Assembly (NCBI GenBank): GCA_964556685.1 | Contig: CAZKWX010000001.1 | Span: forward strand, 95,854-159,853 | Origin: an uncultured Bdellovibrionales bacterium | GTDB taxonomy: Bacteria; Patescibacteriota; Minisyncoccia; Moranbacterales; DUUL01 | Length of the DNA stretch: 64,000 nucleotides | Direction: 5' to 3' | Part shown: one piece after another, positions 1-64,000 of the stretch | How the letters are laid out: each line of letters opens with the position of its first letter | Position numbering within the stretch: position 1 is the stretch's first letter | Program-made: the position numbers and the translations under genes | Notes under the pieces: model-generated | Database searches by the model: none | Told to the model about the DNA's origin: nothing | Seen by the model: the letters and a program-made list of their open reading frames with translations, nothing else

Positions 1-661
1 ACCCACGGAATTTTCGTCGATTTGAAATGTGGAGCATCTTGTAATGCCCATCCGTCCTCTCAAGTTGAGAGTCCGCCGCTCTACCCATCTGGCTATCTGC
101 GGCTTAAATGGAATAGCATGCGGGATCCTTTTCTGGTAATCAGCCCAATTTCTAGCGTGGATAATAAACACACCAATATTTTCAGCCATTTTTTGCCACC
201 CCCTCTAGTCAATTTGAAAGTTATAGACTTATATTTTTTAAAACGGTGAATAAAAAATTAATTGTCAATGAAACATTTCTGTCTTATATTTATCTGTCTG
301 CAAGACAGAATTGGTTTAATCTAGAAATATTCTAGGCTAAACTAATCCAATCTTTTATAAACAAAAATCAACCCAAAAGTTGACTCTGATCTAGTTTAAA
401 GTTCATTGATAGACCGCAAAACACTCCTACCTTGACATAAGCTTTATTTTCTACTTTAATATTTGTTTTTGCCAGGCGCAACCTCCTATTCATTTGGTTG
501 ATTTAGATAATTATGCACCTAGTATCTTTATAACATAATACAAAATATTTGTAAAGTACCTTCGGACATAACCTGTGGATAACTTTTTTAAGCCCTTTAC
601 TTTAAGTTTTTATGGTGATATACTTTTGTAAACTAATATTGGACATAAATTTACAATATCG

Positions 662-1405
662 ATGATGATCAAATATGATCCTCTTCCGGAGGAGCTACGA
701 AAATTAGGACTAGACAAAAAAGAAGCAGATATTTATTTAACCCTTTTGGAAATGGGCCCTTCTACCGTTCAAGAACTTGCTAGAGCCGTCGATTTGAGTC
801 GTCCTACTGTTTATCGAGTGCTGGATGATCTTCAAAGCAAGCAACTGGCCACTAAAGGAAAGGAAAATAAACGAACATTTTTCACAGCTAATTCTCCCGA
901 TTCCCTTCTGAGAGTGCTCAAGGTGAAAAGAAGGAGAGCTGAAGAGCAAGAAAGAGAATTTTTGCGGATTATTTCTGTTTTGCAAACAAAATATCATCTG
1001 CTTTCTGACACAAATGAAATTAAGACCTATCGTGGATCACATGGAAAGAAAATGGTCCTAGATGATCTCTCTTCTACCGGTTCAAAAAGTATCTACGTTT
1101 TGTATTCCAAAAGAAACGGGGTTGATCCAAAAAAACTACACTTGATTTATAGAAAAATTAAAAAACGCCAGGGGAGTTTGTCAGTCAAGGAGCTATATAG
1201 GAAAAATTTACCCGAGAATATTCCTTCTTATATTAAAACTAGAACTTCTCCAGAAGTACCAAATTTTGACACCAGCACTTTTGTCATTTCAGATAAATTT
1301 TTCTTTTTTGAAAAGGACAAAATCTTTGTCATTGAACAAGAAAATATTGTTAAGATGATGAAGATTCTTCACAAGACATTTTGGAATTGTGCTTCTGAAA
1401 AATAA
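662..1405 (+). CDS. TrmB-family HTH transcriptional regulator
   Basis: N-terminal winged-helix segment (LGLDKKEADIYLTLLEMGPSTVQELARAVDLSRPTVYRVLDDL) is typical of TrmB-type sugar regulators. The 247-aa ORF is intact. Confidence 0.55.
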   Translation: MMIKYDPLPEELRKLGLDKKEADIYLTLLEMGPSTVQELARAVDLSRPTVYRVLDDLQSKQLATKGKENKRTFFTANSPDSLLRVLKVKRRRAEEQEREFLRIISVLQTKYHLLSDTNEIKTYRGSHGKKMVLDDLSSTGSKSIYVLYSKRNGVDPKKLHLIYRKIKKRQGSLSVKELYRKNLPENIPSYIKTRTSPEVPNFDTSTFVISDKFFFFEKDKIFVIEQENIVKMMKILHKTFWNCASEK

Positions 1406-1525
1406 ATTATTATAAATTACCTCCACCTGAGATATCTCAGGTGGAGGTATATTTGGATTTTAAAAGGACAGTTGCTCGCGCGACTGCCCTTTTTTTATTC
1501 CTTTCGTTGAAGGTTAAAAAACTTG

Positions 1526-2791
1526 TTAAAAATACCAGATAAAGCTAGCTCCGATCATAGGTCCTTCTATGGCGGCCCACGCGTTCGTAACTGCTTTAGG
1601 GATTCCCTGATCATCACCATCGTGATAGGTGCCAATCAGTGAAAGTTCCCAGTCGCACTCCGCTGGAGAAAAAGATATTTCTAATGAAGCGTACCTCCCA
1701 TTGAGTTCACGGTTGTGGGCCCCTTCGAGACGGGCCTCCCAGGCTTCTTCAGGAGATGTCCAGTTGAGCCCACCCATAAGGGTTAGCCCTTCAGTTATCC
1801 GCCGGTAGTCCAGCCCTGGCTCGCCTTCTTTGCCCGTCCCATGTCGTTCAACATCACTCAGGCCAAGCTCTAGGACAAAACTATCTCCGGAAGCGAAGAC
1901 GTTTTGGAATATCTTTTCGCATTCAATAACACCTAGGGTAAAATTGCGATAGTTGTCTGGAAAATATCCAGCAATACCACCCTTGACTGTCCACCCCAGA
2001 ATGTCTGTCCTGAGTGAAAAACCAGCGCTAGTTTGCTCGGCAAACAATGGTGTGACTTCTCTGGTCATCATGTCGACATCGACATCCACAACTGCGTTTG
2101 CATGTCCTCGTTGAGCAAAAAAGTTATAAGCAATATTCCCAATTTCATCCATCCAACGCAAACCTACTGAGTAGTTCCTTTCTTGCTCCGGATCTGAGTA
2201 ACCCAACACTGAAAGAGGTAGCGAACGGGTATTTGGATTATCGGGATCGATTGCCAGATACGACATATTCGCTGCCATACCAATTAACTCCAACCGCGAT
2301 TCGAACAACTTGATAGAAGCTCCCCATTGGCCGATTGGATCTTCTCCCAACATCCGATATGGGTAAACAGACTGATCCCAGCCCACAAAAGGGCTTAGAC
2401 CCACTGAGCTGAAATTGACATAGTTAATATTTTCAGACTCAAATGTCTGCTTTCCGACTCGGACATTAACACCGAAGGAAAGATCGATAAATGCTTCACG
2501 AAGAGACACATATGGATCTTGGCCCTTGCTGTGAACAAAATCGACTCGATTATGTATATCGGGATCGCTGGTCCGCCCTTCCAGTGAAGCCCTTAATCCT
2601 CTCAACACTGAATCTTTCTCGTTGTAGTATTCGACATTGCCTTTCACGCTCAAGACAGTGTACCCTTTTTCATCTACTTGCAAACCGGATAATTTAACCT
2701 CACCGGTATAAATAACAGCTCCGAAAACTACAGGTAACCAGACAATCTGGATAAGCAGCACGATAAGTGTCGTTATCAAATTTTTTCTCAT
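1526..2791 (-). CDS. outer-membrane beta-barrel protein (DUF1302-like)
   Basis: N-terminal signal peptide. The protein is rich in alternating amphipathic stretches. The C-terminus ...GASFIWYF matches the OMP beta-signal with a terminal Phe. The gene sits next to the LolA-like and RND genes. Confidence 0.45.
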   Translation of the reverse strand: MRKNLITTLIVLLIQIVWLPVVFGAVIYTGEVKLSGLQVDEKGYTVLSVKGNVEYYNEKDSVLRGLRASLEGRTSDPDIHNRVDFVHSKGQDPYVSLREAFIDLSFGVNVRVGKQTFESENINYVNFSSVGLSPFVGWDQSVYPYRMLGEDPIGQWGASIKLFESRLELIGMAANMSYLAIDPDNPNTRSLPLSVLGYSDPEQERNYSVGLRWMDEIGNIAYNFFAQRGHANAVVDVDVDMMTREVTPLFAEQTSAGFSLRTDILGWTVKGGIAGYFPDNYRNFTLGVIECEKIFQNVFASGDSFVLELGLSDVERHGTGKEGEPGLDYRRITEGLTLMGGLNWTSPEEAWEARLEGAHNRELNGRYASLEISFSPAECDWELSLIGTYHDGDDQGIPKAVTNAWAAIEGPMIGASFIWYF

Positions 2792-2801
2792 TTTTTCCTC
2801 C

Positions 2802-3605
2802 TCACCATTTCCAACCTTTTGGTTGACCTAAACGCAGAGATTCCGCGTTAAGTGTGAATTCTCTTTCAAACACTCTTCTCTCGATTTTAAGCTTTGTCCG
2901 CCCCTCTTTTGAGAGGATCACTATAACACCCGGACGCCAAAATTCTCCGACTTCCAGACTGTCATTTTCTAGTGTTTTTAGCCATTTACCCTTGTCACTG
3001 TAATAGTCAATTCCTTTGACAACGAGCATGCCTCTTCTTTCTAATAATCGAAAAATGCGCGTGGCATAATCACCGTCTCTTGACTTCTTAGGCGAAACAA
3101 CGATATTCATTTTTTTAGTCCCACTGAATGAATAATTAAAATGGTCAATTCTTTTTAATTCCCCGAAAAGAAGTGACCAGATATCCGCCTCGGAAGCCTG
3201 TGTGCCTCGGGTCTTCGGCGAAAAACCACTGGGCTTAGGTGCGGGTCTTCTATTTCTCCTGTTGTTAACGAATTCATTTGTTAAGCCAAAAAGGTCACCG
3301 TCTGAATTAGCAAGAAAAAGCGAACCTGGTCTTTTTGCAGGATTCCTAGACCAACCAATGTTGATTTGTGCATTCCCGTCTACATGATTGATCCAGGCTT
3401 CAACTGTGCGAGGTTTTTTTCTACCACCGGTCGAATCTTCCTCGGCTTGAAAAGCCTCAAATTGAACATTGCCAGTGTACCCCTTCCAAGTCCTTTCCAT
3501 TATCGACTTGGCTAACGGATCAGAATCCGTACCAGCCATCACAGAAAATGGATAAAGGATTATGCAAATCGTAACCAGCAATACTACATGATTTTTCAAC
3601 ATCAT
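2802..3605 (-). CDS. LolA-like outer membrane lipoprotein-sorting family protein
   Basis: Signal peptide and a ~250-aa soluble domain. The composition and length are typical of LolA-like proteins that accompany MMPL/RND exporters. The assignment rests on the gene context and the general family look, not on a specific motif. Confidence 0.4.
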   Translation of the reverse strand: MMLKNHVVLLVTICIILYPFSVMAGTDSDPLAKSIMERTWKGYTGNVQFEAFQAEEDSTGGRKKPRTVEAWINHVDGNAQINIGWSRNPAKRPGSLFLANSDGDLFGLTNEFVNNRRNRRPAPKPSGFSPKTRGTQASEADIWSLLFGELKRIDHFNYSFSGTKKMNIVVSPKKSRDGDYATRIFRLLERRGMLVVKGIDYYSDKGKWLKTLENDSLEVGEFWRPGVIVILSKEGRTKLKIERRVFEREFTLNAESLRLGQPKGWKW

Positions 3606-3666
3606 GAACTCCTTTTTTGTTCTGGTGCCGGGAGGGTTCTCCCGGCACCTTGGTTTAAATGTCTCA

Positions 3667-6426
3667 TCAGACTTTTATCCCCCGATGATACGTAACAACG
3701 TATCGCATCAACGGAGACACCAGAAGAATGGTTGCCATGAGACAAAGGAAAATTACCATTTCTTCCAGCCTCCCCAACATGGCCACGGGCATTGCTAGTG
3801 AAAAGCAGAGCCCTACAAACATGAGCATGTTGGTGACGCAGTCACCGCAAACATCAACAGCAGCGTTGACCATTTCTTTTTTCCTAATTACTAGGCCAAA
3901 AAGCTGGCTTTTACTGATGATTACCATTGTTTCATCGCTGAGTGCCAAGGTGCAATACCACCCCAGCATCAATAATGGGAAATCCACCGCAATTGTAACT
4001 GCAATTGGTCCGATCGTGGTATTGGCGATATCCATGGGCATACCGAACGCCCACATCGCTAGATACATTCCAGCCTGCGCCACGATAAATGGCACGGCCG
4101 TCACCACTCCTAACATCAAGAATGATACTGTCCAGGCGCTGTCTGACTTTCTAAAATGTCTTTTGAACGCCACGCCCGCCATCAGGATGACTACCAGTTG
4201 AAGTAAGAAGTTGAACAGAAAGCTGTTCTTCATAATTACTCTGTCGGACCCGACCCAGCGAGCTAAACCGCTAGGAAATCTGTTTGGTAAGGAGAAAATT
4301 CTTTCCACCTCATTTTCGATGAACACCATGACATTTCTCATGTCAGGTGTCGGCTGCTCTCCGGTGGAAACTTTGAGTAGGAAGTCACAGCGTGAGTTTT
4401 CTTCCGTTGGGCGCTCCATGCTTCTGCGAGCCAGATACGATTCTCCCCAACGGGCTTTACTGTAGCTCCAGACCTCATTCCAGGTTTGGATCAGTGTCTC
4501 GCGTATGCGGGTGGCGATGTTAAGATCAGTAAGCTCAATTCCCTCATCCAAGAGATCTTCGATCGCCAGCTCTCTTAAAAAGGAACTGACAACCCGACCT
4601 TCTTCGTAGCCAAAGTCCTGCAGACGTAGAACAAAATCGTCAACGGGAGAGTAGGCTCGAACTACCAGCCTATCTCGCTCAAGGCTATTTCTAAGGTCAA
4701 CGAGCTTGTCGATAACCAACGGATCGCCCAAGTCGATCTTTTCAAGCGTGGGCGTGAAAATATTCGATCCAGGTCGTCCTTCTTTGGCCAGCTCCTGATG
4801 GAGTTTGGCCTGTTGATTATCGGACAGGTAGGGCTCTGGATCATTTTGCTTACCAAGAAAAAACGTTGGCAAGACAAAATAGAAAATCAACGAAACTGCT
4901 GCGATTGACCAACAAACTTTGGTACTATGTCGCCACAGTACCCATCGACTGAAAATCCAGCTGATGGTTCTATTCAAAAAGTTGTTGACCGTTCGTGACC
5001 ACCGTGACAACTTGCCTTGAGATTGCTCAATTTTCTCGTTAGCTCCGCCAATTAAATAATATAGAATCGGCAGAAAGTTACGACACAGCCAGTAGGAAAT
5101 GATTATGGCTGAAATTGCCACTATGCTAACTTGAAAAATTGATTGAGAGCCTTTCAGATGACGGATATTCAACGCGACTGCAAAATCCGCGATGGAAATT
5201 GCAAACACCACTGTCACCATCCAGAGTTTAGATTTGACACTTTCCCATCGTTGCCAGTATTCGCCGGTACTACGACCGAGCTCTTTGGCGTGATGAAAGT
5301 TGAATGAGACACTAGACGCCAACGCAACAATAAACGCTACGCTGGTGTAGACATCTTCATTCGAGTGCCAAATGTAATCATTAGCCAGCCACAGAATTGC
5401 CTGACTAATTGGATCGTCACCGGTTATGGACTGATTAGCCCATTGAATAAAATCACTTAATGCGCCAATTGTTCCACGTGCAAACGCGAAACAACAGAGA
5501 ATGTTTAACCAGACTGCAAATGCTTGACGCCAAGATCCCAACAGAACTGTCAGAAAAAATGGAGCCAGACAAAGCATTATCGTACACATGAGGTAAGCAA
5601 ATAATGCGCAAACCGCTGTGACGATGTAACGTCCTCTCGACCAGCTGTACATTCCGTTGAGCTTGTTCTCCTCGTTTAGGGGGAAGCCTAAGTCGGCTTT
5701 AACCGTAATAACCTCCCCGGAATCAAGCTCTAACACGAAATTATTAAATGATGAATGCAGCTCATACCGAGGTTTGAGGTTTAATTCAAACCAAGTCCAC
5801 AAATTTTTTAGATCGAAACTAAAAACCAGTTCTCGCAAACTCCAGTTAAGGTCATAATCCTCTTCGCCCATAAAAAACAGGCTCAAGTATTGATTAAAAA
5901 CCTTTTCGTCCATCTCTTGATCGGGAATGAACAAGATTTGGGTGTAGATATAGTTTTCACTCCTCTCTGTCTTCACTCGACCAAGCAAATCGTCTCTCAA
6001 ACTACGCTTGGCATAGTTTTCTTCAAACCATTTTACCGGGTCGAAGTTTTCGTCCAGCACCATCTTCGAGGTGATAAAGTATCCCCTCGAATCCATTCGC
6101 GTGGCCAACGACGATATATCAACATTGATCCCACGGTCGTGGAAAAAATAGCGTCCCCGCTTAGCCATATTTTCAATAGCTAATAAGTTATCGCGGGTCA
6201 CTTTTCTCATGGGGATATACTTGGGCACAGCACAATCGCTGTATTCAATCTTAGATATTTCCTTTAGATATCTTTCGTCCTGCGCATAGCGGCTATCGCC
6301 ACGCAGCGCATATTTGACCATGGAAATCACATCCACGGCCCAATTTCCTTCCCAGCCTAAAACATAAAACATAGCCAGAAATATCGTTACCGTACTCGTG
6401 ATCTTCCATTTCAATTTCATTTTCAA
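3667..6426 (-). CDS. RND/MMPL-superfamily exporter (12-TM, two large periplasmic loops)
   Basis: The 919-aa protein has an N-terminal TM, a large soluble loop and a block of 5 TM helices. A second loop and a second TM block follow. This is the classic RND/MMPL topology. Confidence 0.6.
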   Translation of the reverse strand: MKMKLKWKITSTVTIFLAMFYVLGWEGNWAVDVISMVKYALRGDSRYAQDERYLKEISKIEYSDCAVPKYIPMRKVTRDNLLAIENMAKRGRYFFHDRGINVDISSLATRMDSRGYFITSKMVLDENFDPVKWFEENYAKRSLRDDLLGRVKTERSENYIYTQILFIPDQEMDEKVFNQYLSLFFMGEEDYDLNWSLRELVFSFDLKNLWTWFELNLKPRYELHSSFNNFVLELDSGEVITVKADLGFPLNEENKLNGMYSWSRGRYIVTAVCALFAYLMCTIMLCLAPFFLTVLLGSWRQAFAVWLNILCCFAFARGTIGALSDFIQWANQSITGDDPISQAILWLANDYIWHSNEDVYTSVAFIVALASSVSFNFHHAKELGRSTGEYWQRWESVKSKLWMVTVVFAISIADFAVALNIRHLKGSQSIFQVSIVAISAIIISYWLCRNFLPILYYLIGGANEKIEQSQGKLSRWSRTVNNFLNRTISWIFSRWVLWRHSTKVCWSIAAVSLIFYFVLPTFFLGKQNDPEPYLSDNQQAKLHQELAKEGRPGSNIFTPTLEKIDLGDPLVIDKLVDLRNSLERDRLVVRAYSPVDDFVLRLQDFGYEEGRVVSSFLRELAIEDLLDEGIELTDLNIATRIRETLIQTWNEVWSYSKARWGESYLARRSMERPTEENSRCDFLLKVSTGEQPTPDMRNVMVFIENEVERIFSLPNRFPSGLARWVGSDRVIMKNSFLFNFLLQLVVILMAGVAFKRHFRKSDSAWTVSFLMLGVVTAVPFIVAQAGMYLAMWAFGMPMDIANTTIGPIAVTIAVDFPLLMLGWYCTLALSDETMVIISKSQLFGLVIRKKEMVNAAVDVCGDCVTNMLMFVGLCFSLAMPVAMLGRLEEMVIFLCLMATILLVSPLMRYVVTYHRGIKV

Positions 6427-6727
6427 TCCTTTCTGTCCACTTTATAAGACATTTAAGTGTATTCGTTTTTCAAAGATAAATGATCTAAAAATTTTTGTTA
6501 CTTTCAGACAATCTCCTTCCAAAATTCTAGTCTTTCACGGACTAAAAACCTGACAGAAATTGCCTGTTCAAACACTCGTAGCCGTTCTTTTTTAACGCCG
6601 AAATGTAGCATGATTAAAGCTTTTTGTCAAACAAAAAAGACCCTCCTCAGGTCCCTCGTCAAATATTTAAAGTGACCGAATTTTAACACAGAAGAAACTA
6701 AAGAAAAAGAAGTTATCCACATTCCTA

Positions 6728-6756
6728 TTGTCACCTTTTCCAGAAAAGTGTATAAT
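6728..6756 (+). promoter_or_regulatory. sigma70-like promoter (TTGTCA-N17-TATAAT) upstream of the 6806 gene
   Basis: The consensus hexamers TTGTCA (6728-6733) and TATAAT (6751-6756) are 17 nt apart. A GGAGG lies at 6775-6779. Confidence 0.45.
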
Positions 6757-6805
6757 TGAGACAACTTCAAACACGGAGGGTAAAATTCAATCTTAAAAAT
6801 AAAAC

Positions 6806-7618
6806 ATGAAAACAATTAAGTACTTGGTCATGCTTTTTGTGGCAGCTGCATTGGTGTTGCCATTGTCAACGCATGCCCTTTCGGGAACTGGAGTAGACAA
6901 TACCAAGATTAAAGCTGACGCAAAACATGGAGGAGAGTGGTTTCGTGCTTTCATTAAAAGAACTGATGACAAAGGAGTCTTAAAGGCAAAAAACCTGCCC
7001 CCTGGTTGGTATAAATTCGAGGTACGTAAAGAGGATGAGCGGGCTGGTCAAACTTTGGCAGTAGAACTGAGAATGTTAGACCGAGATGGGAGAAGAATAA
7101 AAGAGCGCACCAATGTTTATTTGTGGCAAATGGTGAGTGGTACAAAAGTTTCCGCTGGCACGCTTCGCACTGACAAGGATGGGTGGATCAAAGTCGCTGG
7201 TTTGAGTTTCAACACCGAATATAAAATGGATATCACCGAAAAAGACCACTCCCATGTCAGTAAAAAAGATGGACAGCCTAGAATTAAAGTGAAAACCAAA
7301 ATTAAAGGAGATTGGTTCAAGAGTTCTTATGCTCGAACCGATGAAAACATGGTCTTTGAAATGAAAGACGTTCTGCCTGGTAAGTATAAATTCAAGTACA
7401 AGAGTGGCGACCGAGATCCAGCGCTCCCTTTCGTAATTAAGGCTCAGATGCGGAATGATAAGGGGAAAAAGATAAAAGAGCCTACTCCAGTTAATTTGTA
7501 CGTCTATATCAACAAAGTTCGCACTCCCGTTGGAGTATTAATGACTGATGATGAAGGATGGATAACTATACCTGGAGTGATGACTGGCATGAAATATAAG
7601 ATCGAAGTGGACGACTAG
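6806..7618 (+). CDS. secreted protein with internally duplicated domain pair (prealbumin/CarboxypepD_reg-like)
   Basis: Signal peptide. There are two A-B repeat units: WFRAFIKRTDDKGVLKAKNLPPGWYKFEV with WFKSSYARTDENMVFEMKDVLPGKYKFKY, and TDKDGWIKVAGL with TDDEGWITIPGV. Confidence 0.5.
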   Translation: MKTIKYLVMLFVAAALVLPLSTHALSGTGVDNTKIKADAKHGGEWFRAFIKRTDDKGVLKAKNLPPGWYKFEVRKEDERAGQTLAVELRMLDRDGRRIKERTNVYLWQMVSGTKVSAGTLRTDKDGWIKVAGLSFNTEYKMDITEKDHSHVSKKDGQPRIKVKTKIKGDWFKSSYARTDENMVFEMKDVLPGKYKFKYKSGDRDPALPFVIKAQMRNDKGKKIKEPTPVNLYVYINKVRTPVGVLMTDDEGWITIPGVMTGMKYKIEVDD

Positions 7619-7633
7619 AGAATCTTTCAATAG

Positions 7634-7665
7634 AAAAAGCCCTAGCGAGAGCCGGGGCTTTTTTG
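7634..7665 (+). terminator. rho-independent terminator after the 6806..7618 gene
   Basis: GCCC...GGGC stem followed by a T7 run. Confidence 0.5.
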
Positions 7666-7862
7666 ATACGAGTTATCTATAGAGTACGAATTATCTATAG
7701 AGATATCTCTATAGATGGTTGATACGAGTTATTTAAATACCTATTAAAATTGCAATTTAAATGGCCATTTTTCGCTCCACTAACATTCTGACATTCTTGC
7801 TTGCCCCGTGGAGTCATTCCACTGGGGAGAATGTTAGAATGTTGTTTTGAATAGCAACTCCG

Positions 7863-9701
7863 CTATTCAACCGTGACACTCTTGGCCAAATTTCTCGGCT
7901 TGTCTACATCGTAACCTAACCCAACTCCCACATGATAGGCGAAAAGTTGAGCTGGGATGACACTCAGAAGTGGTGTGAGCATTTCTAGTGTTTTGGGAAT
8001 ATAAATCACATCATCGGCTAACCGGCTGATCTTCCTGTCCCCTTCCGTTGCTACTGCAACAATTTTTCCACCTCGTGCCTTAATCTCCTCCATTCCACTG
8101 AGAACCTTCTCATAAACGCTGTCGCTTGGCACGATAAAGAAAGAAGGAAAATTCTTGTCTACCAAGGCAATCGGACCGTGTTTCATTTCTCCCGCTGCAT
8201 ATCCTTCGGCATGAACATAAGAAATTTCTTTTATTTTCAGCGCCCCTTCCATGGCAATAGGATAATTATATTTGCGACCGAGATAGAGCCAATCATTATA
8301 TTTCTTGTATTTCATCGCAATCTTTTTGATCTCGTTTTCTTTTTTCAATATTTTTTCAATCAGCCTGGGAATTTCTTTTAACTCTTGGGCGATTCTCTTT
8401 CCCATCACAAATGACATCTGACGTTGCCGTCCCAAACTCACCGCTAAGAGTGCCAAGATAGAAAGCTGCGAAGTAAACGCTTTGGTTGAAGCGACACCAA
8501 TTTCCGGACCAGCATGGTTATATACACCAGCATCAGTTTCTCGAGCAATAGTTGAGCCTACCACGTTGACGATGCCTAATGTGAGTGCACCTTTAAGCTT
8601 TCCCTCTCGAATTGCTTCCAAAGTGTCCGCCGTTTCTCCAGATTGGGAGATGGCTAAAATTGCCGTTCTTTCATCAATCACTGGTTTGCGATAGCGATAT
8701 TCACTGGCGAATTCTACTTCGACTGGAAGACCGGCATATTCTTCGATCATATACTCTCCTACCAAGCCAGCATAGGAAGAGGTGCCACAACTGACGATCA
8801 CTAGTTTATTGATTTTCCGCAATCTATCTTCCACTTCTCTAAGTCCACCCAAAATCGGCTGGGAGTCATCTTTGATTAGCCGATCTACTCGTCCTCGAAT
8901 AGCATTTTCAATCGCTTCTGGTTGTTCATGGATTTCCTTGAGCATGAAATGTTTGTAGCCCTGTTTTTGAGCCTTCTCAGCCGTCCAGGCAAGCCTGGAT
9001 GTTTTTTTGTCTACTTTTCCTTTGCCAATTTCCACCACTCGATAGGAATCTTTTTCAATTTCTGCCACTTCTCCATCGTTTAAATAAACAACTCGTTGCG
9101 TATAATTAATAATAGCTGAAGCATCCGAAGCCACGATATATTCATCCTTGCCGATTCCAAAAAGCAATGGACTGCCTTTTCGTGCAATGACTAGTTTCTC
9201 AGATTCCTTTTTTGACACAACTGCCAAGCCATATGTTCCTTCAACTTGCTTCAAAGCTTTTTGGACTGCCTCAAATAGCGAAGCTTTTTTAGACTCCTCT
9301 TCAATCAGATGAGCGAGCACTTCTGTGTCAGTCTCTGATGTAAATTTATGCCCTTTCTTTTGAAGTCGGTTGCGTAGTTGAGCATAGTTTTCGATGATTC
9401 CATTGTGAACCACAAAAATTTCTCCCTGACAATCTCCATGAGGATGGGCATTTCTAACTGATGGTTTTCCGTGAGTAGCCCAACGAGTGTGAGCGATCCC
9501 GACACAACCCTCTGTTTTGTTTCCGCTTAATTTATTTTCTAATTCGGTCACTTTCCCCACTGCTCTATTTGCTTTAATTTTATTGCCATCACAAACTGCA
9601 ATTCCTGCGCTGTCATAGCCACGATATTCCAGTCTTCTCAGCCCCTCCATGAGTACTGGCAAAGCCCTTTGCTTGCCAATGTAGCCAACAATACCACACA
9701 T
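7863..9701 (-). CDS. glmS: glutamine--fructose-6-phosphate aminotransferase
   Basis: N-terminal MCGIVGY... class-II glutamine amidotransferase with two SIS domains. 612 aa. A GGAG SD lies upstream. Confidence 0.93.
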   Translation of the reverse strand: MCGIVGYIGKQRALPVLMEGLRRLEYRGYDSAGIAVCDGNKIKANRAVGKVTELENKLSGNKTEGCVGIAHTRWATHGKPSVRNAHPHGDCQGEIFVVHNGIIENYAQLRNRLQKKGHKFTSETDTEVLAHLIEEESKKASLFEAVQKALKQVEGTYGLAVVSKKESEKLVIARKGSPLLFGIGKDEYIVASDASAIINYTQRVVYLNDGEVAEIEKDSYRVVEIGKGKVDKKTSRLAWTAEKAQKQGYKHFMLKEIHEQPEAIENAIRGRVDRLIKDDSQPILGGLREVEDRLRKINKLVIVSCGTSSYAGLVGEYMIEEYAGLPVEVEFASEYRYRKPVIDERTAILAISQSGETADTLEAIREGKLKGALTLGIVNVVGSTIARETDAGVYNHAGPEIGVASTKAFTSQLSILALLAVSLGRQRQMSFVMGKRIAQELKEIPRLIEKILKKENEIKKIAMKYKKYNDWLYLGRKYNYPIAMEGALKIKEISYVHAEGYAAGEMKHGPIALVDKNFPSFFIVPSDSVYEKVLSGMEEIKARGGKIVAVATEGDRKISRLADDVIYIPKTLEMLTPLLSVIPAQLFAYHVGVGLGYDVDKPRNLAKSVTVE

Positions 9702-9805
9702 AGTTTTATTTGCTCCGCCCCTTGTATGGGGTTGGGATTTTAATTTTTATATAAATTTTATCATAAAATCTTACGCATCGATTATAGCAGAAATTAAAAA
9801 ATAGC

Positions 9806-9834
9806 AAAGACACGGAATTTCCGTGCCTTTTTTA
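9806..9834. terminator. bidirectional hairpin terminator downstream of glyQS
   Basis: CACGG-aattt-CCGTG stem with T-runs on both strands. Confidence 0.45.
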
Positions 9835-9861
9835 TTGTCTTATTTAAATCATTGTACATAT

Positions 9862-11256
9862 CTACATATTCAACTTCTTCTTCAAATACTCTTTTAACTC
9901 ATTAATCTTCACCCGATCCTGCTTCATGGTGTCTCGATCGCGCACGGTCACAGCTTTATCTTCCAAAGATTCAAAGTCAAATGTGACACAAAGTGGCGTT
10001 CCAATTTCATCTTGTCTTCGATAGCGCTTTCCGATTGATTGCGTTTCGTCATATTCGGCCACAAATTCGTTTTTAAGATCCTCAAAAATTTCTTTGGCTG
10101 GATCGGTCAAAGTCTCTTTTTTCGCCAACGGCAACACAGCCACTTTCACTGGAGCGATTTTTTTATCCAGTTTTAGAAATACTCTGGTCTCGCCTTTAAC
10201 TTCTTCCTCTCGATAGGCGTCCATTAATAAAATAGTAATCAATCGCGAAAGACCAAAGGTCGGTTCAACCACATGAGGAACTATTTTCTTTCCGTCTTCA
10301 CCAACATATTTCAAATCCTGACCAGAGTGCTTTTCATGATTAGCCAGATCATAATCAGTGCGATAGGCACAGGCAAACATCTCCTTGAAACCCCAAGGGA
10401 ATTTATATTCCAGATCTTCGGTCCTTTTTGAATAGAAAGACAACTCAAATTCTTCGTGCGGTCGCCAGCGAAGATTTTTTTTGTTAATCCCCAATTCCAG
10501 TGCAAAATCATGAATTTCTTTTTGCCAATATTCAAACAACTCTTCCCATTTTTGTTTTTCCGGATCAAAGAAATATTCAAATTCCATCAGATCGAATTCC
10601 AAAGTTCGAAACGTAAATTGACCTTTGGTGATTTCATTGCGAAAAGCTTTCCCCACTTGGCCAATTCCAAAAGGCAATTTGGGCCGCATCGAATCCAAAA
10701 TATTCTTGAAATTAGTGAACAATCCCTGGGCAATTTCGCCTCGCAAGTAGGCTTTATTTTTTTCACCCACAATGATGCCAATTTCAGTTTCGAAAAGATT
10801 GTTAAACTTCCGAGCGGGAGTCATTTCGTTTCCATCGGGACTTTTGATGTCTTCTTTTTCAATTATTTCCTGCAACTCGCCGGCGCTTTTTCCGTCTACT
10901 TTTACTTCCTTTCCTTTGGCGGTAAAATAATCTTCAATTACGTGGTCGGCTCGATGACGCTGATGAGTCACTTTGTCTTCCACCATCACATCAGCAAAGC
11001 CCGCTACATGACCAGAAGCTTCCCAAATTTTGGGATTAACAATGATTGAAGAGTCGATTCCATATATGTCTTTTCGATCACGAATAAACTTTTTCCACCA
11101 AAGATCTTTGGCGTTTTCTTTCATTTCGGCTCCATAAGGCCCATAGTCATAGGCGTTAGCTAAGCCACCATAAAGCTCTGACGACGGAAAAATAAATCCT
11201 CGCCGTTTGCACAGCGAAACAACTTTGCTCAATAAATCATCTTTGTTATTGTCCAT
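9862..11256 (-). CDS. glyQS: glycine--tRNA ligase (dimeric class II type)
   Basis: Class II aaRS motifs and the typical GlyRS N-terminus (FIFPSSELYGGLANAYDYGPYG). 464 aa. Confidence 0.9.
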   Translation of the reverse strand: MDNNKDDLLSKVVSLCKRRGFIFPSSELYGGLANAYDYGPYGAEMKENAKDLWWKKFIRDRKDIYGIDSSIIVNPKIWEASGHVAGFADVMVEDKVTHQRHRADHVIEDYFTAKGKEVKVDGKSAGELQEIIEKEDIKSPDGNEMTPARKFNNLFETEIGIIVGEKNKAYLRGEIAQGLFTNFKNILDSMRPKLPFGIGQVGKAFRNEITKGQFTFRTLEFDLMEFEYFFDPEKQKWEELFEYWQKEIHDFALELGINKKNLRWRPHEEFELSFYSKRTEDLEYKFPWGFKEMFACAYRTDYDLANHEKHSGQDLKYVGEDGKKIVPHVVEPTFGLSRLITILLMDAYREEEVKGETRVFLKLDKKIAPVKVAVLPLAKKETLTDPAKEIFEDLKNEFVAEYDETQSIGKRYRRQDEIGTPLCVTFDFESLEDKAVTVRDRDTMKQDRVKINELKEYLKKKLNM

Positions 11257-11784
11257 TGTTATAAATTACGGATTACAGATCAGATACAAATATACAGATG
11301 TACGAATAATCCTAAACTCTAATAGAAGATTTTTTATTAGTATATTCGTATTTGATTCGTCTCTCGAAGGGAGATCACCCTCCGGGTGATAATTAGTAGA
11401 GAAAAACAAAACCCGTCCCAATAATCCCAAACATATTGTCTGAAATCATCAGGACGAGCTTCTTCTATCTTCAGTACTAGCTACAAGTTACTAGTTACTG
11501 AACTACCCGCGGTTCCACCTGAATTCGTTTTGTTACGTAGCATGCTACGTAACAAACGCTCTTGTTTTTGTTGCTAACTCCGGGGTGCCAATCTCCCATC
11601 AACATTAGCGAAACTAGAAATAAGTATAAATCTTTTTATTTGCATGTCAATAGCAAAATCCACGATTTCAAATCCCCCCTACTTCGTCCCGAATGCTCGG
11701 GACTTCGAAGGGCAGGCCTGAAAAATGTGGCTCATGCTTCGCCTACATTTTTTCCCCCTTTGCTAAAAGGGGAAATTTCCTCTC

Positions 11785-14343
11785 TCATTCCTGAATCCTC
11801 TTTTCCAATACCATCGCCACAAAACTATCCCTTTCTAATTTGCTTTGAAATATGGCTGTGCTCTCTTTCACTTCCAATTCCCTGGGATACTGCCAAGCTA
11901 CTTGAGTACCGCTGTCATATTTAACTACAGAGTTAATTCTGGAGTTAATTGACCCGGCTTGTTTTTGAAACAATATTGAATATGAATCACCTTCGCCACT
12001 GAGGTCCACCTTGAAAGGCAACTTATACTTATATTCAATTTCCATTGTCTCCTTGGGTGATACATAGGTCCAATTGGCAAAAACTGTCTTGTTTTCCTCT
12101 TTATAAACTCGCGTGCCAGTTTCATGATCGACCTGCATACTCATTTCTTGAGCTAGCACATCTGAATCTGTTGCGAAGCCCAAAGCTTCATAGTCAACTG
12201 GTGGATCTGTGAATTCCCTTGTTTGACCTTTCACTTCCAGGAGCTCACTGCCTTTGGGCACATAAACTCGCATATAATTCGCATTGACTTGATCGTGCCA
12301 TTCTTTCCCTGTGTCGCCTCCTCGATGATATCGCCGCACTTTGACCGTATTGACAACTGAACCATCTGATTGAATTTCTGCTGAATGTGAAATTTCTTCA
12401 TCAATCACGCCGTCAGTTTTGAAGCCATTGATGTTGGAATTTATCACCATTAAATAATCTTTTTCAGTTTGCAACACTTCACCGGACCAACCTCGTTTTG
12501 AAATTACTCCTTGCACTTCTTCGTTGGTTGAATGGAGCAGAATGTGTTTTTCCTTCAGAGCAGTTGAGAAAATATTCATTATCTTAGCAGCACTGCGAGG
12601 ATCCTTCTGCTCAAACAAGCGGCCAATAATTTGAGGTGCCAAATCAGCCAGAATTTGCTTGGGCTGATTCTCTTCCTTATCAAAATCCACTTCAACCTCT
12701 TGCTGCACCTCCTGCATGAAATTTTCGCTGGAAATAACTTTCTCATATTCTTCCATATTAATCGGCCCAGTCACTTCTAGCATTTTTTGCAGCACCGTGG
12801 GCGTCAGGGTGATAATTCCGTCAACCGTCGGACCGCCCGTTTTTTCATAGAACCAAGAGATTTTTTCGGCTGAAGTGGGAAAATGAGGAAACCAATTGGC
12901 ATCGTGAGTTGACCAGCCAGCCGAAATCTTTTGGATCGGTTTGGGCGGAATGACATTTTCTGAAAGATGCCAGTCGGGATTATAAATTCCATCAATAAAA
13001 AGCTCTTTTATCCTTCCATCGCTGATGTGTAATATTCCATAACTGCCCACAAATCCACCGGTGGCTCTCATTTCGTGATTGTTTTGAAACAGCAAGAGGT
13101 ATTTTCGCGGACCGTTGTGGCCTAAAATCTCCAAAAACACTTGCGAATTTTGATCAATATCGTTAACTGCTTTGGAAAAAATCGGGAGATTTTTTTTGAT
13201 CATGCTCACTTTGGCTTGATATTCATCTGGCAAATCTGTCACGTCAACTTTGGCTATTTTTTCTTCTGCAATCACCAGCGACCCTCTGGCTTCCTTGATG
13301 TGACCGTTAGCTTTAAGATAGACATCAGTGAGCGATTGATTGCTTTCTGGATCAAAAGGATTTTTGACACCATTCAGCACTTGGGCCACTTGAGCCAATT
13401 CATAGCTGGCTTTAGCCAATTCATTTCCTGCTTCAACTAGGTTTTTTCCGCTGCTCAATTTTGATAAAAATGGCAAACCCGAAAAAATATCTAGCACATC
13501 GCCCCCAAGTTTCTCCATCTGCTCTTGGGCTCGACCAAATTCCTCAATGGCATCTTCGAAATTGCTGTTGGCCGAGTCATAATTCTTGCTTTCGAAAGCA
13601 GCGGTCGCAGCCATCAAACGCTTGATGGCCATTTGCCCACCGTCTTGAGCGTTGGTTTTGACTTGAAAGCCATAAGAAAAAAACATGAAGACAAAAATCA
13701 GCACCGCTGCTGCAGCCGAAACAGCAGTAAAATTGAGTAGCGGTTTCCCCAGCCAATTCGCTCGCGGTCCATCCAAAATGTCTTGATAGTTAGAAAATAA
13801 AGAAAATTTCTTCTTGTACTTCTTTTCTTCCTCTGACAAAAAATCATCAATTTTTTCTTCCAATTCAGTTTGTCTCTGATCTTTTTGAGTTGGCAGTTGA
13901 TTATCATCTTCTGTAGAAGTCTGATATGTTACAGCTGGTGCTTGCGCAGTTTGAATAGGCTGAATAGGCAATGGCTTTCTTTCGGGTAGCTCGCCTCTTC
14001 GAACAATATCGGCATTAAAAGCTTTTCGGCTTTCTGGAACATGAGAAGATTTTATTAAATGCGGATATCGCTCTTGCTGGCTGTCAAAAACCTGATTGAA
14101 TTGAATTCTGTTGGCCTTGGCTGGAGTCACTTCCTGGACATCCATTTGTGGAAGCTGCTGTGGCTGTAATGGTTGTTGTGATTGGGGCGATTGAGAGGGT
14201 TGTGGAGGCTCTAAATCTGCTACTTCAATCGGCCTTTTTCTCTGAACTTCTTTGCCTATTCTTTCCTCTTCCTCAACCACATCTAAAAACGGACGATCTT
14301 CATCGTGCATTTGAGACGTCTTTTTTTCACGATTATCTTCCAA
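11785..14343 (-). CDS. DUF4012-domain membrane protein with Q/P-rich N-terminal region
   Basis: Low-complexity Q/P-rich N-terminus, one TM, and the conserved block LLLFQNNHEMRATGGFVGSYGIL typical of DUF4012. Confidence 0.55.
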   Translation of the reverse strand: MEDNREKKTSQMHDEDRPFLDVVEEEERIGKEVQRKRPIEVADLEPPQPSQSPQSQQPLQPQQLPQMDVQEVTPAKANRIQFNQVFDSQQERYPHLIKSSHVPESRKAFNADIVRRGELPERKPLPIQPIQTAQAPAVTYQTSTEDDNQLPTQKDQRQTELEEKIDDFLSEEEKKYKKKFSLFSNYQDILDGPRANWLGKPLLNFTAVSAAAAVLIFVFMFFSYGFQVKTNAQDGGQMAIKRLMAATAAFESKNYDSANSNFEDAIEEFGRAQEQMEKLGGDVLDIFSGLPFLSKLSSGKNLVEAGNELAKASYELAQVAQVLNGVKNPFDPESNQSLTDVYLKANGHIKEARGSLVIAEEKIAKVDVTDLPDEYQAKVSMIKKNLPIFSKAVNDIDQNSQVFLEILGHNGPRKYLLLFQNNHEMRATGGFVGSYGILHISDGRIKELFIDGIYNPDWHLSENVIPPKPIQKISAGWSTHDANWFPHFPTSAEKISWFYEKTGGPTVDGIITLTPTVLQKMLEVTGPINMEEYEKVISSENFMQEVQQEVEVDFDKEENQPKQILADLAPQIIGRLFEQKDPRSAAKIMNIFSTALKEKHILLHSTNEEVQGVISKRGWSGEVLQTEKDYLMVINSNINGFKTDGVIDEEISHSAEIQSDGSVVNTVKVRRYHRGGDTGKEWHDQVNANYMRVYVPKGSELLEVKGQTREFTDPPVDYEALGFATDSDVLAQEMSMQVDHETGTRVYKEENKTVFANWTYVSPKETMEIEYKYKLPFKVDLSGEGDSYSILFQKQAGSINSRINSVVKYDSGTQVAWQYPRELEVKESTAIFQSKLERDSFVAMVLEKRIQE

Positions 14344-14403
14344 TTTTAGTTTTGCTTTTATTTATTACTTTAAATCTGATAATAACGCCTTGCGTTTGAA
14401 ACC

Positions 14404-14573
14404 TTGAGTTACGAGACTCATCCCCCCCTCTTCTAAAGAGGGTGCTGAATTTATTAGTAATGAATTCAGGGGAGTTCGTCTGTATGGCTGGCGACTACTG
14501 TCATTCAAACTAACCTCCTCCCTGCACTCGTCTTCAACGAGCACAGCCCCTTAACAAGGGGAGGGATAAAAAC
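14404..14573. repeat. multi-hairpin repeat element, left inverted copy flanking the GT4 pair
   Basis: A 40-nt identical core (agagggtgctgaatttattagtaatgaattcaggggagtt) plus hairpin modules (ccccttaacaaggggagg) match the reverse complement of 17341..17500. Confidence 0.8.
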
Positions 14574-14574
14574 A

Positions 14575-15714
14575 TTACGCATTCTCTTTATAAATCTGTA
14601 AGATCTCTCCAGCCATTTTGCCCCAATCAAATTTCTTAAGATTCTGCAAAACTTTTTCTTCGTTAAACTTAACTCCTTCATCCACTCCTTTCTCGATCGC
14701 TTTAGCAATCGAATTAACTTTTTCAGGGTCAAAATATTCAGCACAGTCTCCCAAAATATCCGGCAGACAGGTTTTTGATGACGACATCACTGGCGTTGAT
14801 TTGGCCAGCGCCTCCAAAGGCGGCAACCCAAAACCTTCATAGAGCGATGGGAAGATATAGAACTTAGCTTCTCGATAGAGCACGTCCAGATCTCGATCTG
14901 AAACATAGCCTGGAAAAATGATTCCTTCGACTTTGTTGTTGACTGTAAATTCTTTCAGTCGGTTATAGAAATATTCTTCCCCGCCGACTAAGACCAAATT
15001 CAACTCAGGATATTTCTCTTTTGCTTTTGCATGTGCCAAAACCAGCCGCTCCAAATTCTTATGCGGATAGGCGTTCCCCACATATATTATGTACGGCTTG
15101 ATTATACCATACTTTTTGAGAATTTCCTCTGCTGGTTGCTTCGGAACATAGCATCGGAAATCACAACCCTCATGAATCATTTCTATTTTGTTAGGATCTA
15201 TTTTGAGCTCATCAATAATATCCTTTCGAGTAAAATCTGATACGGCAATCGCCTTGGCCGCCCGTCTTGCTGCACTCCAGATGATCCAATGATAGGCAGC
15301 CAGCTTAAGATAATAAAAAAACCTGTTGTGCGTGGTGTTTCGTACTGTAGGATAGTGAAAAAGAATCAAGTCGTGGATAGTAACAATAAATTTTTTTCGA
15401 TAGAGCAACGGGACATTGAAGTGACAAAAATGCATCAAATCCAGATTGAATTGGCCCAGAAAGAATGGAAATTTAAACTGTTCCGCAAAAGAATACCAGT
15501 GATAATCAGCTTCAATTTTTTTGAAGTTTTTGAACTTGGGGAGATATTCATTGAAGTTGTCTTTTTTGAGAAAAATGTAATATTCTCGCTTTAAGCTCCC
15601 TCCATCAACATCTTCAAGATATTCAACCAGTTTTTGGGCATAACGACCCAATCCCTTGCCTTTGGGACCCAAAAAACGAGCATCAATCCCAATGCGTTTT
15701 GGTTTTGTTTTCAT
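14575..15714 (-). CDS. glycosyltransferase family 4 (GT4, group 1)
   Basis: GT-B fold with a C-terminal EX7E-type region (PSLYEGFGLPPLEALA). 379 aa. Confidence 0.8.
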   Translation of the reverse strand: MKTKPKRIGIDARFLGPKGKGLGRYAQKLVEYLEDVDGGSLKREYYIFLKKDNFNEYLPKFKNFKKIEADYHWYSFAEQFKFPFFLGQFNLDLMHFCHFNVPLLYRKKFIVTIHDLILFHYPTVRNTTHNRFFYYLKLAAYHWIIWSAARRAAKAIAVSDFTRKDIIDELKIDPNKIEMIHEGCDFRCYVPKQPAEEILKKYGIIKPYIIYVGNAYPHKNLERLVLAHAKAKEKYPELNLVLVGGEEYFYNRLKEFTVNNKVEGIIFPGYVSDRDLDVLYREAKFYIFPSLYEGFGLPPLEALAKSTPVMSSSKTCLPDILGDCAEYFDPEKVNSIAKAIEKGVDEGVKFNEEKVLQNLKKFDWGKMAGEILQIYKENA

Positions 15715-15803
15715 GGCTATAGTTTATCATACATTTTAACTAAAAAAAAACGAGGCTGGTAAAACCAGCCTCTAAGTGGATTACTTGACGATGATTCAAG
15801 CAA

Positions 15804-16070
15804 CTACCAGCCTTCTTTAATATCGAAACCACAGAATTCGAGCAAGTTCGTAAGATTGACAATCAATCTATTCGACATTGCTGTTCTTTTTAAGGTGGCT
15901 TCTTTCATTCCCCCTTGGAAGATAAGTACCAGCACGGTATCGCTTGAATCAGTGTAAAACGTCGCCGCTTCTTCGTCTGCCGACATTCTAAACGGACCCT
16001 CCTCGTTGTAATCTTTGTTGAGATAATTCGCCATAGCTTTTGCCAATTCTAGAAAGCCCTTTCCTTTCAT
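15804..16070 (-). CDS. hypothetical small protein between the two GT4 genes
   Basis: 88-aa ORF in the same orientation as the flanking GT genes. No recognisable motif. Confidence 0.35.
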   Translation of the reverse strand: MKGKGFLELAKAMANYLNKDYNEEGPFRMSADEEAATFYTDSSDTVLVLIFQGGMKEATLKRTAMSNRLIVNLTNLLEFCGFDIKEGW

Positions 16071-16170
16071 ACACTCCTCCTTTTCGTTCCCTATATTCTA
16101 TTTGATTTCTTTCTGTCTGTTTATCAAATTAGTTTTCTGTGTTAACACACTTATTGCTTATTGTCAAATT

Positions 16171-17307
16171 TTATACTATTTTTACATTGATATCGGCTTT
16201 TTTCTTTATTTTCTCAGCCCGCTTTTTGCCTCTCTCCCTAAAATGATTTTGTAACTCCTTGTTTTCCAACAGATTTCTTAATGCTACATATATTTCATTG
16301 GGGTTATATGGATCAATCAAAATGGCACTGTCGCCGGCCACTTCCGGAAAAGATGAACAATTGGAAGTGATCACTGGAGTGCCAGAAGCCATTGCTTCCG
16401 CCACTGGAAAGCCAAAGCCTTCATAGAAAGAAGGATAGATAAAGATTTTCGCCATTTGATAGAGTGCCGGTTTGTCTTTTTCATCGACATAACCCGGCAA
16501 AATTATGTCGGCTTGATATTCTGAATTTTGGACTACCTGGAAAACTTCCCGGTTGGACCAACCTGATTGACCAGCAATGACGAGTTTCAGATCTAGTAGC
16601 TGAGGAGATCCCTTTTTAAGCAATTTAAAAGCTTGAATGAGCGAAACAACATTTTTTCTTGGCTCGATAGTTCCCAGAAAGAGAATAAAATCTTTCGATA
16701 GTTTATATTTATTATTCAACTTGGCCCTGTCTTCCCAGCTCAATTTAAAATCCAAATATTTCATCAGATTATTGATCGGCGTGATCACCTCAATCTTTTT
16801 TTCGTCTATTCCATAGAGTCCTGCCAAATCCTGTTTGGTTGACTCGGAAACGGCTAAAATTTTGTCAGCTCTTCGACACAGTCGACGCGAATTGATGACA
16901 AAATGCCAAACTCTTTTTTTGAATGAAAAAAATTCTGGGAACCTTTCAAAAGAAAGATCGTGAATGGTCAGCACCATTTGACATTTATCCGAAACTGACA
17001 CAAAGCCAATGTTGGGCGCAAAAAAAACATTCACTCCGCCGAGCAGGATGTCAATTTTGGGCCAGCCGAAAAACCAAATCAATCCATTGAGCAGTTTGTT
17101 GGGATAGCTATACTTTCTTATTTCTACATTCGGATATTCTTCTAGCCATTTGAGATCCGTTTCAATTTTCTTGAATGAATTGATAAACAAAACATATTGG
17201 TTTTCTCGATCATTCTCCAAGGTCTTTTTCAAAAAGCCCACGGCATATTCTTCCACCCCGGTTATTTTGCCCTCCGTTAGACATCTGATGTCAATTCCAA
17301 TGGTCAT
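16171..17307 (-). CDS. glycosyltransferase family 4 (GT4, group 1)
   Basis: GT-B fold with a C-terminal EX7E region ([21 protein letters not shown]). 378 aa. Confidence 0.8.
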
Positions 17308-17340
17308 TTTCCGTTTTTCTCTATAATATTATGTTGGTAT

Positions 17341-17500
17341 GTTTTCCTCCCCTTGCTAAGGGGAGGGCTGAAAAGCGGATGAGCTTTTCAGGAGGGGTTA
17401 GTCTAAATGGCAGTAGTCACCAGCCACTTGGACTAACTCCCCTGAATTCATTACTAATAAATTCAGCACCCTCTTACCAAGAGGGGGAACGCAAACTCTA
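17341..17500. repeat. multi-hairpin repeat element, right inverted copy flanking the GT4 pair
   Basis: Reverse-complement homolog of 14404..14573. It contains hairpins cctccccttgctaaggggagg, gctgaaaagc..gcttttcag and ccctcttaccaagaggg. Confidence 0.8.
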
Positions 17501-17545
17501 ATAGTTAACGTTGCTAAATATAATAAATCAAATTAACTTTTCATA

Positions 17546-18160
17546 TCAATCCTCCTTCCAATAATGTTTAGTCATCACTCCAAAAATTGCAAAAAGAAGT
17601 CCCAAAATGATAGCACTGGTCAGCACGGCCAAAAATGGCGCCTGCTTTCTTTCCACCACCGGACCAGTGAAAACAGGCTTGAACCAATCTTGTTGAGCTG
17701 AATCGGCTTTGAGCATTTCCACTCGATCCGAAACTACCATGTTGACTGATTTAGAAATCGCATTCGCTTGATCAGGATGCATCACCAAAAATTTCACCTG
17801 AATATAGGCTGGTGCCAATTGTTCTGCTTTAAATGAATTTTTATATTCCGCTAAAGCATCTCCTTGAACCCCCAGTTTGGACTGAGAATAAATAGCCCCC
17901 ACCATGCCTGGCTCCTTGAGCCATTGAGTGACAGTTTTGGCAAATTGGTCGTCGGCTTCCAAACGATAAAACTGATCAAAATCATACTCTTTGGCTTGAC
18001 TTCTTGAGCCTTCCCGAGTGATGTCAACTGAAATCATGGCTTGAAAGTGTCGCGGCCAAAAAGACAGCACAATTAGCCCAATCAAAACTATGCCCAACCA
18101 AATCCCCCAAAAGAGATTTTTGTGCCTTTTGATTATTTGGATGTATAGTTTTAGTTCCAT
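17546..18160 (-). CDS. Wzz-like polysaccharide chain-length determinant family protein
   Basis: TM helices at the N- and C-termini bracket a soluble domain. The gene lies adjacent to glycosyltransferases. Confidence 0.45.
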   Translation of the reverse strand: MELKLYIQIIKRHKNLFWGIWLGIVLIGLIVLSFWPRHFQAMISVDITREGSRSQAKEYDFDQFYRLEADDQFAKTVTQWLKEPGMVGAIYSQSKLGVQGDALAEYKNSFKAEQLAPAYIQVKFLVMHPDQANAISKSVNMVVSDRVEMLKADSAQQDWFKPVFTGPVVERKQAPFLAVLTSAIILGLLFAIFGVMTKHYWKED

Positions 18161-18377
18161 ATGAATTATTTTTTGTCATCCCGGACTTGATCCGGGATCC
18201 AGTGACTTTTCATTTCATCTGTTCTCCACCTGAGATATCTACGTAGATATCTCAGTAGCAACTTTATATCTAGTATTTCAATATACTGAATGAAGCGAAA
18301 AAAATCAAATTAAAAACAGGCCGCGAAAGGAAATTTCCTGGACCTGTTCTTTTGGTATTTTAAAAAAAGACCCCGCA

Positions 18378-18620
18378 TCATACTTTTCTCCTCTTTTTGA
18401 ATTTTATGCTACCCGTCATAATTGAAAGAAGACCGGCGCAAATCAATGATGTTATCATTGCCAGGCATCCGACAATAAATCTGGCAATGATACATAACAC
18501 ATAAATCAACTCTTTTAAACCATTTGTTGCTACCAATATCATAATGACACCTCCTTTGATTTTCCTCTTTTTAATAAAAAACTGGTCATAAATACTACAA
18601 CAGGCATAAATAAAAATCAA
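18378..18620 (-). CDS. small membrane protein
   Basis: 80-aa ORF with two predicted TM helices. Confidence 0.3.
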   Translation of the reverse strand: MIFIYACCSIYDQFFIKKRKIKGGVIMILVATNGLKELIYVLCIIARFIVGCLAMITSLICAGLLSIMTGSIKFKKRRKV

Positions 18621-18699
18621 ATAAAAAAGGCGGCATAGTTGAATATTACATTACCATGCCTGCCTTTCCTCAAATTTTTATTAGGACTTTTTTCTTTTT

Positions 18700-18867
18700 C
18701 TAGACGCGGGGAGCCACGAAAGTTACCTCCTCACCCCAACGGCAGAAAAAAGTTCTTCCTGTTTGCTTAATGCTCGCGACATTAAAAACGTCTGCGTCAT
18801 CAGGACCATCACCTTCTCGTTCAGCTTCTTTTGCTTTTATGTGCTCCTCGAAATTCGGTAATTCCAT
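18700..18867 (-). CDS. small acidic hypothetical protein (55 aa)
   Basis: Not in the ORF track. A strong SD (GGAGGTGGG) lies 8 nt upstream of the ATG. Sequence: MELPNFEEHIKAKEAEREGDGPDDADVFNVASIKQTGRTFFCRWGEEVTFVAPRV. Confidence 0.35.
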   Translation of the reverse strand: MELPNFEEHIKAKEAEREGDGPDDADVFNVASIKQTGRTFFCRWGEEVTFVAPRV

Positions 18868-18989
18868 TAAACCCACCTCCTTTTATTTTTTTAGCACGTA
18901 GCTCATGTCCTATCTGTTCATACAGATTTTGTCAATAATAATTACAAAGGGGCATTGCAATGCTTCCACAACGCCCCAAAAGTTCAAAA

Positions 18990-19379
18990 TTACACTCTCC
19001 GTTCCTGGATTGTTCCCTCCTCTCTAAGAATGAAGAGCCTGCCAAGATACGGCATCAATTCAGGGTTATCCTTGGAAATAATTATAATATTCCTCAGATA
19101 TAACTGGATTTTGAGCATGATGCTCAAATCTCCAATGTTCTTACAAACTAAGAAATGAACAGTCGAGCCCACCTCCAGAGACAGGATATCAATTGCCTCT
19201 CTGTCAGCATAAACATTGTAAGCCAGCTCTCCCACTTCTGGGAATAGATCGCTATCTAACAATGCCAGATGAAGCTCTCTTGCTTTCTTGACCGTAAATT
19301 CCCCAATATCTCCCTCTGACAACAATAAAACTTTGATTGGAGGCGGTTGTTTTTTTCTCATACGGCACCTCCTACCCAT
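18990..19379 (-). CDS. hypothetical protein
   Basis: 129-aa ORF with no motif I recognise. Confidence 0.35.
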   Translation of the reverse strand: MGRRCRMRKKQPPPIKVLLLSEGDIGEFTVKKARELHLALLDSDLFPEVGELAYNVYADREAIDILSLEVGSTVHFLVCKNIGDLSIMLKIQLYLRNIIIISKDNPELMPYLGRLFILREEGTIQERRV

Positions 19380-19555
19380 TGATTCTCATCCATTCTGTTT
19401 ACTGTTCTCGTTTTTAGCTCCGGCATTTTTTCCTCCTCCATTTCAGCTCGAGTTATAAGGTCCCCACCCCCTTGTTGTTGTGATATGTACAATAAATCTT
19501 ATTTTATTCTTAGTACGCATTTTTGTCAAGACTTATTGACAAAAACTAAAATAAC

Positions 19556-19590
19556 CAAAAACCCGCCTCTAGCAAGCGGGTTTTTGGTTT
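19556..19590 (-). terminator. rho-independent terminator downstream of the 921-aa repeat protein gene
   Basis: AAAACCCGC-ctctagcaa-GCGGGTTTT hairpin with T-rich tails on both strands. Confidence 0.5.
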
Positions 19591-19806
19591 AATCTGAAAG
19601 AACTTTTTGCTTAAGCAAGTGCGCACGCACCACAATCGTCTTGCTCAATCTCACCTTGATTCTTTCGCGAGACGATCTATAAAAATATTGAGAACGTACC
19701 AAAATCAGTACGCTCCTTTTGTTTCTATTTTTTCTAGAAACACGAAATAATTATAAACCAGTCCGATTGATCGGTCAACAATAACTTTTCCACAATTAGT
19801 AAATCT

Positions 19807-22572
19807 TTAAGCTTTCTGAGGAGACCCCTCAATTGCAACTGCTGATTTTTGTTTTTTCCGTTTAACTAATAAGTGAACTAGCAATATTGCCAGCAATGTG
19901 ATCGGGAACCAGAGCATGGCATCACAACGATAGATCCACCACAAGACCAAACCACCAATCGTGAAAGCTGCCGGCACAACATACTTCCTCATGCCACCCA
20001 ATTCTAGCTCTTTATTGTTCCAGCGAAACAGCGACCAGTTGACCGCCAAGCCATATGAAACCAAAGCTGCAATCCAAATCCAAAGCGGCAACGCGGCACA
20101 AGCCTTGGCATCTGAAACCCCCAGCACCGGTGCTGCTTGAGCAGCCGGAACCAATTCAAAAGGAGGTTCACCTTCTTCAGCTCCGACATAATATCCTTCA
20201 TTCACCACTTGCATGGCCAGGATTGCTTTTCCACTTCTAACTTCATCATCCATCGGATCATCGCCCTTAGCTTTGGCCACGAACTCATAGATTCCGGCAG
20301 AAGCCGAATTATTAATTAGCAACATATATTCAATCATGTACTCGGCTCCTTCTTCCATGTCACCCAATGGCCAGACATATTTGGCGATTTCCACTCCGGC
20401 ATCATTAAATAATCGATCAGAAAGCTTCACATCATAAATCGTGCTATCTCCATCGTTTTCAACATAAATCACGTGATAGACAATTTGACCGTTCACCACT
20501 GGAGCAGAAATGGTTTTCTCTCTCTTCACTTTCAAGCTCGAATCAGGACCCAAATAACTCTCAACCTCATATCCATATTCATACTCGTTATATTCACCTT
20601 CATAATTGTAATAAAGTTTTGTCTCATCTGAATCTGAGTTATTACCCTTTTCCTTTTCTTCAGTTTCAGTGACAATCTCAACTTCAGCGAAAAGAATTTC
20701 TGGCCCGTTTTCAGATTTGACAATAACTTTCATTTCTCCTGCTTGTCCACTGGGCACACTGCCCAAATCCCAAGTATGCGATTTTTTTCCACCCATTTCT
20801 CCACCATTAAGCGACATTGCTAAAGATACATTTTCCGCATCGGCTTTTCCATTGTTTCTAAATTTAACTGTATATTCATTCTGCTCGCCGGCTTCTAGCT
20901 CCTCTTTTCCATCATCAATTTCGACTTCCAATTCCGGATAGGCGAACTCCAGATCTCCTGTCCATTCACCCATAACATTAACCACCCCAAAGAGCCAGTT
21001 GCTGCCAACGATGTTAGTGTTGACCAGGTTGAAAATGTTAGAAAAGGCGCCAGCGTTACCAGTGTTAATTGCCACATCTCCTCCATTTTGATTAGCTTGA
21101 TTTTCGCCAGTGTTTGCATTGGCCTGAGCTGTGTTCGTAATATTTGCTAGGTTGTAGTTTTTAACTGTTAATTTTGCATCCCCTTGCCCTTCTTCGTCGG
21201 CTAAGAAAACATACCCCAGTTCGTCACCTTCATCGCCAAACCAATTTAAGATTTTTCCCCACCAGTTGCCATTTTCGTTGATAGTTAAAGAAAACCAATT
21301 GCTGCCAACAATGTTGGTGTTGGCTTGCGTTTCAACTTGGCTTTGAGCAAAGGCATCGCCAGTTTCAATTTCGACATCGCCATCATTCCCGTTGGCTTCA
21401 TTGTCGCCAGAGTTGGCACTGGCCCCCGCATCATTTTCAATGTCAGCTTGATTTACATTTTCAATTTCAACTGATGAATATTCATTGTTGAAAAATGGGA
21501 AAGACAGCAAGCCTTCTCCCGGAACAATTAAATCTCCTGACCAGTGACCGAAAACGTTGATCACAACAAAGACCCAATTGTCACCCACAATGTTGGTGTT
21601 GACTATATTAACTACATTGACCACTGCTTGAGCATTGCCAGTGTTGATTTCCACATCCCCTTCGTTCTCATTAGCTTCATTTCTTCCTGAGTTAGCATTA
21701 GCCTCTGCATCATTTTCAATGTCAGCTTGATTTTTGTTTTCAATGACTAATTCATCTGGACCTCCATCTTCTTCTTCATTATTTTCCTCTTCATCCATCA
21801 ACCCAATTAGTTTAAGAATGATCTCTAGCAAATTTATATCCTCTTCACTATAACCATAAATATTTTCAACTAAATCTTCCCAGTTCTCACCGACAATATT
21901 TGTGTTAACTTCATTATAGATATTAGCTTCGGCTTGGGCATCTCCAGTTTCGATAATCACTTCATCGTTGTTCTCTTCGTCCCCTTCTTCGCCATTCTCC
22001 TCCTGATTTTCCTCTTCCTCTTCGTTTGATGTTTCCTCCTCTTCGGTTTCCTCGATTGCTGCTGCTTCCTCATTTAGTTCGACTTCTTCCCCTTCTTCAT
22101 TTAACTCCGCTGTTTCTTCTTCATTTTCTTCCTTGGGCGGACATTTTTTCTTTCCTTCATTATTTTCATCTCCTTCTCCTTCTTCATTGTTCTCTTCTTC
22201 GTGAACTTCACATTCATCTTCCTCTTCGTCGACTGATTCTTCTCCGTTATTATTAGCTTCATTGTCACCAGTGTTAGCATCAGACGTTGCTTCATTATCA
22301 ACATCGGCATCATTTTCATTTTCAATCTCCACTTTGGTTTCTTTTTCGTTGTTTCCTTCTTCTTCGTTATTCTCTTCTTGTTCTTCCTCTCCCTCTTCTT
22401 CCAACACTTCTTCTGTTTCTTCTATTACTTCCTCGGTTTCTTCCAGAGGCTCCTCTGCTAATGCTTGTGACACCGCTAACGGCATGGCGGCTTGAAGCAC
22501 GACCAAATTCATGGTTAGCACACCAACCATAAATGTTTTTAGTACTTTTCTCTTTTTGATCTTCAACAACAT
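19807..22572 (-). CDS. large acidic tandem-repeat surface protein (signal peptide, DUF11/CARDB-like module, C-terminal TM anchor)
   Basis: Signal peptide, a poly-E/N acidic region, and at least four copies of an ~55-aa motif (ENxNxADIENDAxAxANSGxNEANxNxGDVEIxTGxAxA...NTNIVGxNW). The C-terminus has two TM helices. Confidence 0.6.
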   Translation of the reverse strand: MLLKIKKRKVLKTFMVGVLTMNLVVLQAAMPLAVSQALAEEPLEETEEVIEETEEVLEEEGEEEQEENNEEEGNNEKETKVEIENENDADVDNEATSDANTGDNEANNNGEESVDEEEDECEVHEEENNEEGEGDENNEGKKKCPPKEENEEETAELNEEGEEVELNEEAAAIEETEEEETSNEEEEENQEENGEEGDEENNDEVIIETGDAQAEANIYNEVNTNIVGENWEDLVENIYGYSEEDINLLEIILKLIGLMDEEENNEEEDGGPDELVIENKNQADIENDAEANANSGRNEANENEGDVEINTGNAQAVVNVVNIVNTNIVGDNWVFVVINVFGHWSGDLIVPGEGLLSFPFFNNEYSSVEIENVNQADIENDAGASANSGDNEANGNDGDVEIETGDAFAQSQVETQANTNIVGSNWFSLTINENGNWWGKILNWFGDEGDELGYVFLADEEGQGDAKLTVKNYNLANITNTAQANANTGENQANQNGGDVAINTGNAGAFSNIFNLVNTNIVGSNWLFGVVNVMGEWTGDLEFAYPELEVEIDDGKEELEAGEQNEYTVKFRNNGKADAENVSLAMSLNGGEMGGKKSHTWDLGSVPSGQAGEMKVIVKSENGPEILFAEVEIVTETEEKEKGNNSDSDETKLYYNYEGEYNEYEYGYEVESYLGPDSSLKVKREKTISAPVVNGQIVYHVIYVENDGDSTIYDVKLSDRLFNDAGVEIAKYVWPLGDMEEGAEYMIEYMLLINNSASAGIYEFVAKAKGDDPMDDEVRSGKAILAMQVVNEGYYVGAEEGEPPFELVPAAQAAPVLGVSDAKACAALPLWIWIAALVSYGLAVNWSLFRWNNKELELGGMRKYVVPAAFTIGGLVLWWIYRCDAMLWFPITLLAILLVHLLVKRKKQKSAVAIEGSPQKA

Positions 22573-22771
22573 GTCTATGTATATTTAGAAATAATTTTGT
22601 AACCCTTGAATCGAGTCCTGATTTTCTTAAGACCTACTACTTACAACCAGACATACAACCAACGCCCTTCTTACCTACTGCCTTCCAATAAAGTCCACGG
22701 CTGAGGGGAAAAGTTTACCACCGCTTTCCCCCTCGAGCTGAGAACTCTATCGCTTATAAGCGATCACGTAA

Positions 22772-23287
22772 CTATCGGATCCTGGTTACGTTGCTGTTCA
22801 CCAATACTGTAGCTTCTGCCCAAGAGTCAGCATCGCCAGTATAGATTTCTACTGCTCCACCTCGACCTCCACAACGACCACACCGTCCTCTTCTGCTTCC
22901 ATTGTCATTAGCATCGTTCTTGCCAGTGTCTGATTCAGCGCTAACATCATTGTCAACGTCAGCGTCGTTTCCATTGCCTACCCACACTCGACTGTGCCGA
23001 CCGCTAATCATAGTTCGGTTTTCGTTAGCGGTTGTGTCAGCGTAAGCATCAGATATAGCATCGCCGGTATCAATCATAACTCTTCTGGCTCGGTTTCGAT
23101 TAGCATCGTTCTTACCAGTGTCTGATTCAGCGCTAACATCATTGTCAACGTCAGCGTCGTTCCAGTTTTCTACTGAAACGCTAGACCCACGATGATGATG
23201 GCGTCCTGCGAAAGCTGGAGCAACTACGAATGCAAATACTATAGCCGCTACAGGAATAATTGCTAAATACTTTTTCATTTTGTTCAC
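22772..23287 (-). CDS. secreted paralog carrying the same repeat motif
   Basis: Signal peptide plus two copies of NDADVDNDVSAESDTGKNDAN...TGDA. Also His-rich and Gly/Arg/Cys-rich segments. Confidence 0.55.
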   Translation of the reverse strand: MNKMKKYLAIIPVAAIVFAFVVAPAFAGRHHHRGSSVSVENWNDADVDNDVSAESDTGKNDANRNRARRVMIDTGDAISDAYADTTANENRTMISGRHSRVWVGNGNDADVDNDVSAESDTGKNDANDNGSRRGRCGRCGGRGGAVEIYTGDADSWAEATVLVNSNVTRIR

Positions 23288-24048
23288 CTTCCTTTCTAGT
23301 TTTAAGATTTATTTTACTTTCTGTTTATTTCATGCATCGCAAACAAAAACTGCCCCTTGGTTCAACTTTTTTTCAAGTAAACCAAAAGGCAGTCCCTGTT
23401 GTTCGAAATCACAAAAATTTTTCTTGAGTCAGAACGCTCAGAACAAATCATTGTTATCTCCTCTAATTCTTATCAATCCCTCCGCCCCTCCAAACCCTCC
23501 AAATCTCAAAAGCGAACTAACCTCCTATTATCTTTCTTACATAAGCCCTAACTGCGTTCTTTCATTATGATATATAATAATTTCTTAAAATGCAAACTAT
23601 TCTTGCTTCTTCGAATACCTCATGTAGGAAACGCACATGTGCGTTTCCTACGCTGACATCTGTCTGCGTCTTCATGATCCGATAATTTTTTAAAAGTTTC
23701 TTTTTATAACAACACAACTAACTCTTCATTGTCAATTATCGGATATACTGAAAAGTCTTTATTTAAAGTAAACTATTAAAGCTAAAATCTTTTACTCTTT
23801 TCCGGGTTTTTATAACGTTTTCAATGTTTTTCAATGTTTAAATTTTCAATTCGAGTTTTTTATAAACAAAAACCATATAAAAAAACAGGCATGTCAATGC
23901 CCATCTATTTTTTCTCCCCCTGCCCACCTGCCTTCCGTAGCTTTCCTGGCCTTCATAGTTTTAGCGAAGTGGACAGCGAAGGAAGGAGGGGGAGATACAG
24001 AGGGGGTGGGAGCTTTTCCCCATCGCCCCTTTGACCTCAGTGCTCTTG

Positions 24049-24456
24049 CTAGCGCTTCGACCACTGAGGTGATCGTCTCGCTTTCTTCAGTCCTGGCTTC
24101 TTCCTTTCCTTCTTTCGTGGATCGCGTTTGAGATGATCCAGGTCTCGCAAAGTCTTTTGAAACTCTCCGTTGAGTTTCACCAAGGCTCGTGCCAAACCTA
24201 GTTGAATTGCATCTGCCTGGCCGCGCTGTCCGCCACCTTTCACCCTGGCTTTGATCAAAAGATCTTTCATGGCGGTGGCTTCGAGTGGAGCATAGACTGC
24301 GTTGATTAGTTCAATCGTGTTGAAATATTCTTCGGCTTTTCTTTTGCCCACTTTGATTCCCTTTTCCTTTTCACCTTCAAAAATCCGCACTCTGGCAATT
24401 GATGCTTTGCGTCGTCCCACTCCTTCATAGTATTGATTTTTTTCTTGCTTAGCCAT
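24049..24456 (-). CDS. rpsI: 30S ribosomal protein S9
   Basis: GGGQRGQADAIQLGLARAL...KKARRSPQWSKR. Confidence 0.93.
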   Translation of the reverse strand: MAKQEKNQYYEGVGRRKASIARVRIFEGEKEKGIKVGKRKAEEYFNTIELINAVYAPLEATAMKDLLIKARVKGGGQRGQADAIQLGLARALVKLNGEFQKTLRDLDHLKRDPRKKERKKPGLKKARRSPQWSKR

Positions 24457-24464
24457 TTTGAAAA

Positions 24465-24857
24465 TTATTTAATCTTTTTTCCGAATGTATGCTTATCGTC
24501 TTTGAAAATTCTCAGCCGTTTCATCGCTCGGCTAGAAAGTTTGTTCTTTGGCAGCATTCCTTCCACTGCGTGTTTGATCACCTCTCGAGAATCCTCTCCC
24601 ATTGCCTCCTCAAAAGTTCTTTGCTTGATTCCGCCAGGATAGCCAGTGTGGCGCCAATAGATTTTTTTCTTGGCTTTCTCACCAGAGAGCCTCACTTTAT
24701 CAGAGTTGATCACGATTGCCCAATCGCTTCCGCCCACGTTGGGAGCAAAGTCAACTTTATTTTTTCCACTTAATACTTTGGCAATCTCGGTCGCCAAACG
24801 TCCGAGGATTTTTCCCTTGGCATCAAACAGAATATATTGTTCTTCTTGCTTGTTCAT
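24465..24857 (-). CDS. rplM: 50S ribosomal protein L13
   Basis: The L13 core is ILGRLATEIAKVLSGKNK...HTGYPGG. The start was moved from the ORF-track start to the internal MNKQEEQ. Confidence 0.9.
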   Translation of the reverse strand: MNKQEEQYILFDAKGKILGRLATEIAKVLSGKNKVDFAPNVGGSDWAIVINSDKVRLSGEKAKKKIYWRHTGYPGGIKQRTFEEAMGEDSREVIKHAVEGMLPKNKLSSRAMKRLRIFKDDKHTFGKKIK

Positions 24858-24964
24858 CCTTGCATTGTCATTCCCGCACCGCATCCAACCTATGCTAAAG
24901 CTACGGCAGGCAGGCAAGTGCGGCATAAACTCCGGCGGGAATCTATTAATTTAATGATTCAGAA

Positions 24965-25447
24965 TTATTTCTTATCGTCTTTAGCCTTCTCTTCTTCCTT
25001 CTTCTCTTTTTTTGACTTTTTCTTGTCATCTTGCGCGTTAGCGCTCTTCGAAGTCCCGCTTTTACGGGACGAAGTAGAGCCAGCTTCCCCCACCCACTCG
25101 ATAATGGCTCGTTCAGAACTGTCACTCTTTCGAAATGGCAATTTTACAATTCTAGTATAACCGCCCTTGCGATCAGAAAAGGTTTTGGCAATCTCAATCA
25201 ATTTCTTGGCAGATTTTTCCGGCAAATCTTTCTTGAGCAAGCGGATAGCTGTTACTTTCTTTAAATCATCTGTTGCTTTTTTCGCCCGCGTCACCATCTT
25301 CTCTGCAAAGGGTCGCAACTCTTTGGCTTTGGCCAATGTCGTTTCAATCCTTCGAGTTGAGATCAAACCAACCAAAAGCGACCTGAGCAGTGCTCTCTTT
25401 TGCTTTGAACTTCGTGATAATGTTCTTCCAACTCTTCGCTTTTTCAT
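24965..25447 (-). CDS. rplQ: 50S ribosomal protein L17 with Lys/Glu-rich C-terminal extension
   Basis: L17 core (GRTLSRSSKQKRALLRSL...GGYTRIVKL). Confidence 0.9.
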   Translation of the reverse strand: MKKRRVGRTLSRSSKQKRALLRSLLVGLISTRRIETTLAKAKELRPFAEKMVTRAKKATDDLKKVTAIRLLKKDLPEKSAKKLIEIAKTFSDRKGGYTRIVKLPFRKSDSSERAIIEWVGEAGSTSSRKSGTSKSANAQDDKKKSKKEKKEEEKAKDDKK

Positions 25448-25464
25448 GATTTATCTCGCTAAAT

Positions 25465-26448
25465 CTATTTTTCTTGTTGCTCTTCTGGTTTAAGAGTTAT
25501 TCCCAACGTCCCAATCGCTTTTTTGATCTCCTTGACTCCCTTTTCACCCATTCCTTCCAATTCAGAAAGATCCTCTTCAGTCATGGCTTCCAGTTGGTCA
25601 ACATTTTCGACATCATTAGCTTCCAAAACATTAAGGGTTCGAGTGGACAGATTTAAATCTCTCACACCTTTCGTTTCTTCTTCAACTTCCTCTTTCCCAT
25701 CCTCCTTTTCTTGGCCTTCTTCTTCGTCCACCACCAGTTCCTTCGGTGCATCTTCTTCATCAGCTCCAATGTTGGCCACTGCGTTGAACTGAGACATCAG
25801 AATTTCCACCGCTTGGGTGTAGGCTTCTTCTGGAGTGATGCTGCCGTCAGTCACTACTTCAAGAGTGATCTTGTCATAGTCTGTTCTTTTTCCAACTCGC
25901 ATGTTGTCAATGTCAAAATTAACTCTCTTAACCGGATTATAGACAGCGTCAATGGCGATAGTTCCAATTTCTTTTTCTTCTCGCTCTTGCTGTTCCACGG
26001 GAACATAGCCCAATCCTCTTTCCACTTTCACTTCCAATTCCAAAACTGCTGACGAGGTGGTGGTGTGAGCAACGACTTTCCCCGGATTGACCACTTCAAT
26101 TTCAGAAGTAGTTTTGAAATCCTTGGCGATTACTTCCTTTTCGCCCTTCACTTTGAGGAAAATAGTTGCTTCTTCAACATCGTGGAGTCTGAAGCGAACT
26201 TGCTTGAGATTCAACATTATTTGAACGGCGTCTTCCATCACTCCTTTAACAGTAGTAAATTCGTGAGTAATTCCCTTGATTTTCACCGCCGTAGCTGCAT
26301 TGCCTGGCAAAGACGAAAGCAGGGCTCGACGCAGCGAATTTCCAATGGTTGTTCCATAGCCCGGGAAACATCCTTCGATGACAAAGCGACCGCTGTTGTC
26401 ATCGATTTTCTCATACTTAGGTGATTTGGGGAGCGCGATTGAGATCAT
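25465..26448 (-). CDS. rpoA: DNA-directed RNA polymerase alpha subunit
   Basis: N-terminal domain GYGTTIGNSLRRALLSSLPG and an acidic C-terminal CTD. Confidence 0.93.
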   Translation of the reverse strand: MISIALPKSPKYEKIDDNSGRFVIEGCFPGYGTTIGNSLRRALLSSLPGNAATAVKIKGITHEFTTVKGVMEDAVQIMLNLKQVRFRLHDVEEATIFLKVKGEKEVIAKDFKTTSEIEVVNPGKVVAHTTTSSAVLELEVKVERGLGYVPVEQQEREEKEIGTIAIDAVYNPVKRVNFDIDNMRVGKRTDYDKITLEVVTDGSITPEEAYTQAVEILMSQFNAVANIGADEEDAPKELVVDEEEGQEKEDGKEEVEEETKGVRDLNLSTRTLNVLEANDVENVDQLEAMTEEDLSELEGMGEKGVKEIKKAIGTLGITLKPEEQQEK

Positions 26449-26670
26449 TTTTTTTACAATTAATAATTACTTTATTTTTTGTAATCCTTTACGAATTACT
26501 AATCAAATACCAATATACCAATAAAAATCCTAAACTCTAAATTCAAATACCTGAAATTCAAAATGTTCTGAGCTTAAAATTTGGAAAATTTGAATTTATT
26601 TAGGGTTTAGATATTAGGATTTAGGATTTAAACAAATTCGTATATTCGTACAAAATTCGTAATTCGTAAC

Positions 26671-27303
26671 CTATCGTGAGTAGAATTCAAGTACTGCTGC
26701 TAGATCCACATCTGAGATTGCTTCCTCTTTGGTCGGCTTGGACAGAACTTTGGCTTGCATATTTTTGGGATCGAGCGAAAGCCACGATGGCGTTTCTTGT
26801 TTTTTCTTCATGATTGATCGCAATTCTTTCATGTAGGTCTTCTCCATTTTTCCTTCCTTCACCTGAATCTCCTGACCCACTTTGATCTTGGCTGAGGGAA
26901 CATTCAGCACCTTGTCGCCCACAGTGAACATACTGTGGCTGACTAGTTGTCGAGCTTGCGCCCGAGAGCTTGCGATTCCCAAACGATAGATTATATTATC
27001 AAATCTGGATTCCAATTCCAAAATTAGATTATCACCCACCACACCTTTTTGTTTTTGAGCATTTCCCAAATGCCGGCGCAATTGCCGCTCTGACAGGCCA
27101 TAAAGTCTTTTGAGCTTTTGCTTCTCGGCTAGCTGTTTTCCAAATTCTGAAAGTCCTCTTTGCCCTTTTGGCCCGTGCATTCCTGGCACATAGGGCTTTC
27201 TAGTCACCGCGCACTTTGGCGTGAGACACCGATCACCCTTAAGAAAGAGCTTCTCTCCAGCCCTGCGACAAAGTTTACATTTTGAATTCGAATCTTTCGC
27301 CAT
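26671..27303 (-). CDS. rpsD: 30S ribosomal protein S4
   Basis: CKLCRRAGEKLFLKGDRCLTPKCA zinc ribbon plus the S4 domain. Confidence 0.93.
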   Translation of the reverse strand: MAKDSNSKCKLCRRAGEKLFLKGDRCLTPKCAVTRKPYVPGMHGPKGQRGLSEFGKQLAEKQKLKRLYGLSERQLRRHLGNAQKQKGVVGDNLILELESRFDNIIYRLGIASSRAQARQLVSHSMFTVGDKVLNVPSAKIKVGQEIQVKEGKMEKTYMKELRSIMKKKQETPSWLSLDPKNMQAKVLSKPTKEEAISDVDLAAVLEFYSR

Positions 27304-27492
27304 TTTAGATAATACTTAATAATGCTAATCTCATGCGAATTTTGCTAATATACCAATCGTTTTTTCTATTCGCATATTCGCAACATTCGCATACCATTCG
27401 TAGATTAGTATTATATTGTTCGTATCATTCGCATATCATTCGCCCGCCTGCTTTGCATGCACAGCATTGCGGGCAGGTGGATTAGTATTACA
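27304..27492. repeat. intergenic cassette between rpsK and rpsD with 11-bp terminal inverted repeats
   Basis: ATAATACT...GGATTAGTATTA ends. Internal CTAATCTCATGCGAAT, (C)ATTCGCAT direct repeats and a conserved GC hairpin (cattcgcccgcctgctttgcatgcacagcattgcgggcaggtgg). Confidence 0.75.
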
Positions 27493-28086
27493 TTAAACTC
27501 TTCTGGGCTTCTTTGGTCGACAACCATTGTGAGGAATTGGAGTTACATCTTTGATTGAAGACAAATTATATCCTTTCTGAACTAATGCCCGCAGAGCTGC
27601 ATCTCGACCACTGCCAACACCTTTAATGAAAACTTCGACATCTCTCAGGCCGAATCTTTGCACCTTGTCATGCGCATCATTGATCACTTGAGCAGCCGCG
27701 TAGGTGGTTGCTTTCTTGGCTCCTCTGAATCCCAAAAGTCCCGCCGAAGACCAAGCCAAGCCGTTGCCATGAATATCTGTGAATTGAATAGTGGTGTTGT
27801 TATAAGTCGACTTGATATATGCTCGTCCTTTCTGAATTTGTCTTCGAATCTTCTTTTTCTTTCGTCCGGAAGACTTATCGTCATTTTCTTTTTTACCCTT
27901 ATCATCTTTGCCAGTATCTTTTCTGTTTTCCTTTTTTTCATCAGCACTCTTGGATGTTTTGCTTTTTTTCTCCACCACAACATCGGCCTCTTTCGAGATC
28001 TTTTCTTCTTTCGCGTCAGCGCCCTTCGTAGCCCCGTTTTGACGGGGCGAAGTAGGGTCTTCAGTTTTCTTTTTCTCTTCAGCCAT
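27493..28086 (-). CDS. rpsK: 30S ribosomal protein S11 with ~70-aa Lys/Glu-rich N-terminal extension
   Basis: S11 core (GRAYIKSTYNNTTIQFTD...GSGRDAALRAL). Confidence 0.92.
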   Translation of the reverse strand: MAEEKKKTEDPTSPRQNGATKGADAKEEKISKEADVVVEKKSKTSKSADEKKENRKDTGKDDKGKKENDDKSSGRKKKKIRRQIQKGRAYIKSTYNNTTIQFTDIHGNGLAWSSAGLLGFRGAKKATTYAAAQVINDAHDKVQRFGLRDVEVFIKGVGSGRDAALRALVQKGYNLSSIKDVTPIPHNGCRPKKPRRV

Positions 28087-28313
28087 ATAAATATAATACT
28101 AATAACACTAATCTCATGCGAATGCCGCTAATACGCTAATAAATACAATACTAATGGATGTTACTTTATGCTAATCTTTCCTAGGTTCAATTCGCATATT
28201 CGCATCATTCGCATATCATTCGCCCGCCTGCTTTGCATGCACAGCATTGCGGGCAGGTGGATTAGTATTATACCCATTTGTACATCTGTATATCTGTACT
28301 TAATCTGTAATTA
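28087..28313. repeat. intergenic cassette between rpsM and rpsK (same family, TIRs ATAATACTAAT / ATTAGTATTAT)
   Basis: Same module order as 27304..27492. The GC hairpin is identical over 53 nt. Confidence 0.75.
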
Positions 28314-28703
28314 CTATGTTTTTTCAACACTCCTTCGACCACTGCCCATGGTCACTCGCTTATTACCTCGTACTGTACGCGTGTTGGTTCTGGTCTTTTG
28401 GCCCCGCACTGGCAATCCCTTGCTATGTCTTGATCCGCGATAGGAACCAACTTCTTTGAGTCGCTTGATGTTCATTGACTTCTGCCGCTTCAATTCTCCT
28501 TCTAGCGTATACTTATCTTCAATTTCGGCCCGCAGTTTGTTCAGATCATCGGCTGAAAGTTTGCCGGCTCGAATATCCTTGTCGATACTCAATCTATCCA
28601 AGATTTCTCCAGCTCGAGAACGACCGATGCCATAAACATAGGTTAGGGAAATTTCTATTCTTTTTTCATCGGGAATGTTCACCCCGGCGATTCTTACAGC
28701 CAT
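28314..28703 (-). CDS. rpsM: 30S ribosomal protein S13
   Basis: [27 protein letters not shown]... The start was moved from the ORF-track start to this internal Met. Confidence 0.92.
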
Positions 28704-28856
28704 AATTATAATACTAAATGACACTAATCTCATGTGAATACCACTAATATGCTAATCTTCTGTCCGATACTTATTCGCATATTCGCGTCATTCGCATGTC
28801 ATTCGCCCGCCTGCTTTGCATGCACAGCATTGCGGGCAGGTGGATTAGTATTGCGT
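28704..28856. repeat. intergenic cassette between rpmJ and rpsM (same family)
   Basis: Left end TAATACTAAAT, internal CTAATCTCATGTGAAT, ATTCGCAT repeats, identical GC hairpin, right end GGATTAGTATT. The right end abuts the rpmJ stop. Confidence 0.75.
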
Positions 28857-28970
28857 CTATCCTTGTCGTTGTTTATGCTTCGGATTTTTACAAATAACAT
28901 AAACTCGCCCTTTGCGTCGGACGATTTTACATTTGTCACATCTTTTTTTTACCGAAGCTTGAACTTTCAC
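28857..28970 (-). CDS. rpmJ: 50S ribosomal protein L36 (GTG start)
   Basis: Not in the ORF track (37 aa). Hand translation gives [37 protein letters not shown], a perfect L36 zinc-ribbon signature. Confidence 0.85.
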
Positions 28971-29335
28971 AGTTGTTTACGAATTACCTGCCCGCTTTGT
29001 GTTGCTGACTGGTAATGTTTTGCTAAATGCAATTAATTATTTGGAAAAAAATAACTTAAATCTGATTATCAAAGCAAGGCAGGCGGGCTAATCAAATACC
29101 AATATACGGATCTTTCTGTCAACGTTTAATGTCTAGTCTTAGTTCTCTTGTTTCCTTTCCCCCTTTAGCAAAGGGGGGAAGGAAAATATAGGCGAGTGAA
29201 GCGAGCCATATTTTTCAGGCCTGCCCTACGAAGCTTTCCTGACCTTCGTAGTTTCAACGAAGTAGGTTAGCGAAGTAGGGGGGATTTGAATTTGTTCGTA
29301 TATTCGTACTAAATTCGTAATTCGTAGAGAACTTT

Positions 29336-29554
29336 CTAGAGCCTGCGAGTAATCCGGCCTTTGGTCAAATCATAGGGACTCATTTCGATTTCAACCTTAT
29401 CACCCGGCATCAATTTGATAAAATGAATTCTCATTTTCCCGGAAATATGCGCCAAAATAATATGCCCGTTTTCAAGTTTGACTCGGAACATTGTGCTGGG
29501 AAGCAACTCGGTCACTTCCCCTTCAAGTTTTACAATTTCCTTTTCCTTAGACAT
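29336..29554 (-). CDS. infA: translation initiation factor IF-1
   Basis: [42 protein letters not shown]... The start was trimmed to the internal Met. Confidence 0.9.
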
Positions 29555-29907
29555 AAATGTAATACTAATGATGCTAATCTCATGCAAATACCACTAATAT
29601 GCTAATAAGTACAATACTAATGATGCGAATTTATGCTAATCTACAAATATGCTAATCTTACTTAAGTTCTATTCGCATATTTGTGTCATTCGCATTCATT
29701 TGTAAATTTGTATTATACCTATTCGTATATTCGTACACAATTCGTAATTAGTAGAAAACACAAAAACAGAAGGTGTTTTAAACAGACCGGTCCGAGGTCT
29801 TGATTTCAACCCTATAACCTTCGTTAGTTACGTATGAATAAATTTTTCAAGATTAACCGCTACAATCCAGACTATATAAAAAAGCAGTAATTGTCAAGCG
29901 TTTTCGG

Positions 29908-30096
29908 CTATTCCTTCCAGTCTTTAATAGTTATTTCTTTTTTCTTCTCGTCTATGTTCAACTCCACTTTTTGCTTTTCTTTCCACCTCCAACGACGTAT
30001 AACATCGATCGGAAGAGTTATGGCATAGCTTGAACCACCAGAAATCTTGGTAATCTTCCTGATATTTCTCTCTTCTAATTTTCTTCTAGTCTTCAT
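29908..30096 (-). CDS. AbrB/MazE/SpoVT-family DNA-binding protein (antitoxin-like)
   Basis: GGSSYAITLPIDVIRRW swapped-hairpin motif. 62 aa. Confidence 0.5.
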   Translation of the reverse strand: MKTRRKLEERNIRKITKISGGSSYAITLPIDVIRRWRWKEKQKVELNIDEKKKEITIKDWKE

Positions 30097-30145
30097 TGAT
30101 AGAAATCAAAATTAAATACATATTTATCTACGTAGTTGCGAATAA

Positions 30146-32191
30146 TCACAATTCCCGAACCTCTTCAACTTGCACTTTCTTGTCATTAGTTGGCACCATA
30201 CTCATCCAAGAAGGCACAAAAATAATTTCCGCTCGATCAAGTCCTTCATAGTTGATGAGGAATTGTTTGATTTTTTCTTCGCCATTGCCAACTACGCCAC
30301 TTTTCACATTCGCCAAATCAATCGTTGGCCAAGCCACCGTCCGGGCTTCGACATAGATGGTCAAACTGTTTTCATTGAAATCGGCTATTCCCTTTTTATA
30401 ACCAACTTGAGTTTTTAAATCCAATTCATAGCCGCTGCCAATTTCCTTTTCCAATTCAGCCACCACCACTTGGTCCACTTCTTCCTTGGAAAAAGCAATG
30501 GCTTTTATTTTCTGCTCCACTGAATAGGCGAACTTATTCGTCGTTGCACCTTCTTTGTGCGAACTTTGAGCTTTCTCAATGCTCATTTCAGCTGAATCAA
30601 TGATAATTTTCTTGCCTTCACCCAACTGCTGACCGATCTCTTGATCGAGAGAATTTTCCAATTCTTCCAGCGTTTTCTTTCTGGCGTTTTCAATGTCTCC
30701 AGCTGTGACCATAGAGACTTTTTTGCTCGCATCAGCCGTTCCTCCGCCAATCATAGCCTTAACGGACTTCGCCTCAAACTTCTCATATTTGAGATTGCCC
30801 TTAAAGCCTTCGATGGTGAAAGTGGACACGCCAATATTGAAATCCTCTCCCGGTTTATCAGCGATCACACTGACTGTCACTGCTCCCGCTTTGTCTCCAC
30901 TCATACCGGGCACTGTCACGCCTTCAGTCAGTCGAAACAGTTTTCCTTCCTTGGAAAGCACTCGGGTGGTGGCTACCAATGGCTGAGAAGCAGCCGAGTA
31001 GTTGTTATAGATAGTCACCTGACCTTTGGCCTTGCCATCATCACCTCCATAGGTTTCACCCGTTGCATCAAACTCAACTTCTTTTTTGATCACAACCTCT
31101 ACTGATTTACCAGCGACCACGGCATTTCCAATATCCAATTGCCCTGAACCCTTAGCCATCACCTTGATCTCTTTAGCCACTTCTTTTTTCACTGGATAAA
31201 CTTTCACCAGCACCTTAGGATAGTTGGAATAAATCCAAAAGGAAAAGAATGCCAGAATCAAAATAATTGACAGAACAACGATCGTCTTTTTCTTCTTTGA
31301 ATGAGTCTGCGTTTTTTCTTCGTCAGTTCGATAGTCTATTTTTTCTTTGTGCGGCTTTGAAGGTTCTTGTGGTCTTTGAGAGACTGGATCACTTGAGAAG
31401 AATTGTTCCGCTTTTTGATGGGTATCTTTTTCTTTTTTCTGCCTCATTTGGTGAGGAGGTGGTGGTGGACCCTGTGGTGGTCGACCTGGCATTAGAGCAC
31501 CTGGTCCTGGTGCAGGACCGGCTGGCTTAGTTGCTCGGCTTGCTGCCGCTGCAGGTATTCCGACTGCTACTGCTGGTTTAGCATTCATCCTTCGCGCAGT
31601 TTCATAACCTTTCACTGGCACATTGGTTGGTTGTGGAGCTGGTCGATTATATAAATCTTTTTTTAGTTGCTCTTGATGTAGCATATCAGTGGGCTGGCTT
31701 TTGCCAACTGCTCCTGCAGTCGCTGCTGCTCCGACTCTTACAGCTGCACCTGTCTTTTTTTCTTCTGGTGTTTCCTCATCAAAAAAGCTGCTTGAGCCAA
31801 CCGCTTTTTGCGGTTCCTGCATTTTCTGAGCTTGGTCCATCTCTTTCATTGCTTCTTCACTAGCTTGGTCGGCCACAGCTTGCTCTGTTTGAGCTTGAGC
31901 AACCGCACCTCCAGCTACCGCTTTTTGATCTCGAGCCTCTTCGGAAAGCGCGCCCACTCTGATTCCCACTCTTTCAATCACTTTCTTGGCATGGGGATCA
32001 TTGGTGTTGATTATAATAGTTTTGCCCATGTCCTCAACCTCTTTTTTGAGGATTTTTAAGTTGATCACACCATGAGTCAAGGCTGCATCCTTCGGAATTA
32101 CCAAGAAAATATCAGTTGCTTCTTCTGATCGAATTCGATCAATGATGCTGGTTATTTCTTCGTCAACATCGATGTATACAGTTCTGTGCAT
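30146..32191 (-). CDS. bitopic membrane protein immediately upstream of ftsA (possible divergent FtsQ/DivIB-position protein)
   Basis: An ~90-aa N-terminal cytoplasmic domain, a Pro/Gly/Gln-rich linker, one TM helix and an ~330-aa extracytoplasmic domain. It occupies the ftsQ position. Confidence 0.45.
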   Translation of the reverse strand: MHRTVYIDVDEEITSIIDRIRSEEATDIFLVIPKDAALTHGVINLKILKKEVEDMGKTIIINTNDPHAKKVIERVGIRVGALSEEARDQKAVAGGAVAQAQTEQAVADQASEEAMKEMDQAQKMQEPQKAVGSSSFFDEETPEEKKTGAAVRVGAAATAGAVGKSQPTDMLHQEQLKKDLYNRPAPQPTNVPVKGYETARRMNAKPAVAVGIPAAAASRATKPAGPAPGPGALMPGRPPQGPPPPPHQMRQKKEKDTHQKAEQFFSSDPVSQRPQEPSKPHKEKIDYRTDEEKTQTHSKKKKTIVVLSIILILAFFSFWIYSNYPKVLVKVYPVKKEVAKEIKVMAKGSGQLDIGNAVVAGKSVEVVIKKEVEFDATGETYGGDDGKAKGQVTIYNNYSAASQPLVATTRVLSKEGKLFRLTEGVTVPGMSGDKAGAVTVSVIADKPGEDFNIGVSTFTIEGFKGNLKYEKFEAKSVKAMIGGGTADASKKVSMVTAGDIENARKKTLEELENSLDQEIGQQLGEGKKIIIDSAEMSIEKAQSSHKEGATTNKFAYSVEQKIKAIAFSKEEVDQVVVAELEKEIGSGYELDLKTQVGYKKGIADFNENSLTIYVEARTVAWPTIDLANVKSGVVGNGEEKIKQFLINYEGLDRAEIIFVPSWMSMVPTNDKKVQVEEVREL

Positions 32192-32400
32192 TGGTTATTA
32201 TTTAATAGTTTCGTTTTTGTCATTCCGCATTTAGTGCGGAATCTATTAGGCAAAGATTCATTCTAACTCAGAACCTTTGAAAATTAGCTATTAAAAACTA
32301 TTCTCCTAATGGATTCCCGCCTTCGCGAGAATGACAGACAAATGTAATGGCTAATACTAAGTAATATTACAAAATATGAAATCTGAAATCGCAAATCCCA

Positions 32401-33654
32401 TCAATGTTGTATCATTCTCACCGCCTTATTGAGCACTTCTGATAGCATGCCTTGCTCACTTCTATAATCGAGCAAAAGATTGGCCAAGCCCATCGGCGCC
32501 ACCTCCTGGGGACTGCGCAGCAATTTGGTTTTATCAATAATGTTTACTACGTCGCGCGGTTGCAAATAGCTCACTTGGGGTTGTTGGGAAATTGGAAATT
32601 TGCTACTCCAGCTGCCTTCCATCAGCACTCTTCGAATTCCGGGAAGGCCGCTGCCTCCTCCACAGAGCAAAATACGAGAAGGGAGCAGATCGTGATTGAT
32701 GAAACTGTCCAAAGCAATCTCAAATCCACTCATCCAAACTTCACAGTCTTCTTGGAATACTTTTTCAATCTGTTCGGACACATTTTGACCAATGGTGCCA
32801 GTGGCATATTTCAATTTCAGCACCTCAGCTTCATCAAAAGACAGGTTCATTGCTCGAGCCAGTCTCTTAGTGAAAGCTCGACCTCCCAGAGCAAACATCA
32901 CTGTGCCTTCCAGGCCGCCATTGCGCACCAAGGCCACGTCTGTCGTGCCGCCACCCACATCAATGATAATGGCTCCAAATTCTGGATGATCATAGGTGCT
33001 GATTGATTGAGCAATAGCATAGGGTTCGGCTGCAATGGCCAGCAAATCGACATCCAGTTCATCAGCAATTTTTTGCAGTGCACCCAAATGGATCATGGGA
33101 GCATAGGCATTGAAAACGCTAATTGAGACATCTCTTCCCTGAAAGCCCATTGGATTGACAATGCGATAGCCGTCAATTTTCACACTGACAACAGTGGCGT
33201 TGATCAATTTGACATCTAATTCATTTTGACCTGTTTCCCAAGCCAATTGTTTTCTGATTCGATCGAAGGCTTTCCACTGAACTTTTTGCATGATATTTTT
33301 CAATTCTGGCATGTCAATTCTCACCTCTGGATGAGCTCGCTCATAGTGGACGGTAGTGGTTGTTCCCTTGACCAATTCGCCAGCGATTCCGATAATCGCT
33401 CGACCTACCTTCTTAACCGCCGCCATTTTTTCGGCTTGTTCAATCGCTTTTTGACAAGTTTGAACCACGCCACCGATGTCGCTGACTGCTCCACTGCTCA
33501 TGTGTCCCAAATGCTGTCGAGCTGTTCCATAGCCAACCACTGTTCCCTGCTTCTTATCTTTACTCATTTGAAAAACCAGAACCTTCACTAGTTCTGTTCC
33601 AATATCCAAAGATAGCACAAAATCGGAACTTGCTTTACGATTAAATAGTCCCAC
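32401..33654 (-). CDS. ftsA: cell division protein FtsA (GTG start)
   Basis: Actin-like ATPase motifs (LDIGTELVKV, IIDVGGGTTDVAL). 417 aa. Confidence 0.85.
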   Translation of the reverse strand: MGLFNRKASSDFVLSLDIGTELVKVLVFQMSKDKKQGTVVGYGTARQHLGHMSSGAVSDIGGVVQTCQKAIEQAEKMAAVKKVGRAIIGIAGELVKGTTTTVHYERAHPEVRIDMPELKNIMQKVQWKAFDRIRKQLAWETGQNELDVKLINATVVSVKIDGYRIVNPMGFQGRDVSISVFNAYAPMIHLGALQKIADELDVDLLAIAAEPYAIAQSISTYDHPEFGAIIIDVGGGTTDVALVRNGGLEGTVMFALGGRAFTKRLARAMNLSFDEAEVLKLKYATGTIGQNVSEQIEKVFQEDCEVWMSGFEIALDSFINHDLLPSRILLCGGGSGLPGIRRVLMEGSWSSKFPISQQPQVSYLQPRDVVNIIDKTKLLRSPQEVAPMGLANLLLDYRSEQGMLSEVLNKAVRMIQH

Positions 33655-33874
33655 TTATGTTTGTTTTATTTGTATTTTATTGTGGTCTTATTTTAGCATT
33701 TATATATAATTGTATCAATTATTTACGCATAAAAATTAGCATTTCTCATTTATTTCTTGACGGCTTGAATGTATAAGATGTATTATGGGTATAATCAAAT
33801 ACTTGATTAATTTGGTGGTGGGAAATTTCCCGCTTTTTTTGAAAACGTACATTTAAAAAGAGAGGAGAGGTCCG

Positions 33875-34342
33875 ATGTTTAAAAAGTCTTTATTACCAAT
33901 ATTGATTGTTGTGGCCGTCTGTTTTGTCGCTAATCTTGCGATAGCGCAGCCGGAGTATTCAAGATTTATAAGCCTTACCGGTACCAAAATAGTTGTGACG
34001 CTTCCCGAAAGCGTGGATCCCGAGTCTGAAGATATCGAGATTCGGGAAGTTAGTGGTGAATTTGAAGTATATTTTTTGGTCGATGCCCCTACATTAAGCA
34101 TGAACAACAGTACTAAAGTCGCGCTAACAGGTAGAGATTGGCACTACGCCGATTTATATCGAGCAAGTGCCAGCAGTCATTTGATGCGTATTACCGAAGA
34201 GGAAAAACAATTATTAGTTTCCCTCGCCAGATGTCCAGTGGATCCAAATATAGATCCCACTACCTGCGAAATGAGCACTAGAGCTGGAACTGAAATTGTT
34301 ATTACCATCGATAATGTTTTCGAATCTCGACGACGACGATAG
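33875..34342 (+). CDS. secreted hypothetical protein
   Basis: Signal peptide ending AIAQP. 155 aa. Confidence 0.4.
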   Translation: MFKKSLLPILIVVAVCFVANLAIAQPEYSRFISLTGTKIVVTLPESVDPESEDIEIREVSGEFEVYFLVDAPTLSMNNSTKVALTGRDWHYADLYRASASSHLMRITEEEKQLLVSLARCPVDPNIDPTTCEMSTRAGTEIVITIDNVFESRRRR

Positions 34343-34906
34343 AGTGTGCGATTGAAACAGAAACACCTAGTAACTCCTACAAAAAACAGGGCTTTCCGTG
34401 AATCATCTACGGAAAGCCTGCTTGTTTTTTATTCGAGACAGTTTTATGGTCTCGAATTAATTATAAGTGTTTACTACAGAGAGCAGTACCCATTTTTTCT
34501 TCAATGATCACTGCCGCTGCCTTGGATCCAGGAATGTTTAAAAGCTGTTTCCATTCCTTTTCTGTAAGCTGCACAGTCTAGATATCTCTTTTACACGCAC
34601 ACCCAGGGTCTTCACATGAAACAGGACCCCATGCCTCACCAAGCGAAAATAAACACATGATTACCTCTCTTCTAACTCTCGCTTTTAAGCATATTTATTC
34701 ATTTCATTTTTTACACCACTTCCGAATAAAGCGGTAATCGCAGCCATAACAACTAAGTTATAAACGGTTAAGCTACTTAATCCGGTGTCGTAGTAAAAGA
34801 ACCATGTGGCAAGCCATCCTGAAAATGCAATAGCCGCCATCGGCTTTATTACTTCTGATCTTTGCCAAACTCTTTTTAAAGCAGTCAAAGTGCGCCTCCT
34901 TTCGAC

Positions 34907-35329
34907 TTATTCAGTCATATTCACTTTCTTATTAAAATAACACTCAACCAAATTCTTTGTTGCTGGAAACAAATTGTCAGGAATAGCATCTTTGATAAAC
35001 CATTCCCACCTTTCCCAATCTTCTGGAAGAAGCACTTTGGGTTCATCATCAATTTCAGCAGTCACTCCAATCCCGATGTAGTGATTATCCAGAGCATAGT
35101 TTGTGTTGACGCAGATGAGTTCATATTTTGTAACATTACAACCAAACTCTTCTTTAATATTTCTTTTGACCGTGTCACCAATTTTCTCACCAAACTGAAC
35201 GTCTCTCCCAGGAACACCATAAACTTGTTTGCCTTCATAATTCCATTTTTCAGTTAGCAAACCAAGAAGAATCTTATCTCCTTTCAGAACGAGAATATCA
35301 ACATTGATTCCCGGTGATTTTGCAAGCAT
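34907..35329 (-). CDS. NUDIX hydrolase
   Basis: Nudix box GRDVQFGEKIGDTVKRNIKEEFG. The start was trimmed to the internal Met (MLAKSPG). Confidence 0.7.
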   Translation of the reverse strand: MLAKSPGINVDILVLKGDKILLGLLTEKWNYEGKQVYGVPGRDVQFGEKIGDTVKRNIKEEFGCNVTKYELICVNTNYALDNHYIGIGVTAEIDDEPKVLLPEDWERWEWFIKDAIPDNLFPATKNLVECYFNKKVNMTE

Positions 35330-35391
35330 AAAAATACTCTTAGGGGATTGGGAAAACGACAGCATGTTACTAAGTCGTTTTCCCGAGAGGC

Positions 35392-35595
35392 CTAAGCAAC
35401 TTCATCTTCCGGCGAATTATCTATTCGGCAGTAAGTTATTTTTCCAGTCTCTTCATCAGGAATACACTCAAACAGGTCTTTCCCTCGCCGACGACGTTGG
35501 TTTCTACCGACCGGTATCGAAGGTCCAATCGGAATTCCCAAATACATTTCTTGTTTCCTTCTTCTATTCTCCGATTCTGGTGATCCATCTCGCAT
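35392..35595 (-). CDS. small basic hypothetical protein (67 aa)
   Basis: Perfect SD AAAGGAGGT 6 nt upstream of the ATG. Confidence 0.4.
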   Translation of the reverse strand: MRDGSPESENRRRKQEMYLGIPIGPSIPVGRNQRRRRGKDLFECIPDEETGKITYCRIDNSPEDEVA

Positions 35596-35671
35596 GATTT
35601 ACCTCCTTTGAGTTTTATTTTCAATCCCCTAAAAATATTTTAAAGATCAATACAGTGCTTTTAAATTACCA

Positions 35672-36513
35672 TTAAATTAAGTTAATCGGACTTCCTTTTA
35701 TCCACGCCTCAATGTTCTTAATCATCATATCATTTGATTTCCTTAGTTCCGCTTCTGAATTCCATGCAATATGCGGAGTAACCAATATTTTAGGATGACT
35801 TATCAATCTTTTATAATTTTCTCCTCTTGTATCCCCAACAATATCGTCCGATGTATCGTCTGCGGCGCCAATCAATATTCTTTTGTCCAAGGCTCCCTTC
35901 AGTGATTCGAGATCATAAGTTTTGTTTCTCGCTGCTGAAATAAAAAAGGCTCCTTTCTTTAACGAATCAAAGAAACTCTTACCTAGTAGGTTGACGGTCG
36001 TCGGATTTGCACTTAAACAATTCGCTATAATGTCAGCATCTTTAGTGGTCGTAGTTAAATCATCACCACGTTTAAAGAAGACGACTTCCATCCCCAAGCT
36101 TTTACATATTTTTCCGAGTCGTTTGCCAATATTTCCAGCTCCTAGAATAGCTATCTTCTTGTTGTATAAGCCACTTGTTGTCTTCAATATTTTTTCCTTT
36201 GGAAGATCCTTTGCTCTATTAAGCTCAGATAATTTTCTAAAGTACATTAAGAGCATGCCAACAAACCATTCCGCAACAGCTTCTTTGTTACATCCTGGTG
36301 AGTTAGATATGGAAATGTTTCTTTTTTTCAGTTTATCTTTATCTAAAAAATCAACACCCACTAAGGGAAGTGAAATAAATACGTTCTCTAATTCATATAG
36401 CTTGTTTGATTTTAGACCGAACTATAATAAATAACATTTCCTAGTGAATCTAGGCGTTTAATTTGGTCTTTGTAAAATTTCAGATTTGTAGCTACTACTA
36501 TTTTTGGTTTCAT
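35672..36513 (-). pseudogene. D-isomer-specific 2-hydroxyacid dehydrogenase, disrupted (N-terminal 33-aa fragment out of frame, ~40 aa missing)
   Basis: The C-terminal NAD-binding/catalytic part is intact (GAGNIGKRLGK..., LVTPHIAWNSEAE) but starts at GTG after an in-frame TAG. The N-terminal fragment MKPKIVVATNLKFYKDQIKRLDSLGNVIYYSSV* lies at 36412..36513 in another frame. Confidence 0.5.
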
Positions 36514-36630
36514 AATTGTGTGATCCAGTCCTTTTTTATATTTATCCATCTCGTACGTACCCACGTATATACGTCCGTATATACGTTTCGAGACACTTAT
36601 CTTCCTTTTTACGGTTTACTTTTAAATGTC

Positions 36631-36725
36631 TACTACTCCTAAACAACCACACTTACCAACCTCCCCTTCACATAAATCACTTTCTCGGGTTTTTTACCGT
36701 CCAGACTTTGGATTCTTAAATCTCT
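36631..36725 (-). repeat. degenerate copy 1 of the leuS 3' terminus
   Basis: Hand translation gives ...GKKPEKVIYVKGRLVSVVV*. The genuine LeuRS C-terminus is KKPKKVIYVKGRLVNIVT*. Confidence 0.7.
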
Positions 36726-37200
36726 CAAAAATCAAATGTGTCGAATTGCTACCGAAGGCATACTTTCGAAACAAGCTGTCTTCCAAAGATGCTAGCTCCA
36801 GATTGTTCTTTGTTTCTCCCCTAATCCATAGATTGTGACGAGTATGGTCTACTAAATAAGCTTCCGTTATCGCCCTGAATTTTCCAAAGTCAATCTTATC
36901 TGGTCTTGAATATTCTACTAACCACCAAAATGGTAGGTTATTTCCAATATCGTCGCCAACAAAATGGAGCACCGTTCTTATGATGTGTAGTTCAAAATTC
37001 TTTTTGTCTATTTTTCCATTGAATTTAGTTACGATGTTGTTCATCGCTGATTCCCAAGTACTCTTATGTGCATTAATCTTAGCCAAACCATCGAAAGCAC
37101 CTGTTGTCGTATCGCAATATTCACATTCATCTAGCTTGGTTAATTCTCCAGCAACCATCATATTCGGATTACTTTCGTTGATCTGTACAAAATATTTCAT
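36694..37200 (-). CDS. hypothetical protein located between the duplicated leuS 3'-end copies
   Basis: 168-aa ORF with no recognisable motif. Confidence 0.4.
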   Translation of the reverse strand: MKYFVQINESNPNMMVAGELTKLDECEYCDTTTGAFDGLAKINAHKSTWESAMNNIVTKFNGKIDKKNFELHIIRTVLHFVGDDIGNNLPFWWLVEYSRPDKIDFGKFRAITEAYLVDHTRHNLWIRGETKNNLELASLEDSLFRKYAFGSNSTHLIFERFKNPKSGR

Positions 37201-37243
37201 ATTTACCTTTTTGTTATTTATAAATGCTCCTTAATTTTATTAA

Positions 37244-37340
37244 TTCTTTTATACAACTACACTCACCAACCTCCCTTTTACATAAATCACCTTCTTTGGC
37301 TTCTTACTGCCTAAATATTTTTGAATTTTCTCACTTCCAA
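37244..37340 (-). repeat. degenerate copy 2 of the leuS 3' terminus
   Basis: Hand translation gives ...GSEKIQKYLGSKKPKKVIYVKGRLVSVVV*. Confidence 0.7.
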
Positions 37341-37354
37341 GGGCAACCCGCACA

Positions 37355-37382
37355 CACTCTCATATATGCATATATGAGAGTG
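37355..37382. repeat. 28-bp perfect palindrome cactctcatatatgcatatatgagagtg (second copy at 50669..50694)
   Basis: Verified base by base. It lies directly between the leuS stop and leuS-3' copy 2. Confidence 0.85.
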
Positions 37383-37388
37383 CTCGTG

Positions 37389-40300
37389 TTAAGTTACAAT
37401 GTTAACTAGCCGTCCTTTCACATAAATCACTTTCTTTGGTTTCTTTCTTCCTAAGTGTCTTTGTACTTTTTCGCTTCCCAAAGCAATCTTCTCTGCTTCT
37501 TTCTCTGAAATATCTTTTGAAACCATCACTTTATCACGCACTTTGCCATTGACCTGAATCACCAATTCAATTTCATCTTCAATTACTTTCTTGGGATCAA
37601 ACTTGGGCCATCTTTGTTCAAAGATTGAAGTATGCTTCTGGGCTTTCTTATTTTCCCCCTTTAGCAAAGGGGGTGTCCCGGCCTTGCCGGGACGGAGGAT
37701 TTGAAGTTCAGCCCAAAATTCTTCCGCTATATGAGGTGCCATTGGGGCTATAACCAATGCTAACGTCTCTTTTACCTTTTTAGCTTGAACTTTGTTAAAA
37801 TCATCTTTGTGATCCCGCATCCAGTTGACATATTCCATAATCCTCGCCACTGCTGTGTTGAAAGAAAGTTTTTCAATATCTTCTCCAACAACTTTGATTG
37901 TTTTGTCAATCATAGACATGTTCAATGGCTTTGTCTTGTTTTGTAGATGACGCAGATCTGCGTCATCTACAGACTTTGTATCGTCTGCTCCTACCTCATG
38001 AAAAACTTTCCACATTCGATTGAGGAACTTGTGCATTCCTTCAATGCCACTGTCTCGCCAGTCACCACCTTGGGCAAAGTCTCCTACAAATCGAAGATAG
38101 AGCCGTACAGTGTCAGCACCATACTTTTTGATCGCATCATCGGGGTTAACCACATTGCCTTTCGATTTGCTCATCTTAGTCCCGTCTTTGGTAATCAAAC
38201 CATGTCCAAAAAATCTCTTGTAAGGCTCGTCAAAATCAATGTAACCCAAGTCTTTCAAAACCATGGTCATGAAACGAGAATAAAGAAGATGTAAGACTGT
38301 GTGCTCCTTGCCACCAATGTAACTGTCCACCGGCAGCCATTTCTTGGTTCGCTTTCTGTCAAAAATCACCTCATTAAATTCAGTCGATGGATAGCGGAAA
38401 AAATACCAAGCGCTGTCGAGGAACGGATCCGAGACATCGGTTTCTCGCTCGGCGTCTCCTTCACAAACTGGGCATTTAACTTTGACAAACTTTTCATTTT
38501 TGGCCAAAGGCCCCTTGCCTTTCCCTTCCGGCAAAAAATCTTCCATCGGTGGTAATTTCACCGGAAGATCTTCCTCGGGAACCGAGACTGCCACTGGCTC
38601 AATACTCTCTTGGATTTTCTCTAGCAATTCTGGAAACTTCTTATTCTTTGGATTATCATCTACACAAAAATGCTTCCTGCCTTTAAGTTTTATTAATTTT
38701 GCACCCAACTTATTGCTAATCATCTCTGCACTTTCAACTCGATGAGTTTTGTCATTTGAGATAAAAATGGTCAGACTCTCAATCTGGTTTTTCAAACTCG
38801 AGTCAATTTTAAAATCAACAAAGCCTTTTATTCGCTCTTCTCTCTTAACTAATTTTTTAGATGGAGCATTTAAAATAACATTTCTAGCTTTTCTCCCTGT
38901 TTCTGATAGCCATTTTAATATAAAAGCTCCTCCGGCACTTGTTCCAACTAAAATTGTATCTTCATCAACATCAAAATTATCAATAGTTTCTTTCCAGTCT
39001 TCATAGTCCGGCTTCCAGTCTGTCGGCATAATTGGATTTATAACTTCAAATCCGTTCTTTTTCAGCTCTTTTTCAAGCCAGCTATGCCAATGTCGAACAT
39101 TCGGTTCAACATAATCTTTGTCGTGAGCTTTCGTCCGACCTGAAGAACCATGGATCATTAAAACTTTAATCCTTTTCAGCCCCTCCTTTTTCCTCCCCTT
39201 ACTAAGGGGAGGATTTAGGTGGGGTCCAAGCGCACAGCGCTTGCACCAGACAATCGGAATCGGCGGCCCCCAATATCTTTGCCGTGAAATGCACCAGTCA
39301 CGTAATTTGTAATTAACCGTCCATTTTCCATTTCCCTTTTCGACAGAAAAATCACCAATTGCTTTTCGAGCTTTCTTGGTTGGCATATCATCGAATTTCC
39401 CAGCATTCATCATCAGTCCCTCATTAACATAAGCCTTTTTCATTTTCTTTGGATCAAGCTTCTTTTCTCCCTTGGGATAAATCACGGGCACCAAATCTAG
39501 CTTATATTTTTTGGCAAACTCAAAATCTCTTTGATCGTGAGTGGGAGTGCACTTTACAATTCCCGTGCCATATTCATAGACAGCGAAATTAGCAGTATAA
39601 ATTGGCATTTCCCGGCCATTGAGATGATTGATCGCATACCGACCTGTAAAAAATCCTTCTTTCTTCTTTTCGACGTTGGCTGGGTCTTTGACTTTTTCTT
39701 CAATCACCTTCCGGCAGAAATCTTTGGCTCCTTTTTCATATTTTGTGCCTTGGACTAATTCATCAACAACAGGATGTTCTGGAGCAACAACCATAAAAGT
39801 AGCTCCCCAAGTGGTGTGTGGCCAGGTGGTAAAAGTTTTCAATTTTAATTTTATATCTTTGACTTTCCATTCTTCTTCCAAACCTTTACTTTTTCCAATC
39901 CAATTCCTCTGATTGGTTTTCACATCATCCGGCCAGTCGATCCAATCTAAATTCTTTAATAGCTGATCGGCATATTTAGTAATAGCAAAAAACCATTGCT
40001 TTAATTCTTTTTTCTCAACAACGCTGTCGCAGCGTTCGCACTTTCCTGCAATCACCTGTTCATCAGACAAAACTGTTTTACATGAAGGACACCAGTTCAC
40101 CTTGGCTTCTTTTTGATAGGCTAGTCCCTTCTTGAACATCTGCAGAAAAATCCATTGAGTCCACTTATAATAATTCGGTTTGTAAGTCTCCACTGTCCGC
40201 GACCAATCATACATGTTTCCGATTTCATGCAATTGCCGATAGAAATTTTTCTCACTCCTTTTAGAAACATCGCTAATGTGTTCGCCAATTTTCATGGCAT

Positions 40301-40583
40301 AGTTCTCACTGTGAATGCCAAATCCATCCAAACCAATCGGCTCAAAAACGTCATAGCCTTCTAACTTCTTGAAACGCCCATAGACATCGGCTCCGGTGAA
40401 GGCATACATGTTCCCCACATGCAATCCTTCTGCGGAGGGATAGGGGAACATCATCAGATTGTGAAATGGCTTCTTGGCTTTGTCCAAATCGGGTCGAAAA
40501 ACACCTGAGTCTTTCCAGGATTTTTGCCATTTTTTTTCGATAGATTTGAAATTATATTTCGGAATTGGTTGCTTTTTTGTCAT
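37389..40583 (-). CDS. leuS: leucine--tRNA ligase with inserted alpha/beta-hydrolase domain
   Basis: HIGH-type motif (GLHVGNMYAF), KMSKSKGN, and the CP1/editing and anticodon domains. It is 1064 aa, longer than typical bacterial LeuRS. About 210 extra residues sit between ...VWCKRC and VSVPEEDLPVKLP. Confidence 0.9.
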   Translation of the reverse strand: MTKKQPIPKYNFKSIEKKWQKSWKDSGVFRPDLDKAKKPFHNLMMFPYPSAEGLHVGNMYAFTGADVYGRFKKLEGYDVFEPIGLDGFGIHSENYAMKIGEHISDVSKRSEKNFYRQLHEIGNMYDWSRTVETYKPNYYKWTQWIFLQMFKKGLAYQKEAKVNWCPSCKTVLSDEQVIAGKCERCDSVVEKKELKQWFFAITKYADQLLKNLDWIDWPDDVKTNQRNWIGKSKGLEEEWKVKDIKLKLKTFTTWPHTTWGATFMVVAPEHPVVDELVQGTKYEKGAKDFCRKVIEEKVKDPANVEKKKEGFFTGRYAINHLNGREMPIYTANFAVYEYGTGIVKCTPTHDQRDFEFAKKYKLDLVPVIYPKGEKKLDPKKMKKAYVNEGLMMNAGKFDDMPTKKARKAIGDFSVEKGNGKWTVNYKLRDWCISRQRYWGPPIPIVWCKRCALGPHLNPPLSKGRKKEGLKRIKVLMIHGSSGRTKAHDKDYVEPNVRHWHSWLEKELKKNGFEVINPIMPTDWKPDYEDWKETIDNFDVDEDTILVGTSAGGAFILKWLSETGRKARNVILNAPSKKLVKREERIKGFVDFKIDSSLKNQIESLTIFISNDKTHRVESAEMISNKLGAKLIKLKGRKHFCVDDNPKNKKFPELLEKIQESIEPVAVSVPEEDLPVKLPPMEDFLPEGKGKGPLAKNEKFVKVKCPVCEGDAERETDVSDPFLDSAWYFFRYPSTEFNEVIFDRKRTKKWLPVDSYIGGKEHTVLHLLYSRFMTMVLKDLGYIDFDEPYKRFFGHGLITKDGTKMSKSKGNVVNPDDAIKKYGADTVRLYLRFVGDFAQGGDWRDSGIEGMHKFLNRMWKVFHEVGADDTKSVDDADLRHLQNKTKPLNMSMIDKTIKVVGEDIEKLSFNTAVARIMEYVNWMRDHKDDFNKVQAKKVKETLALVIAPMAPHIAEEFWAELQILRPGKAGTPPLLKGENKKAQKHTSIFEQRWPKFDPKKVIEDEIELVIQVNGKVRDKVMVSKDISEKEAEKIALGSEKVQRHLGRKKPKKVIYVKGRLVNIVT

Positions 40584-40700
40584 GTTTATGTCAATAATTA
40601 TTGCAGTTCATTAAATAGACAAATTAATTTTAGCTTATAAAAAGCATTTTTTCAAGGTATCTTAAATTATCATCAATCTACCTAATGAAAGGAGGTCGCA

Positions 40701-41090
40701 ATGTCTTGGGAATTAATTCGTATAACTAAGCTAAAAGAAATACTCGATGGGGATATCTTTGTTCTGGGAGTCCCTAGAGATTTCACTGATAAAGATTTTG
40801 AAAAACTCGTTCTCTTTTTGGAAAGTGAAGAGGGCCTAGACCAGGTTAAGCATCTCGCATTACGACTGGTCATGAACATTGAAGTGAGCGGCGATGATGA
40901 AGACAAAAGATATCAATTGGCATGTGGACCCGTTCCCGGCTTTACAGTCTTCGCTCAATACTTTGTCAGTGCAACTAGGACAAGGCCTTCATCTCGTAGA
41001 TTCAAATGGAGTTTCCACGGATTCCGCAAAGTCGCCGGGATAATAAGAAAAGTGATTGAAGATGTTTCTGGCAATGATGTTTCCTTTTAA
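40701..41090 (+). CDS. hypothetical protein
   Basis: SD GAAAGGAGGT precedes the ATG. 129 aa. Confidence 0.45.
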   Translation: MSWELIRITKLKEILDGDIFVLGVPRDFTDKDFEKLVLFLESEEGLDQVKHLALRLVMNIEVSGDDEDKRYQLACGPVPGFTVFAQYFVSATRTRPSSRRFKWSFHGFRKVAGIIRKVIEDVSGNDVSF

Positions 41091-41105
41091 AAAGAGGAGA
41101 TTGAC

Positions 41106-41402
41106 ATGATAAAGACCGTAAGTGCGAGCTACTTAGAGAAAGAACATCTGGCCAGGGGAAATCTGTTGCTATTCGTGTTAAAAGAAGGAGTGGCTTTTAA
41201 TGATTCAGGGCTCCAAGAAACCTGTCCAAACCGAGAAGCCATCATCCAAGTTTGTTTCTTTCCAGGCGGAGCAATCCTCGTTCGTACTGAATCGCTCCTC
41301 AATGACTACCATATCTTCCAGCCTTTTGAAGATCGATTCTGCATTTTGAAAACTAATGAAAAATCAGGTCTTTTCAGAGGAATTGGACTTGGATTGGTAT
41401 AA
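41106..41402 (+). CDS. hypothetical protein
   Basis: SD AAGAGGAG precedes the ATG. 98 aa. Confidence 0.45.
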   Translation: MIKTVSASYLEKEHLARGNLLLFVLKEGVAFNDSGLQETCPNREAIIQVCFFPGGAILVRTESLLNDYHIFQPFEDRFCILKTNEKSGLFRGIGLGLV

Positions 41403-41520
41403 TAAAGACAAAAGGGGCTCGAAATCACTTTTTACATACCGCGGCTTTATTAAAAGTCGCGGTTCATCTTTTTTTGGGAATATGCTATAATTTAACAAAG
41501 AAGATTCTCTTCTCAGGTTT

Positions 41521-41640
41521 ATTTGCTTCCCTTGGTGCAAGGGGAGATTAAGAGGGGTTAGCTTGAATAGCAATAGAGACCGGCCAATTCACTTAACTCC
41601 CCTTAGTCCCCTCTTTCCAAAAGAGGGGAAATGAATAAGT
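41521..41640. repeat. short copy of the multi-hairpin element family
   Basis: cttcccttggtgcaaggggag...gaggggttagcttgaatagcaatagagaccggccaattcacttaactcccc...cccctctttccaaaagaggggaaa. It aligns to 17341..17500 with the central gaattc hairpin deleted. Confidence 0.7.
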
Positions 41641-41676
41641 TTCTTGTAGTTTAAAGTAATCTATAATTCTCCTCTG

Positions 41677-42039
41677 ATGCTTCGTAAATTCCTCATCCTA
41701 CCCATAATTGTATTTTTATTCATCGCTTTCTTTCAGCTGTCACTGAGAGATTATTTATATTTCGCTCTCTGGTTTTTTGTGGCTGCAATAATGGCCTTCA
41801 CTTTGGCACCCGTCATTATCAAAGACGTCAACGACAAACACGTGCCCGTGATGCATATCTTTATCACTTTTGCTCTGATCATCCTCATTGGAGCAGTGAT
41901 TGTGTTTGCTGATTTGATTCGTTCGGATTTCTCCAGTGAAATGATTGCCTTCTTCACTATTGTTGGTGGCCTGGCCATTACTGGAATAATCATGCTTATC
42001 AAAGGCAAGGAAGGAAAAGGCAGTAAACCGTGGACATAA
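41677..42039 (+). CDS. small integral membrane protein (3-4 TM)
   Basis: Hydrophobic 120-aa ORF. Confidence 0.4.
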   Translation: MLRKFLILPIIVFLFIAFFQLSLRDYLYFALWFFVAAIMAFTLAPVIIKDVNDKHVPVMHIFITFALIILIGAVIVFADLIRSDFSSEMIAFFTIVGGLAITGIIMLIKGKEGKGSKPWT

Positions 42040-42147
42040 TAAAAAACCCCTGAAAAATACGGCTCGCTATACTTGCCCGTATTTTTCTTCCCCCTTTATA
42101 AAGAGGGACACAGAGGGTTTTTATCAATCGAGATTGTTAATTTTCTT

Positions 42148-42900
42148 CTACCACTTCCAAACTGCCCAAGCCGCAAATTCTGCTGGCTTTTTTTGTTCTC
42201 CTACCATTCGAACTATCTTGAATGATCCTGGTGTGTTTTGAGCTTTAACCTGAGTTTTCGAAATTGGATTCTTATCCACGACAAACACAATCCAATTTTT
42301 TCCTTCCCAATTTTCAAGATAAAACATTTTCTTACTTGCTTGAGCAGTCACCACTCCCGATAATGTTCCCTTCTCCGGTTGAGACCAATATTCTTTTGAA
42401 GTGACAATAATCATGTCATATCCTTTTTGATTTTCGAGCAGGCTCATGACACCACGATCAAGCCGGGCATAAGAAGCTACTACTCCTATCACCAACGCTC
42501 CAAAAACGATCACCCCCAAAAGCATCCACTCCTCATGCTGACAAAGACGGCGACTTTTTCGATATGATCGAGCCGCTAGATAGATAAAAAGAATTGTCAA
42601 ACCAATCAGAAAATAGGGAAGTGACCCAAAGAATAATCCCGGCTTTTGTGCCGCCATGACACCCATTTGAAAATTCCCGATATAGGTGGTTGAAGCGCTG
42701 ATCAAAAAAACTGTCAGAACAAAAAACATCCCTGCCAATGTCAACCAAGCTAAAGATTTGAATGCAAAAAAACAACGAGGCTTCATCTTGACCTCTTCTT
42801 TTTTAATTTCTTCATAAACCTTTCCGCTGATTTTTTCTTTGTTGCTCATTTGAGTTTCGGTATATAAAATATTAGATGTTGCGGGTCGCGATGCTGGCAT
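42148..42900 (-). CDS. membrane protein downstream of the ECF sigma factor (putative anti-sigma factor)
   Basis: The position immediately 3' of the sigma gene and TM segments after a short cytoplasmic N-terminus. The start is uncertain (alternative Met at 42852). Confidence 0.4.
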   Translation of the reverse strand: MPASRPATSNILYTETQMSNKEKISGKVYEEIKKEEVKMKPRCFFAFKSLAWLTLAGMFFVLTVFLISASTTYIGNFQMGVMAAQKPGLFFGSLPYFLIGLTILFIYLAARSYRKSRRLCQHEEWMLLGVIVFGALVIGVVASYARLDRGVMSLLENQKGYDMIIVTSKEYWSQPEKGTLSGVVTAQASKKMFYLENWEGKNWIVFVVDKNPISKTQVKAQNTPGSFKIVRMVGEQKKPAEFAAWAVWKW

Positions 42901-43495
42901 CGATTCCCTGCTGTGTCAACTGTTTCTTCAAAACTTTCTTGGCTCGGTTGAGCAGTGTGCCTACTGTTCCAATTGGTTTTTTCAAAATGTCAGCAATTTC
43001 CTGATAGCTCTTCCCTTCCAAATAGTTCAAAACTAAAACAGTCCTATATTTCTCGTCGATTTCTTCAATTGCTTTTTTGACTTGCTCATTGGTGATCTTT
43101 TGATAGACTCCCTGTTCAGTATCATAATCATCTTTGATAATATTCTTCAGCGCTTCATTGTCATCCCAAGAAACATTGTTGGCTGTCTTTTTTTTATTAC
43201 GGCGCCAGTAATTGATTGTTTCATTGTGGGCAATTCGATAGAGCCATGAGGAAAATTTCAAATCGGTGTCAAAAGAGTTGAGATTGATGTAAACTTTCAA
43301 GAAAACTTCCTGCACAATGTCCGCCGCCGTTTCTTCATCCACGCCACTAATCCGGCGCACGTAGCGCATCATTTTGTCATCATAGCGTTCCATCAGGCAG
43401 ACATAGCAATCCTTTTTGTTTTTCACGAAAGTGACCAATTCTTCATCGGTCTTGTTGGGACAATCATTCAGATTGGGACAATCCATTATTGGCAT
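42872..43495 (-). CDS. RNA polymerase sigma-70 factor, ECF subfamily
   Basis: Region 2 (DIVQEVFLKVY, WLYRIAHNETINYWRR) and region 4 (SYQEIADILKKPIGTVGTLLNRAKKVL). Confidence 0.75.
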   Translation of the reverse strand: MPIMDCPNLNDCPNKTDEELVTFVKNKKDCYVCLMERYDDKMMRYVRRISGVDEETAADIVQEVFLKVYINLNSFDTDLKFSSWLYRIAHNETINYWRRNKKKTANNVSWDDNEALKNIIKDDYDTEQGVYQKITNEQVKKAIEEIDEKYRTVLVLNYLEGKSYQEIADILKKPIGTVGTLLNRAKKVLKKQLTQQGIDASIATRNI

Positions 43496-44537
43496 TTTTG
43501 CTATTATTTTTATTAAGCCTGAAAAGGCGAAACCCACCGAAGCTACGCTTTTTTATACTGTTAATTTGCAAATGCCTTCATATTTATAAGGCAAAAGCTT
43601 TTTTGTATAATTCTGCGAAGATGGGCGCCCTCGTCAAGTGTTATTCCTTTGATACTATCAATCAGGTCAATGCAGAATAGCACACTACTTGACTTTTTTC
43701 CAGTATTTTGGTTGACTAAGGGTGTTCCATCTTGTTCCTCTTTCCTCCTGAGTGGGTTCGGTTCCCAGATACTGAGCCCGCTCTACACAAAAAACTTCTC
43801 TGAATTAGGGAAGTCAGTATATGCCCCGTTAAGTCCCGCGGTAAGAAACTTAGTCATTCACCGCCATTGACTTCTCGGGGTTTTTTATTTGACATCCACA
43901 CAAAACCTTCCCTGCAACTAAAACATTCCATCTCTATACTTTGATATATTGATATATTGATATATCAAAGTGAACAATGGATAATCTAAAATTTTTGAAG
44001 CTTTTGGAATGTGCCCCAATAAACTCTACTGCGCAAAGACAATTCTACTTGTGACTGCATCACGGATTTTACGGAGCTTTTTGTTTGACAATTTTTACAA
44101 AACCTTCAATACTTAATGGTAACTGTTCTTTGTCCCTGCTCCGGAGTTTACGGCAAGGATGTTCGTAGTCTAAAAGACTATAGATGGACATCACGGCAAT
44201 GCCGTCTTTGTCCAGCGTCATTCGTGCAGACCGAATCTCTGGGCAAAGAACAGTCCAAAAAAACTTTAAAATCTTCGGGCCCAACCAGGCCCTTTTTGTT
44301 TTCCTAATCATTATTTTAAACAAATAATGATTTTCTACTAACAACAGAATCACATTCTGTTTCTCAACACATCCCACTTCAGTATATTGTAGTGTTACTT
44401 GATTGCTGTTGTGAATAACACCTATTTTTGGCTTTTTGATTTTGGAAACTGCTACTTTAAAAAAACAAATACCCGATAGACAAAATCGGGATTTTATTCA
44501 GCAATAATTCTTTCGTCGGCTTTAACCTTCTATAAAA

Positions 44538-45938
44538 TCAGCAACAATATAGCTTATCTGGAATTTCATCGTCCGACTTCTCGCCAAATGGATTATTGTG
44601 TTTTTTTATATTTTTTAACATCTCTTTGTTCGACTCAGTTTGCATTCCTTTTTTCTCCTGCTCTGCACGAATCATTCGAACATAATATGGTAGTTTAATT
44701 CCCATGGGACAATTCCGGTGACAGACTCCGCAGAAGGTACAAGAAAAACTACCGGCGTCTTTGGCCCTTCTCAGCATTTCATTATCTAGATCACGACTTG
44801 CATCGTTCGCACCCTTCCGCGCCAATCCGCGTTCAGTCTGCGCGGATCCGCGCGCTCCATCCTCTTGGAGCGATAGATTGGCTGTCATGATGATTCCTTT
44901 TGATCCAGCAAATTTTCCGCCATATTTTTTGCCCATTTGATGATAGACTGGACAAAAATTGACGCAGGCTCCACAATTGATGCAACGCACCATTTCATCG
45001 AATCCTTTCTTGACCATTTCCCTTCTTCCATTGTCCACCAATATTAGATGCACTTCTTTGGCCCCCTGAGCTCCCTCCACTAGTTGATTTTCAATATCAG
45101 CTGTTTTTGATGGTCCAGAAACAACTGAAATATACTGAGCACAATCTTGACCAGTTCCAAAAACTGCCGCTACTCGACAAAGTTGAGTTGCATCTTCAAT
45201 AGTTTCAACCAATTTATCGATTCCACAAATTACGATGTGCTTCTCAGGAATACGCGAAACCAGAGAAATGTTTCCTTCATTTTCTAACAACACAACTTGT
45301 CCCGTCTGCGTGAAAAAATTCGCCCCGGTGATTCCCGTGTCTGCTTGTAAAATATTAGCTCTTATTTTTTTACAAAGATAGCGAGTGAGTTTTTTTGGAT
45401 CAGCTTTCACTTCATCTCCATAGACTTCTTTAATCCTTTCAGCAATTTGTTTACTATTCAAATGAAGCGCTGGCAACACATAATGTTGATCTTCTTCTTC
45501 CATCAAATTCACCACGAAGTCTCCTAGATCCGTTTCAAAATTATCCTGCCCCATTTTTTCTAGTAATTTTTCAACGCCAATTTCCTTCCCCATGTTTGAT
45601 TTAGACTTTACGATCTTATCTGTATCTTTAGAGGTACCTTTTTCCGCCCAAGGCGGACCAGCCTTTGGCTGGAAGATTTTTTTTAGTAAATTTCGTGCTT
45701 CACCTGCGTCTCTAACTTCAGAAACTTTAAACCCATGTTTTTGCAGATTTTCTTTCGCTTCTTTTAAGTTTTTTTCAAAGTTATCACCAAAAACTTTTTT
45801 TCTGATTTTTTTCACTTCGTTCCGATATTCATCTTTTGTCACGCCCAAATCTTCCAGCGTCCGAATGCGCTTTTTTCCGTAGTTGTAAACTACTTTCTTG
45901 ATTGATTGTTTGGTTTTATCGTCTAAAAATCTTGACAT
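44538..45938 (-). CDS. LutB-like iron-sulfur protein (LUD/DUF162 domain + 2x[4Fe-4S] ferredoxin motifs)
   Basis: CINCGACVNFCPVY and CTFCGVCHRNCPMG Cys clusters plus an N-terminal LUD-type domain. Confidence 0.65.
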   Translation of the reverse strand: MSRFLDDKTKQSIKKVVYNYGKKRIRTLEDLGVTKDEYRNEVKKIRKKVFGDNFEKNLKEAKENLQKHGFKVSEVRDAGEARNLLKKIFQPKAGPPWAEKGTSKDTDKIVKSKSNMGKEIGVEKLLEKMGQDNFETDLGDFVVNLMEEEDQHYVLPALHLNSKQIAERIKEVYGDEVKADPKKLTRYLCKKIRANILQADTGITGANFFTQTGQVVLLENEGNISLVSRIPEKHIVICGIDKLVETIEDATQLCRVAAVFGTGQDCAQYISVVSGPSKTADIENQLVEGAQGAKEVHLILVDNGRREMVKKGFDEMVRCINCGACVNFCPVYHQMGKKYGGKFAGSKGIIMTANLSLQEDGARGSAQTERGLARKGANDASRDLDNEMLRRAKDAGSFSCTFCGVCHRNCPMGIKLPYYVRMIRAEQEKKGMQTESNKEMLKNIKKHNNPFGEKSDDEIPDKLYCC

Positions 45939-45991
45939 GTTTTATAATACTAATCCGCGAATCTTATACGAATCTACAAATATGCCAATGT

Positions 45992-46396
45992 TTATTCCTT
46001 AGCATATGAGTTGATCACGCGTTTTGGAATTAGGTATTTTTGATGAAAATTGATAAGCAATCCTAATTTCTTATTTGAGAATCTTAAGTATCTTTTTATT
46101 TGGTTGTAATCTTCTCTGACGAATCCTCTTTTTGCTTTCACTTCCAGAATAATTTGGTCTTCTATAATAAAATCTATTCTATTACTATTGTTTTTGATAT
46201 ATTCACTTTCCGTCTCGACTATTACTTCTTTTTCGTAGAACATCCCTTTTTCAATGAGAAGTTTTTCCAAGGCATCACAATATTGTTTTTCCCGACAATA
46301 GTTGCCTAATTCATTGTGAACCTCAAAAAGCATGCCTGTTATTTCGTATGACAATTCTGGATAAATTATTTTTCCTTCGTTATCTTTGATTCGCAC
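45992..46396 (-). CDS. GxxExxY-family protein (PD-(D/E)XK nuclease-like)
   Basis: SYEITGMLFEVHNELGNYCREKQYCDAL matches the GxxExxY signature. Confidence 0.6.
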   Translation of the reverse strand: MRIKDNEGKIIYPELSYEITGMLFEVHNELGNYCREKQYCDALEKLLIEKGMFYEKEVIVETESEYIKNNSNRIDFIIEDQIILEVKAKRGFVREDYNQIKRYLRFSNKKLGLLINFHQKYLIPKRVINSYAKE

Positions 46397-46429
46397 ATTT
46401 GCAGATTAGCATTTATTTGTAGATTCGTA

Positions 46430-47140
46430 TTATAATCTCATATATTTATTCCAATAATCATATAACTCCCTCGTCGACACCAAGTCTCGCGCATTGTAGC
46501 GAGCGATGTCGAGATGTTTTCCTTCCCCAAAAAGCCGAGTTACGTCATCACCATTGATCCCCTCTTCTTTGGGACTTTTGATTCCGAAAGCTCGGCAACA
46601 CAAATGTAAATTTGTTCGTCCCCAAACTGCTCCATAGAAATTGAGTTGATCCATCAGATCAACGTGCTTTGAATCGCGTGGTTGCAAATTTAAATAGCGA
46701 TTGGCCATCAGATTCTTGCTCGGTCGAATCTTGTGAATAGCACTGCGAATCATCAAATAGGGTACATCGAACCCTCTCCCATTGAAACTGACAAATTCTT
46801 CTGCCTTCTCCGCCACCTTCCAAAAACTTTCTAGAATTTCTTTTTCGCCCATCGGTTTGAACTTGATTCCTTCTTCTTCAAACTCCTTGGCATCATCGGC
46901 TAAATTCTGGTGATAGACTGCGCCTTTCTTGGTGTCAGCGTCCAGAACTCCCACCGCGACAATTTCGCCTGTCAGCGGTGAAAAAACCAGCTCATTTTTG
47001 ATTTTCTCCAATTCTTCGTCAAATTTTTCTCCCGGCTCATCACCAACTCTGATTTTTTTGGTCAGCACTTTTTGGGTGACTTCGTCCATCTGGTCATAGT
47101 CTTCCCCAATTGTTTCAATGTCGAAAATAATTTTTGGCAT
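46430..47140 (-). CDS. DEDDy-type 3'-5' exonuclease (PolB-exonuclease-like)
   Basis: Exo I FDIET, Exo II FNGRGFDVPYL, Exo III YNARDL. Confidence 0.65.
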   Translation of the reverse strand: MPKIIFDIETIGEDYDQMDEVTQKVLTKKIRVGDEPGEKFDEELEKIKNELVFSPLTGEIVAVGVLDADTKKGAVYHQNLADDAKEFEEEGIKFKPMGEKEILESFWKVAEKAEEFVSFNGRGFDVPYLMIRSAIHKIRPSKNLMANRYLNLQPRDSKHVDLMDQLNFYGAVWGRTNLHLCCRAFGIKSPKEEGINGDDVTRLFGEGKHLDIARYNARDLVSTRELYDYWNKYMRL

Positions 47141-47241
47141 AGTTGTGTCTTAATAATTTATTATTATTATGATATAAATATTAGTTTTATAGAAGACAAA
47201 TACTTAACATATTCTAGTTTATTCCAAAAGGAGGTTGTCTT

Positions 47242-47745
47242 ATGAATTCGTTCTTTCAAGACCGAAAAGGTTATGAACTTTTTCTCAGGAGACTAGTTAA
47301 TTGTAAATTGAACGGCTATCCATCCAAGAATAGTACCTACAGCAAATTGCCTGATGGATCAAAACGATTCTGGGTCCAAGTAGGCAATGTCATGTTTACA
47401 GACTATTACTGGGGATCTAATCCCTTCTTCGGAGTCGAGGCCGCTTATATCGACGATAGTCATAATACTGTCTTAGTTTGGTCAATGTCATACTGTGGAC
47501 AGTGTTATTACACTCATTCAGAGCAAGTCGAATTTGTGTTTAGCTTTTTAAAATCAGCATTAAAAGAAGTTTCTTCAAGCACGCCCTATCGAGGGCCCCT
47601 CAGTTTTGCAAGAAATGACGGATTGTTGTTTTATGAATGTAAATGGTGGAAATCAACCGGGAATATGCTCCACGGAATGGAAATCATCCGGGATTATCGT
47701 GGAAATGTAGTATATCAATTAACTTTCCACGCTCCTCTCCTGTAA
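47242..47745 (+). CDS. hypothetical protein
   Basis: 167-aa ORF. It is the only plus-strand gene in this block. Confidence 0.35.
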   Translation: MNSFFQDRKGYELFLRRLVNCKLNGYPSKNSTYSKLPDGSKRFWVQVGNVMFTDYYWGSNPFFGVEAAYIDDSHNTVLVWSMSYCGQCYYTHSEQVEFVFSFLKSALKEVSSSTPYRGPLSFARNDGLLFYECKWWKSTGNMLHGMEIIRDYRGNVVYQLTFHAPLL

Positions 47746-47820
47746 TCAACTTCCAACCTATATTTAGAACTCTGCCATCAAAGGCCTTAAATATCAATAA
47801 AAGGCCTTTTTTGTTCCATA

Positions 47821-48345
47821 TCAAATCAATCGCAGCTTTTTAGAAATGATTTTATAATCAGGTATGGCTCTAGCAGTTAATTCCCAAAAAAAATTCGAAT
47901 GATTCATTTCTTTCAAATGACACATTTCATGCACCACCAGGTAGTTAGCCAGCTCATCTTCCAGCCACACAATCCGCCAATTGAAATTCAGATTTCCTTT
48001 CTTACTGCAACTTCCCCAGCGAGTTTTTTGATTGCGGATGGAAATGCGATTTATTCGAAAATTATAATACTGATTAAACCTATTGATCTTATTTTCAATC
48101 AATCTTCGTGCTTTCTCTTTATTATCCAAATAATCTTGCCTGGTTCCTTTTTTGAGTAAACTGTCGCTTTTTCTGGCTTTCATCTTGGCCACATTCTTTT
48201 CAATCCAATTTCGTTTTTGCTGAGTAAACTTCTCTGCTTGCTTTCGATTTGACCACCAGGGATAGGTCACCAAAACTTTTCCGTCTTCTCCAACAGAAAT
48301 TCTGATTCGCTTGTTTCTCTTATTGCGCCTGATTATGATTTGCAT
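47821..48345 (-). CDS. YgjP/DUF45-family zinc metallohydrolase (HExxH)
   Basis: HEMCHL motif and the family-typical C-terminus. The start was moved to the internal MQIIIRR because the ORF-track N-terminus is encoded by a hairpin repeat. Confidence 0.6.
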   Translation of the reverse strand: MQIIIRRNKRNKRIRISVGEDGKVLVTYPWWSNRKQAEKFTQQKRNWIEKNVAKMKARKSDSLLKKGTRQDYLDNKEKARRLIENKINRFNQYYNFRINRISIRNQKTRWGSCSKKGNLNFNWRIVWLEDELANYLVVHEMCHLKEMNHSNFFWELTARAIPDYKIISKKLRLI

Positions 48346-48557
48346 TCCTTCTTTATTTCCCCCTTTAGCAAAGGGGGAAGAAGAATTGAGACGAATCATG
48401 TTACCGAAAGGTAACGTGATGAGTCCAATTCTTCAGGGGGATTTGAATTTATAGTACTGAAAATCCCTCTGAAAAATATGGCTTATTACATTCGCCTATA
48501 TTTTCCTTCTCCCTTTTTCAAAGGAAGAAACACAATTAAATTCATGATTCGTAAAAC

Positions 48558-49307
48558 CTACACATCAAACAACTCACTCAACTCCATCACCTTGATCCCG
48601 CCATTGTTCCTCTTCAAATGCATATAGCACATAGGACAGCTGGTGATCAAGACATCCGCTCCAGTCATTTTGGCTTGCCCAATTCGGTCCTTGGCAATCT
48701 TGTTGGAAAGTTCGGGATCATTGGAACTCACTCCGCCACCACCGCCACAACAAAAACTCTTCTCGCCATGCAAATCCAGCTCGACTAATTGATAGCCTGC
48801 TTTTTTGATAATTTCCCTTGGTTGATCATAGATGCCCAAATGTCTCCCGAGGTGACAAGGATCATGATAGGTAGCGGCAACCTTTTCTCCCCCTGCCCGA
48901 GGGGGAGATTCAGAGGGGGTGGGAGTTTTTAACTTAGTTTTTGCCTTGTCAATTATTTCCGCCACATGTCTTGCTTCGATTCTCCATTCATCTCCAAGAA
49001 TCTTCGGATATTCTTTTTTGAACATCAATGTGCAAGCCGGACAATTGCTGATCACTCTGGTGACATTGTGTTGCCTGAAAATTTTGAAGTTTTCCTTGGC
49101 CAATCGTTCATATTCTTCAATTGCTCCCGCATTTTTCACCGGTGAACCACAACAAAATTCTTTGTCTTTGAGCAACAAAAAATCAACTCCCTCGGCCTCC
49201 AGGATTTTCCGATAACGCTCCAGCATCCCTTCTCCAGCAAATTTTGTCAGACAGCCGGGATAATAGAGCGTGTTTCCGCTTTTAAAAATGTTATCTAAAA
49301 AGCTCAT
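48558..49307 (-). CDS. LutA-like (Fe-S) oxidoreductase with two CCG cysteine-rich domains
   Basis: CCGSPV...NCPAC and HDPCH...CCGGGGG...CPMC motifs. Confidence 0.65.
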   Translation of the reverse strand: MSFLDNIFKSGNTLYYPGCLTKFAGEGMLERYRKILEAEGVDFLLLKDKEFCCGSPVKNAGAIEEYERLAKENFKIFRQHNVTRVISNCPACTLMFKKEYPKILGDEWRIEARHVAEIIDKAKTKLKTPTPSESPPRAGGEKVAATYHDPCHLGRHLGIYDQPREIIKKAGYQLVELDLHGEKSFCCGGGGGVSSNDPELSNKIAKDRIGQAKMTGADVLITSCPMCYMHLKRNNGGIKVMELSELFDV

Positions 49308-49394
49308 TGTGCTTCTAGTATAGTACCCGAAATCTCATTTAACAAGTTTCAATAAAAAAGTTACAATTAAAACAAGTAGTAGTGTTGCGAGACA

Positions 49395-50918
49395 ATGCAG
49401 AAACTCAACCAATATAAAATCTATCTATTTTATCTCTTCCTTTTCCTCATTCCGTTCAATTTGCGGATAATTTTTAATTTCGATCGAATCAACAATCTCG
49501 AAGGTTTTCGCGAACACATCACACACTCTTTCTACGCATTCGATTTGATTTTTATTCTGTTATTGCTAGTTGTTCTGCTTGATTGGCTGCAGAATAAACG
49601 ACCAAAGACTTCAACATCAAAAAAGATTTTCACTAACCCCCTTTTCTATTTCGTTATAACGACCGTTATAACGTCGGTTTTGGCCCTCAACCAGACAGTG
49701 GCTTTCCAACAAACTTTGAGGATCGCACAAGCAGTCGTTTTCTTTTTGATAGCTAATAGCATTCTTTCAAGTTCCCCCTCTTGGGGCAAAAGTGGAGAAT
49801 TGCGAATGAGTAATTCTCGGGGAGTTAAGAAACCCGGATGGGATTCAAAACCATTTTATATTTCAATCTTAATAATTTTTCTTAGTGGAACTCTCCAATC
49901 ACTTATTGCTCTTTGCCAGTTCATTTTTCAAAAATCAGTCGGACTGAAAATTCTGGGGGAAAGCGTCATTGCACCAGAAATTTTGGGCGTGGCTAAATTT
50001 GAAATCCTGGGAGAAAAACTGATCCGCGCTTATGGCACTTTTCCTCATCCCAATCTTTTAGCTGCGTTTTTGTTACTGTCGTTGGCCTGTGGAGCTTTCT
50101 TGTTGATTTATAAAAAATCTTCTCCCTTTTACAAGAAAAAATATAAATATGTCAGCGATCTGCTTTCCAAAAATTATTTCTATACAATTGGAACTGTAAT
50201 GATTTTATTCGGTGTCTGCCTGACCTATTCTCGCAGTGTAATCTTGGCTACTGTCGTTTTTATTATTTTATTGTGGATTGGACATCGCAAAAAAGTAGGC
50301 GATGTCTATCGAGGCTGGTGCAAACAACTGCGTATTCATTCTATTTTCCAAACAGCCTTAGCAGTGTTGGCAATTTTTGCAGTTACTTTTTTACTTTATA
50401 ATATTTTTGCTCCCCGTCTTTGTTTTTCTAATTGTTTTAATGACAATTCCATTGAACTGCGAGGAAGATATAGCGCTGCCGCAGCAGAAATTATTGTTCA
50501 AAATCCACTCACCGGAGTGGGACCAGGAAATTTTGTCATTGCCCTAGCTGATTCTTCTGTCGGTGCAACGCTTCAACCTTGGGAATTTCAGCCAGTTCAT
50601 AATTTGTATCTGCTCATTGCTTCAGAAATCGGTCTCGTCGGCCTGGTATTTCTCCTAATCTTTGTTTCCACTCTCATATATGCATATATGAGAGTAAAGT
50701 TGGGGCGCACTTTGAATCTGCAATCATTGGTTGGAAATCCTTTTTTTATTTTACTTTTGGCTTTCCTTTTTCTGGGATTAATTGATCATTATTTCTGGAC
50801 TCTTCCTCAAGGACTACTCATCTTTTGGCTTAGCCTTGCGTTTTTTGATATGTCCAGTAAGATAAAAGTTGAACCCAAACAGAGGAGGTCACATGCCCTA
50901 CGTACCGAAATATACTAG
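49395..50918 (+). CDS. O-antigen ligase/polymerase-like integral membrane protein
   Basis: About 12 TM helices with a periplasmic-loop YSRSVILAT motif typical of the Wzy_C/O-antigen ligase family. Confidence 0.5.
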   Translation: MQKLNQYKIYLFYLFLFLIPFNLRIIFNFDRINNLEGFREHITHSFYAFDLIFILLLLVVLLDWLQNKRPKTSTSKKIFTNPLFYFVITTVITSVLALNQTVAFQQTLRIAQAVVFFLIANSILSSSPSWGKSGELRMSNSRGVKKPGWDSKPFYISILIIFLSGTLQSLIALCQFIFQKSVGLKILGESVIAPEILGVAKFEILGEKLIRAYGTFPHPNLLAAFLLLSLACGAFLLIYKKSSPFYKKKYKYVSDLLSKNYFYTIGTVMILFGVCLTYSRSVILATVVFIILLWIGHRKKVGDVYRGWCKQLRIHSIFQTALAVLAIFAVTFLLYNIFAPRLCFSNCFNDNSIELRGRYSAAAAEIIVQNPLTGVGPGNFVIALADSSVGATLQPWEFQPVHNLYLLIASEIGLVGLVFLLIFVSTLIYAYMRVKLGRTLNLQSLVGNPFFILLLAFLFLGLIDHYFWTLPQGLLIFWLSLAFFDMSSKIKVEPKQRRSHALRTEIY

Positions 50919-51186
50919 CAACAGAAGAAAAAGGAGTATTCGAGAACATGCGTTATTGAATCATGTCTGGGGCGCAATAGAGGAGATCATACTACTGCTT
51001 CGCGATATAGATTCACGTTTAGTTGCCGAGATGTTAGAGGCTCACGCCCTAGAGGCCTTACACGAAGAACTTGGGCAGTGGAAGAAGCTGGACGAGGATC
51101 TAAAAAAAAGAATTATAAAAAGTGCTGAGGAAAAAATTATCAAGGGTCTTAAGAAAACAAGAGGAGAAAAAGAAAGTAAACCATGA
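50893..51186 (+). CDS. small hypothetical protein
   Basis: A GAGGAGGT SD lies 5 nt upstream of the internal ATG (MPYVPKY...). Confidence 0.4.
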   Translation: MPYVPKYTSNRRKRSIREHALLNHVWGAIEEIILLLRDIDSRLVAEMLEAHALEALHEELGQWKKLDEDLKKRIIKSAEEKIIKGLKKTRGEKESKP

Positions 51187-51219
51187 CTCAGAGGCAAACA
51201 CTTCTGGGTCAAAAAATAT

Positions 51220-53952
51220 ATGAAGAAAGAACTACCAAAAGCATACGAGCCCAAGAAATATGAGGATGAGATTTATGAGAAATGGGAAAAGTCAGGAATG
51301 TTTAACCCTGACAGTTTAGACGTGGATGAAAAGGCCGAAAGCTATTCAATTGTCATGCCCCCACCCAATGTGACTGGCACGCTTCACTTGGGTCACGCTG
51401 AAATGCTGGTTGTGGAAGATATTCTGATTCGTTATCACCGCATGCTGGGTCATCGAACTTTGTGGACCCCGGGAACAGATCACGCTGCTATTGCCACCCA
51501 AACAAAAGTGGAAAAAATTCTCAAAGAAGAAGGCACTGATCGACACAAACTGGGAAGAAAAAAATTTCTGGATAGAGTAGAGAAATATGCTGAGGAATCG
51601 CACGATACCATCGTGGGGCAAGTGAAAAAAATGGGTTCTAGTTGTGATTGGTCGCGTGAGGCCTACACTTTGGATGAAACACGCCATAAAGCGGTCTATT
51701 CTGTTTTCAAGATGATGTATGACGATGGTTTGATCTATCGTGGTGAACGAATTGTTAATTGGTGCCCTCGCTGCCATTCAACCTTGGCTGATGATGAAGT
51801 AGAATACATCGAAGAAAATGGAAAGCTTTATTGGATCAAGTATGGACCATTCACTTTGGCCACTGCCCGACCAGAAACCAAGTTGGGCGATACGGCTGTG
51901 GCTGTTCATCCTGACGATGAGAGATATAAGGATATGGTGGAAAAGGAATACGACATTCCTGGAGTGCTGGGAGAATTTAAAATTAAAGTCGTGGCTGACA
52001 AATCAGTTGATCCTGAATTTGGATCCGGCGCTATTAAAGTAACCCCTGCTCACAGTTTGGTTGATAATGAAATCGCCCAGAGACATGATCTGCCATCCAA
52101 AAAAATTATCGATGAAGATGGAAAGATGATGGAAAATTGTGAAAAATATGCTGGTCTAACTACCAAAGAAGCACGTAAAAAAATTGTGGCTGACATGAAG
52201 AAGATGGGCTTGATTGATCACATAGACGAAAATTATTCCCACAATATCGCTGTTTGCTATCGCTGCGACACGCCGATTGAGCCGCTTCCTTCTGAACAAT
52301 GGTTTATTGATGTGAATAAGCCGCTACCCAAAAAGAAGCTAAGTTTCCTTGGAAACTTAGCTTCTAAAGACTCAAAAACTATCAAAGAAATTTGTTTGGA
52401 AGTTGTTCGAGAAGGAAAAATTAAAATTATTCCAGAAAGGTTTGAAAAACAATATTTCCATTGGATGGAAAATCTGCGTGATTGGTGCATCTCACGCCAG
52501 ATTTGGTATGGACATCAAATTCCTGTTTGGTACAAAAATGACGAAGCTTATGTTGGCGTTAAAGCGCCAAGAGAAGACGGTTGGACTCAAGATCCGGACA
52601 CGCTTGACACTTGGTTTTCTTCCGGGCTTTGGACTTTCTCAACTCTAGCCAACAAGCTCGATCAAATTAGAATTGAGGACGGGAAACTGGTCATTGATAG
52701 TAAGGACTATAGTCAGTACCACCCAACTGATGTGCTTGAAACAGGTTATGATATTCTTTTCTTCTGGGTAGCTCGTATGATCATCATGACCACCTATGCT
52801 GTGGGTGATCTTCCTTTCAAAGATGTTTACCTTCATGGCTTGGTGCTTGACGAACATGGAAAGAAAATGAGCAAATCGAAGGGCAACGTCATCAATCCAC
52901 TGGACATGTGTGAAAAGTATGGCACCGATGCCACTCGCCTATCATTGGTCGTTGGTGCGGCACCTGGAAAAGATTTTCGATTGTCTGAAGAAAAAATTGC
53001 TGGCTTTCGAAATTTTTCTAATAAATTATGGAATATATCTCGATATATTCTTGAAAATGGTAGAAAAAATGCCGAGGTTTCACCGCGAGTACTCGCGGTG
53101 AAACCTCAAGTAAAGTTTCAGAAATTATCAGATAAATTGACTTTGGCTGATCGATGGATTCTAAAAAGAATTCACGAGTTAATTCATGAATTAAATATAG
53201 ATTTAAATAAGTATCAATTTTCTGCTGCTGGTGAAAAGTTGCGTGATTTTACTTGGAACGACTTGGCTGATTGGTATCTGGAAGTGAGTAAATTTGAGGA
53301 AAACAAGGAAACCAAAGCAGCGATCTTGAATATGATTCTAAAAGATTTGCTCAAACTTTGGCATCCTTTCATTCCATTTGTCACTGAGAAGATTTGGGAG
53401 GAAATGGGAGAGGAAAAAATGTTGCTAGTCTCTAATTGGCCGAAATATAGTGAACGCAGATCTGCGTTCACTACAAATGATACAACTGATTTCAAGACTG
53501 TTCAAAAAATCATCATTGTAATTCGCAACGCTCGGGCTCAATATCATATAGAACCAAAACAAAAAATTGATGTGGTGATCTATACTGGAAAAAATGTAGA
53601 GCTCATCAAATCTCAGGAAAATATCATCAGAAATCTTCGAACTGGAATTGAAAACCTCAAGATTGAAGAAAAAGGAGAAAAGCTACCCAAATCTTTTTCC
53701 GATTCTGTTAATGGAATTGAAATTCACATTCCGCTTAAGGATGTCATTGATATTGACAAAGAAAAAGCCCGTTTAGAAAAAGAAATCCAAGCCGCAGAAA
53801 AATATTCTGCTAGCCTGGAAAAAAAATTTAAAAACAAATCTTTTGTCGACAAGGCACCAAAAAAAATTGTTGATCAGGAAAAAGAAAAATTGGCTGAGAA
53901 AAATGACCAAATAGAAAAACTAAAATCATATCTTGATGGACTCTCAACCTAG
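51220..53952 (+). CDS. valS: valine--tRNA ligase
   Basis: PPPNVTGTLHLGHA, KMSKSKGN and a C-terminal coiled coil. 910 aa. Confidence 0.92.
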   Translation: MKKELPKAYEPKKYEDEIYEKWEKSGMFNPDSLDVDEKAESYSIVMPPPNVTGTLHLGHAEMLVVEDILIRYHRMLGHRTLWTPGTDHAAIATQTKVEKILKEEGTDRHKLGRKKFLDRVEKYAEESHDTIVGQVKKMGSSCDWSREAYTLDETRHKAVYSVFKMMYDDGLIYRGERIVNWCPRCHSTLADDEVEYIEENGKLYWIKYGPFTLATARPETKLGDTAVAVHPDDERYKDMVEKEYDIPGVLGEFKIKVVADKSVDPEFGSGAIKVTPAHSLVDNEIAQRHDLPSKKIIDEDGKMMENCEKYAGLTTKEARKKIVADMKKMGLIDHIDENYSHNIAVCYRCDTPIEPLPSEQWFIDVNKPLPKKKLSFLGNLASKDSKTIKEICLEVVREGKIKIIPERFEKQYFHWMENLRDWCISRQIWYGHQIPVWYKNDEAYVGVKAPREDGWTQDPDTLDTWFSSGLWTFSTLANKLDQIRIEDGKLVIDSKDYSQYHPTDVLETGYDILFFWVARMIIMTTYAVGDLPFKDVYLHGLVLDEHGKKMSKSKGNVINPLDMCEKYGTDATRLSLVVGAAPGKDFRLSEEKIAGFRNFSNKLWNISRYILENGRKNAEVSPRVLAVKPQVKFQKLSDKLTLADRWILKRIHELIHELNIDLNKYQFSAAGEKLRDFTWNDLADWYLEVSKFEENKETKAAILNMILKDLLKLWHPFIPFVTEKIWEEMGEEKMLLVSNWPKYSERRSAFTTNDTTDFKTVQKIIIVIRNARAQYHIEPKQKIDVVIYTGKNVELIKSQENIIRNLRTGIENLKIEEKGEKLPKSFSDSVNGIEIHIPLKDVIDIDKEKARLEKEIQAAEKYSASLEKKFKNKSFVDKAPKKIVDQEKEKLAEKNDQIEKLKSYLDGLST

Positions 53953-54418
53953 TCTTTTGAAATCTTCAGCGTTATTTTTTGTCGGGGGAACCATCGCGGC
54001 TGTTTTGACTCTGGCCATTTCGGCTGTTTTTTATTCTCCACAGCAGTCAGAAACATTCATTTCGATTTTGGGACTAGTTTTGATTGAAGAGATTTTGAAA
54101 CTGATCATCTTGTGGTTTTTGATAGATTGGAGTAACATCGAGCAAGACCCGCGCTGGCAAAATTTTTTCATTTTGCCAGTTTTGTTTGGAGTTGGTTTTG
54201 GACTATTCGAAGTGTTTCTTATTTCCCTCAACCACAACCCCATCGTTCTCGCTGCTCTTGCCCCCTTCGTGATTCATGTTATCACTAGTATTTTACTCAT
54301 GATTGGTTTATTTTTTTTCAAGAAAACCGAATCTTTTGTTGTTCCTTCGCTTCTTTTTGTTCTGGCAATCACCATTCACGTTTTCTATAATCTGGTGATT
54401 ATTTCAGTCACAAGATGA
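53933..54418 (+). CDS. integral membrane protein, possibly PrsW/CPBP-like intramembrane protease
   Basis: EEILK and FEVF motifs inside TM helices. Confidence 0.35.
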   Translation: MMDSQPSLLKSSALFFVGGTIAAVLTLAISAVFYSPQQSETFISILGLVLIEEILKLIILWFLIDWSNIEQDPRWQNFFILPVLFGVGFGLFEVFLISLNHNPIVLAALAPFVIHVITSILLMIGLFFFKKTESFVVPSLLFVLAITIHVFYNLVIISVTR

Positions 54419-54497
54419 TTCCCCTTGTCAGGAAGTCTATTGGTTGTTATAATTCAATCGAAATTTTTTATAGTAAATTTTAATTCACATAACCCCC

Positions 54498-55088
54498 ATG
54501 GCTAAAGAAAAAAAATCATTCTTTGAAAAACTCACCGGCATTAAGAAGGTTGAGGAGGGTGAGCCGGAAGAATTTGTGGGAGATCAGCCGCTTGAACAAT
54601 CAGCTGAAGATAATTACTTTGCTCAAATGGAAACACAAAATCAAGATTATGAAATTCCCGGGGCATCTCAGCAACAATCAGCCGCTCCAGCGGAAGGTTA
54701 TCAGGCACCAGTGCAACCAGCAGAGCAAGCTGTTTCGATGGATCAACAGATTGAAGCAGAAGGCCAGCTCACCATTGATGTCTACCAAAGCGATGATGAT
54801 GTAGTTATTAAATCAACCATTGCCGGGGTCAAGCCCGAAGATTTGGATGTGAACATCAACAATGACATGGTAACCATTCGCGGTGAAAGAAAACAAGAAG
54901 AAGAGATTGATCCAGAAAATTATTACTATCAAGAATGTTATTGGGGTCCATTTTCACGCAGTGTCATTCTGCCAGTCGAAATTATTGCTGATAAAGCTGA
55001 AGCAACAATGAAAAATGGGATTTTGACTTTGCGACTTCCCAAGGCTGACACTACTAAGACTCGAAAGATTCAAGTTAGAGGGTATTAG
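54498..55088 (+). CDS. Hsp20/alpha-crystallin family small heat shock protein
   Basis: ACD core (QLTIDVYQSDDDVVIKSTIAGVKPEDLDVNINNDMVTIRGER...GILTLRLPK). Confidence 0.8.
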   Translation: MAKEKKSFFEKLTGIKKVEEGEPEEFVGDQPLEQSAEDNYFAQMETQNQDYEIPGASQQQSAAPAEGYQAPVQPAEQAVSMDQQIEAEGQLTIDVYQSDDDVVIKSTIAGVKPEDLDVNINNDMVTIRGERKQEEEIDPENYYYQECYWGPFSRSVILPVEIIADKAEATMKNGILTLRLPKADTTKTRKIQVRGY

Positions 55089-55152
55089 TGAATTGATGAT
55101 TTTAGATTTCAGATTTATAATTGAGTCTTAGGATTATTAGACTTTTGAAATA

Positions 55153-55734
55153 ATGACAAAAGTCGACATAACTTGTAATATAATTCAATTATTACTAAAT
55201 CATTTAATCAAAAATATTATGAATATTGAAAAAGCATCCAATTTAATGGAAAAAGTAGAAGAAAATTCCCAAGCTCTTCAGAGAGCAAAGAAATTGAAAA
55301 GGCAGTTGGAGTTAGACTTTAAATCTGAAGATGAAATTAGTGAAAGTGAAGCTGCGCAAAGAAGAGCAGAAATTGAAGGAATGGAATTAATTGCTTTGGC
55401 CGGGATTGATAATTTAAGGATAAAAATGGCAGAGGTTGAAAAAGAAGTGAAAAAACTAGAAGACAAAGAAATGTATGAGAGTGATGAGTATTATAAAACG
55501 ACAGCAAGATTTTCAGGATATCAAAAAGCTGAAGAATATTATAAAAAAAATTATCTAACCAAAGAAGGACAAGTGAGAGAGCAGTTTCCCGATATTGAAG
55601 ACTTAAGAAAAAATGTAGAAGATCTAAAGAAGATGATAGATCGTGAAGACATAGATGGGAATACAGAAGAAACATACAATCTTCGAAAAGAAGTGTTGGA
55701 AAAATGGCAAGCGGAGGAATTAAAATCGGAATAA
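55153..55734 (+). CDS. coiled-coil hypothetical protein
   Basis: Charged heptad-rich ORF. The start may be at the internal Met at 55219. Confidence 0.35.
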   Translation: MTKVDITCNIIQLLLNHLIKNIMNIEKASNLMEKVEENSQALQRAKKLKRQLELDFKSEDEISESEAAQRRAEIEGMELIALAGIDNLRIKMAEVEKEVKKLEDKEMYESDEYYKTTARFSGYQKAEEYYKKNYLTKEGQVREQFPDIEDLRKNVEDLKKMIDREDIDGNTEETYNLRKEVLEKWQAEELKSE

Positions 55735-56077
55735 ATACTTCGGATACACGTGAATGTTGAGATTCTGAAACAAAAAAGCTGTGAAGTAGTTTTCTAAAGT
55801 CTTTTATATTTTTTAGAGATCTTCCAATTTTTTGGAAGGTTTTTTGATGTCCAATCATAAATCTAAAATCATAAATCTAAAATTTGAAACCTCCTTGCCC
55901 TTTTAGATGTAAAAATATATGCTTGGGGTGTATAGTTATTAGGGAAATAGGCTTACAGCAGTAGGTCTGGTTGTTGGGTATAAGTTATAAGTCAGTCAAT
56001 ATAAACATAGGACCTATGTCCTACAACCAAACATACTGCTTACACCTTATGTTCCCTACTACTACCAATAAAAAAAC

Positions 56078-57376
56078 ATGAAATTGATAACAGTAAAAAT
56101 TATTTTTGCGCTATTATTTGGGACAATATTACCAACCGGTTTTGCTTTCGCTCAACAAGAAGAAATCGGTTTTTTTTTCAATGACGATTTGCAGGACGCC
56201 CTACACAAAGATTATTTTCTAGTCGTTGACAACAAAAAAATTCCTTTTCACATGAGCCAGTATGCAATCTGGAACACTGTTTTGGTTCGACAAAAGGGAT
56301 ATCAATCAGAGATTGAAAACATTTATTATTGCAACGAAAAAATCCAAAATTTGTCTTTGTGCGACCTGACCAGCGCCTCTTCAGGAAAAGATCAAATCAA
56401 AAAGGGTGCTATGCTTTTCATTCATGAAGATAAAATTAATAAATATTTGACAACTATTGCCAAAGACATTGAAGCTGAACCTCAGAATGGCCGATTGAGA
56501 ATGACTAGTGAAGGAAAATTACAGATCGTTCAAAAAAGCAAAGATGGCTATTACTTGAATGAAGAAGGGTCTCTGGGTCAAATTTTAAATGCTTTCAAAA
56601 CCAATCCTTCAGAAAAAAACATTCCCCTGATCACCCATTTCGTTGAACCTGAAATTTCTACTGATAATATCCAGGCTCTGGGCATCAAAGAAAAAATTGG
56701 CGAGGGTCAATCAAATTTTCGTGGCTCTCCCAACAACCGAATTTTCAACATCAAATTAGCCACTTCAAAATTTGATGGCGTTTTGATTAAACCGGGTGAA
56801 GAATTTTCTTTTGTAAAAACTTTAGGACCAGTAGATGAAAAAAGTGGCTATAAGGAAGAGTTGGTCATCAAAAAAAATGAAACTATTCCAGAATTTGGTG
56901 GCGGAGTTTGCCAAGTGTCAACCACCATGTTTCGAGCGGCTCTCAATTCAGGCTTTGAAATTGTTGAACGACGCAATCATGCCTATCCGGTGCAATATTA
57001 TTCTCCTCAAGGAACCGATGCAACAGTCTACATTCCCAGGCCCGACCTGCGTTATCTGAACAACACCTCAGCTTATATATTAATTCAATCTTCAATCATT
57101 GGAACTATATTGAAATTTGAAATTTATGGCACTTCCGATGGCCGCCAAGTGGAGCTGGATGGTCCTCGTGTGACGGAACGAACAGAAGATGGTAAAATGA
57201 GAACAATCTTGTATCAAATAGTCAAAGACGAAAGTGGAAACGAAATCAGAAAGGCTACTTTCAAGAGTTTTTATGACAATCCAGACAACTATCACCATGA
57301 ACCACTCCTGACCGAAAAACCAAAAGATTGGTCAAAGAGTGAATGGAAAGATTACAAAAGGAAACACGGCCTGTAA
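56078..57376 (+). CDS. VanW-domain protein
   Basis: GGGVCQVSTTMFRAALNSG signature. Confidence 0.8.
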   Translation: MKLITVKIIFALLFGTILPTGFAFAQQEEIGFFFNDDLQDALHKDYFLVVDNKKIPFHMSQYAIWNTVLVRQKGYQSEIENIYYCNEKIQNLSLCDLTSASSGKDQIKKGAMLFIHEDKINKYLTTIAKDIEAEPQNGRLRMTSEGKLQIVQKSKDGYYLNEEGSLGQILNAFKTNPSEKNIPLITHFVEPEISTDNIQALGIKEKIGEGQSNFRGSPNNRIFNIKLATSKFDGVLIKPGEEFSFVKTLGPVDEKSGYKEELVIKKNETIPEFGGGVCQVSTTMFRAALNSGFEIVERRNHAYPVQYYSPQGTDATVYIPRPDLRYLNNTSAYILIQSSIIGTILKFEIYGTSDGRQVELDGPRVTERTEDGKMRTILYQIVKDESGNEIRKATFKSFYDNPDNYHHEPLLTEKPKDWSKSEWKDYKRKHGL

Positions 57377-57441
57377 AGTAGGTTTTAGGGAAATATGGTT
57401 CTGGCAGTAGGTAAAGCTATAGGGATTAGGTTTTATGTTAC

Positions 57442-57843
57442 ATGGAAGAAAAATCAAAAAATAAAAATAAAATAAGAAGTTATAAAGATCTAGAAGTATT
57501 CCAGAAGTCTTATAAGTTATCAATTATAATAAGCACGAAGCTGATTCCTAAGCTTCCGAAAGAAGAAAAATTTATTCTTTCTGATCAACTAAGAAGATCT
57601 TGTAAGGCCGTTCCTCGATTAATTGCAGAAGGCTTTGGAAAGCGACATCAAAAGAAAGGTTTTCAGAAATATTTGGACGATGCGATATCAGAAAATAACG
57701 AAACTGTAGTCAGCTTATCTCAAGTGAGAGATATTTATTATGAATAGATTAATCCTCATTCAGTTGCAAAATTAATAGAAGAATATGAGATTATCGGAAA
57801 ACGGCTTTATCGACTAAAAGAAGCTTGGAATAAATTTTCTTAG
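57442..57843 (+). pseudogene. four-helix-bundle protein (23S rRNA IVS-protein family) interrupted by an in-frame TAG at 57745-57747
   Basis: The N-terminus SYKDLEVFQKSYKLSI...LSDQLRRSCKAVPRLIAEGFGKR is family-typical. After the TAG the same frame continues INPHSVAKLIEEYEIIGKRLYRLKEAWNKFS*, the normal C-terminal helix. Confidence 0.5.
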
Positions 57844-57915
57844 ATTTTTATGTTTTTCCCTACGACCTAAAACTTACAACCTAACCTACTTCCAACACCC
57901 TTTTTACCTACCTCT

Positions 57916-58755
57916 ATGCAACTTCTATTCGACATCGGTGGCACCAAAACTCGTTTGGCTGCCACTAAAAATAAAAACGAAATTGACAACGAACGCGTTC
58001 GGATTTTTTCCACTCCCAACTCTTTTGAAGAAGGGGTTGATTTGATTGTGAAAACTGCCCAAGAATTAACTAGCGATGAAAAAATCGAAGCTTGTGCGGG
58101 AGGCATTGGCGGACCGCTGGATCCTGGAAAAGAAAGAATTGTTTTTGACTCAGGCAAGACTAATTTGAAAAATTGGGTTGAGAAACCATTAAAGAGCATC
58201 CTGACTAAGAAATTGGGTGTTGATGTAAAATTAGAAAATGATTCTGCGCTAGGCGCTTTGGGAGAAGCTGTTTTTGGCGCCGGAAAAAAATATTCGATTG
58301 TTGCCTATTTGACCATTGGCACTGGCGTCGGTGGCGCTCGCGTAGTAGATAAAGTTATTGATGAGAATTCTCTTGGATTCGAACCAGGCAAACAAATTGT
58401 GGATGCTGATGGATCGATCTATCCTCACGCTGACCCTCCAGTTAATCTTGAACAAATTATCAGCGGCCAGGCAATTGAAAAAAGAATGGGCCAAATGCCC
58501 AGTGACATTAAAGATGAGAAGTTTTGGGAAGACATGGCTCACTATCTGGCCATTGGTCTCAATGACACTGCGGTTTTTTGGTCGCCTAATGTGATTATAC
58601 TAGGCGGATCTTTAGCCAACTATATTCCCCTTAAGGAAATTGAAAAAGTTTTGTCTAGCATTCTCACCACTTTCAAAAAAACTCCCCCAATAAAAAAAGC
58701 CCAGTTGGGTGAACTCTCTGGGATCTATGGAGCGCTGCGTTTTTTAAACTGTTAG
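57916..58755 (+). CDS. ROK-family sugar kinase
   Basis: LFDIGGTKTRLA and LTIGTGVGGA motifs. Confidence 0.75.
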   Translation: MQLLFDIGGTKTRLAATKNKNEIDNERVRIFSTPNSFEEGVDLIVKTAQELTSDEKIEACAGGIGGPLDPGKERIVFDSGKTNLKNWVEKPLKSILTKKLGVDVKLENDSALGALGEAVFGAGKKYSIVAYLTIGTGVGGARVVDKVIDENSLGFEPGKQIVDADGSIYPHADPPVNLEQIISGQAIEKRMGQMPSDIKDEKFWEDMAHYLAIGLNDTAVFWSPNVIILGGSLANYIPLKEIEKVLSSILTTFKKTPPIKKAQLGELSGIYGALRFLNC

Positions 58756-58838
58756 TTATGTGATACTTCTAAGTTATACGAAAAAAACAATCCCGCGTAT
58801 ACGGGACTGTTTTTTTCGTCTTAATAAAATCTACACCG

Positions 58839-58911
58839 GGGCGACTACAGGGAATTGAACCCTGGTAACCAGTACCACAAACTGGTGTTCTACCATTGAA
58901 CTATAGTCGCC
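58839..58911 (-). tRNA. tRNA-His (GTG) with encoded G-1, CCA not encoded
   Basis: Folded by hand. An 8-bp acceptor stem includes G-1:C73. The anticodon loop is TTGTGGT and the T-arm is CAGGG-TTCAATT-CCCTG. Confidence 0.8.
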
Positions 58912-59016
58912 ATGATAAAAATGTTAAATTGTAAAAAGCAAAATATAAAAATGCCTTCAAGCAAAAGACTGTCAAGACAACGTTTGCTTTTCCTTATTCT
59001 TTCCAGTCAATAATAT

Positions 59017-59172
59017 TTATCCCTTCCCTCGTTTTTTCACTACCACTTTCTGCTTGGACTTCCAGCCCAACTCGCGGATGATTTCAATTGGAAGTGTCAA
59101 AGTGACACTCTTGCTGCCTCCACTTTTGGAAAGCTTTCTAGTATGTCTTTCGCTTAATTTTCTCCTGGCCAT
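59017..59172 (-). CDS. AbrB/MazE-family small DNA-binding protein (51 aa)
   Basis: Not in the ORF track. Sequence: MARRKLSERHTRKLSKSGGSKSVTLTLPIEIIRELGWKSKQKVVVKKRGKG. It resembles the 29908..30096 product. Confidence 0.45.
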   Translation of the reverse strand: MARRKLSERHTRKLSKSGGSKSVTLTLPIEIIRELGWKSKQKVVVKKRGKG

Positions 59173-59223
59173 GTTTTTGAGAATTCACGAATTAATTCGT
59201 GAATTAAATATATAAAATATAAT

Positions 59224-59709
59224 CTAAAAAAACATATTCAAACTCCAGATGAACATCACCAAATAGAATGCCATAAAAATCCAAGGGATTTTCAATTCAA
59301 TCGCCGTGAATGGAGTGAAAGTTTTTGGATCTTTTCCATTCTTCAGCACTTCCCATTCGGCACTATACAATCCTAGCGGTAATTCTTTTTCTACCTTATG
59401 AATCACTTTGAATTTACAGGAGTTCTTCATTTTGTAAGCTTTAATCAAACGAAACCAGAAAAAACAAATAATCATTCCCAGCAAAGATGAGGTCGTGAGA
59501 ATAAATGTGGAATCAGAATAATTCGCATGAACGATTGCTAAAACAGCAATCAAACCAGTGTTCAACGCCAAGAAGAAATCATTCGTCTTCTGACGGCGCT
59601 GGCTATTGTGATTAACTGATTTAATATAAATCTTATATTGCTCAAACAAATACTTCGTGTAATCACCATCAAATTTTTCCTTTTCTGCCTGGAATAATAC
59701 TTTATTCAT
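59224..59709 (-). CDS. integral membrane protein
   Basis: 161-aa ORF with 3-4 TM helices. Confidence 0.4.
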   Translation of the reverse strand: MNKVLFQAEKEKFDGDYTKYLFEQYKIYIKSVNHNSQRRQKTNDFFLALNTGLIAVLAIVHANYSDSTFILTTSSLLGMIICFFWFRLIKAYKMKNSCKFKVIHKVEKELPLGLYSAEWEVLKNGKDPKTFTPFTAIELKIPWIFMAFYLVMFIWSLNMFF

Positions 59710-59796
59710 ATCGTTGTTCTAATGATTATTCGCTTCTTGCGTCCTCGCCAGGACTTTCACCCCGCCACAGTTTTCTATTGACATATTTTTATCACT

Positions 59797-59868
59797 GCGT
59801 ACCCGGAAGGACTCGAACCTTCAACCTTCTGGTCCGACCCGGCAAGCTTGCCGGGCTATCCTATTCTG
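59797..59868 (-). other. tRNA-like element with canonical T-arm but no canonical acceptor/anticodon fold
   Basis: GAAGG-TTCGAGT-CCTTC T-arm followed by CGGGTACG. No complementary 5' acceptor strand. It contains the palindrome CCGGCAAGCTTGCCGG. Confidence 0.3.
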
Positions 59869-59940
59869 CGCTCTCGCCAGGACTCGAACCTGGAACGTCT
59901 GGTCCGAAGCCAGATGTGATATCCATTTCACCACGAGAGC
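59869..59940 (-). tRNA. tRNA-Arg (TCG)
   Basis: Acceptor GCTCTCG/CGAGAGC. Anticodon stem TCTGG/CCAGA with loop CTTCGGA. T-arm CCAGG-TTCGAGT-CCTGG. Confidence 0.8.
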
Positions 59941-60011
59941 TCTATTTCACTGGAACTTCCATATGTAGGCGTTGTGGGCCTGCCCACCGAAGCTTGAGGA
60001 ACGAAAGCGTA

Positions 60012-60087
60012 GGTGGGTCATGCAGGATTCGAACCTGCGACCGTTTGCTTAAGAGGCAACTGCTCTACCAGACTGAGCTAATGACCC
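60012..60087 (-). tRNA. tRNA-Lys (CTT)
   Basis: Acceptor GGGTCAT/ATGACCC. D-arm TAGCTCAGTCTGGTAGAGC. Anticodon loop CTCTTAA. T-arm GCAGG-TTCGAAT-CCTGC. Confidence 0.85.
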
Positions 60088-60164
60088 ATTCATTCAAACA
60101 AGCTCAAACTTACGTGCAAAACACGTATCACTCATCATATCCTCAAAATTGTCTATAGTCAATA

Positions 60165-61526
60165 TTACTGAATTTTGTTTTTGATTTCCTCCAACGCACG
60201 ATCCAACTGAGGATCCCGATCATTGTCATAATCTTCATTGCTTATGTCAACCTTAATATCAGGCTCAAGCCCCACTTCGTGAATTGATTGGCCTGAAGGC
60301 GTGAGCCACTTGGCAATAGTAATTCGCAAACTGGATCCTCCTTCAAGATTATCTAATTGCTGCACTGATCCTTTCCCAAAACTCTTCTTTCCAACAATCA
60401 CATGTCCTTTCAGATCTCGCAGGGCACCAGCTAGAATTTCCGATGCACTGGCGCTTCCTTCGTTGATAAGCACCAGCACTGGAATTTCGCTCAGACTGTC
60501 TCCACCTAGCGCCTTGTAGGCACTTCTTTGACCATCCCGTCCTTCTTCCCAAACCACTGGCTCTCCTTTGGGAACAAACTTCGACGCCATCTCAACTGCG
60601 ATGCTCAAAAATCCTCCCGGATTGTTTCGCATATCCAAAACAATGCCCTTGGTGTTGTCAGCAATCATCTGAGCAATCACACGGTTGAATTCGTTGGAAG
60701 TGTCTTCTGAGAACTTTTTAATTCTAACATAGGCAATGCCATCTTCTTTCTGTTCATAGGTTACGCTTTTGATTTCAATCTTTCCTCGAGTGATGGTGAT
60801 GTCTTGCGTCTTCCCATCACCATTACGCATCACTGTCAACGTCACGTTGGTTCCTTTTTCACCTCGGATTTTTTTCACCGCTTCATCAATGGTGATGTCG
60901 GCTGTCACTTCTTCATTGATTTTGAGAATCTTGTCTCCCGCTCGAAGCCCGGCTTTTTCTGCCGGCATTCCTTCAATTGGCGCAATCACCGTTAAAATTC
61001 CTTCCTTCATTCCCAGCTCTGCTCCAATCCCCTCAAAGCTCCCTTCCATGTCCGTGTTAAAATCCTTTGTTTCACTGGGATCCATGAAGCCGGAATAGGG
61101 ATCTCCCAACGCTCCAATCATTCCCCGAATAGATCCATAGACCCTCTCCTGAGGATTCAGATCGCCTTCGTCGACATATTTTTGATCAACTTTCTTCCAA
61201 GCTTCCCAAAACAAATTGAAATCAACTTCGTCGGGCTTATTTTTTTCTGGATCTGAAACAAATAGCTCTTTGGGGTTAGACAGGTTTTTGATAAAACTCG
61301 AAACTTCACCTGAGGGTATTGTCGCTATTGGGTTGGCTTTTTTGCCCCAAGCCACACCCACATAGAACGCTATGACAATAAACAAAACGACCCAGAAGGT
61401 TTTCTTTTTAGAGTTCTTCCTGGGACTTGAAACGATCGACTCCTGACTATAGTCTTTTTGAATTTCTGAATTTATTTTATTCTCTGATTTATTCTCTGAC
61501 ATCTTCTTTCTGCTTGTTTTGATCAT
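60165..61526 (-). CDS. ctpA: carboxyl-terminal processing protease (S41, PDZ domain)
   Basis: PDZ domain followed by the S41 catalytic region (NEGSASASEILAGALRD). Confidence 0.8.
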   Translation of the reverse strand: MIKTSRKKMSENKSENKINSEIQKDYSQESIVSSPRKNSKKKTFWVVLFIVIAFYVGVAWGKKANPIATIPSGEVSSFIKNLSNPKELFVSDPEKNKPDEVDFNLFWEAWKKVDQKYVDEGDLNPQERVYGSIRGMIGALGDPYSGFMDPSETKDFNTDMEGSFEGIGAELGMKEGILTVIAPIEGMPAEKAGLRAGDKILKINEEVTADITIDEAVKKIRGEKGTNVTLTVMRNGDGKTQDITITRGKIEIKSVTYEQKEDGIAYVRIKKFSEDTSNEFNRVIAQMIADNTKGIVLDMRNNPGGFLSIAVEMASKFVPKGEPVVWEEGRDGQRSAYKALGGDSLSEIPVLVLINEGSASASEILAGALRDLKGHVIVGKKSFGKGSVQQLDNLEGGSSLRITIAKWLTPSGQSIHEVGLEPDIKVDISNEDYDNDRDPQLDRALEEIKNKIQ

Positions 61527-62343
61527 ATAATTTATGAGGATCGGACTCTCCCAGATGTTTGATAAAAAACTTTATAGCACTTTTAATGTGAATGCGAGAA
61601 TATTTGTTAAACAAAACTGAACTGACTGCATTCTTGCTCTTGCTTTGTTTTCCATGATAGTGGAAAACTTTCACATTAGGACAATAAACGACTTCGAAGT
61701 CGTTTTTCCAAAAGCGCCAACACCAATCTACGTCTTCAAAATACATAAAATACCGCTCGTCGAACCTGCCCACTTTTTTTGCTGCCTTGCGACTGGTCAT
61801 CATGGCTGAACCCATGATCCAATCCGTCTCAATCTTGTCTACTTGCTTTTGTTTGTCCTTCATCATAAATCGATCCAAATGTTTTTTGGCAAAAGATAAG
61901 TTTCCTAGAAAAGTTCGGCGATAGACAATGGTCATGGGAGAATAGAACCGAAAACATGACTGCTGAATTGAATTATCAAAATTTATCAATTGGGGACCAA
62001 CAATTCCAACCTGGGGATTTCTTTCGAGATAGTCGATCAATTTTTCGACACTTCCTTCTTTCACAACAATGTCTGAATTGATCACAAAGTAGTAATCTCC
62101 TTTGGCTTTGTTCAAACACTGATTGACTAATTTTCCAAAACCCACATTTTTTTTATTGGGTAGAAAAGTGATCCGGCTAAATTCCTCTCGCATCAAATCA
62201 TATGTTTCTTCTTTTGTTTCACCGTCAGCTACAATGATTTCATATTCAAGGTTTTTAACGTATTTTCTAATGGAACGGATGCAGAGTCTGAGCACTGCTG
62301 GATTTCTATATGAAGTAATAAGAATCGAGAGTTTGGGATTCAT
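61489..62343 (-). CDS. glycosyltransferase family 2
   Basis: LSILITSYRNPAVLRLCIRSI...DGETKEE GT-A N-terminus with a DxD region. Confidence 0.75.
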   Translation of the reverse strand: MNPKLSILITSYRNPAVLRLCIRSIRKYVKNLEYEIIVADGETKEETYDLMREEFSRITFLPNKKNVGFGKLVNQCLNKAKGDYYFVINSDIVVKEGSVEKLIDYLERNPQVGIVGPQLINFDNSIQQSCFRFYSPMTIVYRRTFLGNLSFAKKHLDRFMMKDKQKQVDKIETDWIMGSAMMTSRKAAKKVGRFDERYFMYFEDVDWCWRFWKNDFEVVYCPNVKVFHYHGKQSKSKNAVSSVLFNKYSRIHIKSAIKFFIKHLGESDPHKLYDQNKQKEDVRE

Positions 62344-62382
62344 GTTTATTTTGCTAGCATAAAATGCTCCATTTTCCAGAAT

Positions 62383-63582
62383 CTATTCCTCGGCTTTGTC
62401 TTTGTCCTCATTTTTAATCTTATCCTTGTCGGCTTCATCTTTGTCCTTCTTCTTGTCCTTTTTGTCTTCATCTTCATCTGGTTTTGGAGCAGGCTTAGAA
62501 TATTGCTTCACTGGCTGTATGTCACTTTGCGCTGGCAACATGAAAATATCCTGACAAATCGTGTGAATCTCTGAATAGTTATCATGACCAGCTCGAGGAA
62601 TCAGAATATATCCTGCTTCCGGAGCGGCATCACTTGGCACCATCAGCATTCCTTCTTCTGAATTTTCAAAAACGCGTTGATAAATCTCCGCATCAGCCAT
62701 GGAAGCATATTCCCCAAAGAAACTCCTCATCTCTCTCGAAGACATGTCTGTTCTCACGTTCTCCCCAACAGCATTGAGAATGTTGTTGACCTTATTGAAA
62801 TCAGCCAAAGTTCCAATGGAAACCAGTTTGTCTTTGAGCGCTTTGAGCACCACTTGTTGACGCTTGGCTCGATCAAAGTCCGAGGTGTTTTCTCGAGCCC
62901 TGACATAACACAGTGCCTTTTCTCCATCCAAAACATTTGAGCCTTGGGGTAAAACAAATTCTCCACCGCATTCATTACCTTCAACAAATTGTGAAGTTTC
63001 ATAGAAAGGAGTGTCCAAATTAACCTCTACGCCTCCTACTGCATCTACTAGCTGTTTGAATCCAGTGAAGTTTAAGACAATAGCGTAGTGAATTTTCAAA
63101 CCGGTGACGTCCTGTGTAATTTCTTTCATTTCCTTAATTCCCTTTCCTTTATTGTTCTCTTCGCCATGAGCATAGACAGCATTTATTTTCGCGTGATAGT
63201 TAGCATTGGGAACAGCCACATATAGATCGCGAGGAATCGAAATCATGGCTACTTTGTTTTCTTCCGACTTGAGAGAAATCACCATGATGGTGTCCGCCAG
63301 CAATCCTCCGCCAGGAATGTTGGCGCCTCTCATGCCAACCAGCAGGATATTGGTTCGACCTTCTTCGTCAAGGACATCGCCACTGCCTAACGCTCCGAAT
63401 AGACTTCCAAAGACTGATTTGTCCTTGTCAGATATTTTATTGAGAGTATATCCTGCTTTGTAGAGAAATCCTCCAATTAGAAGCAGAATGATGGCCGCAC
63501 CAAAAACAATCCAAAACCATTTTTTCTGGTAGAACTTTTTTTGGTTGTAATTACTTGTTGGAGCCCATGAAGCAGATGACAT
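62383..63582 (-). CDS. LCP (LytR-CpsA-Psr) family cell-envelope phosphotransferase
   Basis: N-terminal TM followed by the LCP core (ILLVGMRGANIPGGGLLADTIMVISL...MISIPRDLYV). Confidence 0.75.
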   Translation of the reverse strand: MSSASWAPTSNYNQKKFYQKKWFWIVFGAAIILLLIGGFLYKAGYTLNKISDKDKSVFGSLFGALGSGDVLDEEGRTNILLVGMRGANIPGGGLLADTIMVISLKSEENKVAMISIPRDLYVAVPNANYHAKINAVYAHGEENNKGKGIKEMKEITQDVTGLKIHYAIVLNFTGFKQLVDAVGGVEVNLDTPFYETSQFVEGNECGGEFVLPQGSNVLDGEKALCYVRARENTSDFDRAKRQQVVLKALKDKLVSIGTLADFNKVNNILNAVGENVRTDMSSREMRSFFGEYASMADAEIYQRVFENSEEGMLMVPSDAAPEAGYILIPRAGHDNYSEIHTICQDIFMLPAQSDIQPVKQYSKPAPKPDEDEDKKDKKKDKDEADKDKIKNEDKDKAEE

Positions 63583-63879
63583 TATTTGTTCTTAATTTTT
63601 ATGAAGCCCTACGGGCAAGCCCGTGGTGCCTTTCTTGCCCGAACCAATCTAGTAGCTCGTTTGTGAGGGCAGAATCACTATCCGTCCACCTGACCTACTG
63701 GTAGATTATTGACTATTGTAAGCAAGCCATTCCAGAAGATCTATTTGTCCGCCCCGCTCGGCGGGACGATCTTTTGGGGATATAGATAAACCAAAACCAT
63801 AGCTGCTTTGAAAAGCGGCTACTTCATTCTAGCACAAAAAAACAAAAAAAGCACCCCCCTCGCATATTACAAATACTCA

Positions 63880-64000
63880 CTATTTATCGTATAAATTTTC
63901 ATAAACCGCCAATGTTTCTTGGGCGCATTTTCCCCAAGAAAAATTTCTGGCCCGGATCAATCCCTTTTCTATCAACATCTTTTTTAATTCATCATTTATC
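63880..64000 (-). CDS. glycosyltransferase, C-terminal fragment (gene continues beyond window end)
   Basis: Hand translation gives ...GLIRARNFSWGKCAQETLAVYENLYDK*, the typical GT4 C-terminal end. Confidence 0.4.
   Translation of the reverse strand, partial: INDELKKMLIEKGLIRARNFSWGKCAQETLAVYENLYDK

Follow-up and report, generated by a model that had tools for sequence, protein, structure and literature searches.

Inverted hairpin repeats around two glycosyltransferase genes of a Patescibacteria genome as probable independent insertions of a small palindromic element

REP, BIME and REPIN sequences are repetitive extragenic palindromes mobilised by RAYT Y1 transposases. Here we describe two repeats, A1 and A2, that lie in inverted orientation on either side of two GT4 glycosyltransferase genes in a Candidatus Moraniibacteriota (Patescibacteria) genome, within the 64-kb stretch of DNA that was analysed as a whole (the window; Table 1). 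Like REP-type sequences, they are short imperfect palindromes that amass in co-directional spacers in both orientations and are stable when transcribed. They are also mosaics of hairpin modules, with A1, A2 and a third copy, A3, differing in HP2 and HP4, and no target-site duplications accompany them. Unlike REP-type sequences, to which they are unrelated in sequence, they have no RAYT gene in the window, and whereas REP sequences are extragenic by definition, modules of the present repeats also sit in frame within the LeuRS gene (twice) and a Wzy-like gene. Palindromes that occupy both intergenic and permissive in-frame sites of a reduced genome, as in LeuRS and the Wzy-like gene here, recall the Rickettsia palindromic elements (RPEs) treated in PMC10969869. 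This likeness is one of pattern, and homology is not expected, the host phylum being a different one; RPEs are ~100-150 bp long with a conserved peptide per family, whereas the in-frame insertions reported here consist of one or two modules and span 51-72 nt.

The repeat family to which both arms belong (family A) is non-coding, measures ~110-150 nt and is present in three copies and one partial copy in the 64 kb. With operon MITEs (Chunjie, ERIC, Correia/NEMIS) it shares small size (<500 bp), dispersal, lack of coding capacity, pairable ends and the sparing of genes; Chunjie of Geobacter uraniireducens is cited in PMC10969869 as a MITE inserted between operon genes. Unlike MITEs, family A has no consistent target-site duplication and no known parent insertion sequence, and what look like its terminal inverted repeats are probably a separate hairpin at each end, both of the same type. 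What the locus shares with fimS, hin/hix and the Bacteroides capsule promoters is a surface-polysaccharide segment bounded by inverted repeats; unlike in those systems, there is no nearby invertase, and the repeats form a dispersed family rather than a dedicated pair. What lies between them also departs from programmed-inversion loci, being whole ancestral genes in one orientation across relatives instead of a promoter or alternative coding ends.

Our analysis indicates that the two arms probably go back to separate insertion events, in intercistronic spacers, of a MITE/REP/RPE-like element and are not the ends of a mobile or flippable cassette. A reading of the locus made from the sequence alone (the sequence-only reading) had proposed a composite mobile cassette or an invertible or excisable segment, with two independent MITE insertions as a fallback; it is the fallback that is favoured by the short spacers of relatives and by further family copies elsewhere, some of them in genes.

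Table 1. Repeats, hairpin modules and genes at and around the glycosyltransferase locus (window coordinates)
Feature	Position	Strand	Remarks
Family-B multi-hairpin element	11662-11776	+	Directly downstream of DUF4012 stop codon
DUF4012 protein	11785-14343	-	Last gene of conserved four-gene block
A1, left arm, family-A multi-hairpin repeat	14424-14573	+	nhmmer E 1e-47
A1 modules	HP1 14426-14442; HP2 14445-14469; HP4 ~14522-14546; HP5 14547-14561		HP3 degenerate; HP4 its own
41-nt identical core	14436-14476 = 17475-17435	+; opposite strand	3' arm of HP1, whole of HP2 and GGGGAGTT
GT4a, GT4 glycosyltransferase	14575-15714	-	Orthologues directly before DUF4012 in relatives
Intrinsic-terminator-like hairpin, then T9	15752-15772	-	Between 88-aa ORF and GT4a; only good site in region
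88-aa orphan ORF	15804-16070	-	Shine-Dalgarno AAAGGAGG
GT4b, GT4 glycosyltransferase	16171-17307	-	Orthologues directly after Wzz-like gene in relatives
A2, right arm, family-A multi-hairpin repeat	17341-17487	-	Inverted relative to A1; nhmmer E 9e-49
A2 modules	HP1 17485-17469; HP2 17466-17442; HP3 ~17441-17394; HP4 17391-17368; HP5 17366-17346		Five clean stem-loops
Wzz-like gene	17546-18160	-	First of conserved four-gene block; weak Pfam match (E 0.0024, below Pfam cut-off)
Two hairpin modules, GTCCCGGCnnnGCCGGGAC and CCCCCTTTnnnAAAGGGGG	37632-37694	-	In frame in LeuRS
HP5-type hairpin	39177-39227	-	In frame in LeuRS; 39188-39212 96% identical to 17342-17366
A3, third family-A copy	41519-41631	-	Intergenic; HP1, HP3, HP5, without HP2 and HP4
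Partial family-A core	49770-49841	+	HP1-like, HP2 variant, GGGGAGTT; in frame in Wzy_C (O-antigen-ligase-like) gene

A repeat search paired 14424-14515 with 17396-17487 as an inverted repeat of 92 nt (87% complementary), and gapped BLASTN aligned 14424-14521 with 17487-17391 over 98 nt (85/98 identical, 87%, one gap, E=1e-30). The reverse-complement homology of the proposed ~170-bp inverted repeats (98 nt, 87%) is sound, and their length needs revision: the homologous unit is ~150 nt per arm, and the outermost 13-20 nt of the intervals initially assigned to them (14404-14423 and 17488-17500) are non-homologous. The 40-nt identical core also stood up to scrutiny. This 40-mer has exactly two occurrences in the window, 14437-14476 (+) and 17435-17474 (-), whereas 100 shuffles gave none, and the identity in fact runs to 41 nt; a permutation gave P ~0.006 for a run of at least 41 identical columns, given 13 differences over 98 columns. 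Toward the other end, a ~25-nt hairpin module is non-homologous between the arms (14522-14546 in A1, 17367-17391 in A2), and a terminal hairpin, CCCCTTnnnnAAGGGGAGG, is common to both (14547-14573 and 17341-17366). A1 and A2 thus differ in HP4 content and are 13-20% diverged outside the core, and hence are no recently duplicated pair of ends. A perfect core in diverged arms could be the product of gene conversion, which would imply that the arms recombine, and rare inversion by recombination across the 41 nt is conceivable.

Recombination between the arms is what an invertible segment would need. On such a reading, the arms would be substrates for RecA-dependent recombination through the 41-nt core or for a site-specific invertase encoded elsewhere, and envelope glycosylation would be switched on and off as GT4b, the 88-aa ORF and GT4a flip against the operon promoter. 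Surface-glycan genes are a common target of phase variation, genuine inverted repeats do flank the three genes, and the core, identical beyond chance, could be a gene-conversion tract. Some programmed inversions also proceed without a nearby recombinase gene (PMC9881135). Against this stand the arms themselves, which differ in modules and are 13% diverged, unlike homogenised invertase sites, and which are intergenic, with no clear promoter in either whose flip would matter.

The genes around the arms speak to this reading as well. The pair does enclose exactly the GT4-88aa-GT4 set between the DUF4012 and Wzz-like genes, as first described, the Wzz match being weak. A2 fills the spacer between the Wzz-like gene and GT4b, ending 33 nt upstream of the GT4b ATG, and A1 fills that between GT4a and DUF4012, starting 1-2 nt past the GT4a stop codon. 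A comparison with related loci, which the sequence-only reading had recommended, found gene order and strand fixed and the junction spacers short. In 13/13 related Patescibacteria loci with all four genes (L005, L008, L013, L014, L019, L021, L023, L025, L026 and L037, plus the closest GT4b relatives L039, L041 and L043), Wzz-like gene, GT4b, GT4a and DUF4012 follow one another in this order on one strand, and GT4a is followed by DUF4012 in ~30 related loci. The Wzz-to-GT4b spacer of relatives spans -4 to 39 nt, except in L039 (120 nt of AT-rich repeat), and the GT4a-to-DUF4012 spacer is mostly 0-60 nt. The window's two junction spacers are 238 and 231 nt, of which the repeat makes up ~150 nt each, most of the extra length; the nearest relative has only ~60% protein identity, and at that distance neither a filled-versus-empty site at the DNA level nor a genome with just one of the two copies was seen. 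The 88-aa ORF matches nothing in Pfam and lacks a homologue among the related loci, and an exact-protein look-up of the Wzz-like product returned no record. With a GC of 0.39-0.42 and a GC3 of ~0.41, the enclosed genes are the same as their flanks. Judged by gene order and composition, the glycan genes appear to be a stable, ancient, vertically inherited envelope-polysaccharide block.

This synteny also weighs against a composite transposon, in which two MITE-like copies would mobilise the GT4-88aa-GT4 set as a unit, in the manner of MITE-flanked resistance cassettes. Two inverted copies of the same family do flank a 3-kb gene set, and MITE-bounded composite units of other bacteria are among the works referenced in the review PMC10969869. 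The cargo, however, holds its ancestral position and orientation in 13/13 four-gene relatives, which already contradicts such a unit; it shows no GC or GC3 deviation, the window has no transposase, and no direct repeat marks the outer ends. The flanks of the unit, GAGACTCAT on one side and AACGCAAAC on the other, have no repeat in common. We therefore consider a composite mobile cassette extremely improbable.

Nor is there a consistent target-site duplication for the individual copies: A1 has a possible 3-nt CAT on both sides, and A2 has GTT on one side and CAT on the other. The 5' end of the element, CCCCCTCTT, can pair with its 3' end, AAGGGGAGG, and agrees at 7/9 positions with CCTCCCCTT, the reverse complement of the 3' end. 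RNAalifold pairs the ends, each of which is itself a self-contained hairpin. Modular and free of target-site duplications, the elements are more easily explained by a REP/RAYT-like mechanism, or another one directed by hairpins, than by a classical cut-and-paste MITE.

The search for a cognate recombinase or transposase suggested in the sequence-only reading came back empty for the window: a Pfam scan of 56 ORFs over the 64 kb revealed no recombinase, integrase, invertase or transposase domain, and a weak HTH_7 match came from one TrmB-type HTH protein only. When both spacers were compared by BLASTN with ~507 kb of related loci, matches stayed at chance level and no homologue of the repeat appeared; the core pattern GGGTGCTGAATT-N11-AATTCAGGGGAG had 0 matches in genome and metagenome contig collections, and the family-A profile had two weak nhmmer matches in 120 metagenome loci. 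Our literature search on repeats or MITEs in the Candidate Phyla Radiation, Patescibacteria or Parcubacteria found nothing relevant. Exact-protein look-ups yielded nothing but Logan contigs, which match the window at 100% identity and come from at least four sequencing runs. These contigs break at 17464, 14465 and 14541, the last coinciding with the 30-mer GCACAGCCCCTTAACAAGGGGAGGGATAAA; the core common to both arms is where a break is unavoidable in a k=31 graph, and the two orientations of the segment are indistinguishable in such short-read de Bruijn contigs. The source assembly runs continuously through both arms in the ancestral orientation. One orientation only was seen, whether in the window, in the gene order of the Logan contigs, whose k=31 assembly breaks at the core, or in the 13/13 four-gene relatives. 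This shared orientation, the lack of a recombinase in 64 kb and the scattering of the same repeat family elsewhere, also within genes, make an invertible segment very unlikely, and the suggested switching of the surface glycan repertoire is unsupported, the enclosed genes being ancestral and in the same orientation in all 13.

Three further candidates were set aside. TIGR-Tas arrays were rejected on the grounds that neither a tandem array nor a Tas-type protein occurs here, and attL/attR sites of an integrated element on the grounds that the repeats are inverted, not direct. A single long-range mRNA stem looping out the cassette is likewise unsupported, the copies being diverged and a terminator lying inside at 15772-15752.

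That both arms belong to a dispersed multi-hairpin family, as the sequence-only reading held, is confirmed by A3 (nhmmer E 2e-26, A3 having itself been part of the model), by the partial copy in the Wzy_C gene and by related in-gene modules. The partial copy encodes SSPSWGKSGELRMSNSRGVKKPGW, which is missing from 8/8 Wzy-like orthologues. In LeuRS, the double module encodes RPGKAGTPPLLKGENKKAQKH, missing from 8/9 orthologues and from the T. thermophilus enzyme, and the single HP5-type module encodes an extra ..NPPLSKGRKK.. that is missing from 9/9 orthologues. All three in-frame stretches are therefore insertions and not conserved regulatory DNA. A second family of multi-hairpin elements, family B, has an inverted counterpart of its listed copy at 29147-29295 and partial copies at 42049-42108 and 48355-48522, and shares with family A a terminal CCCCC/GGGGG hairpin type. 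Module content varies among A1, A2, A3 and the family-B copies. Altogether, 11 C-rich/G-rich (C/T-arm) hairpins are present in the window, against 0.13 expected from shuffles and 2 in 559 kb of relatives.

A similar hairpin element also occurs in inverted pairs on unrelated metagenome contigs, where the genes in between are ordinary ones, for an aminotransferase (L128) and for a membrane protein (L099); the geometry therefore recurs without any cassette. The bracketing of the glycosyltransferase genes would then be a by-product, because the repeats settle in gaps between genes, and not the architecture of a transposon or a switch.

As to how independent insertions may have arisen, A1 and A2 would be ~150-nt non-coding modular repeats with up to five stem-loops, probably part of an expansion of C-rich/G-rich hairpin modules that is specific to the lineage of this genome. 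They probably inserted separately and in opposite orientations into the spacers of the ancestral block of Wzz-like, GT4b, GT4a and DUF4012 genes. Their spread presumably requires that some enzyme, with its gene outside the elements, recognises the hairpins; mobility is deduced from the distribution of the copies alone, because no transposase or cognate enzyme was identified. The elements are likely transcribed along with the rest of the operon. Their stable hairpins would then uncouple cistrons that used to be tightly packed, and they could affect how the mRNA is processed or how stable it is, as REP/BIME, ERIC and Chunjie-type elements do.

A stronger version of this last idea is that the hairpin arrays have been exapted as cis-regulatory RNA and kept as mRNA stabilisers, processing sites or partial terminators that set the relative expression of the Wzz-like, GT4 and DUF4012 genes. 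This would add to independent insertion and not replace it. Both copies lie inside a co-directional gene block, the core is conserved beyond chance, and A2 folds into five clean hairpins (MFE -71.6 kcal/mol, z -8.55). Three copies retain the pairings of HP1 and HP3, with 5 compensatory pairs and a paired fraction of 85.8% of cells, compared with 44-54% in slid controls, and there are precedents in REP, ERIC and Chunjie elements (PMC10969869). Yet this covariation is weak, coming from three sequences and a structure derived from one of them, and A1 and A2 are transcribed in opposite senses and thus yield different RNAs. A1 has a degenerate fold, with a z of -2.5 in the transcribed sense and of -3.6 on the + strand, and relatives do without such a spacer. 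A terminator scan found no intrinsic terminator, that is, no hairpin with a U-run behind it, within either repeat. No Rfam family matches them: at the gathering threshold, Rfam 15 matched three tRNAs only in the window, none at the repeats, and tRNAs only in 15 metagenome loci with the hairpin. Exaptation is on these grounds unlikely, if less so than inversion.

The modules of these probable insertions may also be part of something wider. A C5/G5 hairpin with the core CCCCCTTT-nnn-AAAGGGGG, often nested in AAATCCCCC...GGGGGATTT, occurs in at least 120 metagenome contigs with a GC of 0.29 to 0.66, and such hairpins would insert beside and within each other, in spacers and, in frame, in genes. 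In 6/7 hairpin-bearing contigs with a DUF559 gene, this gene is immediately flanked by C5/G5 hairpins (<=46 nt), on both sides in 4, an arrangement that mirrors the REP sequences flanking RAYT genes. Tentatively, then, the modules might be members of an undescribed and very widespread superfamily of tiny mobile C5/G5 hairpins with the DUF559 (Vsr-like PD-(D/E)XK) nuclease as candidate enzyme, and the pair studied here might be one local mark left by the RPE-like invasion of a candidate-phylum genome; we hold this to be possible but doubtful. No DUF559 or PDDEXK_3 gene lies near the repeats in the window or the related loci, the one exception being the PDDEXK_3 gene at 45992-46396, whose flanks carry a different repeat.

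To conclude, the feature is of an ordinary kind in an unusual host. For the glycan locus, there is no sign of glycosyltransferase switching by the flip or movement of a cassette. Should the C5/G5 family and its DUF559 link hold, they would hint at what a very common nuclease family of unknown function does and reveal a new selfish repeat system. The picture that emerges is of a small, reduced Patescibacteria genome with a lineage-specific burst of modular hairpin repeats, which would have loosened a once compact operon, and the in-frame modules of its essential LeuRS parallel the Rickettsia palindromic elements of another reduced, host-dependent group.

We consider it quite likely that the inverted repeats around the glycosyltransferase genes GT4b and GT4a are two MITE/REP/RPE-like multi-hairpin elements that inserted independently in separate spacers within an ancestral block of envelope-glycan genes. 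As the sequence-only reading had it, the repeats enclose GT4-88aa-GT4 between the DUF4012 and Wzz-like genes, with which the Pfam gene content agrees. Its 40-nt identical core was found exactly twice, on opposite strands (0 matches in 100 shuffles), and the true identity stretch is even 41 nt (14436-14476). The arms are indeed reverse-complement homologs, with 85/98 identical positions and one gap in a gapped BLASTN alignment of 14424-14521 and 17487-17391 (E 1e-30), and the repeat search returned 14424-14515/17396-17487 (92 nt, 87% complementary) as the longest inverted repeat of the whole window. The proposed length of ~170 bp did not stand, the outermost 13-20 nt being nonhomologous. Both arms continue with a nonhomologous ~25-nt hairpin and then a common terminal hairpin, CCCCTT-nnnn-AAGGGGAGG; because both copies end in this same hairpin, we set the unit at ~150 nt each (left arm A1, right arm A2).

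Coordinates of the envelope-glycan block, repeat copies in the window, and loci of hairpin-flanked DUF559 genes in metagenome contigs
Feature	Coordinates	Strand	Remark
Family B copy	11662-11776		directly 3' of DUF4012 stop
DUF4012 gene	11785-14343	-	Pfam match
Spacer GT4a to DUF4012	14344-14574		holds A1
A1 (family A)	14424-14573	+	left arm
GT4a	14575-15714	-	Pfam match, GT4
88-aa ORF	15804-16070	-	no Pfam match
GT4b	16171-17307	-	Pfam match, GT4
Spacer Wzz-like to GT4b	17308-17545		holds A2
A2 (family A)	17341-17487	-	right arm
Wzz-like gene	17546-18160	-	weak Pfam match
Family B copy, inverted	29147-29295		
Third family A copy	41519-41631		HP1, HP3, HP5 present; HP2, HP4 absent
Family B partial copies	42049-42108; 48355-48522		
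Partial family A core	49770-49841		HP1-like, HP2 variant, then GGGGAGTT
DUF559 locus, L086	2091-3200		
DUF559 locus, L091	3693-4283		
DUF559 locus, L050	1347-1905		
DUF559 locus, L121	564-1010		
DUF559 locus, L096	2-309		
DUF559 locus, L117	2493-2857		

Read in gene sense, A2 forms five consecutive stem-loops, HP1 to HP5 (MFE -71.6 kcal/mol, z = -8.55 vs. shuffles), with stems CCCUCUU/AAGAGGG in HP1, CUGAAUUUAUU/AAUGAAUUCAG in HP2, CUGAAAAGC/GCUUUUCAG in HP4, and CCUCCCCUU/AAGGGGAGG in HP5; HP3 is a long hairpin. A1, whose HP4 differs from that of A2, is more degenerate (z -2.5 in the transcribed sense, -3.6 on the opposite strand). Over three family A copies, a five-hairpin model left 85.8% of cells paired vs. 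44-54% with slid partners, with five compensatory pairs, which is weak evidence, given three sequences and a structure derived from one of them. The repeats matched no Rfam family, and a terminator scan detected no hairpin with a U-run inside A1 or A2, the sole good terminator-like site of the region being 15772-15752, just past the 88-aa ORF. This ORF (within 15752-16070), equipped with a strong Shine-Dalgarno sequence and an intrinsic terminator of its own, lacks homologs in related loci, whose GT4b-GT4a spacer is usually 18-78 nt, and looks like a lineage-specific insertion splitting the operon.

Scanning the DUF4012 protein against one genome per species yielded 34 loci, nearly all of them from Patescibacteria (Candidatus Moraniibacteriota or others), with 55% identity at best; among 5.8 billion proteins, the nearest GT4b homolog, the identical one left aside, was 62% identical. 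The collections searched with these two proteins contained no close relative. By tblastn, Wzz-like, GT4b, GT4a, and DUF4012 lie in this order and on one strand in related loci L005, L008, L013, L014, L019, L021, L023, L025, L026, and L037; GT4b-GT4a-DUF4012 occurs without a Wzz-like match in L017 and L033, and the GT4a-DUF4012 pair in ~30 loci. Independent gene calls recovered the same four genes in the closest GT4b relatives on long contigs (L039, L041, and L043). The Wzz-like to GT4b spacer spans -4 to 39 nt by ORF bounds in relatives (7 nt in L041, 17 nt in L043) vs. 238 nt in the window, and the GT4a to DUF4012 spacer mostly 0-60 nt vs. 231 nt; the variable spacer of relatives is GT4b to GT4a (18 to 4915 nt). 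Synteny and short spacers in relatives therefore mark both GT4 genes as long-standing members of a compact block. In the window genome, the two junctions are expanded, the repeat accounting for ~150 nt of each expansion, and BLASTN of the two spacers against the related loci returned no homolog. The Wzz-like to GT4b spacer of L039 (120 nt) holds an unrelated (TTTTAAA)n palindromic repeat. In this locus, from the closest relative with a long contig, the spacers before and after GT4b (2307-2428 and 3576-3690; 120 and 113 nt) are both enlarged by this AT-rich palindrome. Junctions around GT4b seem to tolerate lineage-specific repeats.

The composite mobile cassette of the sequence-only reading is contradicted by this synteny, the four-gene order and strand being constant in the relatives with all four genes. 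Furthermore, the enclosed genes have the same GC (0.39-0.42) and GC3 (~0.41) as flanking genes, the outer flanks carry no direct repeat (GAGACTCAT vs. AACGCAAAC), and single copies exhibit no consistent target duplication. Its fallback of two independent insertions is favored by synteny, the short spacers in relatives, and the further copies. For the other proposal, a segment excisable or invertible between the arms by programmed or recombinational events, we found no positive evidence: all 13 of 13 relatives with the four genes keep the window's orientation, and none of the 56 window ORFs scanned against Pfam (several large ones matching nothing) is a recombinase, integrase, invertase, or transposase. 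One point favors some recombination between the arms, namely a run of 41 identical columns among 98 with 13 differences (P ~0.006); HP1/HP2 constraint, a mosaic origin, and gene conversion could each account for this run. Logan contigs, obtained from at least four runs, match the window at 100% identity and stop at 17464 and 14465, positions exactly 30 nt inside the shared core; because a k=31 graph must break there, they carry no orientation information.

Independent insertion also fits the membership of the repeats in a dispersed multi-hairpin family, as originally proposed. This family is modular and lineage-specific: the window has a third and a partial family A copy and 11 perfect hairpins with a C/T-only arm, vs. 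0.13 in shuffles. Only two such hairpins occur in ~559 kb of related Patescibacteria loci. The terminal CCCCC/GGGGG hairpin is common to family A and a second multi-hairpin family, B, whose blocks at 11.7 kb and 29.2 kb are inverted relative to each other and 92-94% identical. Family B terminates in GGGGGGATTTGAA, resembling a tRNA T-loop plus 3' stem. Two independent Logan contigs, L001 and L003, both break off at 14541, a position beyond the 41-nt core, which suggests another copy or variant of the HP4-HP5 30-mer GCACAGCCCCTTAACAAGGGGAGGGATAAA elsewhere in these samples.

Hairpin modules are insertions within genes too. In the LeuRS gene (37389-40583, minus strand), two in-frame modules at a C-terminal site (37632-37694) encode RPGKAGTPPLLKGENKKAQKH, absent from Thermus thermophilus LeuRS and eight of nine Patescibacteria orthologs, the ninth having a different insert there. 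At a second site (39177-39227, minus strand), an HP5-type hairpin (39188-39212), 96% identical to 17342-17366, adds ..NPPLSKGR.., which is missing from the T. thermophilus enzyme and 9/9 orthologs. Similarly, the partial family A core is inserted in frame in a Wzy_C/O-antigen-ligase-like gene (49395-50918), where its 24-residue insert SSPSWGKSGELRMSNSRGVKKPGW is absent from 8/8 orthologs. This behavior matches that of Rickettsia palindromic elements as described (PMC10969869).

Other insertions and repeats were recorded in the window. LeuRS residues ~455-665 (38589-39221) form a ~211-aa insert with a Ser_hydrolase domain (PF06821) between the CxxC motif and VPEEDLPV; since many Patescibacteria orthologs (1027-1200 aa) share it, some also with NUDIX or GIY-YIG domains, it represents the ancestral insertion of a domain into an essential enzyme. 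A perfect AT-rich palindrome of 26-28 nt, (C)ACTCTCATATATGCATATATGAGAGT(G), lies just past the LeuRS stop (37355-37382) and again at 50670-50695, in frame in the Wzy-like gene, encoding TLIYAYMRV in a stretch longer than in orthologs. TTCGTA/TTCGCA-rich direct repeats occur in spacers around rpsD, rpsK, and rpsM (26450-29760), between the S13, S11, and S4 ribosomal protein genes, together with an 80-nt repeat that includes a GC hairpin (27410, 28190, and 28773; 93-98% identical); similar TTCGTA runs adjoin family B elements at 11333 and 29282. TTCGTA-rich 37-nt inverted repeats (45946-45982/46414-46450) also flank a PD-(D/E)XK nuclease gene (PDDEXK_3, 45992-46396). A small ORF (57442-57747) matches the "23S rRNA-intervening sequence protein" family (PF05635) with no rRNA gene nearby, and a 921-aa DUF11-containing surface-type protein and the next ORF (21053-23173) have long internal direct repeats (94-113-nt units, 62-86% identical).

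Beyond the window, at least 120 JGI metagenome contigs (L046-L165; GC 0.29 to 0.66) carry the C5/G5 hairpin TTCCCCCTTT-NNN-AAAGGGGGAA, with strikingly conserved flanks, AAATCCCCCT.. and ..AGGGGGATTT, among the matches listed. Among these matches, a 103-nt two-hairpin element is at least 96% identical in ~25 contigs, with another GC-rich hairpin nested exactly in a loop in some (L092, L114, L121, and L153). Inverted pairs of this element flank ordinary genes; the bracketing geometry therefore comes about with no cassette involved. Of the 120 matches listed, seven encode a DUF559 (Vsr-like) nuclease (e.g., in L086, Pfam E 3e-35). In 6/7, hairpins flank the gene within 46 nt, and four of these have them on both sides; in L086, hairpin arrays of 100-nt period lie on both sides. 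This arrangement recalls REP sequences around RAYT genes. The window itself has no DUF559 gene.

At present, the insertions would probably act at the RNA level, by uncoupling the operon transcript or influencing its processing or stability. The element type is already known; its occurrence in a Patescibacteria genome, the in-frame LeuRS and Wzy-like insertions, and the possible DUF559 link of the wider family merit a further look.

Follow-up and report, generated by a model that had tools for sequence, protein, structure and literature searches.

The DNA analysed here (hereafter, the window) is a 64,000-nucleotide stretch carrying on its minus strand two neighbouring genes, A and B, whose products are paralogous secreted proteins built from one and the same repeat:

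22772..23287, minus strand: gene B, an open reading frame of 171 aa from a GTG start, small secreted paralogue
19807-22572, minus strand: gene A, an open reading frame of 921 aa, putative membrane-anchored acidic surface protein (public calls P0189 and P0043)
19553..19716, minus strand: two terminator-like hairpins 3' of A (19716-19691, and 19589-19553 with a 16-bp stem)

Public gene calls give A as 921 aa (P0189) or 907 aa (P0043). For B, the public call is 168 aa, three codons shorter at the start, from an ATG at 23278; P0029 is 100% identical to B over these 168 aa. An initial annotation, made from the sequence alone, had placed the 171-aa paralogue downstream of A; since both genes lie on the minus strand, B is in fact upstream. 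Hairpin inspection of the interval between B and A revealed no terminator-like site, and the terminator proposed after A is present as the two hairpins listed above. We consider that A and B probably constitute a co-transcribed two-gene cell-surface module of a Patescibacteria (CPR) bacterium.

Architecture of the two proteins

The features of B are as follows, the cleavage site being read from the sequence rather than with a tool:

23204..23287, minus strand: signal peptide, MKKYLAIIPVAAIVFAFVVAPAFA followed by G, with a hydrophobic segment at residues 4-29
22997..23182, minus strand: unit 1, short form, residues 36-97 (unit HMM E 3.1e-13)
22781..22990, minus strand: unit 2, short form, residues 100-169 (unit HMM E 1.9e-9)

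The unit HMM was derived from the units of A and finds both units of B (E 3e-13 and 2e-9), so the paralogy of the two proteins, already proposed in the initial annotation, is real. The two repeat copies of B are accompanied by the expected His-rich and Gly/Arg/Cys-rich segments: RHHHRGSS stands just before unit 1, which also has a basic loop, RNRARR, and the inter-strand loop of unit 2 holds the Arg/Gly/Cys insert SRRGRCGRCGGRGG. B could be aligned over its full length with seven orthologues of 168-184 aa. The cleavage site (AFA/G) is kept in these, His- and Arg-rich loops recur (with His clusters HHH and HHHH and CxxC-like pairs), and the NSN[VI]T motif of the C-terminus, NSNVTRIR in B, is invariant; net charge varies widely, with pI values from 4.3 to 11.2. 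Modelled alone from an alignment of 7 sequences, B appeared disordered (pLDDT 32.5), which would fit templated folding and, equally, a poor prediction.

Protein A is more complex. The E-values given for its units are circular, the HMM having been built from these very units, and are marked below as self-matches:

22456..22572, minus strand: signal peptide region, residues 1-39, ending AVSQALA/EEP, with a hydrophobic segment at 10-35 (cleavage site read from the sequence)
22240..22335, minus strand: unit 1, first strand, residues 80-111, KVEIENENDADVDNEATSDANTGDNEANNNGE (unit HMM positions 1-33, self-match E 4.8e-11)
21964..22248, minus strand: poly-Glu/Asn insert between strands 1 and 2 of unit 1, residues 109-203 (Asp/Glu 50/95)
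21841..21969, minus strand: unit 1, second half, residues 202-244, beginning VIIETGDAQAEANIYNEVNTNIVGENW (HMM model positions 14-69, self-match E 8.5e-19)
21532..21753, minus strand: unit 2, long form, residues 274-347 (self-match E 2.2e-38; AF2 strands at pLDDT 86-94)
21253..21474, minus strand: unit 3, long form, residues 367-440 (self-match E 5.7e-37; AF2 strands patterned like unit 2)
20953..21174, minus strand: unit 4, long form, residues 467-540 (self-match E 4.4e-37; AF2 strands patterned like unit 2)
20626..20931, minus strand: Ig-like stalk module 1, DUF11 (= CLIPPER)/CARDB, residues 548-649 (PF01345 and PF07705 above cut-off)
20236..20535, minus strand: probable second Ig-like module, residues ~680-779 (sub-threshold)
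19858..20103, minus strand: C-terminal membrane anchor with segments 824-844, ~863-882 (weaker) and 880-905 and the basic tail KRKKQK (Kyte-Doolittle scan)

The N-terminus of A is Sec-like, passing from a basic to a hydrophobic stretch and then to ALA/EEP, and Asp and Glu make up 84 of the 166 residues at positions 40-205; the signal peptide and extreme acidic region described earlier are thus both there. So are the NTNIVG(S/D)NW and TG(D/N)A blocks, each counted four times (NTNIVG[EDS]NW at residues 223, 325, 418 and 518; TG[DN]A at 209, 311, 404 and 504). The earlier description of at least four tandem repeats of ~55 aa holds for the four units and their conserved core, and fails for the spacing: the period is 93-100 aa, comprising the 55-aa core, an extension of ~20 aa (IVGxNWxFxVINVFGxWxGD) and a linker. 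Unit 1 is split by the ~95-aa poly-Glu insert at the loop joining its two long strands, and acidic inserts occupy the matching loop in the A orthologues of loci L036, L034 and L120. The HMM envelope for the second half of unit 1 spans residues 163-244, with recognisable unit sequence from ~202. A is best kept in its repeat region (53-56% identity vs 31-50% elsewhere), and unit copies are 62-79% identical at the DNA level in A and 86% in B.

The suggested DUF11/CARDB-like Ig module was recovered with PF01345 at 38.3-39.5 bits (cut-off 24.6) and, on the same module, PF07705 at 27.1 (cut-off 22.7). The second module is only probable, as DUF7507/CLIPPER_2 (E 4.4e-4) and DUF11 (E 9.6e-4) both fall below their cut-offs. 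At the C-terminus, the two membrane segments of the anchor first described as double were found at 824-844 and 880-905; however, with the basic tail, three membrane passes seem more likely than two. The first anchor helix, LPLWIWxAxLxxYxLxINWxLF, is conserved in P0004, P0103, P0119, L034 and L036.

An undescribed repeat and its recurrent gene pairs

The consensus of 1,300 non-redundant units shows a strict alternation of conserved odd positions and variable, acidic or polar even ones, with N7 conserved at 97%, A9 at 84%, N13 at 92%, G22 at 100%, N24 at 99%, G39 at 100% and N52 at 98%. None of the profile searches maps this repeat to a family, in agreement with the earlier impression that it is not a described domain. 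In Pfam-A (2025), A is matched only via its DUF11 module and B has no significant match; in NCBIfam r20, only a DUF11-type repeat model reaches threshold for A, and nothing is significant for B. The repeat matches no model in either database in 10 relatives scanned, and the Pfam columns of orthologous loci, which use newer names, show CLIPPER only, or nothing. Beta_helix, Pectate_lyase, HemolysinCabind and SLH are absent from the Pfam results at E<=1 for A and B and at E<=0.01 for the 10 relatives, and a 40-unit profile gave 0 matches at E<=10 against PDB sequences. The unit profile did find 3,488 representative proteins (50%-identity clustering level), and the homologues and loci with an organism name belong in their majority to Patescibacteria (Microgenomates) lineages. 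The best reading of these searches is that the repeat is a domain present in no domain database searched, and that it would define a new surface-protein family.

The order seen in the window, a small two-unit secreted protein followed by a large one with long-form units, CLIPPER and membrane segments, is found again in five further loci, which represent four distinct gene clusters (L034, L036/L037, L119 and L120/L121). Compared with A, the A-like protein shows 39% identity in L034 and 47% in L036. All larger clusters pair one anchored long-form protein with short-form paralogues. Long-form units are concentrated in the anchored classes (258/299 and 19/25), the remaining classes having 3/364, 7/126 and 0/56. 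More distant relatives make up a conserved cluster: in loci of the Microgenomates type, a four-unit gene is followed by a membrane-anchored long-form gene in 31 of 33 cases. Next, in 22 such loci, comes a three-unit gene with an LPXTG-type or GLSDTS signal, directly followed in 21 of the 22 by a sortase gene (assigned through PF04203, 3.4e-21). The C-terminus of this three-unit class reads (V/I)LP(A/V)TG...YLRLRSGRSP, with a hydrophobic stretch and a basic tail after the motif. In most loci of the Microgenomates type, and likewise in L119, sortase adjoins the cluster; L034-L037 contain no sortase gene.

Such clusters resemble the sortase-dependent surface protein and pilus clusters of Gram-positive bacteria in that several paralogues form an operon, one of them is of LPXTG type and a sortase usually lies next to it. 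In Streptomyces, long anchored chaplins coexist with short secreted ones, a further parallel. Unlike in these systems, the subunits here are neither CnaA/CnaB pilins nor chaplin domains, and A and B of the window have neither an LPXTG signal nor an adjacent sortase. A TLxTC motif scan and a jackhmmer sortase search yielded no genuine sortase candidate anywhere in the window; the single TLxTC match is spurious, being an opposite-strand ORF within the ribosomal-protein cluster. The LPXTG-bearing relatives beside sortase, together with the signal peptide, head, CLIPPER stalk and anchor of A, fit the surface or adhesin role put forward in the initial annotation.

How B relates to A is a separate question. 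The reading that we slightly favour overall is that of a surface module in which A raises a solenoid head on a stalk and the secreted paralogue docks on A. A rather unlikely alternative is that A acts as a stand-alone fibrillar adhesin, its beta-solenoid head binding a host cell or surface polymer above a CLIPPER stalk and membrane anchor, with B as a separate product not assembled on A (once secreted, it could bind metals or other cations, or it could regulate or inhibit A). Most CPR bacteria live as episymbionts and need attachment factors, a point echoed in PMC7143001. The layout of A, with signal peptide, N-terminal head, CLIPPER Ig stalk and C-terminal anchor, is that of the fibrillar adhesins (PMC12617251; PDB 9IFR) in which DUF11 has been experimentally characterised as a stalk domain, some DUF11 domains being without the Lys-Asn isopeptide bond (PMC12617251). 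It differs from them in having one or two Ig modules instead of long tandem arrays, a head made of an undescribed repeat and transmembrane helices as anchor; phmmer of A residues 545-790 against PDB sequences returned only 2kut (E 0.24) and no usable alignment to 9IFR. A separate role for B would be in line with the His clusters and CxxC-like pairs of its orthologues and with the failure to obtain a folded model of B alone. Against it stand the composition of B from the same kind of units as A, the position of a B-like gene directly upstream of an A-like one in the five further loci, and the pairing of anchored long-form with short-form paralogues in all larger clusters, which is more typical of co-assembling subunits.

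The composition of the proteins invites another interpretation, which we regard as improbable: the family might form a polyanionic envelope layer, S-layer-like or acting as a cation sponge, in which Asp/Glu/Asn arrays on flat beta-sheets and poly-Glu loops bind Ca, Mg or Fe or nucleate minerals and so stabilise the wall of an ultra-small cell. The ectodomain of A does contain 205 Asp/Glu vs 35 Lys/Arg, outward-facing positions are dominated by D, N, E and T over the 1,300 units, the family is conserved throughout Microgenomates-type loci, and the products of genes near A and B act on glycopolymers of the envelope (two GT4 glycosyltransferases, Wzy_C, LytR_cpsA_psr and DUF4012). Moreover, a preprint predicts S-layers in Patescibacteria, the repeat family being unnamed there. 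However, neither SLH nor another known S-layer anchoring domain was detected, known Ca-binding repeat families match neither A nor B at E<=1 in Pfam and NCBIfam, there is no sign of a two-dimensional lattice, and a lone protein with a stalk, a membrane anchor and four layers appears more like an appendage than a lattice.

Predicted fold of the repeat

For A residues 268-548, AF2 returned an all-beta model (pLDDT 80.3, pTM 0.75) whose strands begin and end at the same points in each of the three units. In a Foldseek search of this model against the PDB, the functional amyloid FapC was the only match at E<=1e-3 (E 4e-5, probability 0.95); other matches were weak and mostly parallel beta-helices or curli. 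With TM-scores as low as these (FapC 0.14 and 0.22; at most 0.22 for all PDB solenoids), no known structure superposes globally. Mean-field DCA on 1,298 units (Meff 1,088) showed its strongest couplings along an anti-diagonal (5-54, 9-51, 13-47, 13-49, 15-47, 17-43, 19-41 and 21-39). Coupling is restricted to the conserved face: odd positions reach mean z values of 2.65 and 1.68, even ones only 0.38 and -0.29 despite their higher entropy. This covariation matches a beta-arch, that is, two long strands joined via the conserved face, and not an H-bonded ribbon; weak couplings (46-60 and 50-66) position a third strand against the outer side of strand 2. The beta-solenoid-like fold suggested initially is thus supported by the all-beta model, the types of Foldseek match and the covariation, and the repeat probably folds as stacked beta layers. 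That units stack in parallel we infer from the match types and the covariation.

AlphaFold tends to predict too many solenoids from repeats, and it might be argued that the solenoid is a modelling artefact: the ~95-aa units would be independent small beta domains, strung like beads, and A no more than a long spacer or stalk protein. The shallow alignment behind the model (17 sequences only), the linkers of 20-30 residues with pLDDT <50 between units and the low TM-scores speak for such a scenario; we regard it as improbable, because the AF2-independent covariation describes two 17-residue strands touching via one Ala/Val/Asn face only, a unit not stable in isolation without a partner sheet, because Asn and Gly are invariant at fixed positions, as is typical of stacked ladders, and because a pTM of 0.75 implies a defined arrangement between units.

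Two functional amyloids deserve comparison. Curli subunits CsgA and CsgB are likewise secreted, have imperfect strand-arc-strand repeats with conserved Asn/Gln, Gly and Ala at inward or turn positions and combine a cell-associated with a secreted paralogue; CsgA fibril structures (8enq, 8c50) are among the weak Foldseek matches. However, Curlin_rpt (PF07012) matches neither A nor B at E<=1 in Pfam, hhalign of the unit profile with E. coli CsgA gave a probability of 0.1%, units measure 55-74 aa vs 19-23 aa in curli, the surfaces are strongly acidic, and membrane helices or a sortase anchor replace the outer-membrane CsgG/F machinery. With FapC of Pseudomonas (PDB 9u4u, 9nqd), the repeat would share the stacking of multi-strand layers into a cross-beta solenoid; the sequences do not correspond, as nothing matches the unit profile at E<=10 in a copy of the PDB sequences that includes FapC entries. 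No Fap-operon family was found among the 20 large ORFs of the window scanned with Pfam.

A proposed surface module of Patescibacteria

The docking scenario that we prefer can be described as follows. Each unit would form a beta-arch whose two strands, of ~17-20 residues each, meet via a small/hydrophobic/Asn stripe (N-x-A-x-I-x-N-x-V-x-V-x-A-x-TG ... TGDA-x-A-x-V-x-N-x-A-N); Gly-containing arcs would link the strands, leaving variable, mostly acidic or polar faces outward, and consecutive units would stack into a short beta-solenoid. A would be exported by the Sec route and retained in the membrane through its C-terminal helices. Its head would be a solenoid of four long-form layers, each with a third hydrophobic strand, resting on the DUF11/CLIPPER-CARDB Ig stalk, with the ~95-aa poly-Glu loop jutting from the first layer. 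B, secreted as two short-form layers with Arg/His-rich loops, might dock on or extend the open edge of the A solenoid by strand-on-strand stacking, helped by the pairing of its basic loops with the acidic surface of A. Precedents in which an anchored paralogue works together with a secreted one are CsgB/CsgA of curli and the long and short chaplins. The product may be a surface fibre, a coat or an adhesive tip. For the contact between A and B, synteny and charge complementarity are what we can invoke.

It is tempting to go further and to suppose, as a doubtful but attractive extension, that the repeat defines a kind of surface polymer not recognised before, cross-beta and functional-amyloid-like, and specific to Microgenomates/CPR. 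Secreted short-form paralogues (B or the two-, three- and four-unit classes) would then stack end-on, templated by the anchored long form (A or the ~750-aa class), with a dedicated sortase fixing one subunit to the wall in most lineages. If true, such a polymer could represent pili-like or envelope structures of ultra-small groundwater bacteria, used for episymbiotic attachment.

CPR/Patescibacteria make up a large and almost uncultured share of bacterial diversity, with a lifestyle dependent on cell-surface contact, and, to our knowledge, genes have been assigned to only a few of their surface structures. With ~3,500 representative proteins carrying the repeat in conserved multi-paralogue modules, often coupled to sortase, defining this domain would provide an annotation for several 'hypothetical' genes per Microgenomates genome and concrete candidates for what these bacteria may use as a surface fibre, adhesin or envelope layer. 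The known solenoid and functional-amyloid architectures would gain a long-strand, strongly acidic beta-solenoid.

Genes A and B and their surroundings

The two paralogous genes that share the repeat lie on the minus strand, listed here in their direction of reading:

22772-23287 (-): gene B, 171 aa
19807-22572 (-): gene A, 921 aa, about 200 bp downstream of B

The initial annotation placed B downstream of A; on the minus strand, B is the upstream gene. No terminator-like site was found between B and A, and two such sites lie 3' of A, in agreement with the terminator noted earlier after the larger gene. Upstream of the pair is the rpoA-rplQ-rplM-rpsI cluster, and downstream are envelope-glycan genes encoding two GT4 glycosyltransferases and a DUF4012 protein. 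In the approximately 760 bp between rpsI and B (23288-24048), rpsI is followed by a terminator-like hairpin (23906-23883) and there are weak promoter-like sites; the coding strand has no plausible ORF and the region no Rfam match. Rfam and tRNA scans returned only three tRNAs, all distant from the A/B locus.

Protein A starts with a Sec-type signal peptide, followed by an extremely acidic tract (84 Asp/Glu within residues 40-205); its whole ectodomain has 205 Asp/Glu versus 35 Lys/Arg. The motif pair TG[DN]A ... NTNIVGxNW occurs in four copies. One Ig-like module passes the Pfam cut-offs of both DUF11 and CARDB, a further Ig-like module after it remains sub-threshold, and the C-terminus consists of hydrophobic helices and a basic tail. 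Protein B combines a signal peptide and a His/Arg-rich N-terminal part with two repeat units, and its loops contain Arg-rich or Arg/Gly/Cys-rich inserts. That the two proteins have the repeat in common was confirmed with an HMM built from the units of A, which matched both units of B (3e-13 and 2e-9). The tandem period of about 55 aa proposed initially did not hold: the units of A recur every 93-100 aa, each with a core of 55 aa, an extension of 20 aa and a linker, and a poly-Glu insert of about 95 aa divides unit 1. A recent DNA duplication as the origin of the repeats was rejected, since the copies in A are just 62-79% identical at the DNA level.

Several other features of the window deserve mention. 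A leucyl-tRNA synthetase of 1,064 aa (37389-40583, minus strand) carries an unusual insertion between its editing and anticodon-binding parts, matching Ser_hydrolase (PF06821, 1.1e-12) at residues 496-643. Four large minus-strand ORFs have no Pfam match: 3667-6426 (919 aa), 2802-3605 (267 aa), 1526-2791 (421 aa) and 30146-32191 (681 aa). The last has a counterpart, by position only, in L036, a locus with a related gene pair: a 687-aa gene between ftsA and infA for which no Pfam family is recorded either. Around 49300-56000, the cumulative GC skew declines steadily as far as about 50 kb and climbs from there on, and its turn coincides with a switch in gene orientation at 49307/49395; the first plus-strand gene past the switch encodes a Wzy_C O-antigen-ligase-like protein, not dnaA.

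A repeat family mainly of Patescibacteria

The initial annotation did not recognise the repeat as a described domain, and our searches bear this out. When A, B and 20 relatives were scanned against Pfam-A and NCBIfam, only the Ig module was matched; a profile of 40 units found no PDB sequence at E<=10, and no PDB sequence was significantly similar to full-length A, the unit profile or the Ig region. For orthologous loci, gene tables with newer Pfam names list either nothing or CLIPPER, as DUF11 has lately been renamed, a CnaA-like domain shown to form the stalk of fibrillar adhesins and often isopeptide-stabilised (PMC12617251). Searches of the CPR literature on surface repeats, on functional amyloid, on sortase/LPXTG and on S-layer/OP11 turned up no account of the family either.

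The same 40-unit profile retrieved 3,488 of 1.84 billion representative proteins at E<=1e-3 (674 at E<=1e-30), falling into two size classes of about 410-510 aa and 720-1,080 aa. Homologues and loci with names belong mostly to Patescibacteria, chiefly to the Microgenomates group (Woese-, Levy-, Ames-, Chisholm-, Curtiss- and Daviesbacteria). Reference genomes and metagenomes, searched with the alignment of B, gave only distant four-unit relatives, 28-48% identical. Sixteen numbered loci titled "uncultured Gammaproteobacteria bacterium" (L003, L006-L009, L011, L012, L014, L016, L017, L019, L023, L025, L026, L028 and L029) carry the same cluster as Microgenomates, sortase included; these MAGs are probably mislabelled Patescibacteria.

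This cluster, made up of more distant relatives and conserved in L001-L033 and L038-L117 (for example, L010 9821-15467), combines three or four repeat paralogues with a sortase, in its full form as follows:

Gene 1: about 430 aa, four short units, acidic hydrophobic C-terminal tail (FDFxFSFDLSDLLxLL)
Gene 2: about 750 aa, about five long-form units, K(I/V)NLAWLL membrane anchor
Gene 3: about 390 aa, three units, canonical (V/I)LP(A/V)TG sorting signal or non-canonical GLSDTS
Gene 4: sortase (PF04203, 3.4e-21)
Gene 5, often present, opposite strand: basic two-unit protein of about 205 aa

The first two genes are present in 31 of the 33 genome loci; the three-unit gene comes next in 22, and the sortase gene directly follows it in 21 of these. 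Metagenome loci of sufficient length show the same gene order. The link between the repeat family and sortase is a direct result of these searches. Long-form units, of about 74 aa with an extra hydrophobic strand, are almost confined to the membrane-anchored classes, which makes A the counterpart of the anchored component and B that of the short-form secreted ones. No relatives of the C-terminal half of A were found in the Microgenomates clusters. We also considered A as a sortase substrate and rejected this, as A lacks an LPXTG motif and there is no sortase in the window; neither A nor B is a sortase substrate.

The order of B and A recurs in L034, L036/L037, L119 and L120/L121, where a small two-unit secreted protein precedes a large A-like protein whose first unit is split and which also has three long-form units, CLIPPER and a membrane helix at the C-terminus. 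In L036 the pair directly follows rpsI, as in the window. Identity to A is 39% for the A-like protein of L034 and 47% for that of L036, with the best conservation in the repeat region (53-56%). A third small gene, with no counterpart in the window, lies between the two in L036 (8598-9182) and L120 (5432-5992); it encodes one degenerate unit and an acidic or amphipathic tail with a C-terminal ...IxGIFS/LLSIFS. Extracellular neighbours of repeat genes include lamin-tail-domain (LTD), CAP/SCP and subtilisin S8 peptidase proteins (L036 12576-16519; L010 4726-5688 and 15501-16475; L118; L119), and L036 also has genes for a Peptidase_M73 protein (TasA/camelysin family) and an S24-like peptidase.

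Fold of the repeat unit

Derived from 1,300 non-redundant units, the consensus shows strict alternation across about 19 residues, conserved at odd positions and variable, mostly D/N/E/T, at even ones. Conserved first are V3, Q5, N7 (97%), A9, I/V11, N13 (92%), V15, V17, A19 and T21-G22 (G22 at 100%); strand 2 has a like pattern of I36, T38-G39 (G39 at 100%), D40-A41, A/V43, A/V45, V47, N49, A51, N52 (98%) and N54. Mean-field DCA on 1,298 units, independent of AlphaFold, gave top couplings that form an anti-diagonal (5-54, 9-51, 13-47/49, 15-47, 17-43, 19-41/43 and 21-39) and are limited to the conserved face (mean z 2.65 and 1.68, versus 0.38 and -0.29 on the more variable opposite face). Such a one-sided pattern is not expected of a hydrogen-bonded ribbon; it is expected of two strands that meet face to face in different sheets, as in a beta-arch. 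For the third strand of the long form, weak couplings (46-60 and 50-66) give a position on the outer face of strand 2.

The AlphaFold2 model of A residues 268-548 (pLDDT 80.3, pTM 0.75) is all-beta, with the same strand boundaries in its three units. Its single significant Foldseek match in the PDB was the functional amyloid FapC (E 4e-5); the other PDB matches were weak, mostly parallel beta-helices or curli, and viral structures gave none at E<=1e-3. TM-scores did not exceed 0.22, so no known structure superposes on the model. The AlphaFold2 model of B alone is not usable (pLDDT 32.5) and counts neither for nor against the reading below. Taken together, the all-beta model, the beta-helix and amyloid matches and the beta-arch covariation support the beta-solenoid-like fold suggested initially, in which successive units would stack on one another.

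A putative cell-surface module

The best-supported reading is that A and B constitute a cell-surface module. Export, anchoring, the Ig stalk, the beta-arch unit and the conserved gene pairing come directly from tool results. A would be membrane-anchored, its beta-solenoid head carried by a stalk, and B its co-transcribed secreted paralogue, which, we propose, may dock on the head of A or extend it by stacking. Anchored and secreted paralogues are likewise paired in curli (CsgB/CsgA) and among long and short chaplins, and it is tempting to suppose a similar contact between A and B, serving adhesion or building a fibre or coat.

The shared repeat and the recurrent gene order have to be set beside the view that A is a stand-alone adhesin and B a small protein with a role of its own, which we regard as rather unlikely. 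We also give little credence to a polyanionic, cation-binding envelope layer. That the solenoid is a modelling artefact and the units are independent domains is improbable, the covariation pattern speaking against it.

As for known systems, hhalign found no similarity between the unit profile and E. coli CsgA, and every sequence test run places A and B outside the curlin, FapC, parallel beta-helix, RTX and SLH families. In the way they work they can be likened to known surface repeat proteins and possibly to functional amyloids. Overall, the repeat is a new domain family inside a known functional class; large, lineage-defining and entirely unannotated, it bears on the surface biology of the CPR.

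Follow-up and report, generated by a model that had tools for sequence, protein, structure and literature searches.

The window, by which we mean the whole stretch of 64,000 nucleotides analysed, carries on its minus strand a ribosomal gene cluster whose members were located by Pfam matches and the open reading frame listing:

29336-29554, minus strand, infA
28857-28970, minus strand, rpmJ
28314-28703, minus strand, rpsM
27493-28086, minus strand, rpsK
26671-27303, minus strand, rpsD
25465-26448, minus strand, rpoA

The gaps measure 365 nt (infA-rpmJ), 153 nt (rpmJ-rpsM), 227 nt (rpsM-rpsK), 189 nt (rpsK-rpsD) and 222 nt (rpsD-rpoA). A preliminary description of this DNA had called the rps gaps unusually long, and comparison supports this: the same junctions are compact in five relatives, with only 23-43 nt between rpsM and rpsK and only 9-36 nt between rpsK and rpsD. 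The filled rpsM-rpsK and rpsK-rpsD gaps were recovered at 100% identity in two independent Logan SRA assemblies, and are therefore no assembly artefact. Alignment with the five relatives also brings out a conserved infA promoter and leader, which are context and lie outside the element described below:

29790..29897, minus strand, infA promoter (TTGACA ... TATAGT) and leader (GAAGGT ... ACCTTC, then a U-rich run)

The consensus stem of this leader shows compensatory changes in the alignment.

Four homologous cassettes of 147-182 nt, and a variant word array beside one of them, are found in and next to the cluster:

29558..29717, minus strand, cassette A, upstream of infA (sequence, alignment and word map)
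28706..28852, minus strand, cassette B, in the rpmJ-rpsM gap (sequence, repeats and alignment)
28092..28272, minus strand, cassette C, in the rpsM-rpsK gap (inverted-repeat search, hairpin matches and alignment)
27309..27490, minus strand, cassette D, in the rpsK-rpsD gap (sequence, repeats, alignment and inverted-repeat search)
28276..28310, minus strand, variant word array TTACAGAT-taag-TACAGAT-A-TACAGAT-g-TACAAAT, separating cassette C from the rpsM stop codon

All four cassettes lie on the mRNA strand, can be aligned in register and end about 2-6 nt before an ATG. The view that one modular element recurs in one orientation in several gaps holds for these four. It was wrong to place the cassette in every gap, as the infA-rpmJ and rpsD-rpoA gaps carry other palindromes, of the TACGAAT type. 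Because the conserved infA promoter and leader lie upstream of cassette A, this copy sits inside the infA 5′ UTR.

Cassette A, the copy that lacks the GC hairpin, runs from TATAATACAAAT to TTAGTATTACA and stops 3-4 nt short of the ATG at 29554; a match to the leader motif lies at 29567-29584. Cassette B starts with AATACTAATCC 4 nt past the stop codon; TATTATAA closes it 2 nt from the ATG, and its TATTAT box ends 4 nt from that ATG. Cassette D is separated by 2 nt from the stop codon and by 5 nt from the ATG. The claim that the element begins directly after the upstream stop codon fails in the rpsM-rpsK gap, where the 35-nt TACAGAT array intervenes. The GC hairpin said to be identical in three copies is indeed so: its 33-nt core (28805-28837 in B, 28222-28254 in C, 27442-27474 in D) occurs three times with no mismatch and is absent from shuffles. 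The three copies of an 80-nt repeat family are 93-98% identical; CATGAGATTAGYRYYATT occurs 4 times against 0.69 expected, and GATTAGTATTAT, at one mismatch or fewer, 9 times against 0.34.

The terminal inverted repeat ascribed to the element is perfect (12/12; TATAATACTAAT / ATTAGTATTATA) in cassette C only, the other copies needing an indel. The repeat forms only the outer end of inverted word arrays that are longer and imperfect (arms of 25 nt, 80-84%), the inner 25-nt arms of cassette C being 80% complementary. The predicted fold of cassette B has -46.1 kcal/mol (z = -2.24), that of C has a 17-bp closing stem and -62.7 kcal/mol (z = -2.30), and that of D has z = -3.41.

Other repeat elements lie around the cassettes:

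29721..29754, minus strand, solo canonical 5′ arm, C-TACTAAT-TACGAAT-tgtg-TACGAAT-A-TACGAAT (word map)
28977..29327, minus strand, canonical TACGAAT palindrome of the infA-rpmJ gap (repeat family, inverted repeats and word map)
28987..29087, minus strand, 101-nt GC-clamp element (CCCGCCTGCC ... GCGGGCAGG), read from the sequence
26489..26669, minus strand, canonical TACGAAT / ATTGGTA palindrome of the rpsD-rpoA gap (inverted repeats and word map)

The solo arm abuts cassette A and fits a 33-nt consensus drawn from 129 metagenome instances. The infA-rpmJ palindrome, different from cassettes A-D and related to them, has its 5′ arm at 29294-29327 and its 3′ arm at 28977-29111, with a 182-nt loop containing a three-hairpin CCCCCTTTGCTAAAGGGGG element. 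Its 3′ arm is itself interrupted: the GC-clamp element splits the word ATTAG|TA, and removing it restores GATTAGTAATTCGTAA. Related GC-clamp hairpins are present on two further contigs, L121 and L092. The rpsD-rpoA palindrome has 34-nt arms, 79% complementary, with a second palindrome (AAATCCTAAA...) nested at 26525-26629.

A full-length relative of the cassettes lies elsewhere in the window:

45942..46435, minus strand, full-length relative at the lutB locus (Pfam, TIGRFAM, sequence and inverted arms)

Its 5′ word array starts with TTATAATACGAATC, overlapping the stop codon of an exonuclease gene, and its 3′ array ends with GATTAGTATTATAA, 3 nt before the lutB ATG at 45938. The two inverted arms (21 nt, 81%) share their ends, TATAATACNAATC / GATTNGTATTATA, with the cassettes. 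Between them, from a GTG at 46396 to 45992, lies a gene for a GxxExxY nuclease of 134 amino acids (P0122 is the 134-aa form), which matches PF13366 at 8e-22 and TIGR04256 at 4e-20. The catalytic residues of this protein (D75, E85 and K87) are conserved across 47 homologues, and its structural model (pLDDT 89.7) has a Cas4 / lambda-exonuclease-like fold. The preliminary description had listed a leader at 45939-45965 and a repeat-like fragment at 46391-46440; both are real sites of the family, and what had been taken as two features are the two arms of one gene-enclosing element. No empty-site allele of this locus was seen among five Logan contigs.

The unit is not confined to the ribosomal operon, since it recurs at the lutB locus and on contig L130. 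On the latter a GxxExxY gene, 73% identical to that of the window, stands between arms with blastn matches to the cassettes. The 3′ arm agrees with the rpsK leader at 84.6% identity over 52 nt and with the infA leader at 78% over 82 nt; the GCGAAT arrays match the 5′ arm at 73-88% identity. Seven 3′ arms can be aligned in register. Judged by their sequences, the cassette arms are homologous to the arms that flank GxxExxY genes. A PF13366/TIGR04256 gene lies between arms in the window, on L130, L135 and L141, and at eight metagenome loci; the arrangement with co-directional neighbours recurs, with lineage-specific words, in Falkowbacteria, Staskawiczbacteria and one Flavobacteriaceae genome.

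Both the wide distribution of the arm family and its genomic context are established by observation. The 33-nt arm C-TACGAAT-TACGAAT-N4-TACGAAT-A-TACGAAT is present on at least 120 metagenome contigs, with sharp borders in the instances listed; the same word is found in a Nealsonbacteria contig and in the Moranbacteria-like genome of the window, which are distant Patescibacteria. The arm usually lies flush between co-directional genes and sometimes around GxxExxY genes or their remnants. Some arms form tandem multiples, and some lie in frame within coding regions. At eight loci among these contigs a GxxExxY homologue lies between or beside arms, and in all eight, as in the window, the gene is co-directional with both neighbours (one of the eight, on the short contig L097, has one flanking gene). 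On contig L070 a 61-aa remnant, which joins the N- and C-termini of the GxxExxY gene, sits inside a 187-nt loop and is, on sequence grounds, an intermediate form of gene loss within arms. Among the metagenome matches listed, 81 arms are paired, with loops mostly of -2 to 60 nt; these pairs are inverted doublets of a short palindromic unit that form a hairpin, as in REPINs. Among the same matches, 8 of 93 junctions with elements are divergent and 3 of 93 convergent when no distance limits are set, the enrichment at co-directional junctions is modest (88% vs. 80%, p = 0.027), and exact arms are ATG-proximal in 21 of the 29 oriented cases. The GC hairpin core gave no match in the metagenome scan, neither it nor the TACGAAT arm gave any in viral scans, and in the genome-contig collection, which lacks the genome of the window, the core had one chance match, within coding sequence of a Phycisphaerae MAG rich in GC.

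We prefer the view, to which we give a probability of about 0.58, that the cassettes are non-autonomous, MITE/REPIN-like derivatives of the nuclease cassette and are passively transcribed with the operon. An arm consists of about five degenerate 7-nt words, spaced by about 8, 8-9, 11 and 8-9 nt and closed by a TATAA cap; in the arm nearer the stop codon the words read T[AG]CNAAT, in the arm nearer the ATG they read ATTNG[CT]A. In the full-length form a gene of about 130 codons for a GxxExxY PD-(D/E)XK nuclease lies between the arms, with two host genes outside running in its direction. Such elements would have colonised the intercistronic junctions of the infA-rpoA cluster, where they would have lost the nuclease gene or been copied without it. 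Local spread may have followed, as a derived GC-clamp mini-hairpin is nested in three of the copies, which are 93-98% identical over the 80-nt repeat. Transcription from the conserved infA promoter would most likely run passively through the cassettes as parts of the operon mRNA, and translation of the genes behind them would start without a Shine-Dalgarno sequence, as is the norm in this genome.

Several observations bear on the inferred mobility. The cassettes are small (147-182 nt) and non-coding, with terminal inverted repeats that match at 12 of 12 positions in one copy and imperfectly in the others. Copies occupy two window loci and one locus on L130, and the relatives have none at the same junctions. 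The partners with the same ends (45942-46435 and L130) encode a PD-(D/E)XK GxxExxY protein and no recognised transposase; no Y1 transposase was found among the roughly 30 window proteins scanned. One might conjecture that the nuclease is the mobilising enzyme and acts on the arms. Target-site duplications were absent from 79 canonical palindromes, where direct-repeat matches of 2-6 nt stayed at shuffle level, and from the cassette flanks. It should be added that the flush placement between stop and start codons, by margins far below the spacers of the relatives, and the ATG-proximal position of exact arms hint at selection tied to downstream expression, which counts against the derivative reading.

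The best surviving alternative, which we still consider unlikely, is an intercistronic element that acts in RNA. The arms would pair in the mRNA, and the stem would either be cut by RNase III or bring stop and start codons together for termination-reinitiation. Cleavage by RNase III, as in rRNA intervening sequences, would yield stable short-leader cistrons. The predicted folds of the spacers are indeed more stable than those of shuffles (z = -2.2 to -3.4, the closing stem of cassette C being 17 bp long), and in subfamilies a change in one arm is matched in the other (TACGAAA with TTTCGTA, for instance). The base of the stem lies close to both codons, 0-9 nt from the stop and 5-11 nt from the start. 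However, the mismatches lack the signature of selection on RNA pairing: on the transcribed strand G-U (24) is no more common than A-C (29), most mismatches are transversions, and the N4 spacers are unpaired (22% Watson-Crick). Moreover, many arms border one gene only, and some are parts of reading frames.

Less probable is that the words are binding sites of a host DNA-binding protein, a regulator or a nucleoid-associated protein, and that GxxExxY genes merely insert there preferentially. The 7-nt words are conserved and the spacers between them are not, the borders are sharp, distant Patescibacteria have the same word in common, and the 7+4 spacing is reminiscent of direct-repeat operators. 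But no candidate binding protein was identified, the words vary by lineage together with the GxxExxY cassette that lies between or near them, decay intermediates of the nuclease gene lie inside arms, and arms occur in tandem multiples and within ORFs.

The preliminary description itself read the cassette as a promoter and terminator: the GC hairpin would stop the upstream transcript, and TTCRCA-N16-19-TATTAT would start a leaderless or very-short-leader mRNA at the next ATG. We find this improbable too. A TATTAT or TAGTAT box does end 4-7 nt before the four ATGs and that of lutB, two copies reach 9/12 with a geometry compatible with leaderless starts (TTCACA-16-TAGTAT and TTCGCA-18-TATTAT), and ATG-proximal arms are the better conserved across the family. 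Yet a sigma-70-like match at 9/12, with its -10 hexamer some 6-7 nt ahead of the start codon, is confined to these two of the four copies; those of rpsD and infA fail on spacing or on T6. Promoter-like matches in the region (18) show no excess over shuffles (11.8 ± 3.6), and the clear promoters of the genome are of the TTGACA type. A -10-like box is missing at the corresponding position of canonical arms and of the homologous 3′ arm of the Falkowbacteria cassette, which ends TCAGCATCACATT-ATG. The scarcity of elements at divergent junctions also speaks against promoters. As to termination, the hairpin is followed by GAAUGA and no U-run, and the terminator scan was empty in every cassette. Genes in the cluster do lack a Shine-Dalgarno sequence, as had been noted. 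The absence is nevertheless uninformative, because 44 of the 57 window genes (77%) lack one, as do the compact spacers of the relatives; the cassette-free rpoA, rplQ, rplM and rpsI are without one as well. With a conserved infA promoter upstream of cassette A, a split of the operon into separately driven units is poorly supported.

Rfam (gathering thresholds; E <= 5) gave no family match within the four cassettes, and inside any gap only weak matches to microRNA models, in the infA-rpmJ loop. The best match to the alpha-operon leader RF00140 scored 15.2 bits against a gathering threshold of 38 and lay inside rpsM. An S4/alpha-operon regulatory leader was rejected, given three identical copies, their absence from the relatives and the want of Rfam support, and DNA-uptake sequences were rejected as the arms are too short to be specific.

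Among known systems, REPINs are inverted pairs of palindromes that form long hairpins and go with RAYT transposases. REP elements are short, palindromic, numerous and intergenic (Di Nocera et al., 2013, PMC3733652). The present elements likewise are short palindromic units, mostly in inverted pairs that form long hairpins, numerous, gene-less and intergenic, mainly between co-directional genes, with a small enzyme gene itself bounded by the same repeats and a canonical arm that ends in GTAG. They differ in that this GTAG is at the outer 3′ end, in opposite polarity and merely part of a word, that the gene is a PD-(D/E)XK GxxExxY nuclease and not an HUH Y1 transposase, that arms are four to five iterated 7-mers rather than a single GC-rich palindrome, and that elements lie flush against start codons. 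The Correia elements of Neisseria are reported to provide promoter elements and RNase III sites, as had been proposed here. Like such MITEs, ours are non-coding units of 100-200 nt with terminal inverted repeats, found between genes and presumably co-transcribed; unlike them, they have unrelated ends, no target-site duplication, no DDE-transposase parent that we found and weak promoter evidence.

Free-standing homing endonuclease genes such as phage seg/mob sit between conserved genes, and the full-length element is similarly a small nuclease gene wedged co-directionally between conserved housekeeping genes. Homing endonuclease genes normally lack conserved inverted word arrays and are not known to leave abundant gene-less palindromes; both are present here. 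Palindromic elements of Rickettsia, and cyanobacterial heptamer repeats with nested small dispersed repeats, share the occasional in-frame position within genes, the heptamer-word texture and tiny GC hairpins nested in repeats; their sequences and lineages are different, and the GxxExxY link is specific to the present case. The intervening sequence of Coxiella rRNA carries a small S23p ORF (PMC4990558). Like such sequences, the present elements look like selfish insertions in a highly transcribed unit, with inverted flanks able to form a long stem and an optional small ORF co-directional with the host transcript. In contrast to them, they lie between protein-coding genes, their ORF belongs to a nuclease family and their mismatch pattern disfavours RNA pairing.

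A wider generalization is possible, though we hold it to be rather doubtful: GxxExxY proteins and 7-mer word arrays might together form a previously undescribed class of operon-invading elements across phyla, in which the nuclease recognises the words and copies itself or its arms into intercistronic junctions, gene-less palindromes being empty or decayed sites. By analogy, this would resemble REPIN-RAYT with a different enzyme. In a radical variant, the arms may be cut at the RNA level, the element excising from the operon mRNA. The function of the GxxExxY family is listed as 'unknown' in PMC3424549. That table entry was the only mention found in the literature searched, from which GxxExxY, PF13366 and TIGR04256 are almost absent; searches with the arm sequences gave unrelated matches only, and nothing specific was found on palindromic repeats of CPR bacteria. 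The parent element, widespread and operon-invading, has apparently not been described before.

In closing, about 1.2 kb of repeat DNA lies within one of the most conserved operons, despite the small, streamlined genomes of CPR bacteria. The AT-rich ends of such elements should not be taken for promoters where most genes lack a Shine-Dalgarno sequence. Through its link with the arms, the GxxExxY family can be tested for a role as the enzyme behind a palindromic element. The 33-nt DNA signature common to distant Patescibacteria could serve the annotation of intergenic regions and could explain contig breaks in metagenome assemblies, and it offers a way to study how elements are tolerated between translationally linked genes.

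The genes of the minus strand run in the order infA, rpmJ, rpsM, rpsK, rpsD, rpoA, rplQ, rplM and rpsI, and from infA to rpoA they are separated by gaps of 365, 153, 227, 189 and 222 nt, in that order. The host belongs to the Patescibacteria (candidate phyla radiation), near Moranbacteria, with a best S4 identity of only 69-70%. The gaps are unusually wide, as had been claimed: the 227 nt between rpsM and rpsK and the 189 nt between rpsK and rpsD compare with 23-43 and 9-36 nt in five relatives. Both were recovered at 100% identity in two Logan assemblies from separate SRA runs. The organism is present in runs SRR24302411-423 and SRR8146442. In two relatives with about 67-69% S4 identity, unrelated word palindromes (GTAGTGA / TCACTAC and TTCTAAT / ATTAGAA) lie either side of rpmJ (contig L005, 4704-4986; contig L128, 3577-3985), and the rpmJ flanks appear to serve repeatedly as a landing place. 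Some of the gene products also have unusual features: S11 (27493-28086) about 85 extra residues, rich in Lys/Glu/Asp, at its N-terminus, L17 (24965-25447) a tail rich in Lys/Glu, and RpoA (25465-26448) an acidic insert N-terminal to its C-terminal domain. A MazE/AbrB-like 62-aa ORF (29908-30096, minus), missing there in relatives, lies between a 681-aa gene and infA.

The repeats of the preliminary description are real and far beyond chance expectation. A 33-nt hairpin core is present in three copies with no mismatches, the leader motif was counted four times where 0.69 would be expected, and an 80-nt family has three copies of 93-98% identity. Four cassettes, upstream of infA (cassette A) and in the rpmJ-rpsM, rpsM-rpsK and rpsK-rpsD gaps (B-D), align in register. 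The same cassette does not, however, fill every gap: infA-rpmJ holds a palindrome of TACGAAT words instead, and rpsD-rpoA another, which encloses a nested second palindrome. The loop of the infA-rpmJ palindrome carries a three-hairpin element, and one word of that palindrome, ATTAG|TA, is interrupted by a 101-nt GC-clamp insertion, removal of which restores the canonical arm (a row of degenerate 7-nt words). The 11-bp terminal inverted repeats once taken as the cassette ends are perfect in the rpsM-rpsK copy only and form the tip of longer inverted arrays. When degenerate TRCNRAT words and their reverse complements are mapped, forward words occupy the stop-proximal half and reverse words the ATG-proximal half of every spacer. 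Intergenic DNA carries words of this type at about four times the density of coding DNA; ATTCGTA/TACGAAT, with 19 of its 21 copies intergenic, is the commonest intergenic 7-mer that is not almost pure A/T.

Two families of hairpins accompany the arrays. GC-clamp mini-hairpins (CCTGCCCGCAATGCT ... GCAGGCGGGC) are nested within them and have relatives at other metagenome loci (L121, L092). Hairpins in runs of two or three (CCCCCTTTAGCAAAGGGGG, AAAAATATGGC..GCCTATATTTT, CTTCG..CGAAG) make up a separate family, which occurs in both orientations and often within the loops of TACGAAT palindromes. Elsewhere in the window are two identical 27-nt perfect palindromes, CACTCTCATATATGCATATATGAGAGT, and diverged repeats of 94-113 nt. 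The positions are:

28987-29087: GC-clamp hairpin (101 nt), splitting a canonical word
27442-27474, 28222-28254, 28805-28837: further GC-clamp hairpins
29130-29290, 11257-11400, 23279-23400, 37643-37675, 42040-42147, 48347-48557: hairpin series, found also on contig L031 and at the start of contig L130
37355-37381, 50669-50695: 27-nt palindromes
21053-23173: 94-113-nt repeats, tandem or dispersed (families D1, D2), within ORFs of 921 and 168 aa

The origin of the cassettes is suggested by an element upstream of lutB. The copies reported at that site are real, but together they make up the arm pair of a single element (45942-46435) and are not separate fragments. Its termini, TTATAATACGAATC and GATTAGTATTATAA, match those of the cassettes, and it encloses a GxxExxY / PDDEXK_3 gene (PF13366, 8e-22; TIGR04256, 4e-20) whose real start is a GTG within the final word of the 5' arm. 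The protein retains the catalytic D, E and K residues, and its structure is confidently predicted (pLDDT 89.7) to be a minimal PD-(D/E)XK nuclease; among solved structures, Cas4 and lambda exonuclease come closest in fold, both scoring weakly. A second GxxExxY gene, 73% identical, is found on Logan contigs L130-L133 of the same SRA series as the window organism, with tgt and a glycosyltransferase gene as its neighbours. By blastn, the arms of this second element align with the two halves of the alpha-operon cassettes, at 84.6% over 52 nt, 78% over 82 nt and, for the GCGAAT arrays, 73-88%. Seven sequences, namely the four cassette "leaders" and 3' arms from three GxxExxY elements, can be aligned with every word in register; in each, the next ATG is 3-6 nt past the end. 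Because of the blastn matches and this alignment, the cassettes are, as judged from sequence, gene-less homologues of the GxxExxY-element arms. The same layout with different words (TGCTAAT, mixed TGCNAAT, CGCAAAG) is present in Falkowbacteria, Staskawiczbacteria and a Flavobacteriaceae genome; in the last of these, inverted CGCAAAG / CTTTGCG arrays flank the gene:

45992-46396, minus: intact GxxExxY / PDDEXK_3 nuclease gene, co-directional with its two neighbours, a PolB-like 3'-5' exonuclease gene and lutB
L140 1433-1933 (Flavobacteriaceae, GCA_003931895.1; outside the candidate phyla radiation): GxxExxY gene between 2-oxoacid dehydrogenase E2 and E1 genes

When metagenome contigs were scanned with TACGAATNNNNTACGAATATACGAA, at least 120 of them matched, and on these a 33-nt arm with sharp borders (consensus C-TACGAAT-TACGAAT-N4-TACGAAT-A-TACGAAT) is conserved nearly base for base. 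Such arms are usually inverted pairs that occupy the gap between two genes, their outer edge 0-9 nt past a stop codon or 5-11 nt ahead of an ATG. Among the matches listed, 81 arms have an inverted partner, most loops measuring -2 to 60 nt and another cluster lying at about 400-540 nt, and at eight loci a GxxExxY homologue either separates the arms or adjoins them. Arm-bearing junctions, again among the matches listed, are co-directional in 82 cases, divergent in 8 and convergent in 3, a modest enrichment over the co-directional background of 80% (p = 0.027). The GxxExxY gene is co-directional with its neighbours at 8/8 listed loci and in the window (the short contig L097 shows one neighbour only). 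The flanking genes are varied housekeeping genes, including those for S10 (four times), L5, L16, L22, L13, SecY and SSB, and one locus is on a Candidatus Nealsonbacteria contig. At another locus, the N- and C-terminal parts of GxxExxY are fused in a 61-aa ORF, a remnant that is an internal-deletion intermediate. In two diverged genomes the arm is read in frame (PTNYE[F/Y]LTNIRI) within Mur-ligase-like ORFs of 460-476 aa, a situation resembling that of Rickettsia palindromic elements. The copies are:

26636-26669, 29294-29327, 29721-29754: 33-nt arms in the window; metagenome copies are on L007-L126
L070, about 225-520: 61-aa remnant ORF in a 187-nt loop between arms
L078, about 1225-1258; L115, about 1322-1355 (minus): in-frame arms

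The arms could matter as RNA, as a stem for processing or coupling. The spacers are predicted to form long nested hairpins, and to do so somewhat better than shuffled sequences (z = -2.2 to -3.4), and arm subfamilies change both arms together. However, G-U mismatches of the transcribed strand (24) are not above A-C mismatches (29), and the N4 spacers are unpaired between arms, so that we consider such a role unlikely.

A portable promoter/terminator cassette, as initially proposed, is less probable still. The hairpin has no U-tract after it, and a terminator scan of the cassettes gave 0 sites. A 9/12 promoter match with leaderless-compatible geometry does exist in two cassettes, but promoter-like sites show no excess over shuffles (18 vs. 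11.8 +/- 3.6), and a -10-like box is missing from the homologous arm of Falkowbacteria. Shine-Dalgarno sequences are indeed missing, but this is not specific to the cassettes: 44/57 window genes and the compact spacers of relatives are without one. Cassette A lies within the infA 5' UTR, since a TTGACA promoter and leader, conserved in five relatives, precede it:

29790-29897, minus: infA promoter and leader; counterparts upstream of infA in L003, L005 and L127-L129

In the leader, a GAAGGT ... ACCTTC stem with compensatory changes at three pairs is followed by a U-rich run. The sequence is a candidate attenuator or autoregulatory leader, and Rfam gave no match. That the arrays are bound by a host protein is as improbable as the promoter/terminator reading.

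Of known systems, REPIN-RAYT, Correia-type MITEs and ORF-bearing rRNA intervening sequences come nearest. Of their defining features, the RAYT gene was not found here, target-site duplications were looked for and not found, and nothing points to excision; five contigs showed no empty allele. The literature searched describes neither these arms nor their link to GxxExxY. We favor, at a probability of roughly 0.6, the view that the cassettes are non-autonomous, MITE/REPIN-like derivatives of GxxExxY elements. The derivatives would have entered the operon and then multiplied inside it, the three youngest copies being those that share the nested GC-clamp hairpin, and they would be transcribed by read-through from the infA promoter. 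Exact arms are ATG-proximal in 21/29 oriented cases, and the distance left between an arm and the stop or start codon falls short of the ancestral spacer length; this bias and the short margins are a residual hint of function.

Follow-up and report, generated by a model that had tools for sequence, protein, structure and literature searches.

In streptococci, CIMEs and microCIMEs derive from ICEs and IMEs, their targets include fda and tRNA-Lys, and very small remnants with flanking att sites but no integrase are described (PMC7563491). A second architecture is that of the rhs and cdiA arrays with orphan tips, in which a full-length gene is followed by tandem 3' fragments in the same orientation, and whose tips have been proposed to come from recombination with horizontally transferred DNA (PMC2935791, PMC3150448); a circular-intermediate model has been proposed for rhs loci (PMC2935791). 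Homology-facilitated illegitimate recombination, which needs no recombinase, has been documented in naturally transformable bacteria and E. coli (PMC3240628).

We compared these systems with the leuS locus of a Patescibacteria genome, in which an intact leuS is followed by two displaced copies of its own 3' end. Like CIMEs and microCIMEs, this locus has direct repeats of the 3' end of the target gene, a replacement end that keeps leuS intact, small integrase-less inserts, and what would be successive elements accreted in tandem at a single site. Unlike them, it has no known related integrase-bearing element, its target is leuS in a Patescibacteria genome, its repeats are synonymously saturated and share only an 11-nt common core, and its cargo is truncated at a junction. 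It shares the layout of the rhs and cdiA arrays, with tips that would each once have been a functional end and a small gene behind a tip. However, Rhs and CdiA tips are hypervariable toxins accompanied by immunity genes, whereas the leuS tips all encode the same conserved housekeeping C-terminus, their replacement brings the gene no new function, and the cargo is a predicted RAM-domain protein. With homology-facilitated illegitimate recombination the locus would have in common that a conserved gene supplies one homologous anchor, that the far joint is arbitrary and that short foreign inserts arise without a recombinase, although that process is known from laboratory selections and would not be expected to produce the clustering of joints seen here. 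The scar at leuS is of a known kind of integration or recombination, and its target and lineage appear to be new. No earlier report of leuS as an integration target, or of palindromic insertions in CPR genes, was found in the literature, and we know of no description of natural scars with serial remnants of the end of an essential gene.

The leuS terminus and its displaced copies

The features of the locus are listed in Table 1. A Pfam search identified the tRNA-synt_1, LeuRS editing and Anticodon_1 domains in the LeuRS encoded by leuS, which terminates in a TAA codon (37389-37391); the same search also found a Ser_hydrolase domain inserted in this protein.

Table 1. Features of the leuS terminus and the region downstream of it. 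Positions are those of the window, the whole 64-kb stretch of DNA that was analysed.
Feature	Position	Strand	Remarks
leuS (leucyl-tRNA synthetase), target gene	37389-40583	minus	1064 aa; ORF and LeuRS Pfam domains
Tail A, resident functional leuS end	37389-37484	minus	last 31 codons and stop, ALGSEKVQRHLGRKKPKKVIYVKGRLVNIVT
Spacer from leuS stop to C2, 44 nt	37345-37388		holds the 28-bp palindrome
Perfect 28-bp palindrome	37355-37382		6 nt after the leuS stop
C2, displaced leuS tail	37249-37344	minus	31 codons and stop, frame intact, ALGSEKIQKYLGSKKPKKVIYVKGRLVSVVV
ORF168 leader, 48 nt	37201-37248	minus	directly after the C2 stop
ORF168, 168 aa, cargo gene	36694-37200	minus	between C2 and C3
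C3, displaced leuS tail	36639-36713	minus	24 codons and stop, IQSLDGKKPEKVIYVKGRLVSVVV
Tandem mini-palindrome ACGTATATACG-NN-CGTATATACGT	36563-36586		11-nt arms, 2-nt spacer; 3' of C3
D-2-hydroxyacid dehydrogenase pseudogene, neighbour	35672-36564	minus	frameshifted, N-terminally shortened

The original prediction had placed two more in-frame LeuRS C-termini behind leuS, at 37244-37340 and 36631-36725. Both are present, at the slightly shifted coordinates of C2 and C3, and in a tblastn search of the 2.5 kb downstream of leuS they gave E values of 1.7e-15 and 6e-8, respectively. Alignment of the three C-terminal copies at the nucleotide level, which had been suggested at the same time, showed them to be true nucleotide-level homologues of the leuS terminus. 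C2, which ends in GRLVSVVV before its stop, is identical to the resident tail at 24/31 amino acids and has 77% nucleotide identity with it across 82 nt; C3 lacks one codon and is shorter on its 5' side. All three tails have the same orientation, with start-to-start spacings of 140 and 610 nt, and the leuS ORF is intact; the displaced tips measure 96 nt (C2) and 75 nt (C3). A 20-nt pattern over the shared core matched the three tails only in the 64 kb, where 0.01 matches were expected by chance, and tail duplication was confined to leuS among the ~98 window ORFs tested.

The three copies are ~72–77% identical, with a longest common run of 11 nt, and their differences are almost all synonymous and mainly in third codon positions (pS 0.73–0.94 and pN 0.02–0.13 across all three). 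Between A and C2, pS was 0.91 and pN 0.12, with 7, 3 and 18 differences at the first, second and third codon positions; between C2 and C3, pS was 0.73 and pN 0.02, with 1, 0 and 9 differences. Synonymous saturation combined with such low pN argues that each tail diverged while serving as a functional leuS end in a separate lineage and was under selection until it was displaced, which rules out duplication in situ followed by decay and supports the repeated import of replacement ends. We consider it likely that replacement leuS tails were imported in at least two events. Synonymous saturation together with intact frames also offers a simple and general test by which imported replacement ends can be told from local duplications. 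C2 and C3 share 46/57 nt, and either shares 40–41/57 nt with A; the nearest full-length homologues of this LeuRS (P0003 and P0004) also terminate in GRLVSVVV, as C2 and C3 do. The 11-nt GTGATTTATGT is invariant in A, C2 and C3, synonymous positions included. It also encodes the conserved VIYV codon block, and the same 11-mer is used by 3 of 21 other VIYV-encoding leuS genes; its conservation is only marginally unusual.

A perfect 28-bp palindrome between leuS and copy 2 had been reported and was confirmed, but its interpretation as an integration scar did not hold. Approximately 12 perfect palindromes occur in the window, this one included, and a near-copy (27/28) lies at 50669-50696 with different flanks; as a member of a window-wide class that recurs at 50669, the palindrome is not a specific att scar. 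As RNA it has a folding energy of -25.2 kcal/mol (z = -4.4), and no T-run follows it. The cgtatatacgt repeats that had been noted at 36520-36570 exist, but at the position of the mini-palindrome in Table 1, which may be a hairpin that once followed the original leuS end. Promoter, terminator and Rfam scans of the region returned nothing relevant.

The neighbouring 2-hydroxyacid dehydrogenase pseudogene is real and lies in two frames (36412-36564 and 35672-36361), as had been proposed, but nothing ties it to the events at leuS. It matches PF02826 and PF00389, the stitched protein matching the latter from profile position 64 only, and its N-terminal domain is ~24 aa shorter than that of a homologue (L165).

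The cargo gene ORF168

ORF168 had been described as bracketed by the tail copies. It does lie between C2 and C3, but its end overlaps C3, with the final 20 nt, stop codon included, inside that tail. Homology between ORF168 and its counterpart on contig L001 stops at AGATTTAAGA, which indicates that the gene lost its own stop at the C3 junction, where a clean cassette boundary is therefore lacking. The 48-nt leader is weakly similar to the leader of the L001 homologue.

The predicted product is a tandem Lrp/AsnC-type RAM (ferredoxin-like) ligand-binding domain protein without a helix-turn-helix (HTH) domain, as judged from profile searches and a structural model, and does not belong to the mobility functions of mobile elements. 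ORF168 itself matched PF01037 with an E value of 0.056, below the Pfam cut-off, and seven of nine members of its family matched this profile (best E = 7e-7); a profile search of the PDB returned AsnC/FL11 proteins (E = 0.03–0.1). The AF2 model (pLDDT 83) contained two beta-alpha-beta-beta-alpha-beta ferredoxin-like units, and Foldseek placed NirDL first (E = 2e-5, TM 0.71 normalised to the query), with FFRP/AsnC proteins and dimeric alpha+beta barrels also among its matches. The two ferredoxin-like units would be shared with stand-alone RAM proteins, the Lrp/AsnC ligand-binding domain and the siroheme decarboxylase NirDL/AhbAB. Unlike full-length Lrp/AsnC regulators, ORF168 has no N-terminal HTH DNA-binding domain; no HTH domain was found in it, and both halves are RAM-like.

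Only one close homologue was found among 5.8e9 proteins (68% identical), on a contig that also encodes HTH_17, methyltransferase and TIR proteins. A profile search added eight more distant homologues; distant homologues occur in apparently archaeal contexts, one of which is labelled Aenigmatarchaeota. ORF168 is thus a sporadically distributed, foreign-looking and apparently acquired gene. The composition of its region is not anomalous (GC 0.37 vs 0.40). The idea of a phage, defence or plasmid gene was rejected: there were no PHROGs or PADLOC matches and no tblastn matches in phage and plasmid collections.

A second leuS locus and the mosaic LeuRS

We scanned 153 other leuS loci and found the same architecture in one of them only (L152), which belongs to a high-GC organism unrelated to the window bacterium. 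Its tail repeat spans 87 nt and has a sharp 5' boundary; identity is 54/56 towards the 5' end and 21/31 towards the 3' end. Between the tail copies lie a Gp49/HigB-like toxin and an HTH antitoxin. This repeat pattern is classical att-like. No integrase, recombinase or transposase domain was found on L152. In GC3 the tail next to the gene is rich, as is the resident gene, whereas the distal tail is poor, the opposite of the attL/attR expectation. Counted from the stop, the three independent repeat boundaries, two in the window and one in L152, are at codons -31, -28 and -25. With L152 as a second case, the 3' end of leuS would seem to be a place where insertions recur.

A scan of GTDB representative genomes with LeuRS and a protein search returned no relatives closer than 58% amino acid identity, and all contigs that encode the exact window LeuRS have the same arrangement. 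In a syntenic relative (L128; sigma factor 62% identical), the genes downstream of leuS are unrelated and there is no tail duplication. A weak extra tail in another locus (L004) was dismissed as chance similarity, as it lies inside a 231-aa ORF that is Sua5/YrdC-like by eye. No leuS-tail fragment that might represent an attP on a virus was confirmed in IMG/VR. The 'phage' and plasmid records in GenBank that matched the leuS tail were set aside as apparently whole leuS genes (annotated so where annotated), in host-derived or chromid records.

The search for an integrase elsewhere on the contig, which the original prediction had proposed, found no integrase, recombinase or transposase domain (Pfam) in the ~55 window ORFs that were scanned.

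Sequence comparison also indicates that the leuS of this clade is visibly mosaic. Residues 250–400 of the window LeuRS are 74–82% identical to P0012 and P0014 but only 34–39% to P0003, P0004 and L128, to which residues 50–200 and 650–850 are 76–96% identical. Homologous import of leuS segments therefore probably occurs, and it does not require an integrase. None of the mosaic breakpoints is attributable to the events that displaced the tails. Tail A has its best homologue in P0013 (77%), and the 60 aa preceding it match P0003 best (70%), which is a weak signal.

Origin of the arrangement

Serial displacement, in which imported DNA repeatedly pushed the leuS terminus downstream and was joined at a specific site, is the reading that we tentatively favour as the leading possibility among those considered. 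The original leuS would have ended with C3, making this the oldest of the displaced tails. The first incoming DNA would have carried its own functional tail, C2, followed by the 48-nt leader and ORF168, and would have recombined within the last ~80–100 nt of leuS, leaving the gene intact and displacing the old tail downstream. A second event would have proceeded likewise with tail A, which would be the most recently imported end, leaving only ~44 nt between A and C2, where the hairpin palindrome now lies. The joining step would have been site-directed, with integration at a short conserved core (GTGATTTATGT) around the VIYV codons and with a recombinase whose gene is absent from the vicinity or has since been lost from it. 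What is left would be decayed remnants that are not autonomous, much like CIMEs and microCIMEs. The sequence of events, the core and the participation of a recombinase are what we infer from the arrangement. We counted in favour of this reading the synonymous saturation between the copies, the intact frames and stops of C2 and C3, which look like normal LeuRS ends, the sporadic distribution of ORF168, the restriction of tail duplication to leuS, the small streptococcal remnants, and the att-like repeat of L152 together with the clustered boundaries and the common 11-mer. Against this reading we counted the failure to find a recombinase domain in the window or on L152, a second 'element' of just ~44 nt, a core that codes for a conserved motif, the absence of a viral attP-like leuS tail, the GC3 pattern of L152, the mosaic leuS and an event order that is not proven. 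Because ORF168 takes its stop from C3, there is moreover no room for an attP arm, and the joint resembles an imprecise one. The predicted footprint of an integrative element is partly supported: the replacement ends look foreign and flank an apparently acquired gene, no integrase domain was found, the copies share just 11 identical nt in a row, and the ORF168/C3 joint looks imprecise. The further prediction that the end of leuS underwent one or two events remains supported by the synonymous divergence of the copies and the apparently acquired gene between them.

The closest competitor is recombinase-free import by homology-facilitated illegitimate recombination, twice, in which transforming DNA of a diverged relative would be anchored inside leuS by homologous recombination, run past the donor stop, and be joined illegitimately at its far end within the last ~100 nt of the recipient leuS, the recipient tail being left as a remnant. 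This is unlikely but to be taken seriously, and it explains the data nearly as well as site-specific integration. The LeuRS patchwork indicates that foreign leuS segments do recombine in, no integrase was found in the window, both inserts are tiny (44 nt and ~555 nt), the loss of the stop of ORF168 at the junction is expected of an arbitrary end, and the identity between copies that is so scarce here is not required. Scattered joints would be expected, however, yet the two here and that of L152 fall within 8 codons (which persistence and detection limits could account for in part), the near-identity of L152 over a long 5' block is not predicted, and microhomology at the ORF168/C3 joint could amount to ~4 nt at most. 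On balance, we prefer by a small margin the site-specific integration of CIME-like elements that have since decayed. L152, with its 56-nt near-identical block followed by divergent tails, would fit well with a C-terminal displacement of the Rhs type, in which small circular DNAs with leuS homology, a new tail and cargo are integrated by a single RecA-dependent crossover within that homology and may later be released by recombination between the repeats; the architecture is also that of rhs loci, with a full gene, an array of displaced tips, core homology before each tip and cargo after it. We nevertheless regard it as improbable, because the window copies are only ~72–77% identical and their 11-nt shared run is too short for RecA-type recombination, unless a longer homology was later overwritten, because the tails lack polymorphism and all encode the same conserved LeuRS end, and because no circular form was observed.

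The greater likeness of C2 and C3 to each other than of either to A, with SVVV ends in both, would also be compatible with a single import, in which tail A is native and a foreign C2-ORF168-C3 block from the region downstream of another leuS was inserted behind leuS, so that one event in this lineage suffices. Little credence is due to this account, which merely shifts the tail duplication into the donor and leaves the exact landing behind leuS unexplained unless homology or a specific site guided it; moreover, the SVVV ends of the nearest full-length LeuRS homologues favour the C2/C3 type as the older, native one. Tandem duplication of the leuS end in situ, by slippage or unequal crossing-over, with decay and later insertion of ORF168, would account for tandem copies in the same orientation and for an A-C2 unit of only 140 nt. 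Decay would strike all codon positions equally and soon break the frame, however, whereas differences of 7/3/18 and 1/0/9, pN/pS far below 1 and intact frames and stops were observed, and on this comparison the duplication is effectively refuted and very improbable. Scarcely credible at all is an assembly artefact in which strain variants of the leuS end were concatenated, although the sequence is metagenome-derived and the palindrome interrupts the Logan contigs. One of these, L002, comes from an independent assembly and has 100% identity with window 37394-32221 (5174 nt). It takes in the final 6 nt of leuS, the palindrome, C2, ORF168, C3 and the pseudogene with both dehydrogenase ORFs, so that the arrangement is not the product of one assembler; the Logan contig with leuS overlaps L002 by 30 nt (6 nt from the end of leuS and the 24 nt that follow). 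The synonymous saturation between the copies also far exceeds strain-level variation.

If serial displacement by imported DNA is correct, the 3' end of an essential aminoacyl-tRNA synthetase gene in the CPR/Patescibacteria was rewritten at least twice by foreign DNA while the gene stayed intact, and one of these rewritings brought a new gene. That no recombinase is visible is relevant to gene acquisition by small symbiotic genomes in which few mobile elements can be recognised. Taken alone, the finding is modest and adds a new target and lineage to a type of scar already known. A broader and improbable extension is that small integrase-less cassettes, each with its own functional leuS tail, use the conserved last ~30 codons of the gene as a landing pad in different phyla and spread by recombination into it, and that excision between the repeats regenerates a transferable circle. 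Such a landing pad would be the housekeeping-gene version of Rhs tip displacement and a route of single-gene acquisition for the genome-reduced, MGE-poor Patescibacteria. The cargo could also be functionally tied to its site, a RAM (amino-acid-sensing) protein being encoded beside leucyl-tRNA synthetase.

Layout of the leuS terminus

Downstream of the resident leuS 3' end (tail A) lie two displaced copies of the leuS tail, C2 and C3, with the cargo gene ORF168 between them. The presence of extra tail copies, proposed in the original prediction, was borne out, with coordinates moved by 5-40 nt. A tblastn search of the 2.5 kb downstream with the resident tail recovered C2 (E = 1.7e-15) and C3 (E = 6e-8), a 20-nt core pattern matched the window three times, only at A, C2 and C3, and an independently built Logan contig spanned the whole arrangement with 100% identity over 5174 nt. 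This contig effectively excluded misassembly as the source of the tail array. Its 30-nt overlap with the leuS-bearing Logan contig takes in the final 6 nt of leuS and 24 nt beyond the gene. Two Logan contigs of the same organism (L002 and L169) start or stop at the 28-bp palindrome (contig ends at window 37370-37394), and these de Bruijn graph assemblies are apparently broken by perfect palindromes. The stretch from A to C2 is just ~44 nt, and C3 overlaps the final 20 nt of ORF168. The locus is a well-defined, genuine scar, new as an example by its target gene (leuS) and lineage but of a known event class. The neighboring 2-hydroxyacid dehydrogenase pseudogene, which had been linked to the same history, is real and frame-broken, but no tie to the tail-displacement events was found.

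Features of the leuS locus and other elements of the window
Feature	Position	Strand	Description
leuS	37389-40583	minus	1064 aa; LeuRS catalytic, editing and anticodon-binding domains; TAA stop
Perfect 28-bp palindrome	37355-37382		begins 6 nt past leuS stop; ~10 nt between palindrome and C2
C2	37249-37344	minus	second copy, last 31 codons and stop of leuS, ...KKPKKVIYVKGRLVSVVV
ORF168	36694-37200	minus	168 aa; separated from C2 by 48-nt leader
C3	36639-36713	minus	third copy, last 24 codons and stop of leuS, ...KKPEKVIYVKGRLVSVVV
Tandem mini-palindrome	36563-36586		downstream of C3
2-hydroxyacid dehydrogenase gene	36412-36564 and 35672-36361		split over two frames
Perfect palindromes	1418-1449, 7693-7716, 11529-11556, 18230-18255, 23624-23651, 37355-37382, 37942-37971, 50670-50695, 52334-52365, 53074-53107, 53448-53473, 59182-59205, 61686-61705		
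G+C-rich hairpins	39191-39213, ~37652-37670, 41607-41629, 48357-48379		CCCC(T)TTT-NNN-AAAGGGG
23S rRNA-intervening-sequence protein gene	57442-57747		PF05635
PD-(D/E)XK nuclease gene	45992-46396		PF13366

Divergence of the tails and of LeuRS

We compared the tails by Nei-Gojobori counts on codons. A and C2 (31 codons) gave a pS of 0.91 and a pN of 0.12, with 7, 3 and 18 differences at the first, second and third codon positions; the corresponding values were 0.73, 0.02 and 1/0/9 for C2 and C3 (18 codons), and 0.82, 0.13 and 5/2/9 for A and C3 (18 codons). All frames and stop codons are intact, every tail peptide resembles a normal LeuRS end, and the closest full-length LeuRS homologues, P0003 and P0004, end in GRLVSVVV, as do C2 and C3. 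Judged by these comparisons, each tail was under purifying selection as a functional gene end until its displacement, and the tails derive from lineages with saturating synonymous divergence between them. Because in-place decay of a duplicate would not give such synonymous-biased, frame-intact divergence, in-situ tandem duplication of the leuS end was effectively excluded. The pattern supports the arrival of replacement ends on incoming DNA. At least two such events are needed, unless a single imported block already held two tails.

The core of the proposed integration scar, imported replacement ends, was therefore upheld by the tail divergence, but other features do not match a classical integration scar. 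A scan of ~55 ORFs of the 64-kb window found no integrase, recombinase or transposase domain, and A and C2 lie just ~44 nt apart. Nor do the tails share a long identical core: the longest identity common to A, C2 and C3 is GTGATTTATGT, a stretch coding for the conserved VIYV motif. The same 11-mer is used by 3 of 21 other leuS genes, which makes its invariance in all three tails, at three synonymous positions too, mildly unusual.

LeuRS itself is uneven in its affinities. Residues 250-400 (the editing-domain region) are 74-82% identical to the homologues P0012 and P0014 and 34-39% to P0003, P0004 and L128 (a syntenic locus), whereas the catalytic core shows the opposite, residues 50-200 and 650-850 being 76-96% identical to P0003, P0004 and L128. 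LeuRS is thus a mosaic, which indicates intragenic recombination between diverged leuS alleles; pieces of leuS are therefore exchanged in this clade even across diverged lineages. The protein also contains an inserted serine-hydrolase domain (PF06821; aa 496-643); in precomputed Pfam lists, many Patescibacteria LeuRS homologues have PF06821, alpha/beta-hydrolase or NUDIX domains.

Cargo and proposed mode of displacement

Among 5.8 billion proteins, ORF168 has one close homologue (68% identity), on a 4.2-kb contig (L001; Logan SRR22388020, 1-4209). There it is flanked by an HTH_17 (excisionase-like) gene and by a SAM methyltransferase and a TIR-domain protein, with a DUF6119 protein upstream, a context that resembles a defence or mobile island; no leuS lies near it on that contig. 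The similarity ends at ...AGATTTAAGA, and the last five codons and stop of ORF168 come from C3, read in another frame, so that the ORF168/C3 junction is imprecise. An exhaustive profile search added eight distant relatives, several in apparently archaeal surroundings (one record is labelled Aenigmatarchaeota, another has a PcrB gene) and adjoined by AsnC-type regulators and further small genes. At loci L084 (3526-5771) and L087 (1112-3346), distant homologues lie beside a regulator of the Lrp/AsnC type and beside several genes of similar size, which matched no Pfam domain and may be paralogues.

Seven of the nine family members matched PF01037 (Lrp/AsnC ligand-binding domain), a PDB profile search retrieved AsnC/FL11 proteins, and the confident AF2 model (pLDDT 83) consists of two ferredoxin-like units, with NirDL, a siroheme decarboxylase of the double Lrp/AsnC-like type, as its top structural match. 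From these matches, the ORF168 product is predicted to be a small protein of ligand-binding or regulatory type. Sequence-family and phage/plasmid searches rejected a recombinase, nuclease or phage gene.

LeuRS searches of databases found no close relative, the best LeuRS match being 58% identical. L128 is a relative syntenic on the upstream side; its downstream genes are unrelated and it lacks the tail duplication. When 153 other leuS loci were each scanned with their own last 32 aa, one further, independent case emerged, L152, from a high-GC organism (JGI contig Ga0126305_10008989; leuS 66% GC). Its 87-nt leuS-tail repeats (2829-2915 and 3888-3974) have a sharp 5' edge, and match at 54/56 positions over the 5' portion but at 21/31 over the 3' portion, where the changes are mostly synonymous, as in the window. 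The tail nearer the gene is GC3-rich, the distal one GC3-poor; a Gp49/HigB-like toxin and HTH_3 antitoxin lie between them, and a UPF0175 antitoxin-like gene further downstream.

We read this evidence as a whole to mean that incoming DNA displaced the leuS terminus serially. C3 would be the oldest end, probably native, C2 with ORF168 the first arrival, and tail A with the few nucleotides behind it the second; the palindrome possibly arrived with tail A or was added later. For the joining step we slightly favor a site-directed mechanism, in which a recombinase encoded elsewhere would have integrated the DNA at a short core surrounding the VIYV codons, because repeat boundaries cluster (codons -31, -28 and -25 from the stop at three independent junctions), L152 has an att-like structure, and the 11-mer is shared. 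The outcome would be remnants like CIMEs or microCIMEs (PMC7563491). Almost as good an explanation is import anchored by homology, with an illegitimate joint at the far end (PMC3240628), which better accounts for the very small second insert, for the truncation of the cargo and for the absence of an integrase. The model put forward for rhs tip displacement (PMC2935791), in which circular intermediates integrate through homologous recombination, fits L152 but not the low mutual identity of the window copies.

Palindromes in the window

The 28-bp palindrome behind leuS had been taken as part of the integration scar, a view contradicted by a window-wide palindrome excess and by its recurrence at 50669-50696 (27/28 match, flanks unrelated). 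Perfect palindromes with arms of 12 nt or more and a spacer no longer than 2 nt number 12 in the window, an enrichment of about 10-fold: other loci, 1.67 Mb in all, have 1.26 per 64 kb, and Markov shuffles ~1. The window palindromes measure 20-34 bp (spacer 0-2 nt) and include sub-families with common centres (ACGCAGATCTGCGT, GAGATATCTC and CTCATATATGCATATATGAG). About half are intragenic; one in LeuRS (at aa 871) and three in ValRS (at aa 372, 619 and 743) coincide with stretches inserted in frame when compared with homologues. Candidate origins are mobile mini-palindromes, products of fold-back repair, or binding sites for proteins.

Two of the G+C-rich hairpins lie inside LeuRS, near 37652 (...TPPLLKGENKK...), in a lineage-specific insertion, and at 39191 (...PPLSKGRKKEG...); the sequence of the former is found again at 48357, in a YgjP-like gene. 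Elsewhere, locus L114 has a 47-nt perfect palindrome (4665-4711) immediately upstream of its leuS C-terminal match, presumably within its leuS, and the whole 6934-nt GenBank contig JAHJJO010000063.1 (L021) folds back on itself perfectly, each arm measuring 3467 nt, which is an assembly artefact.
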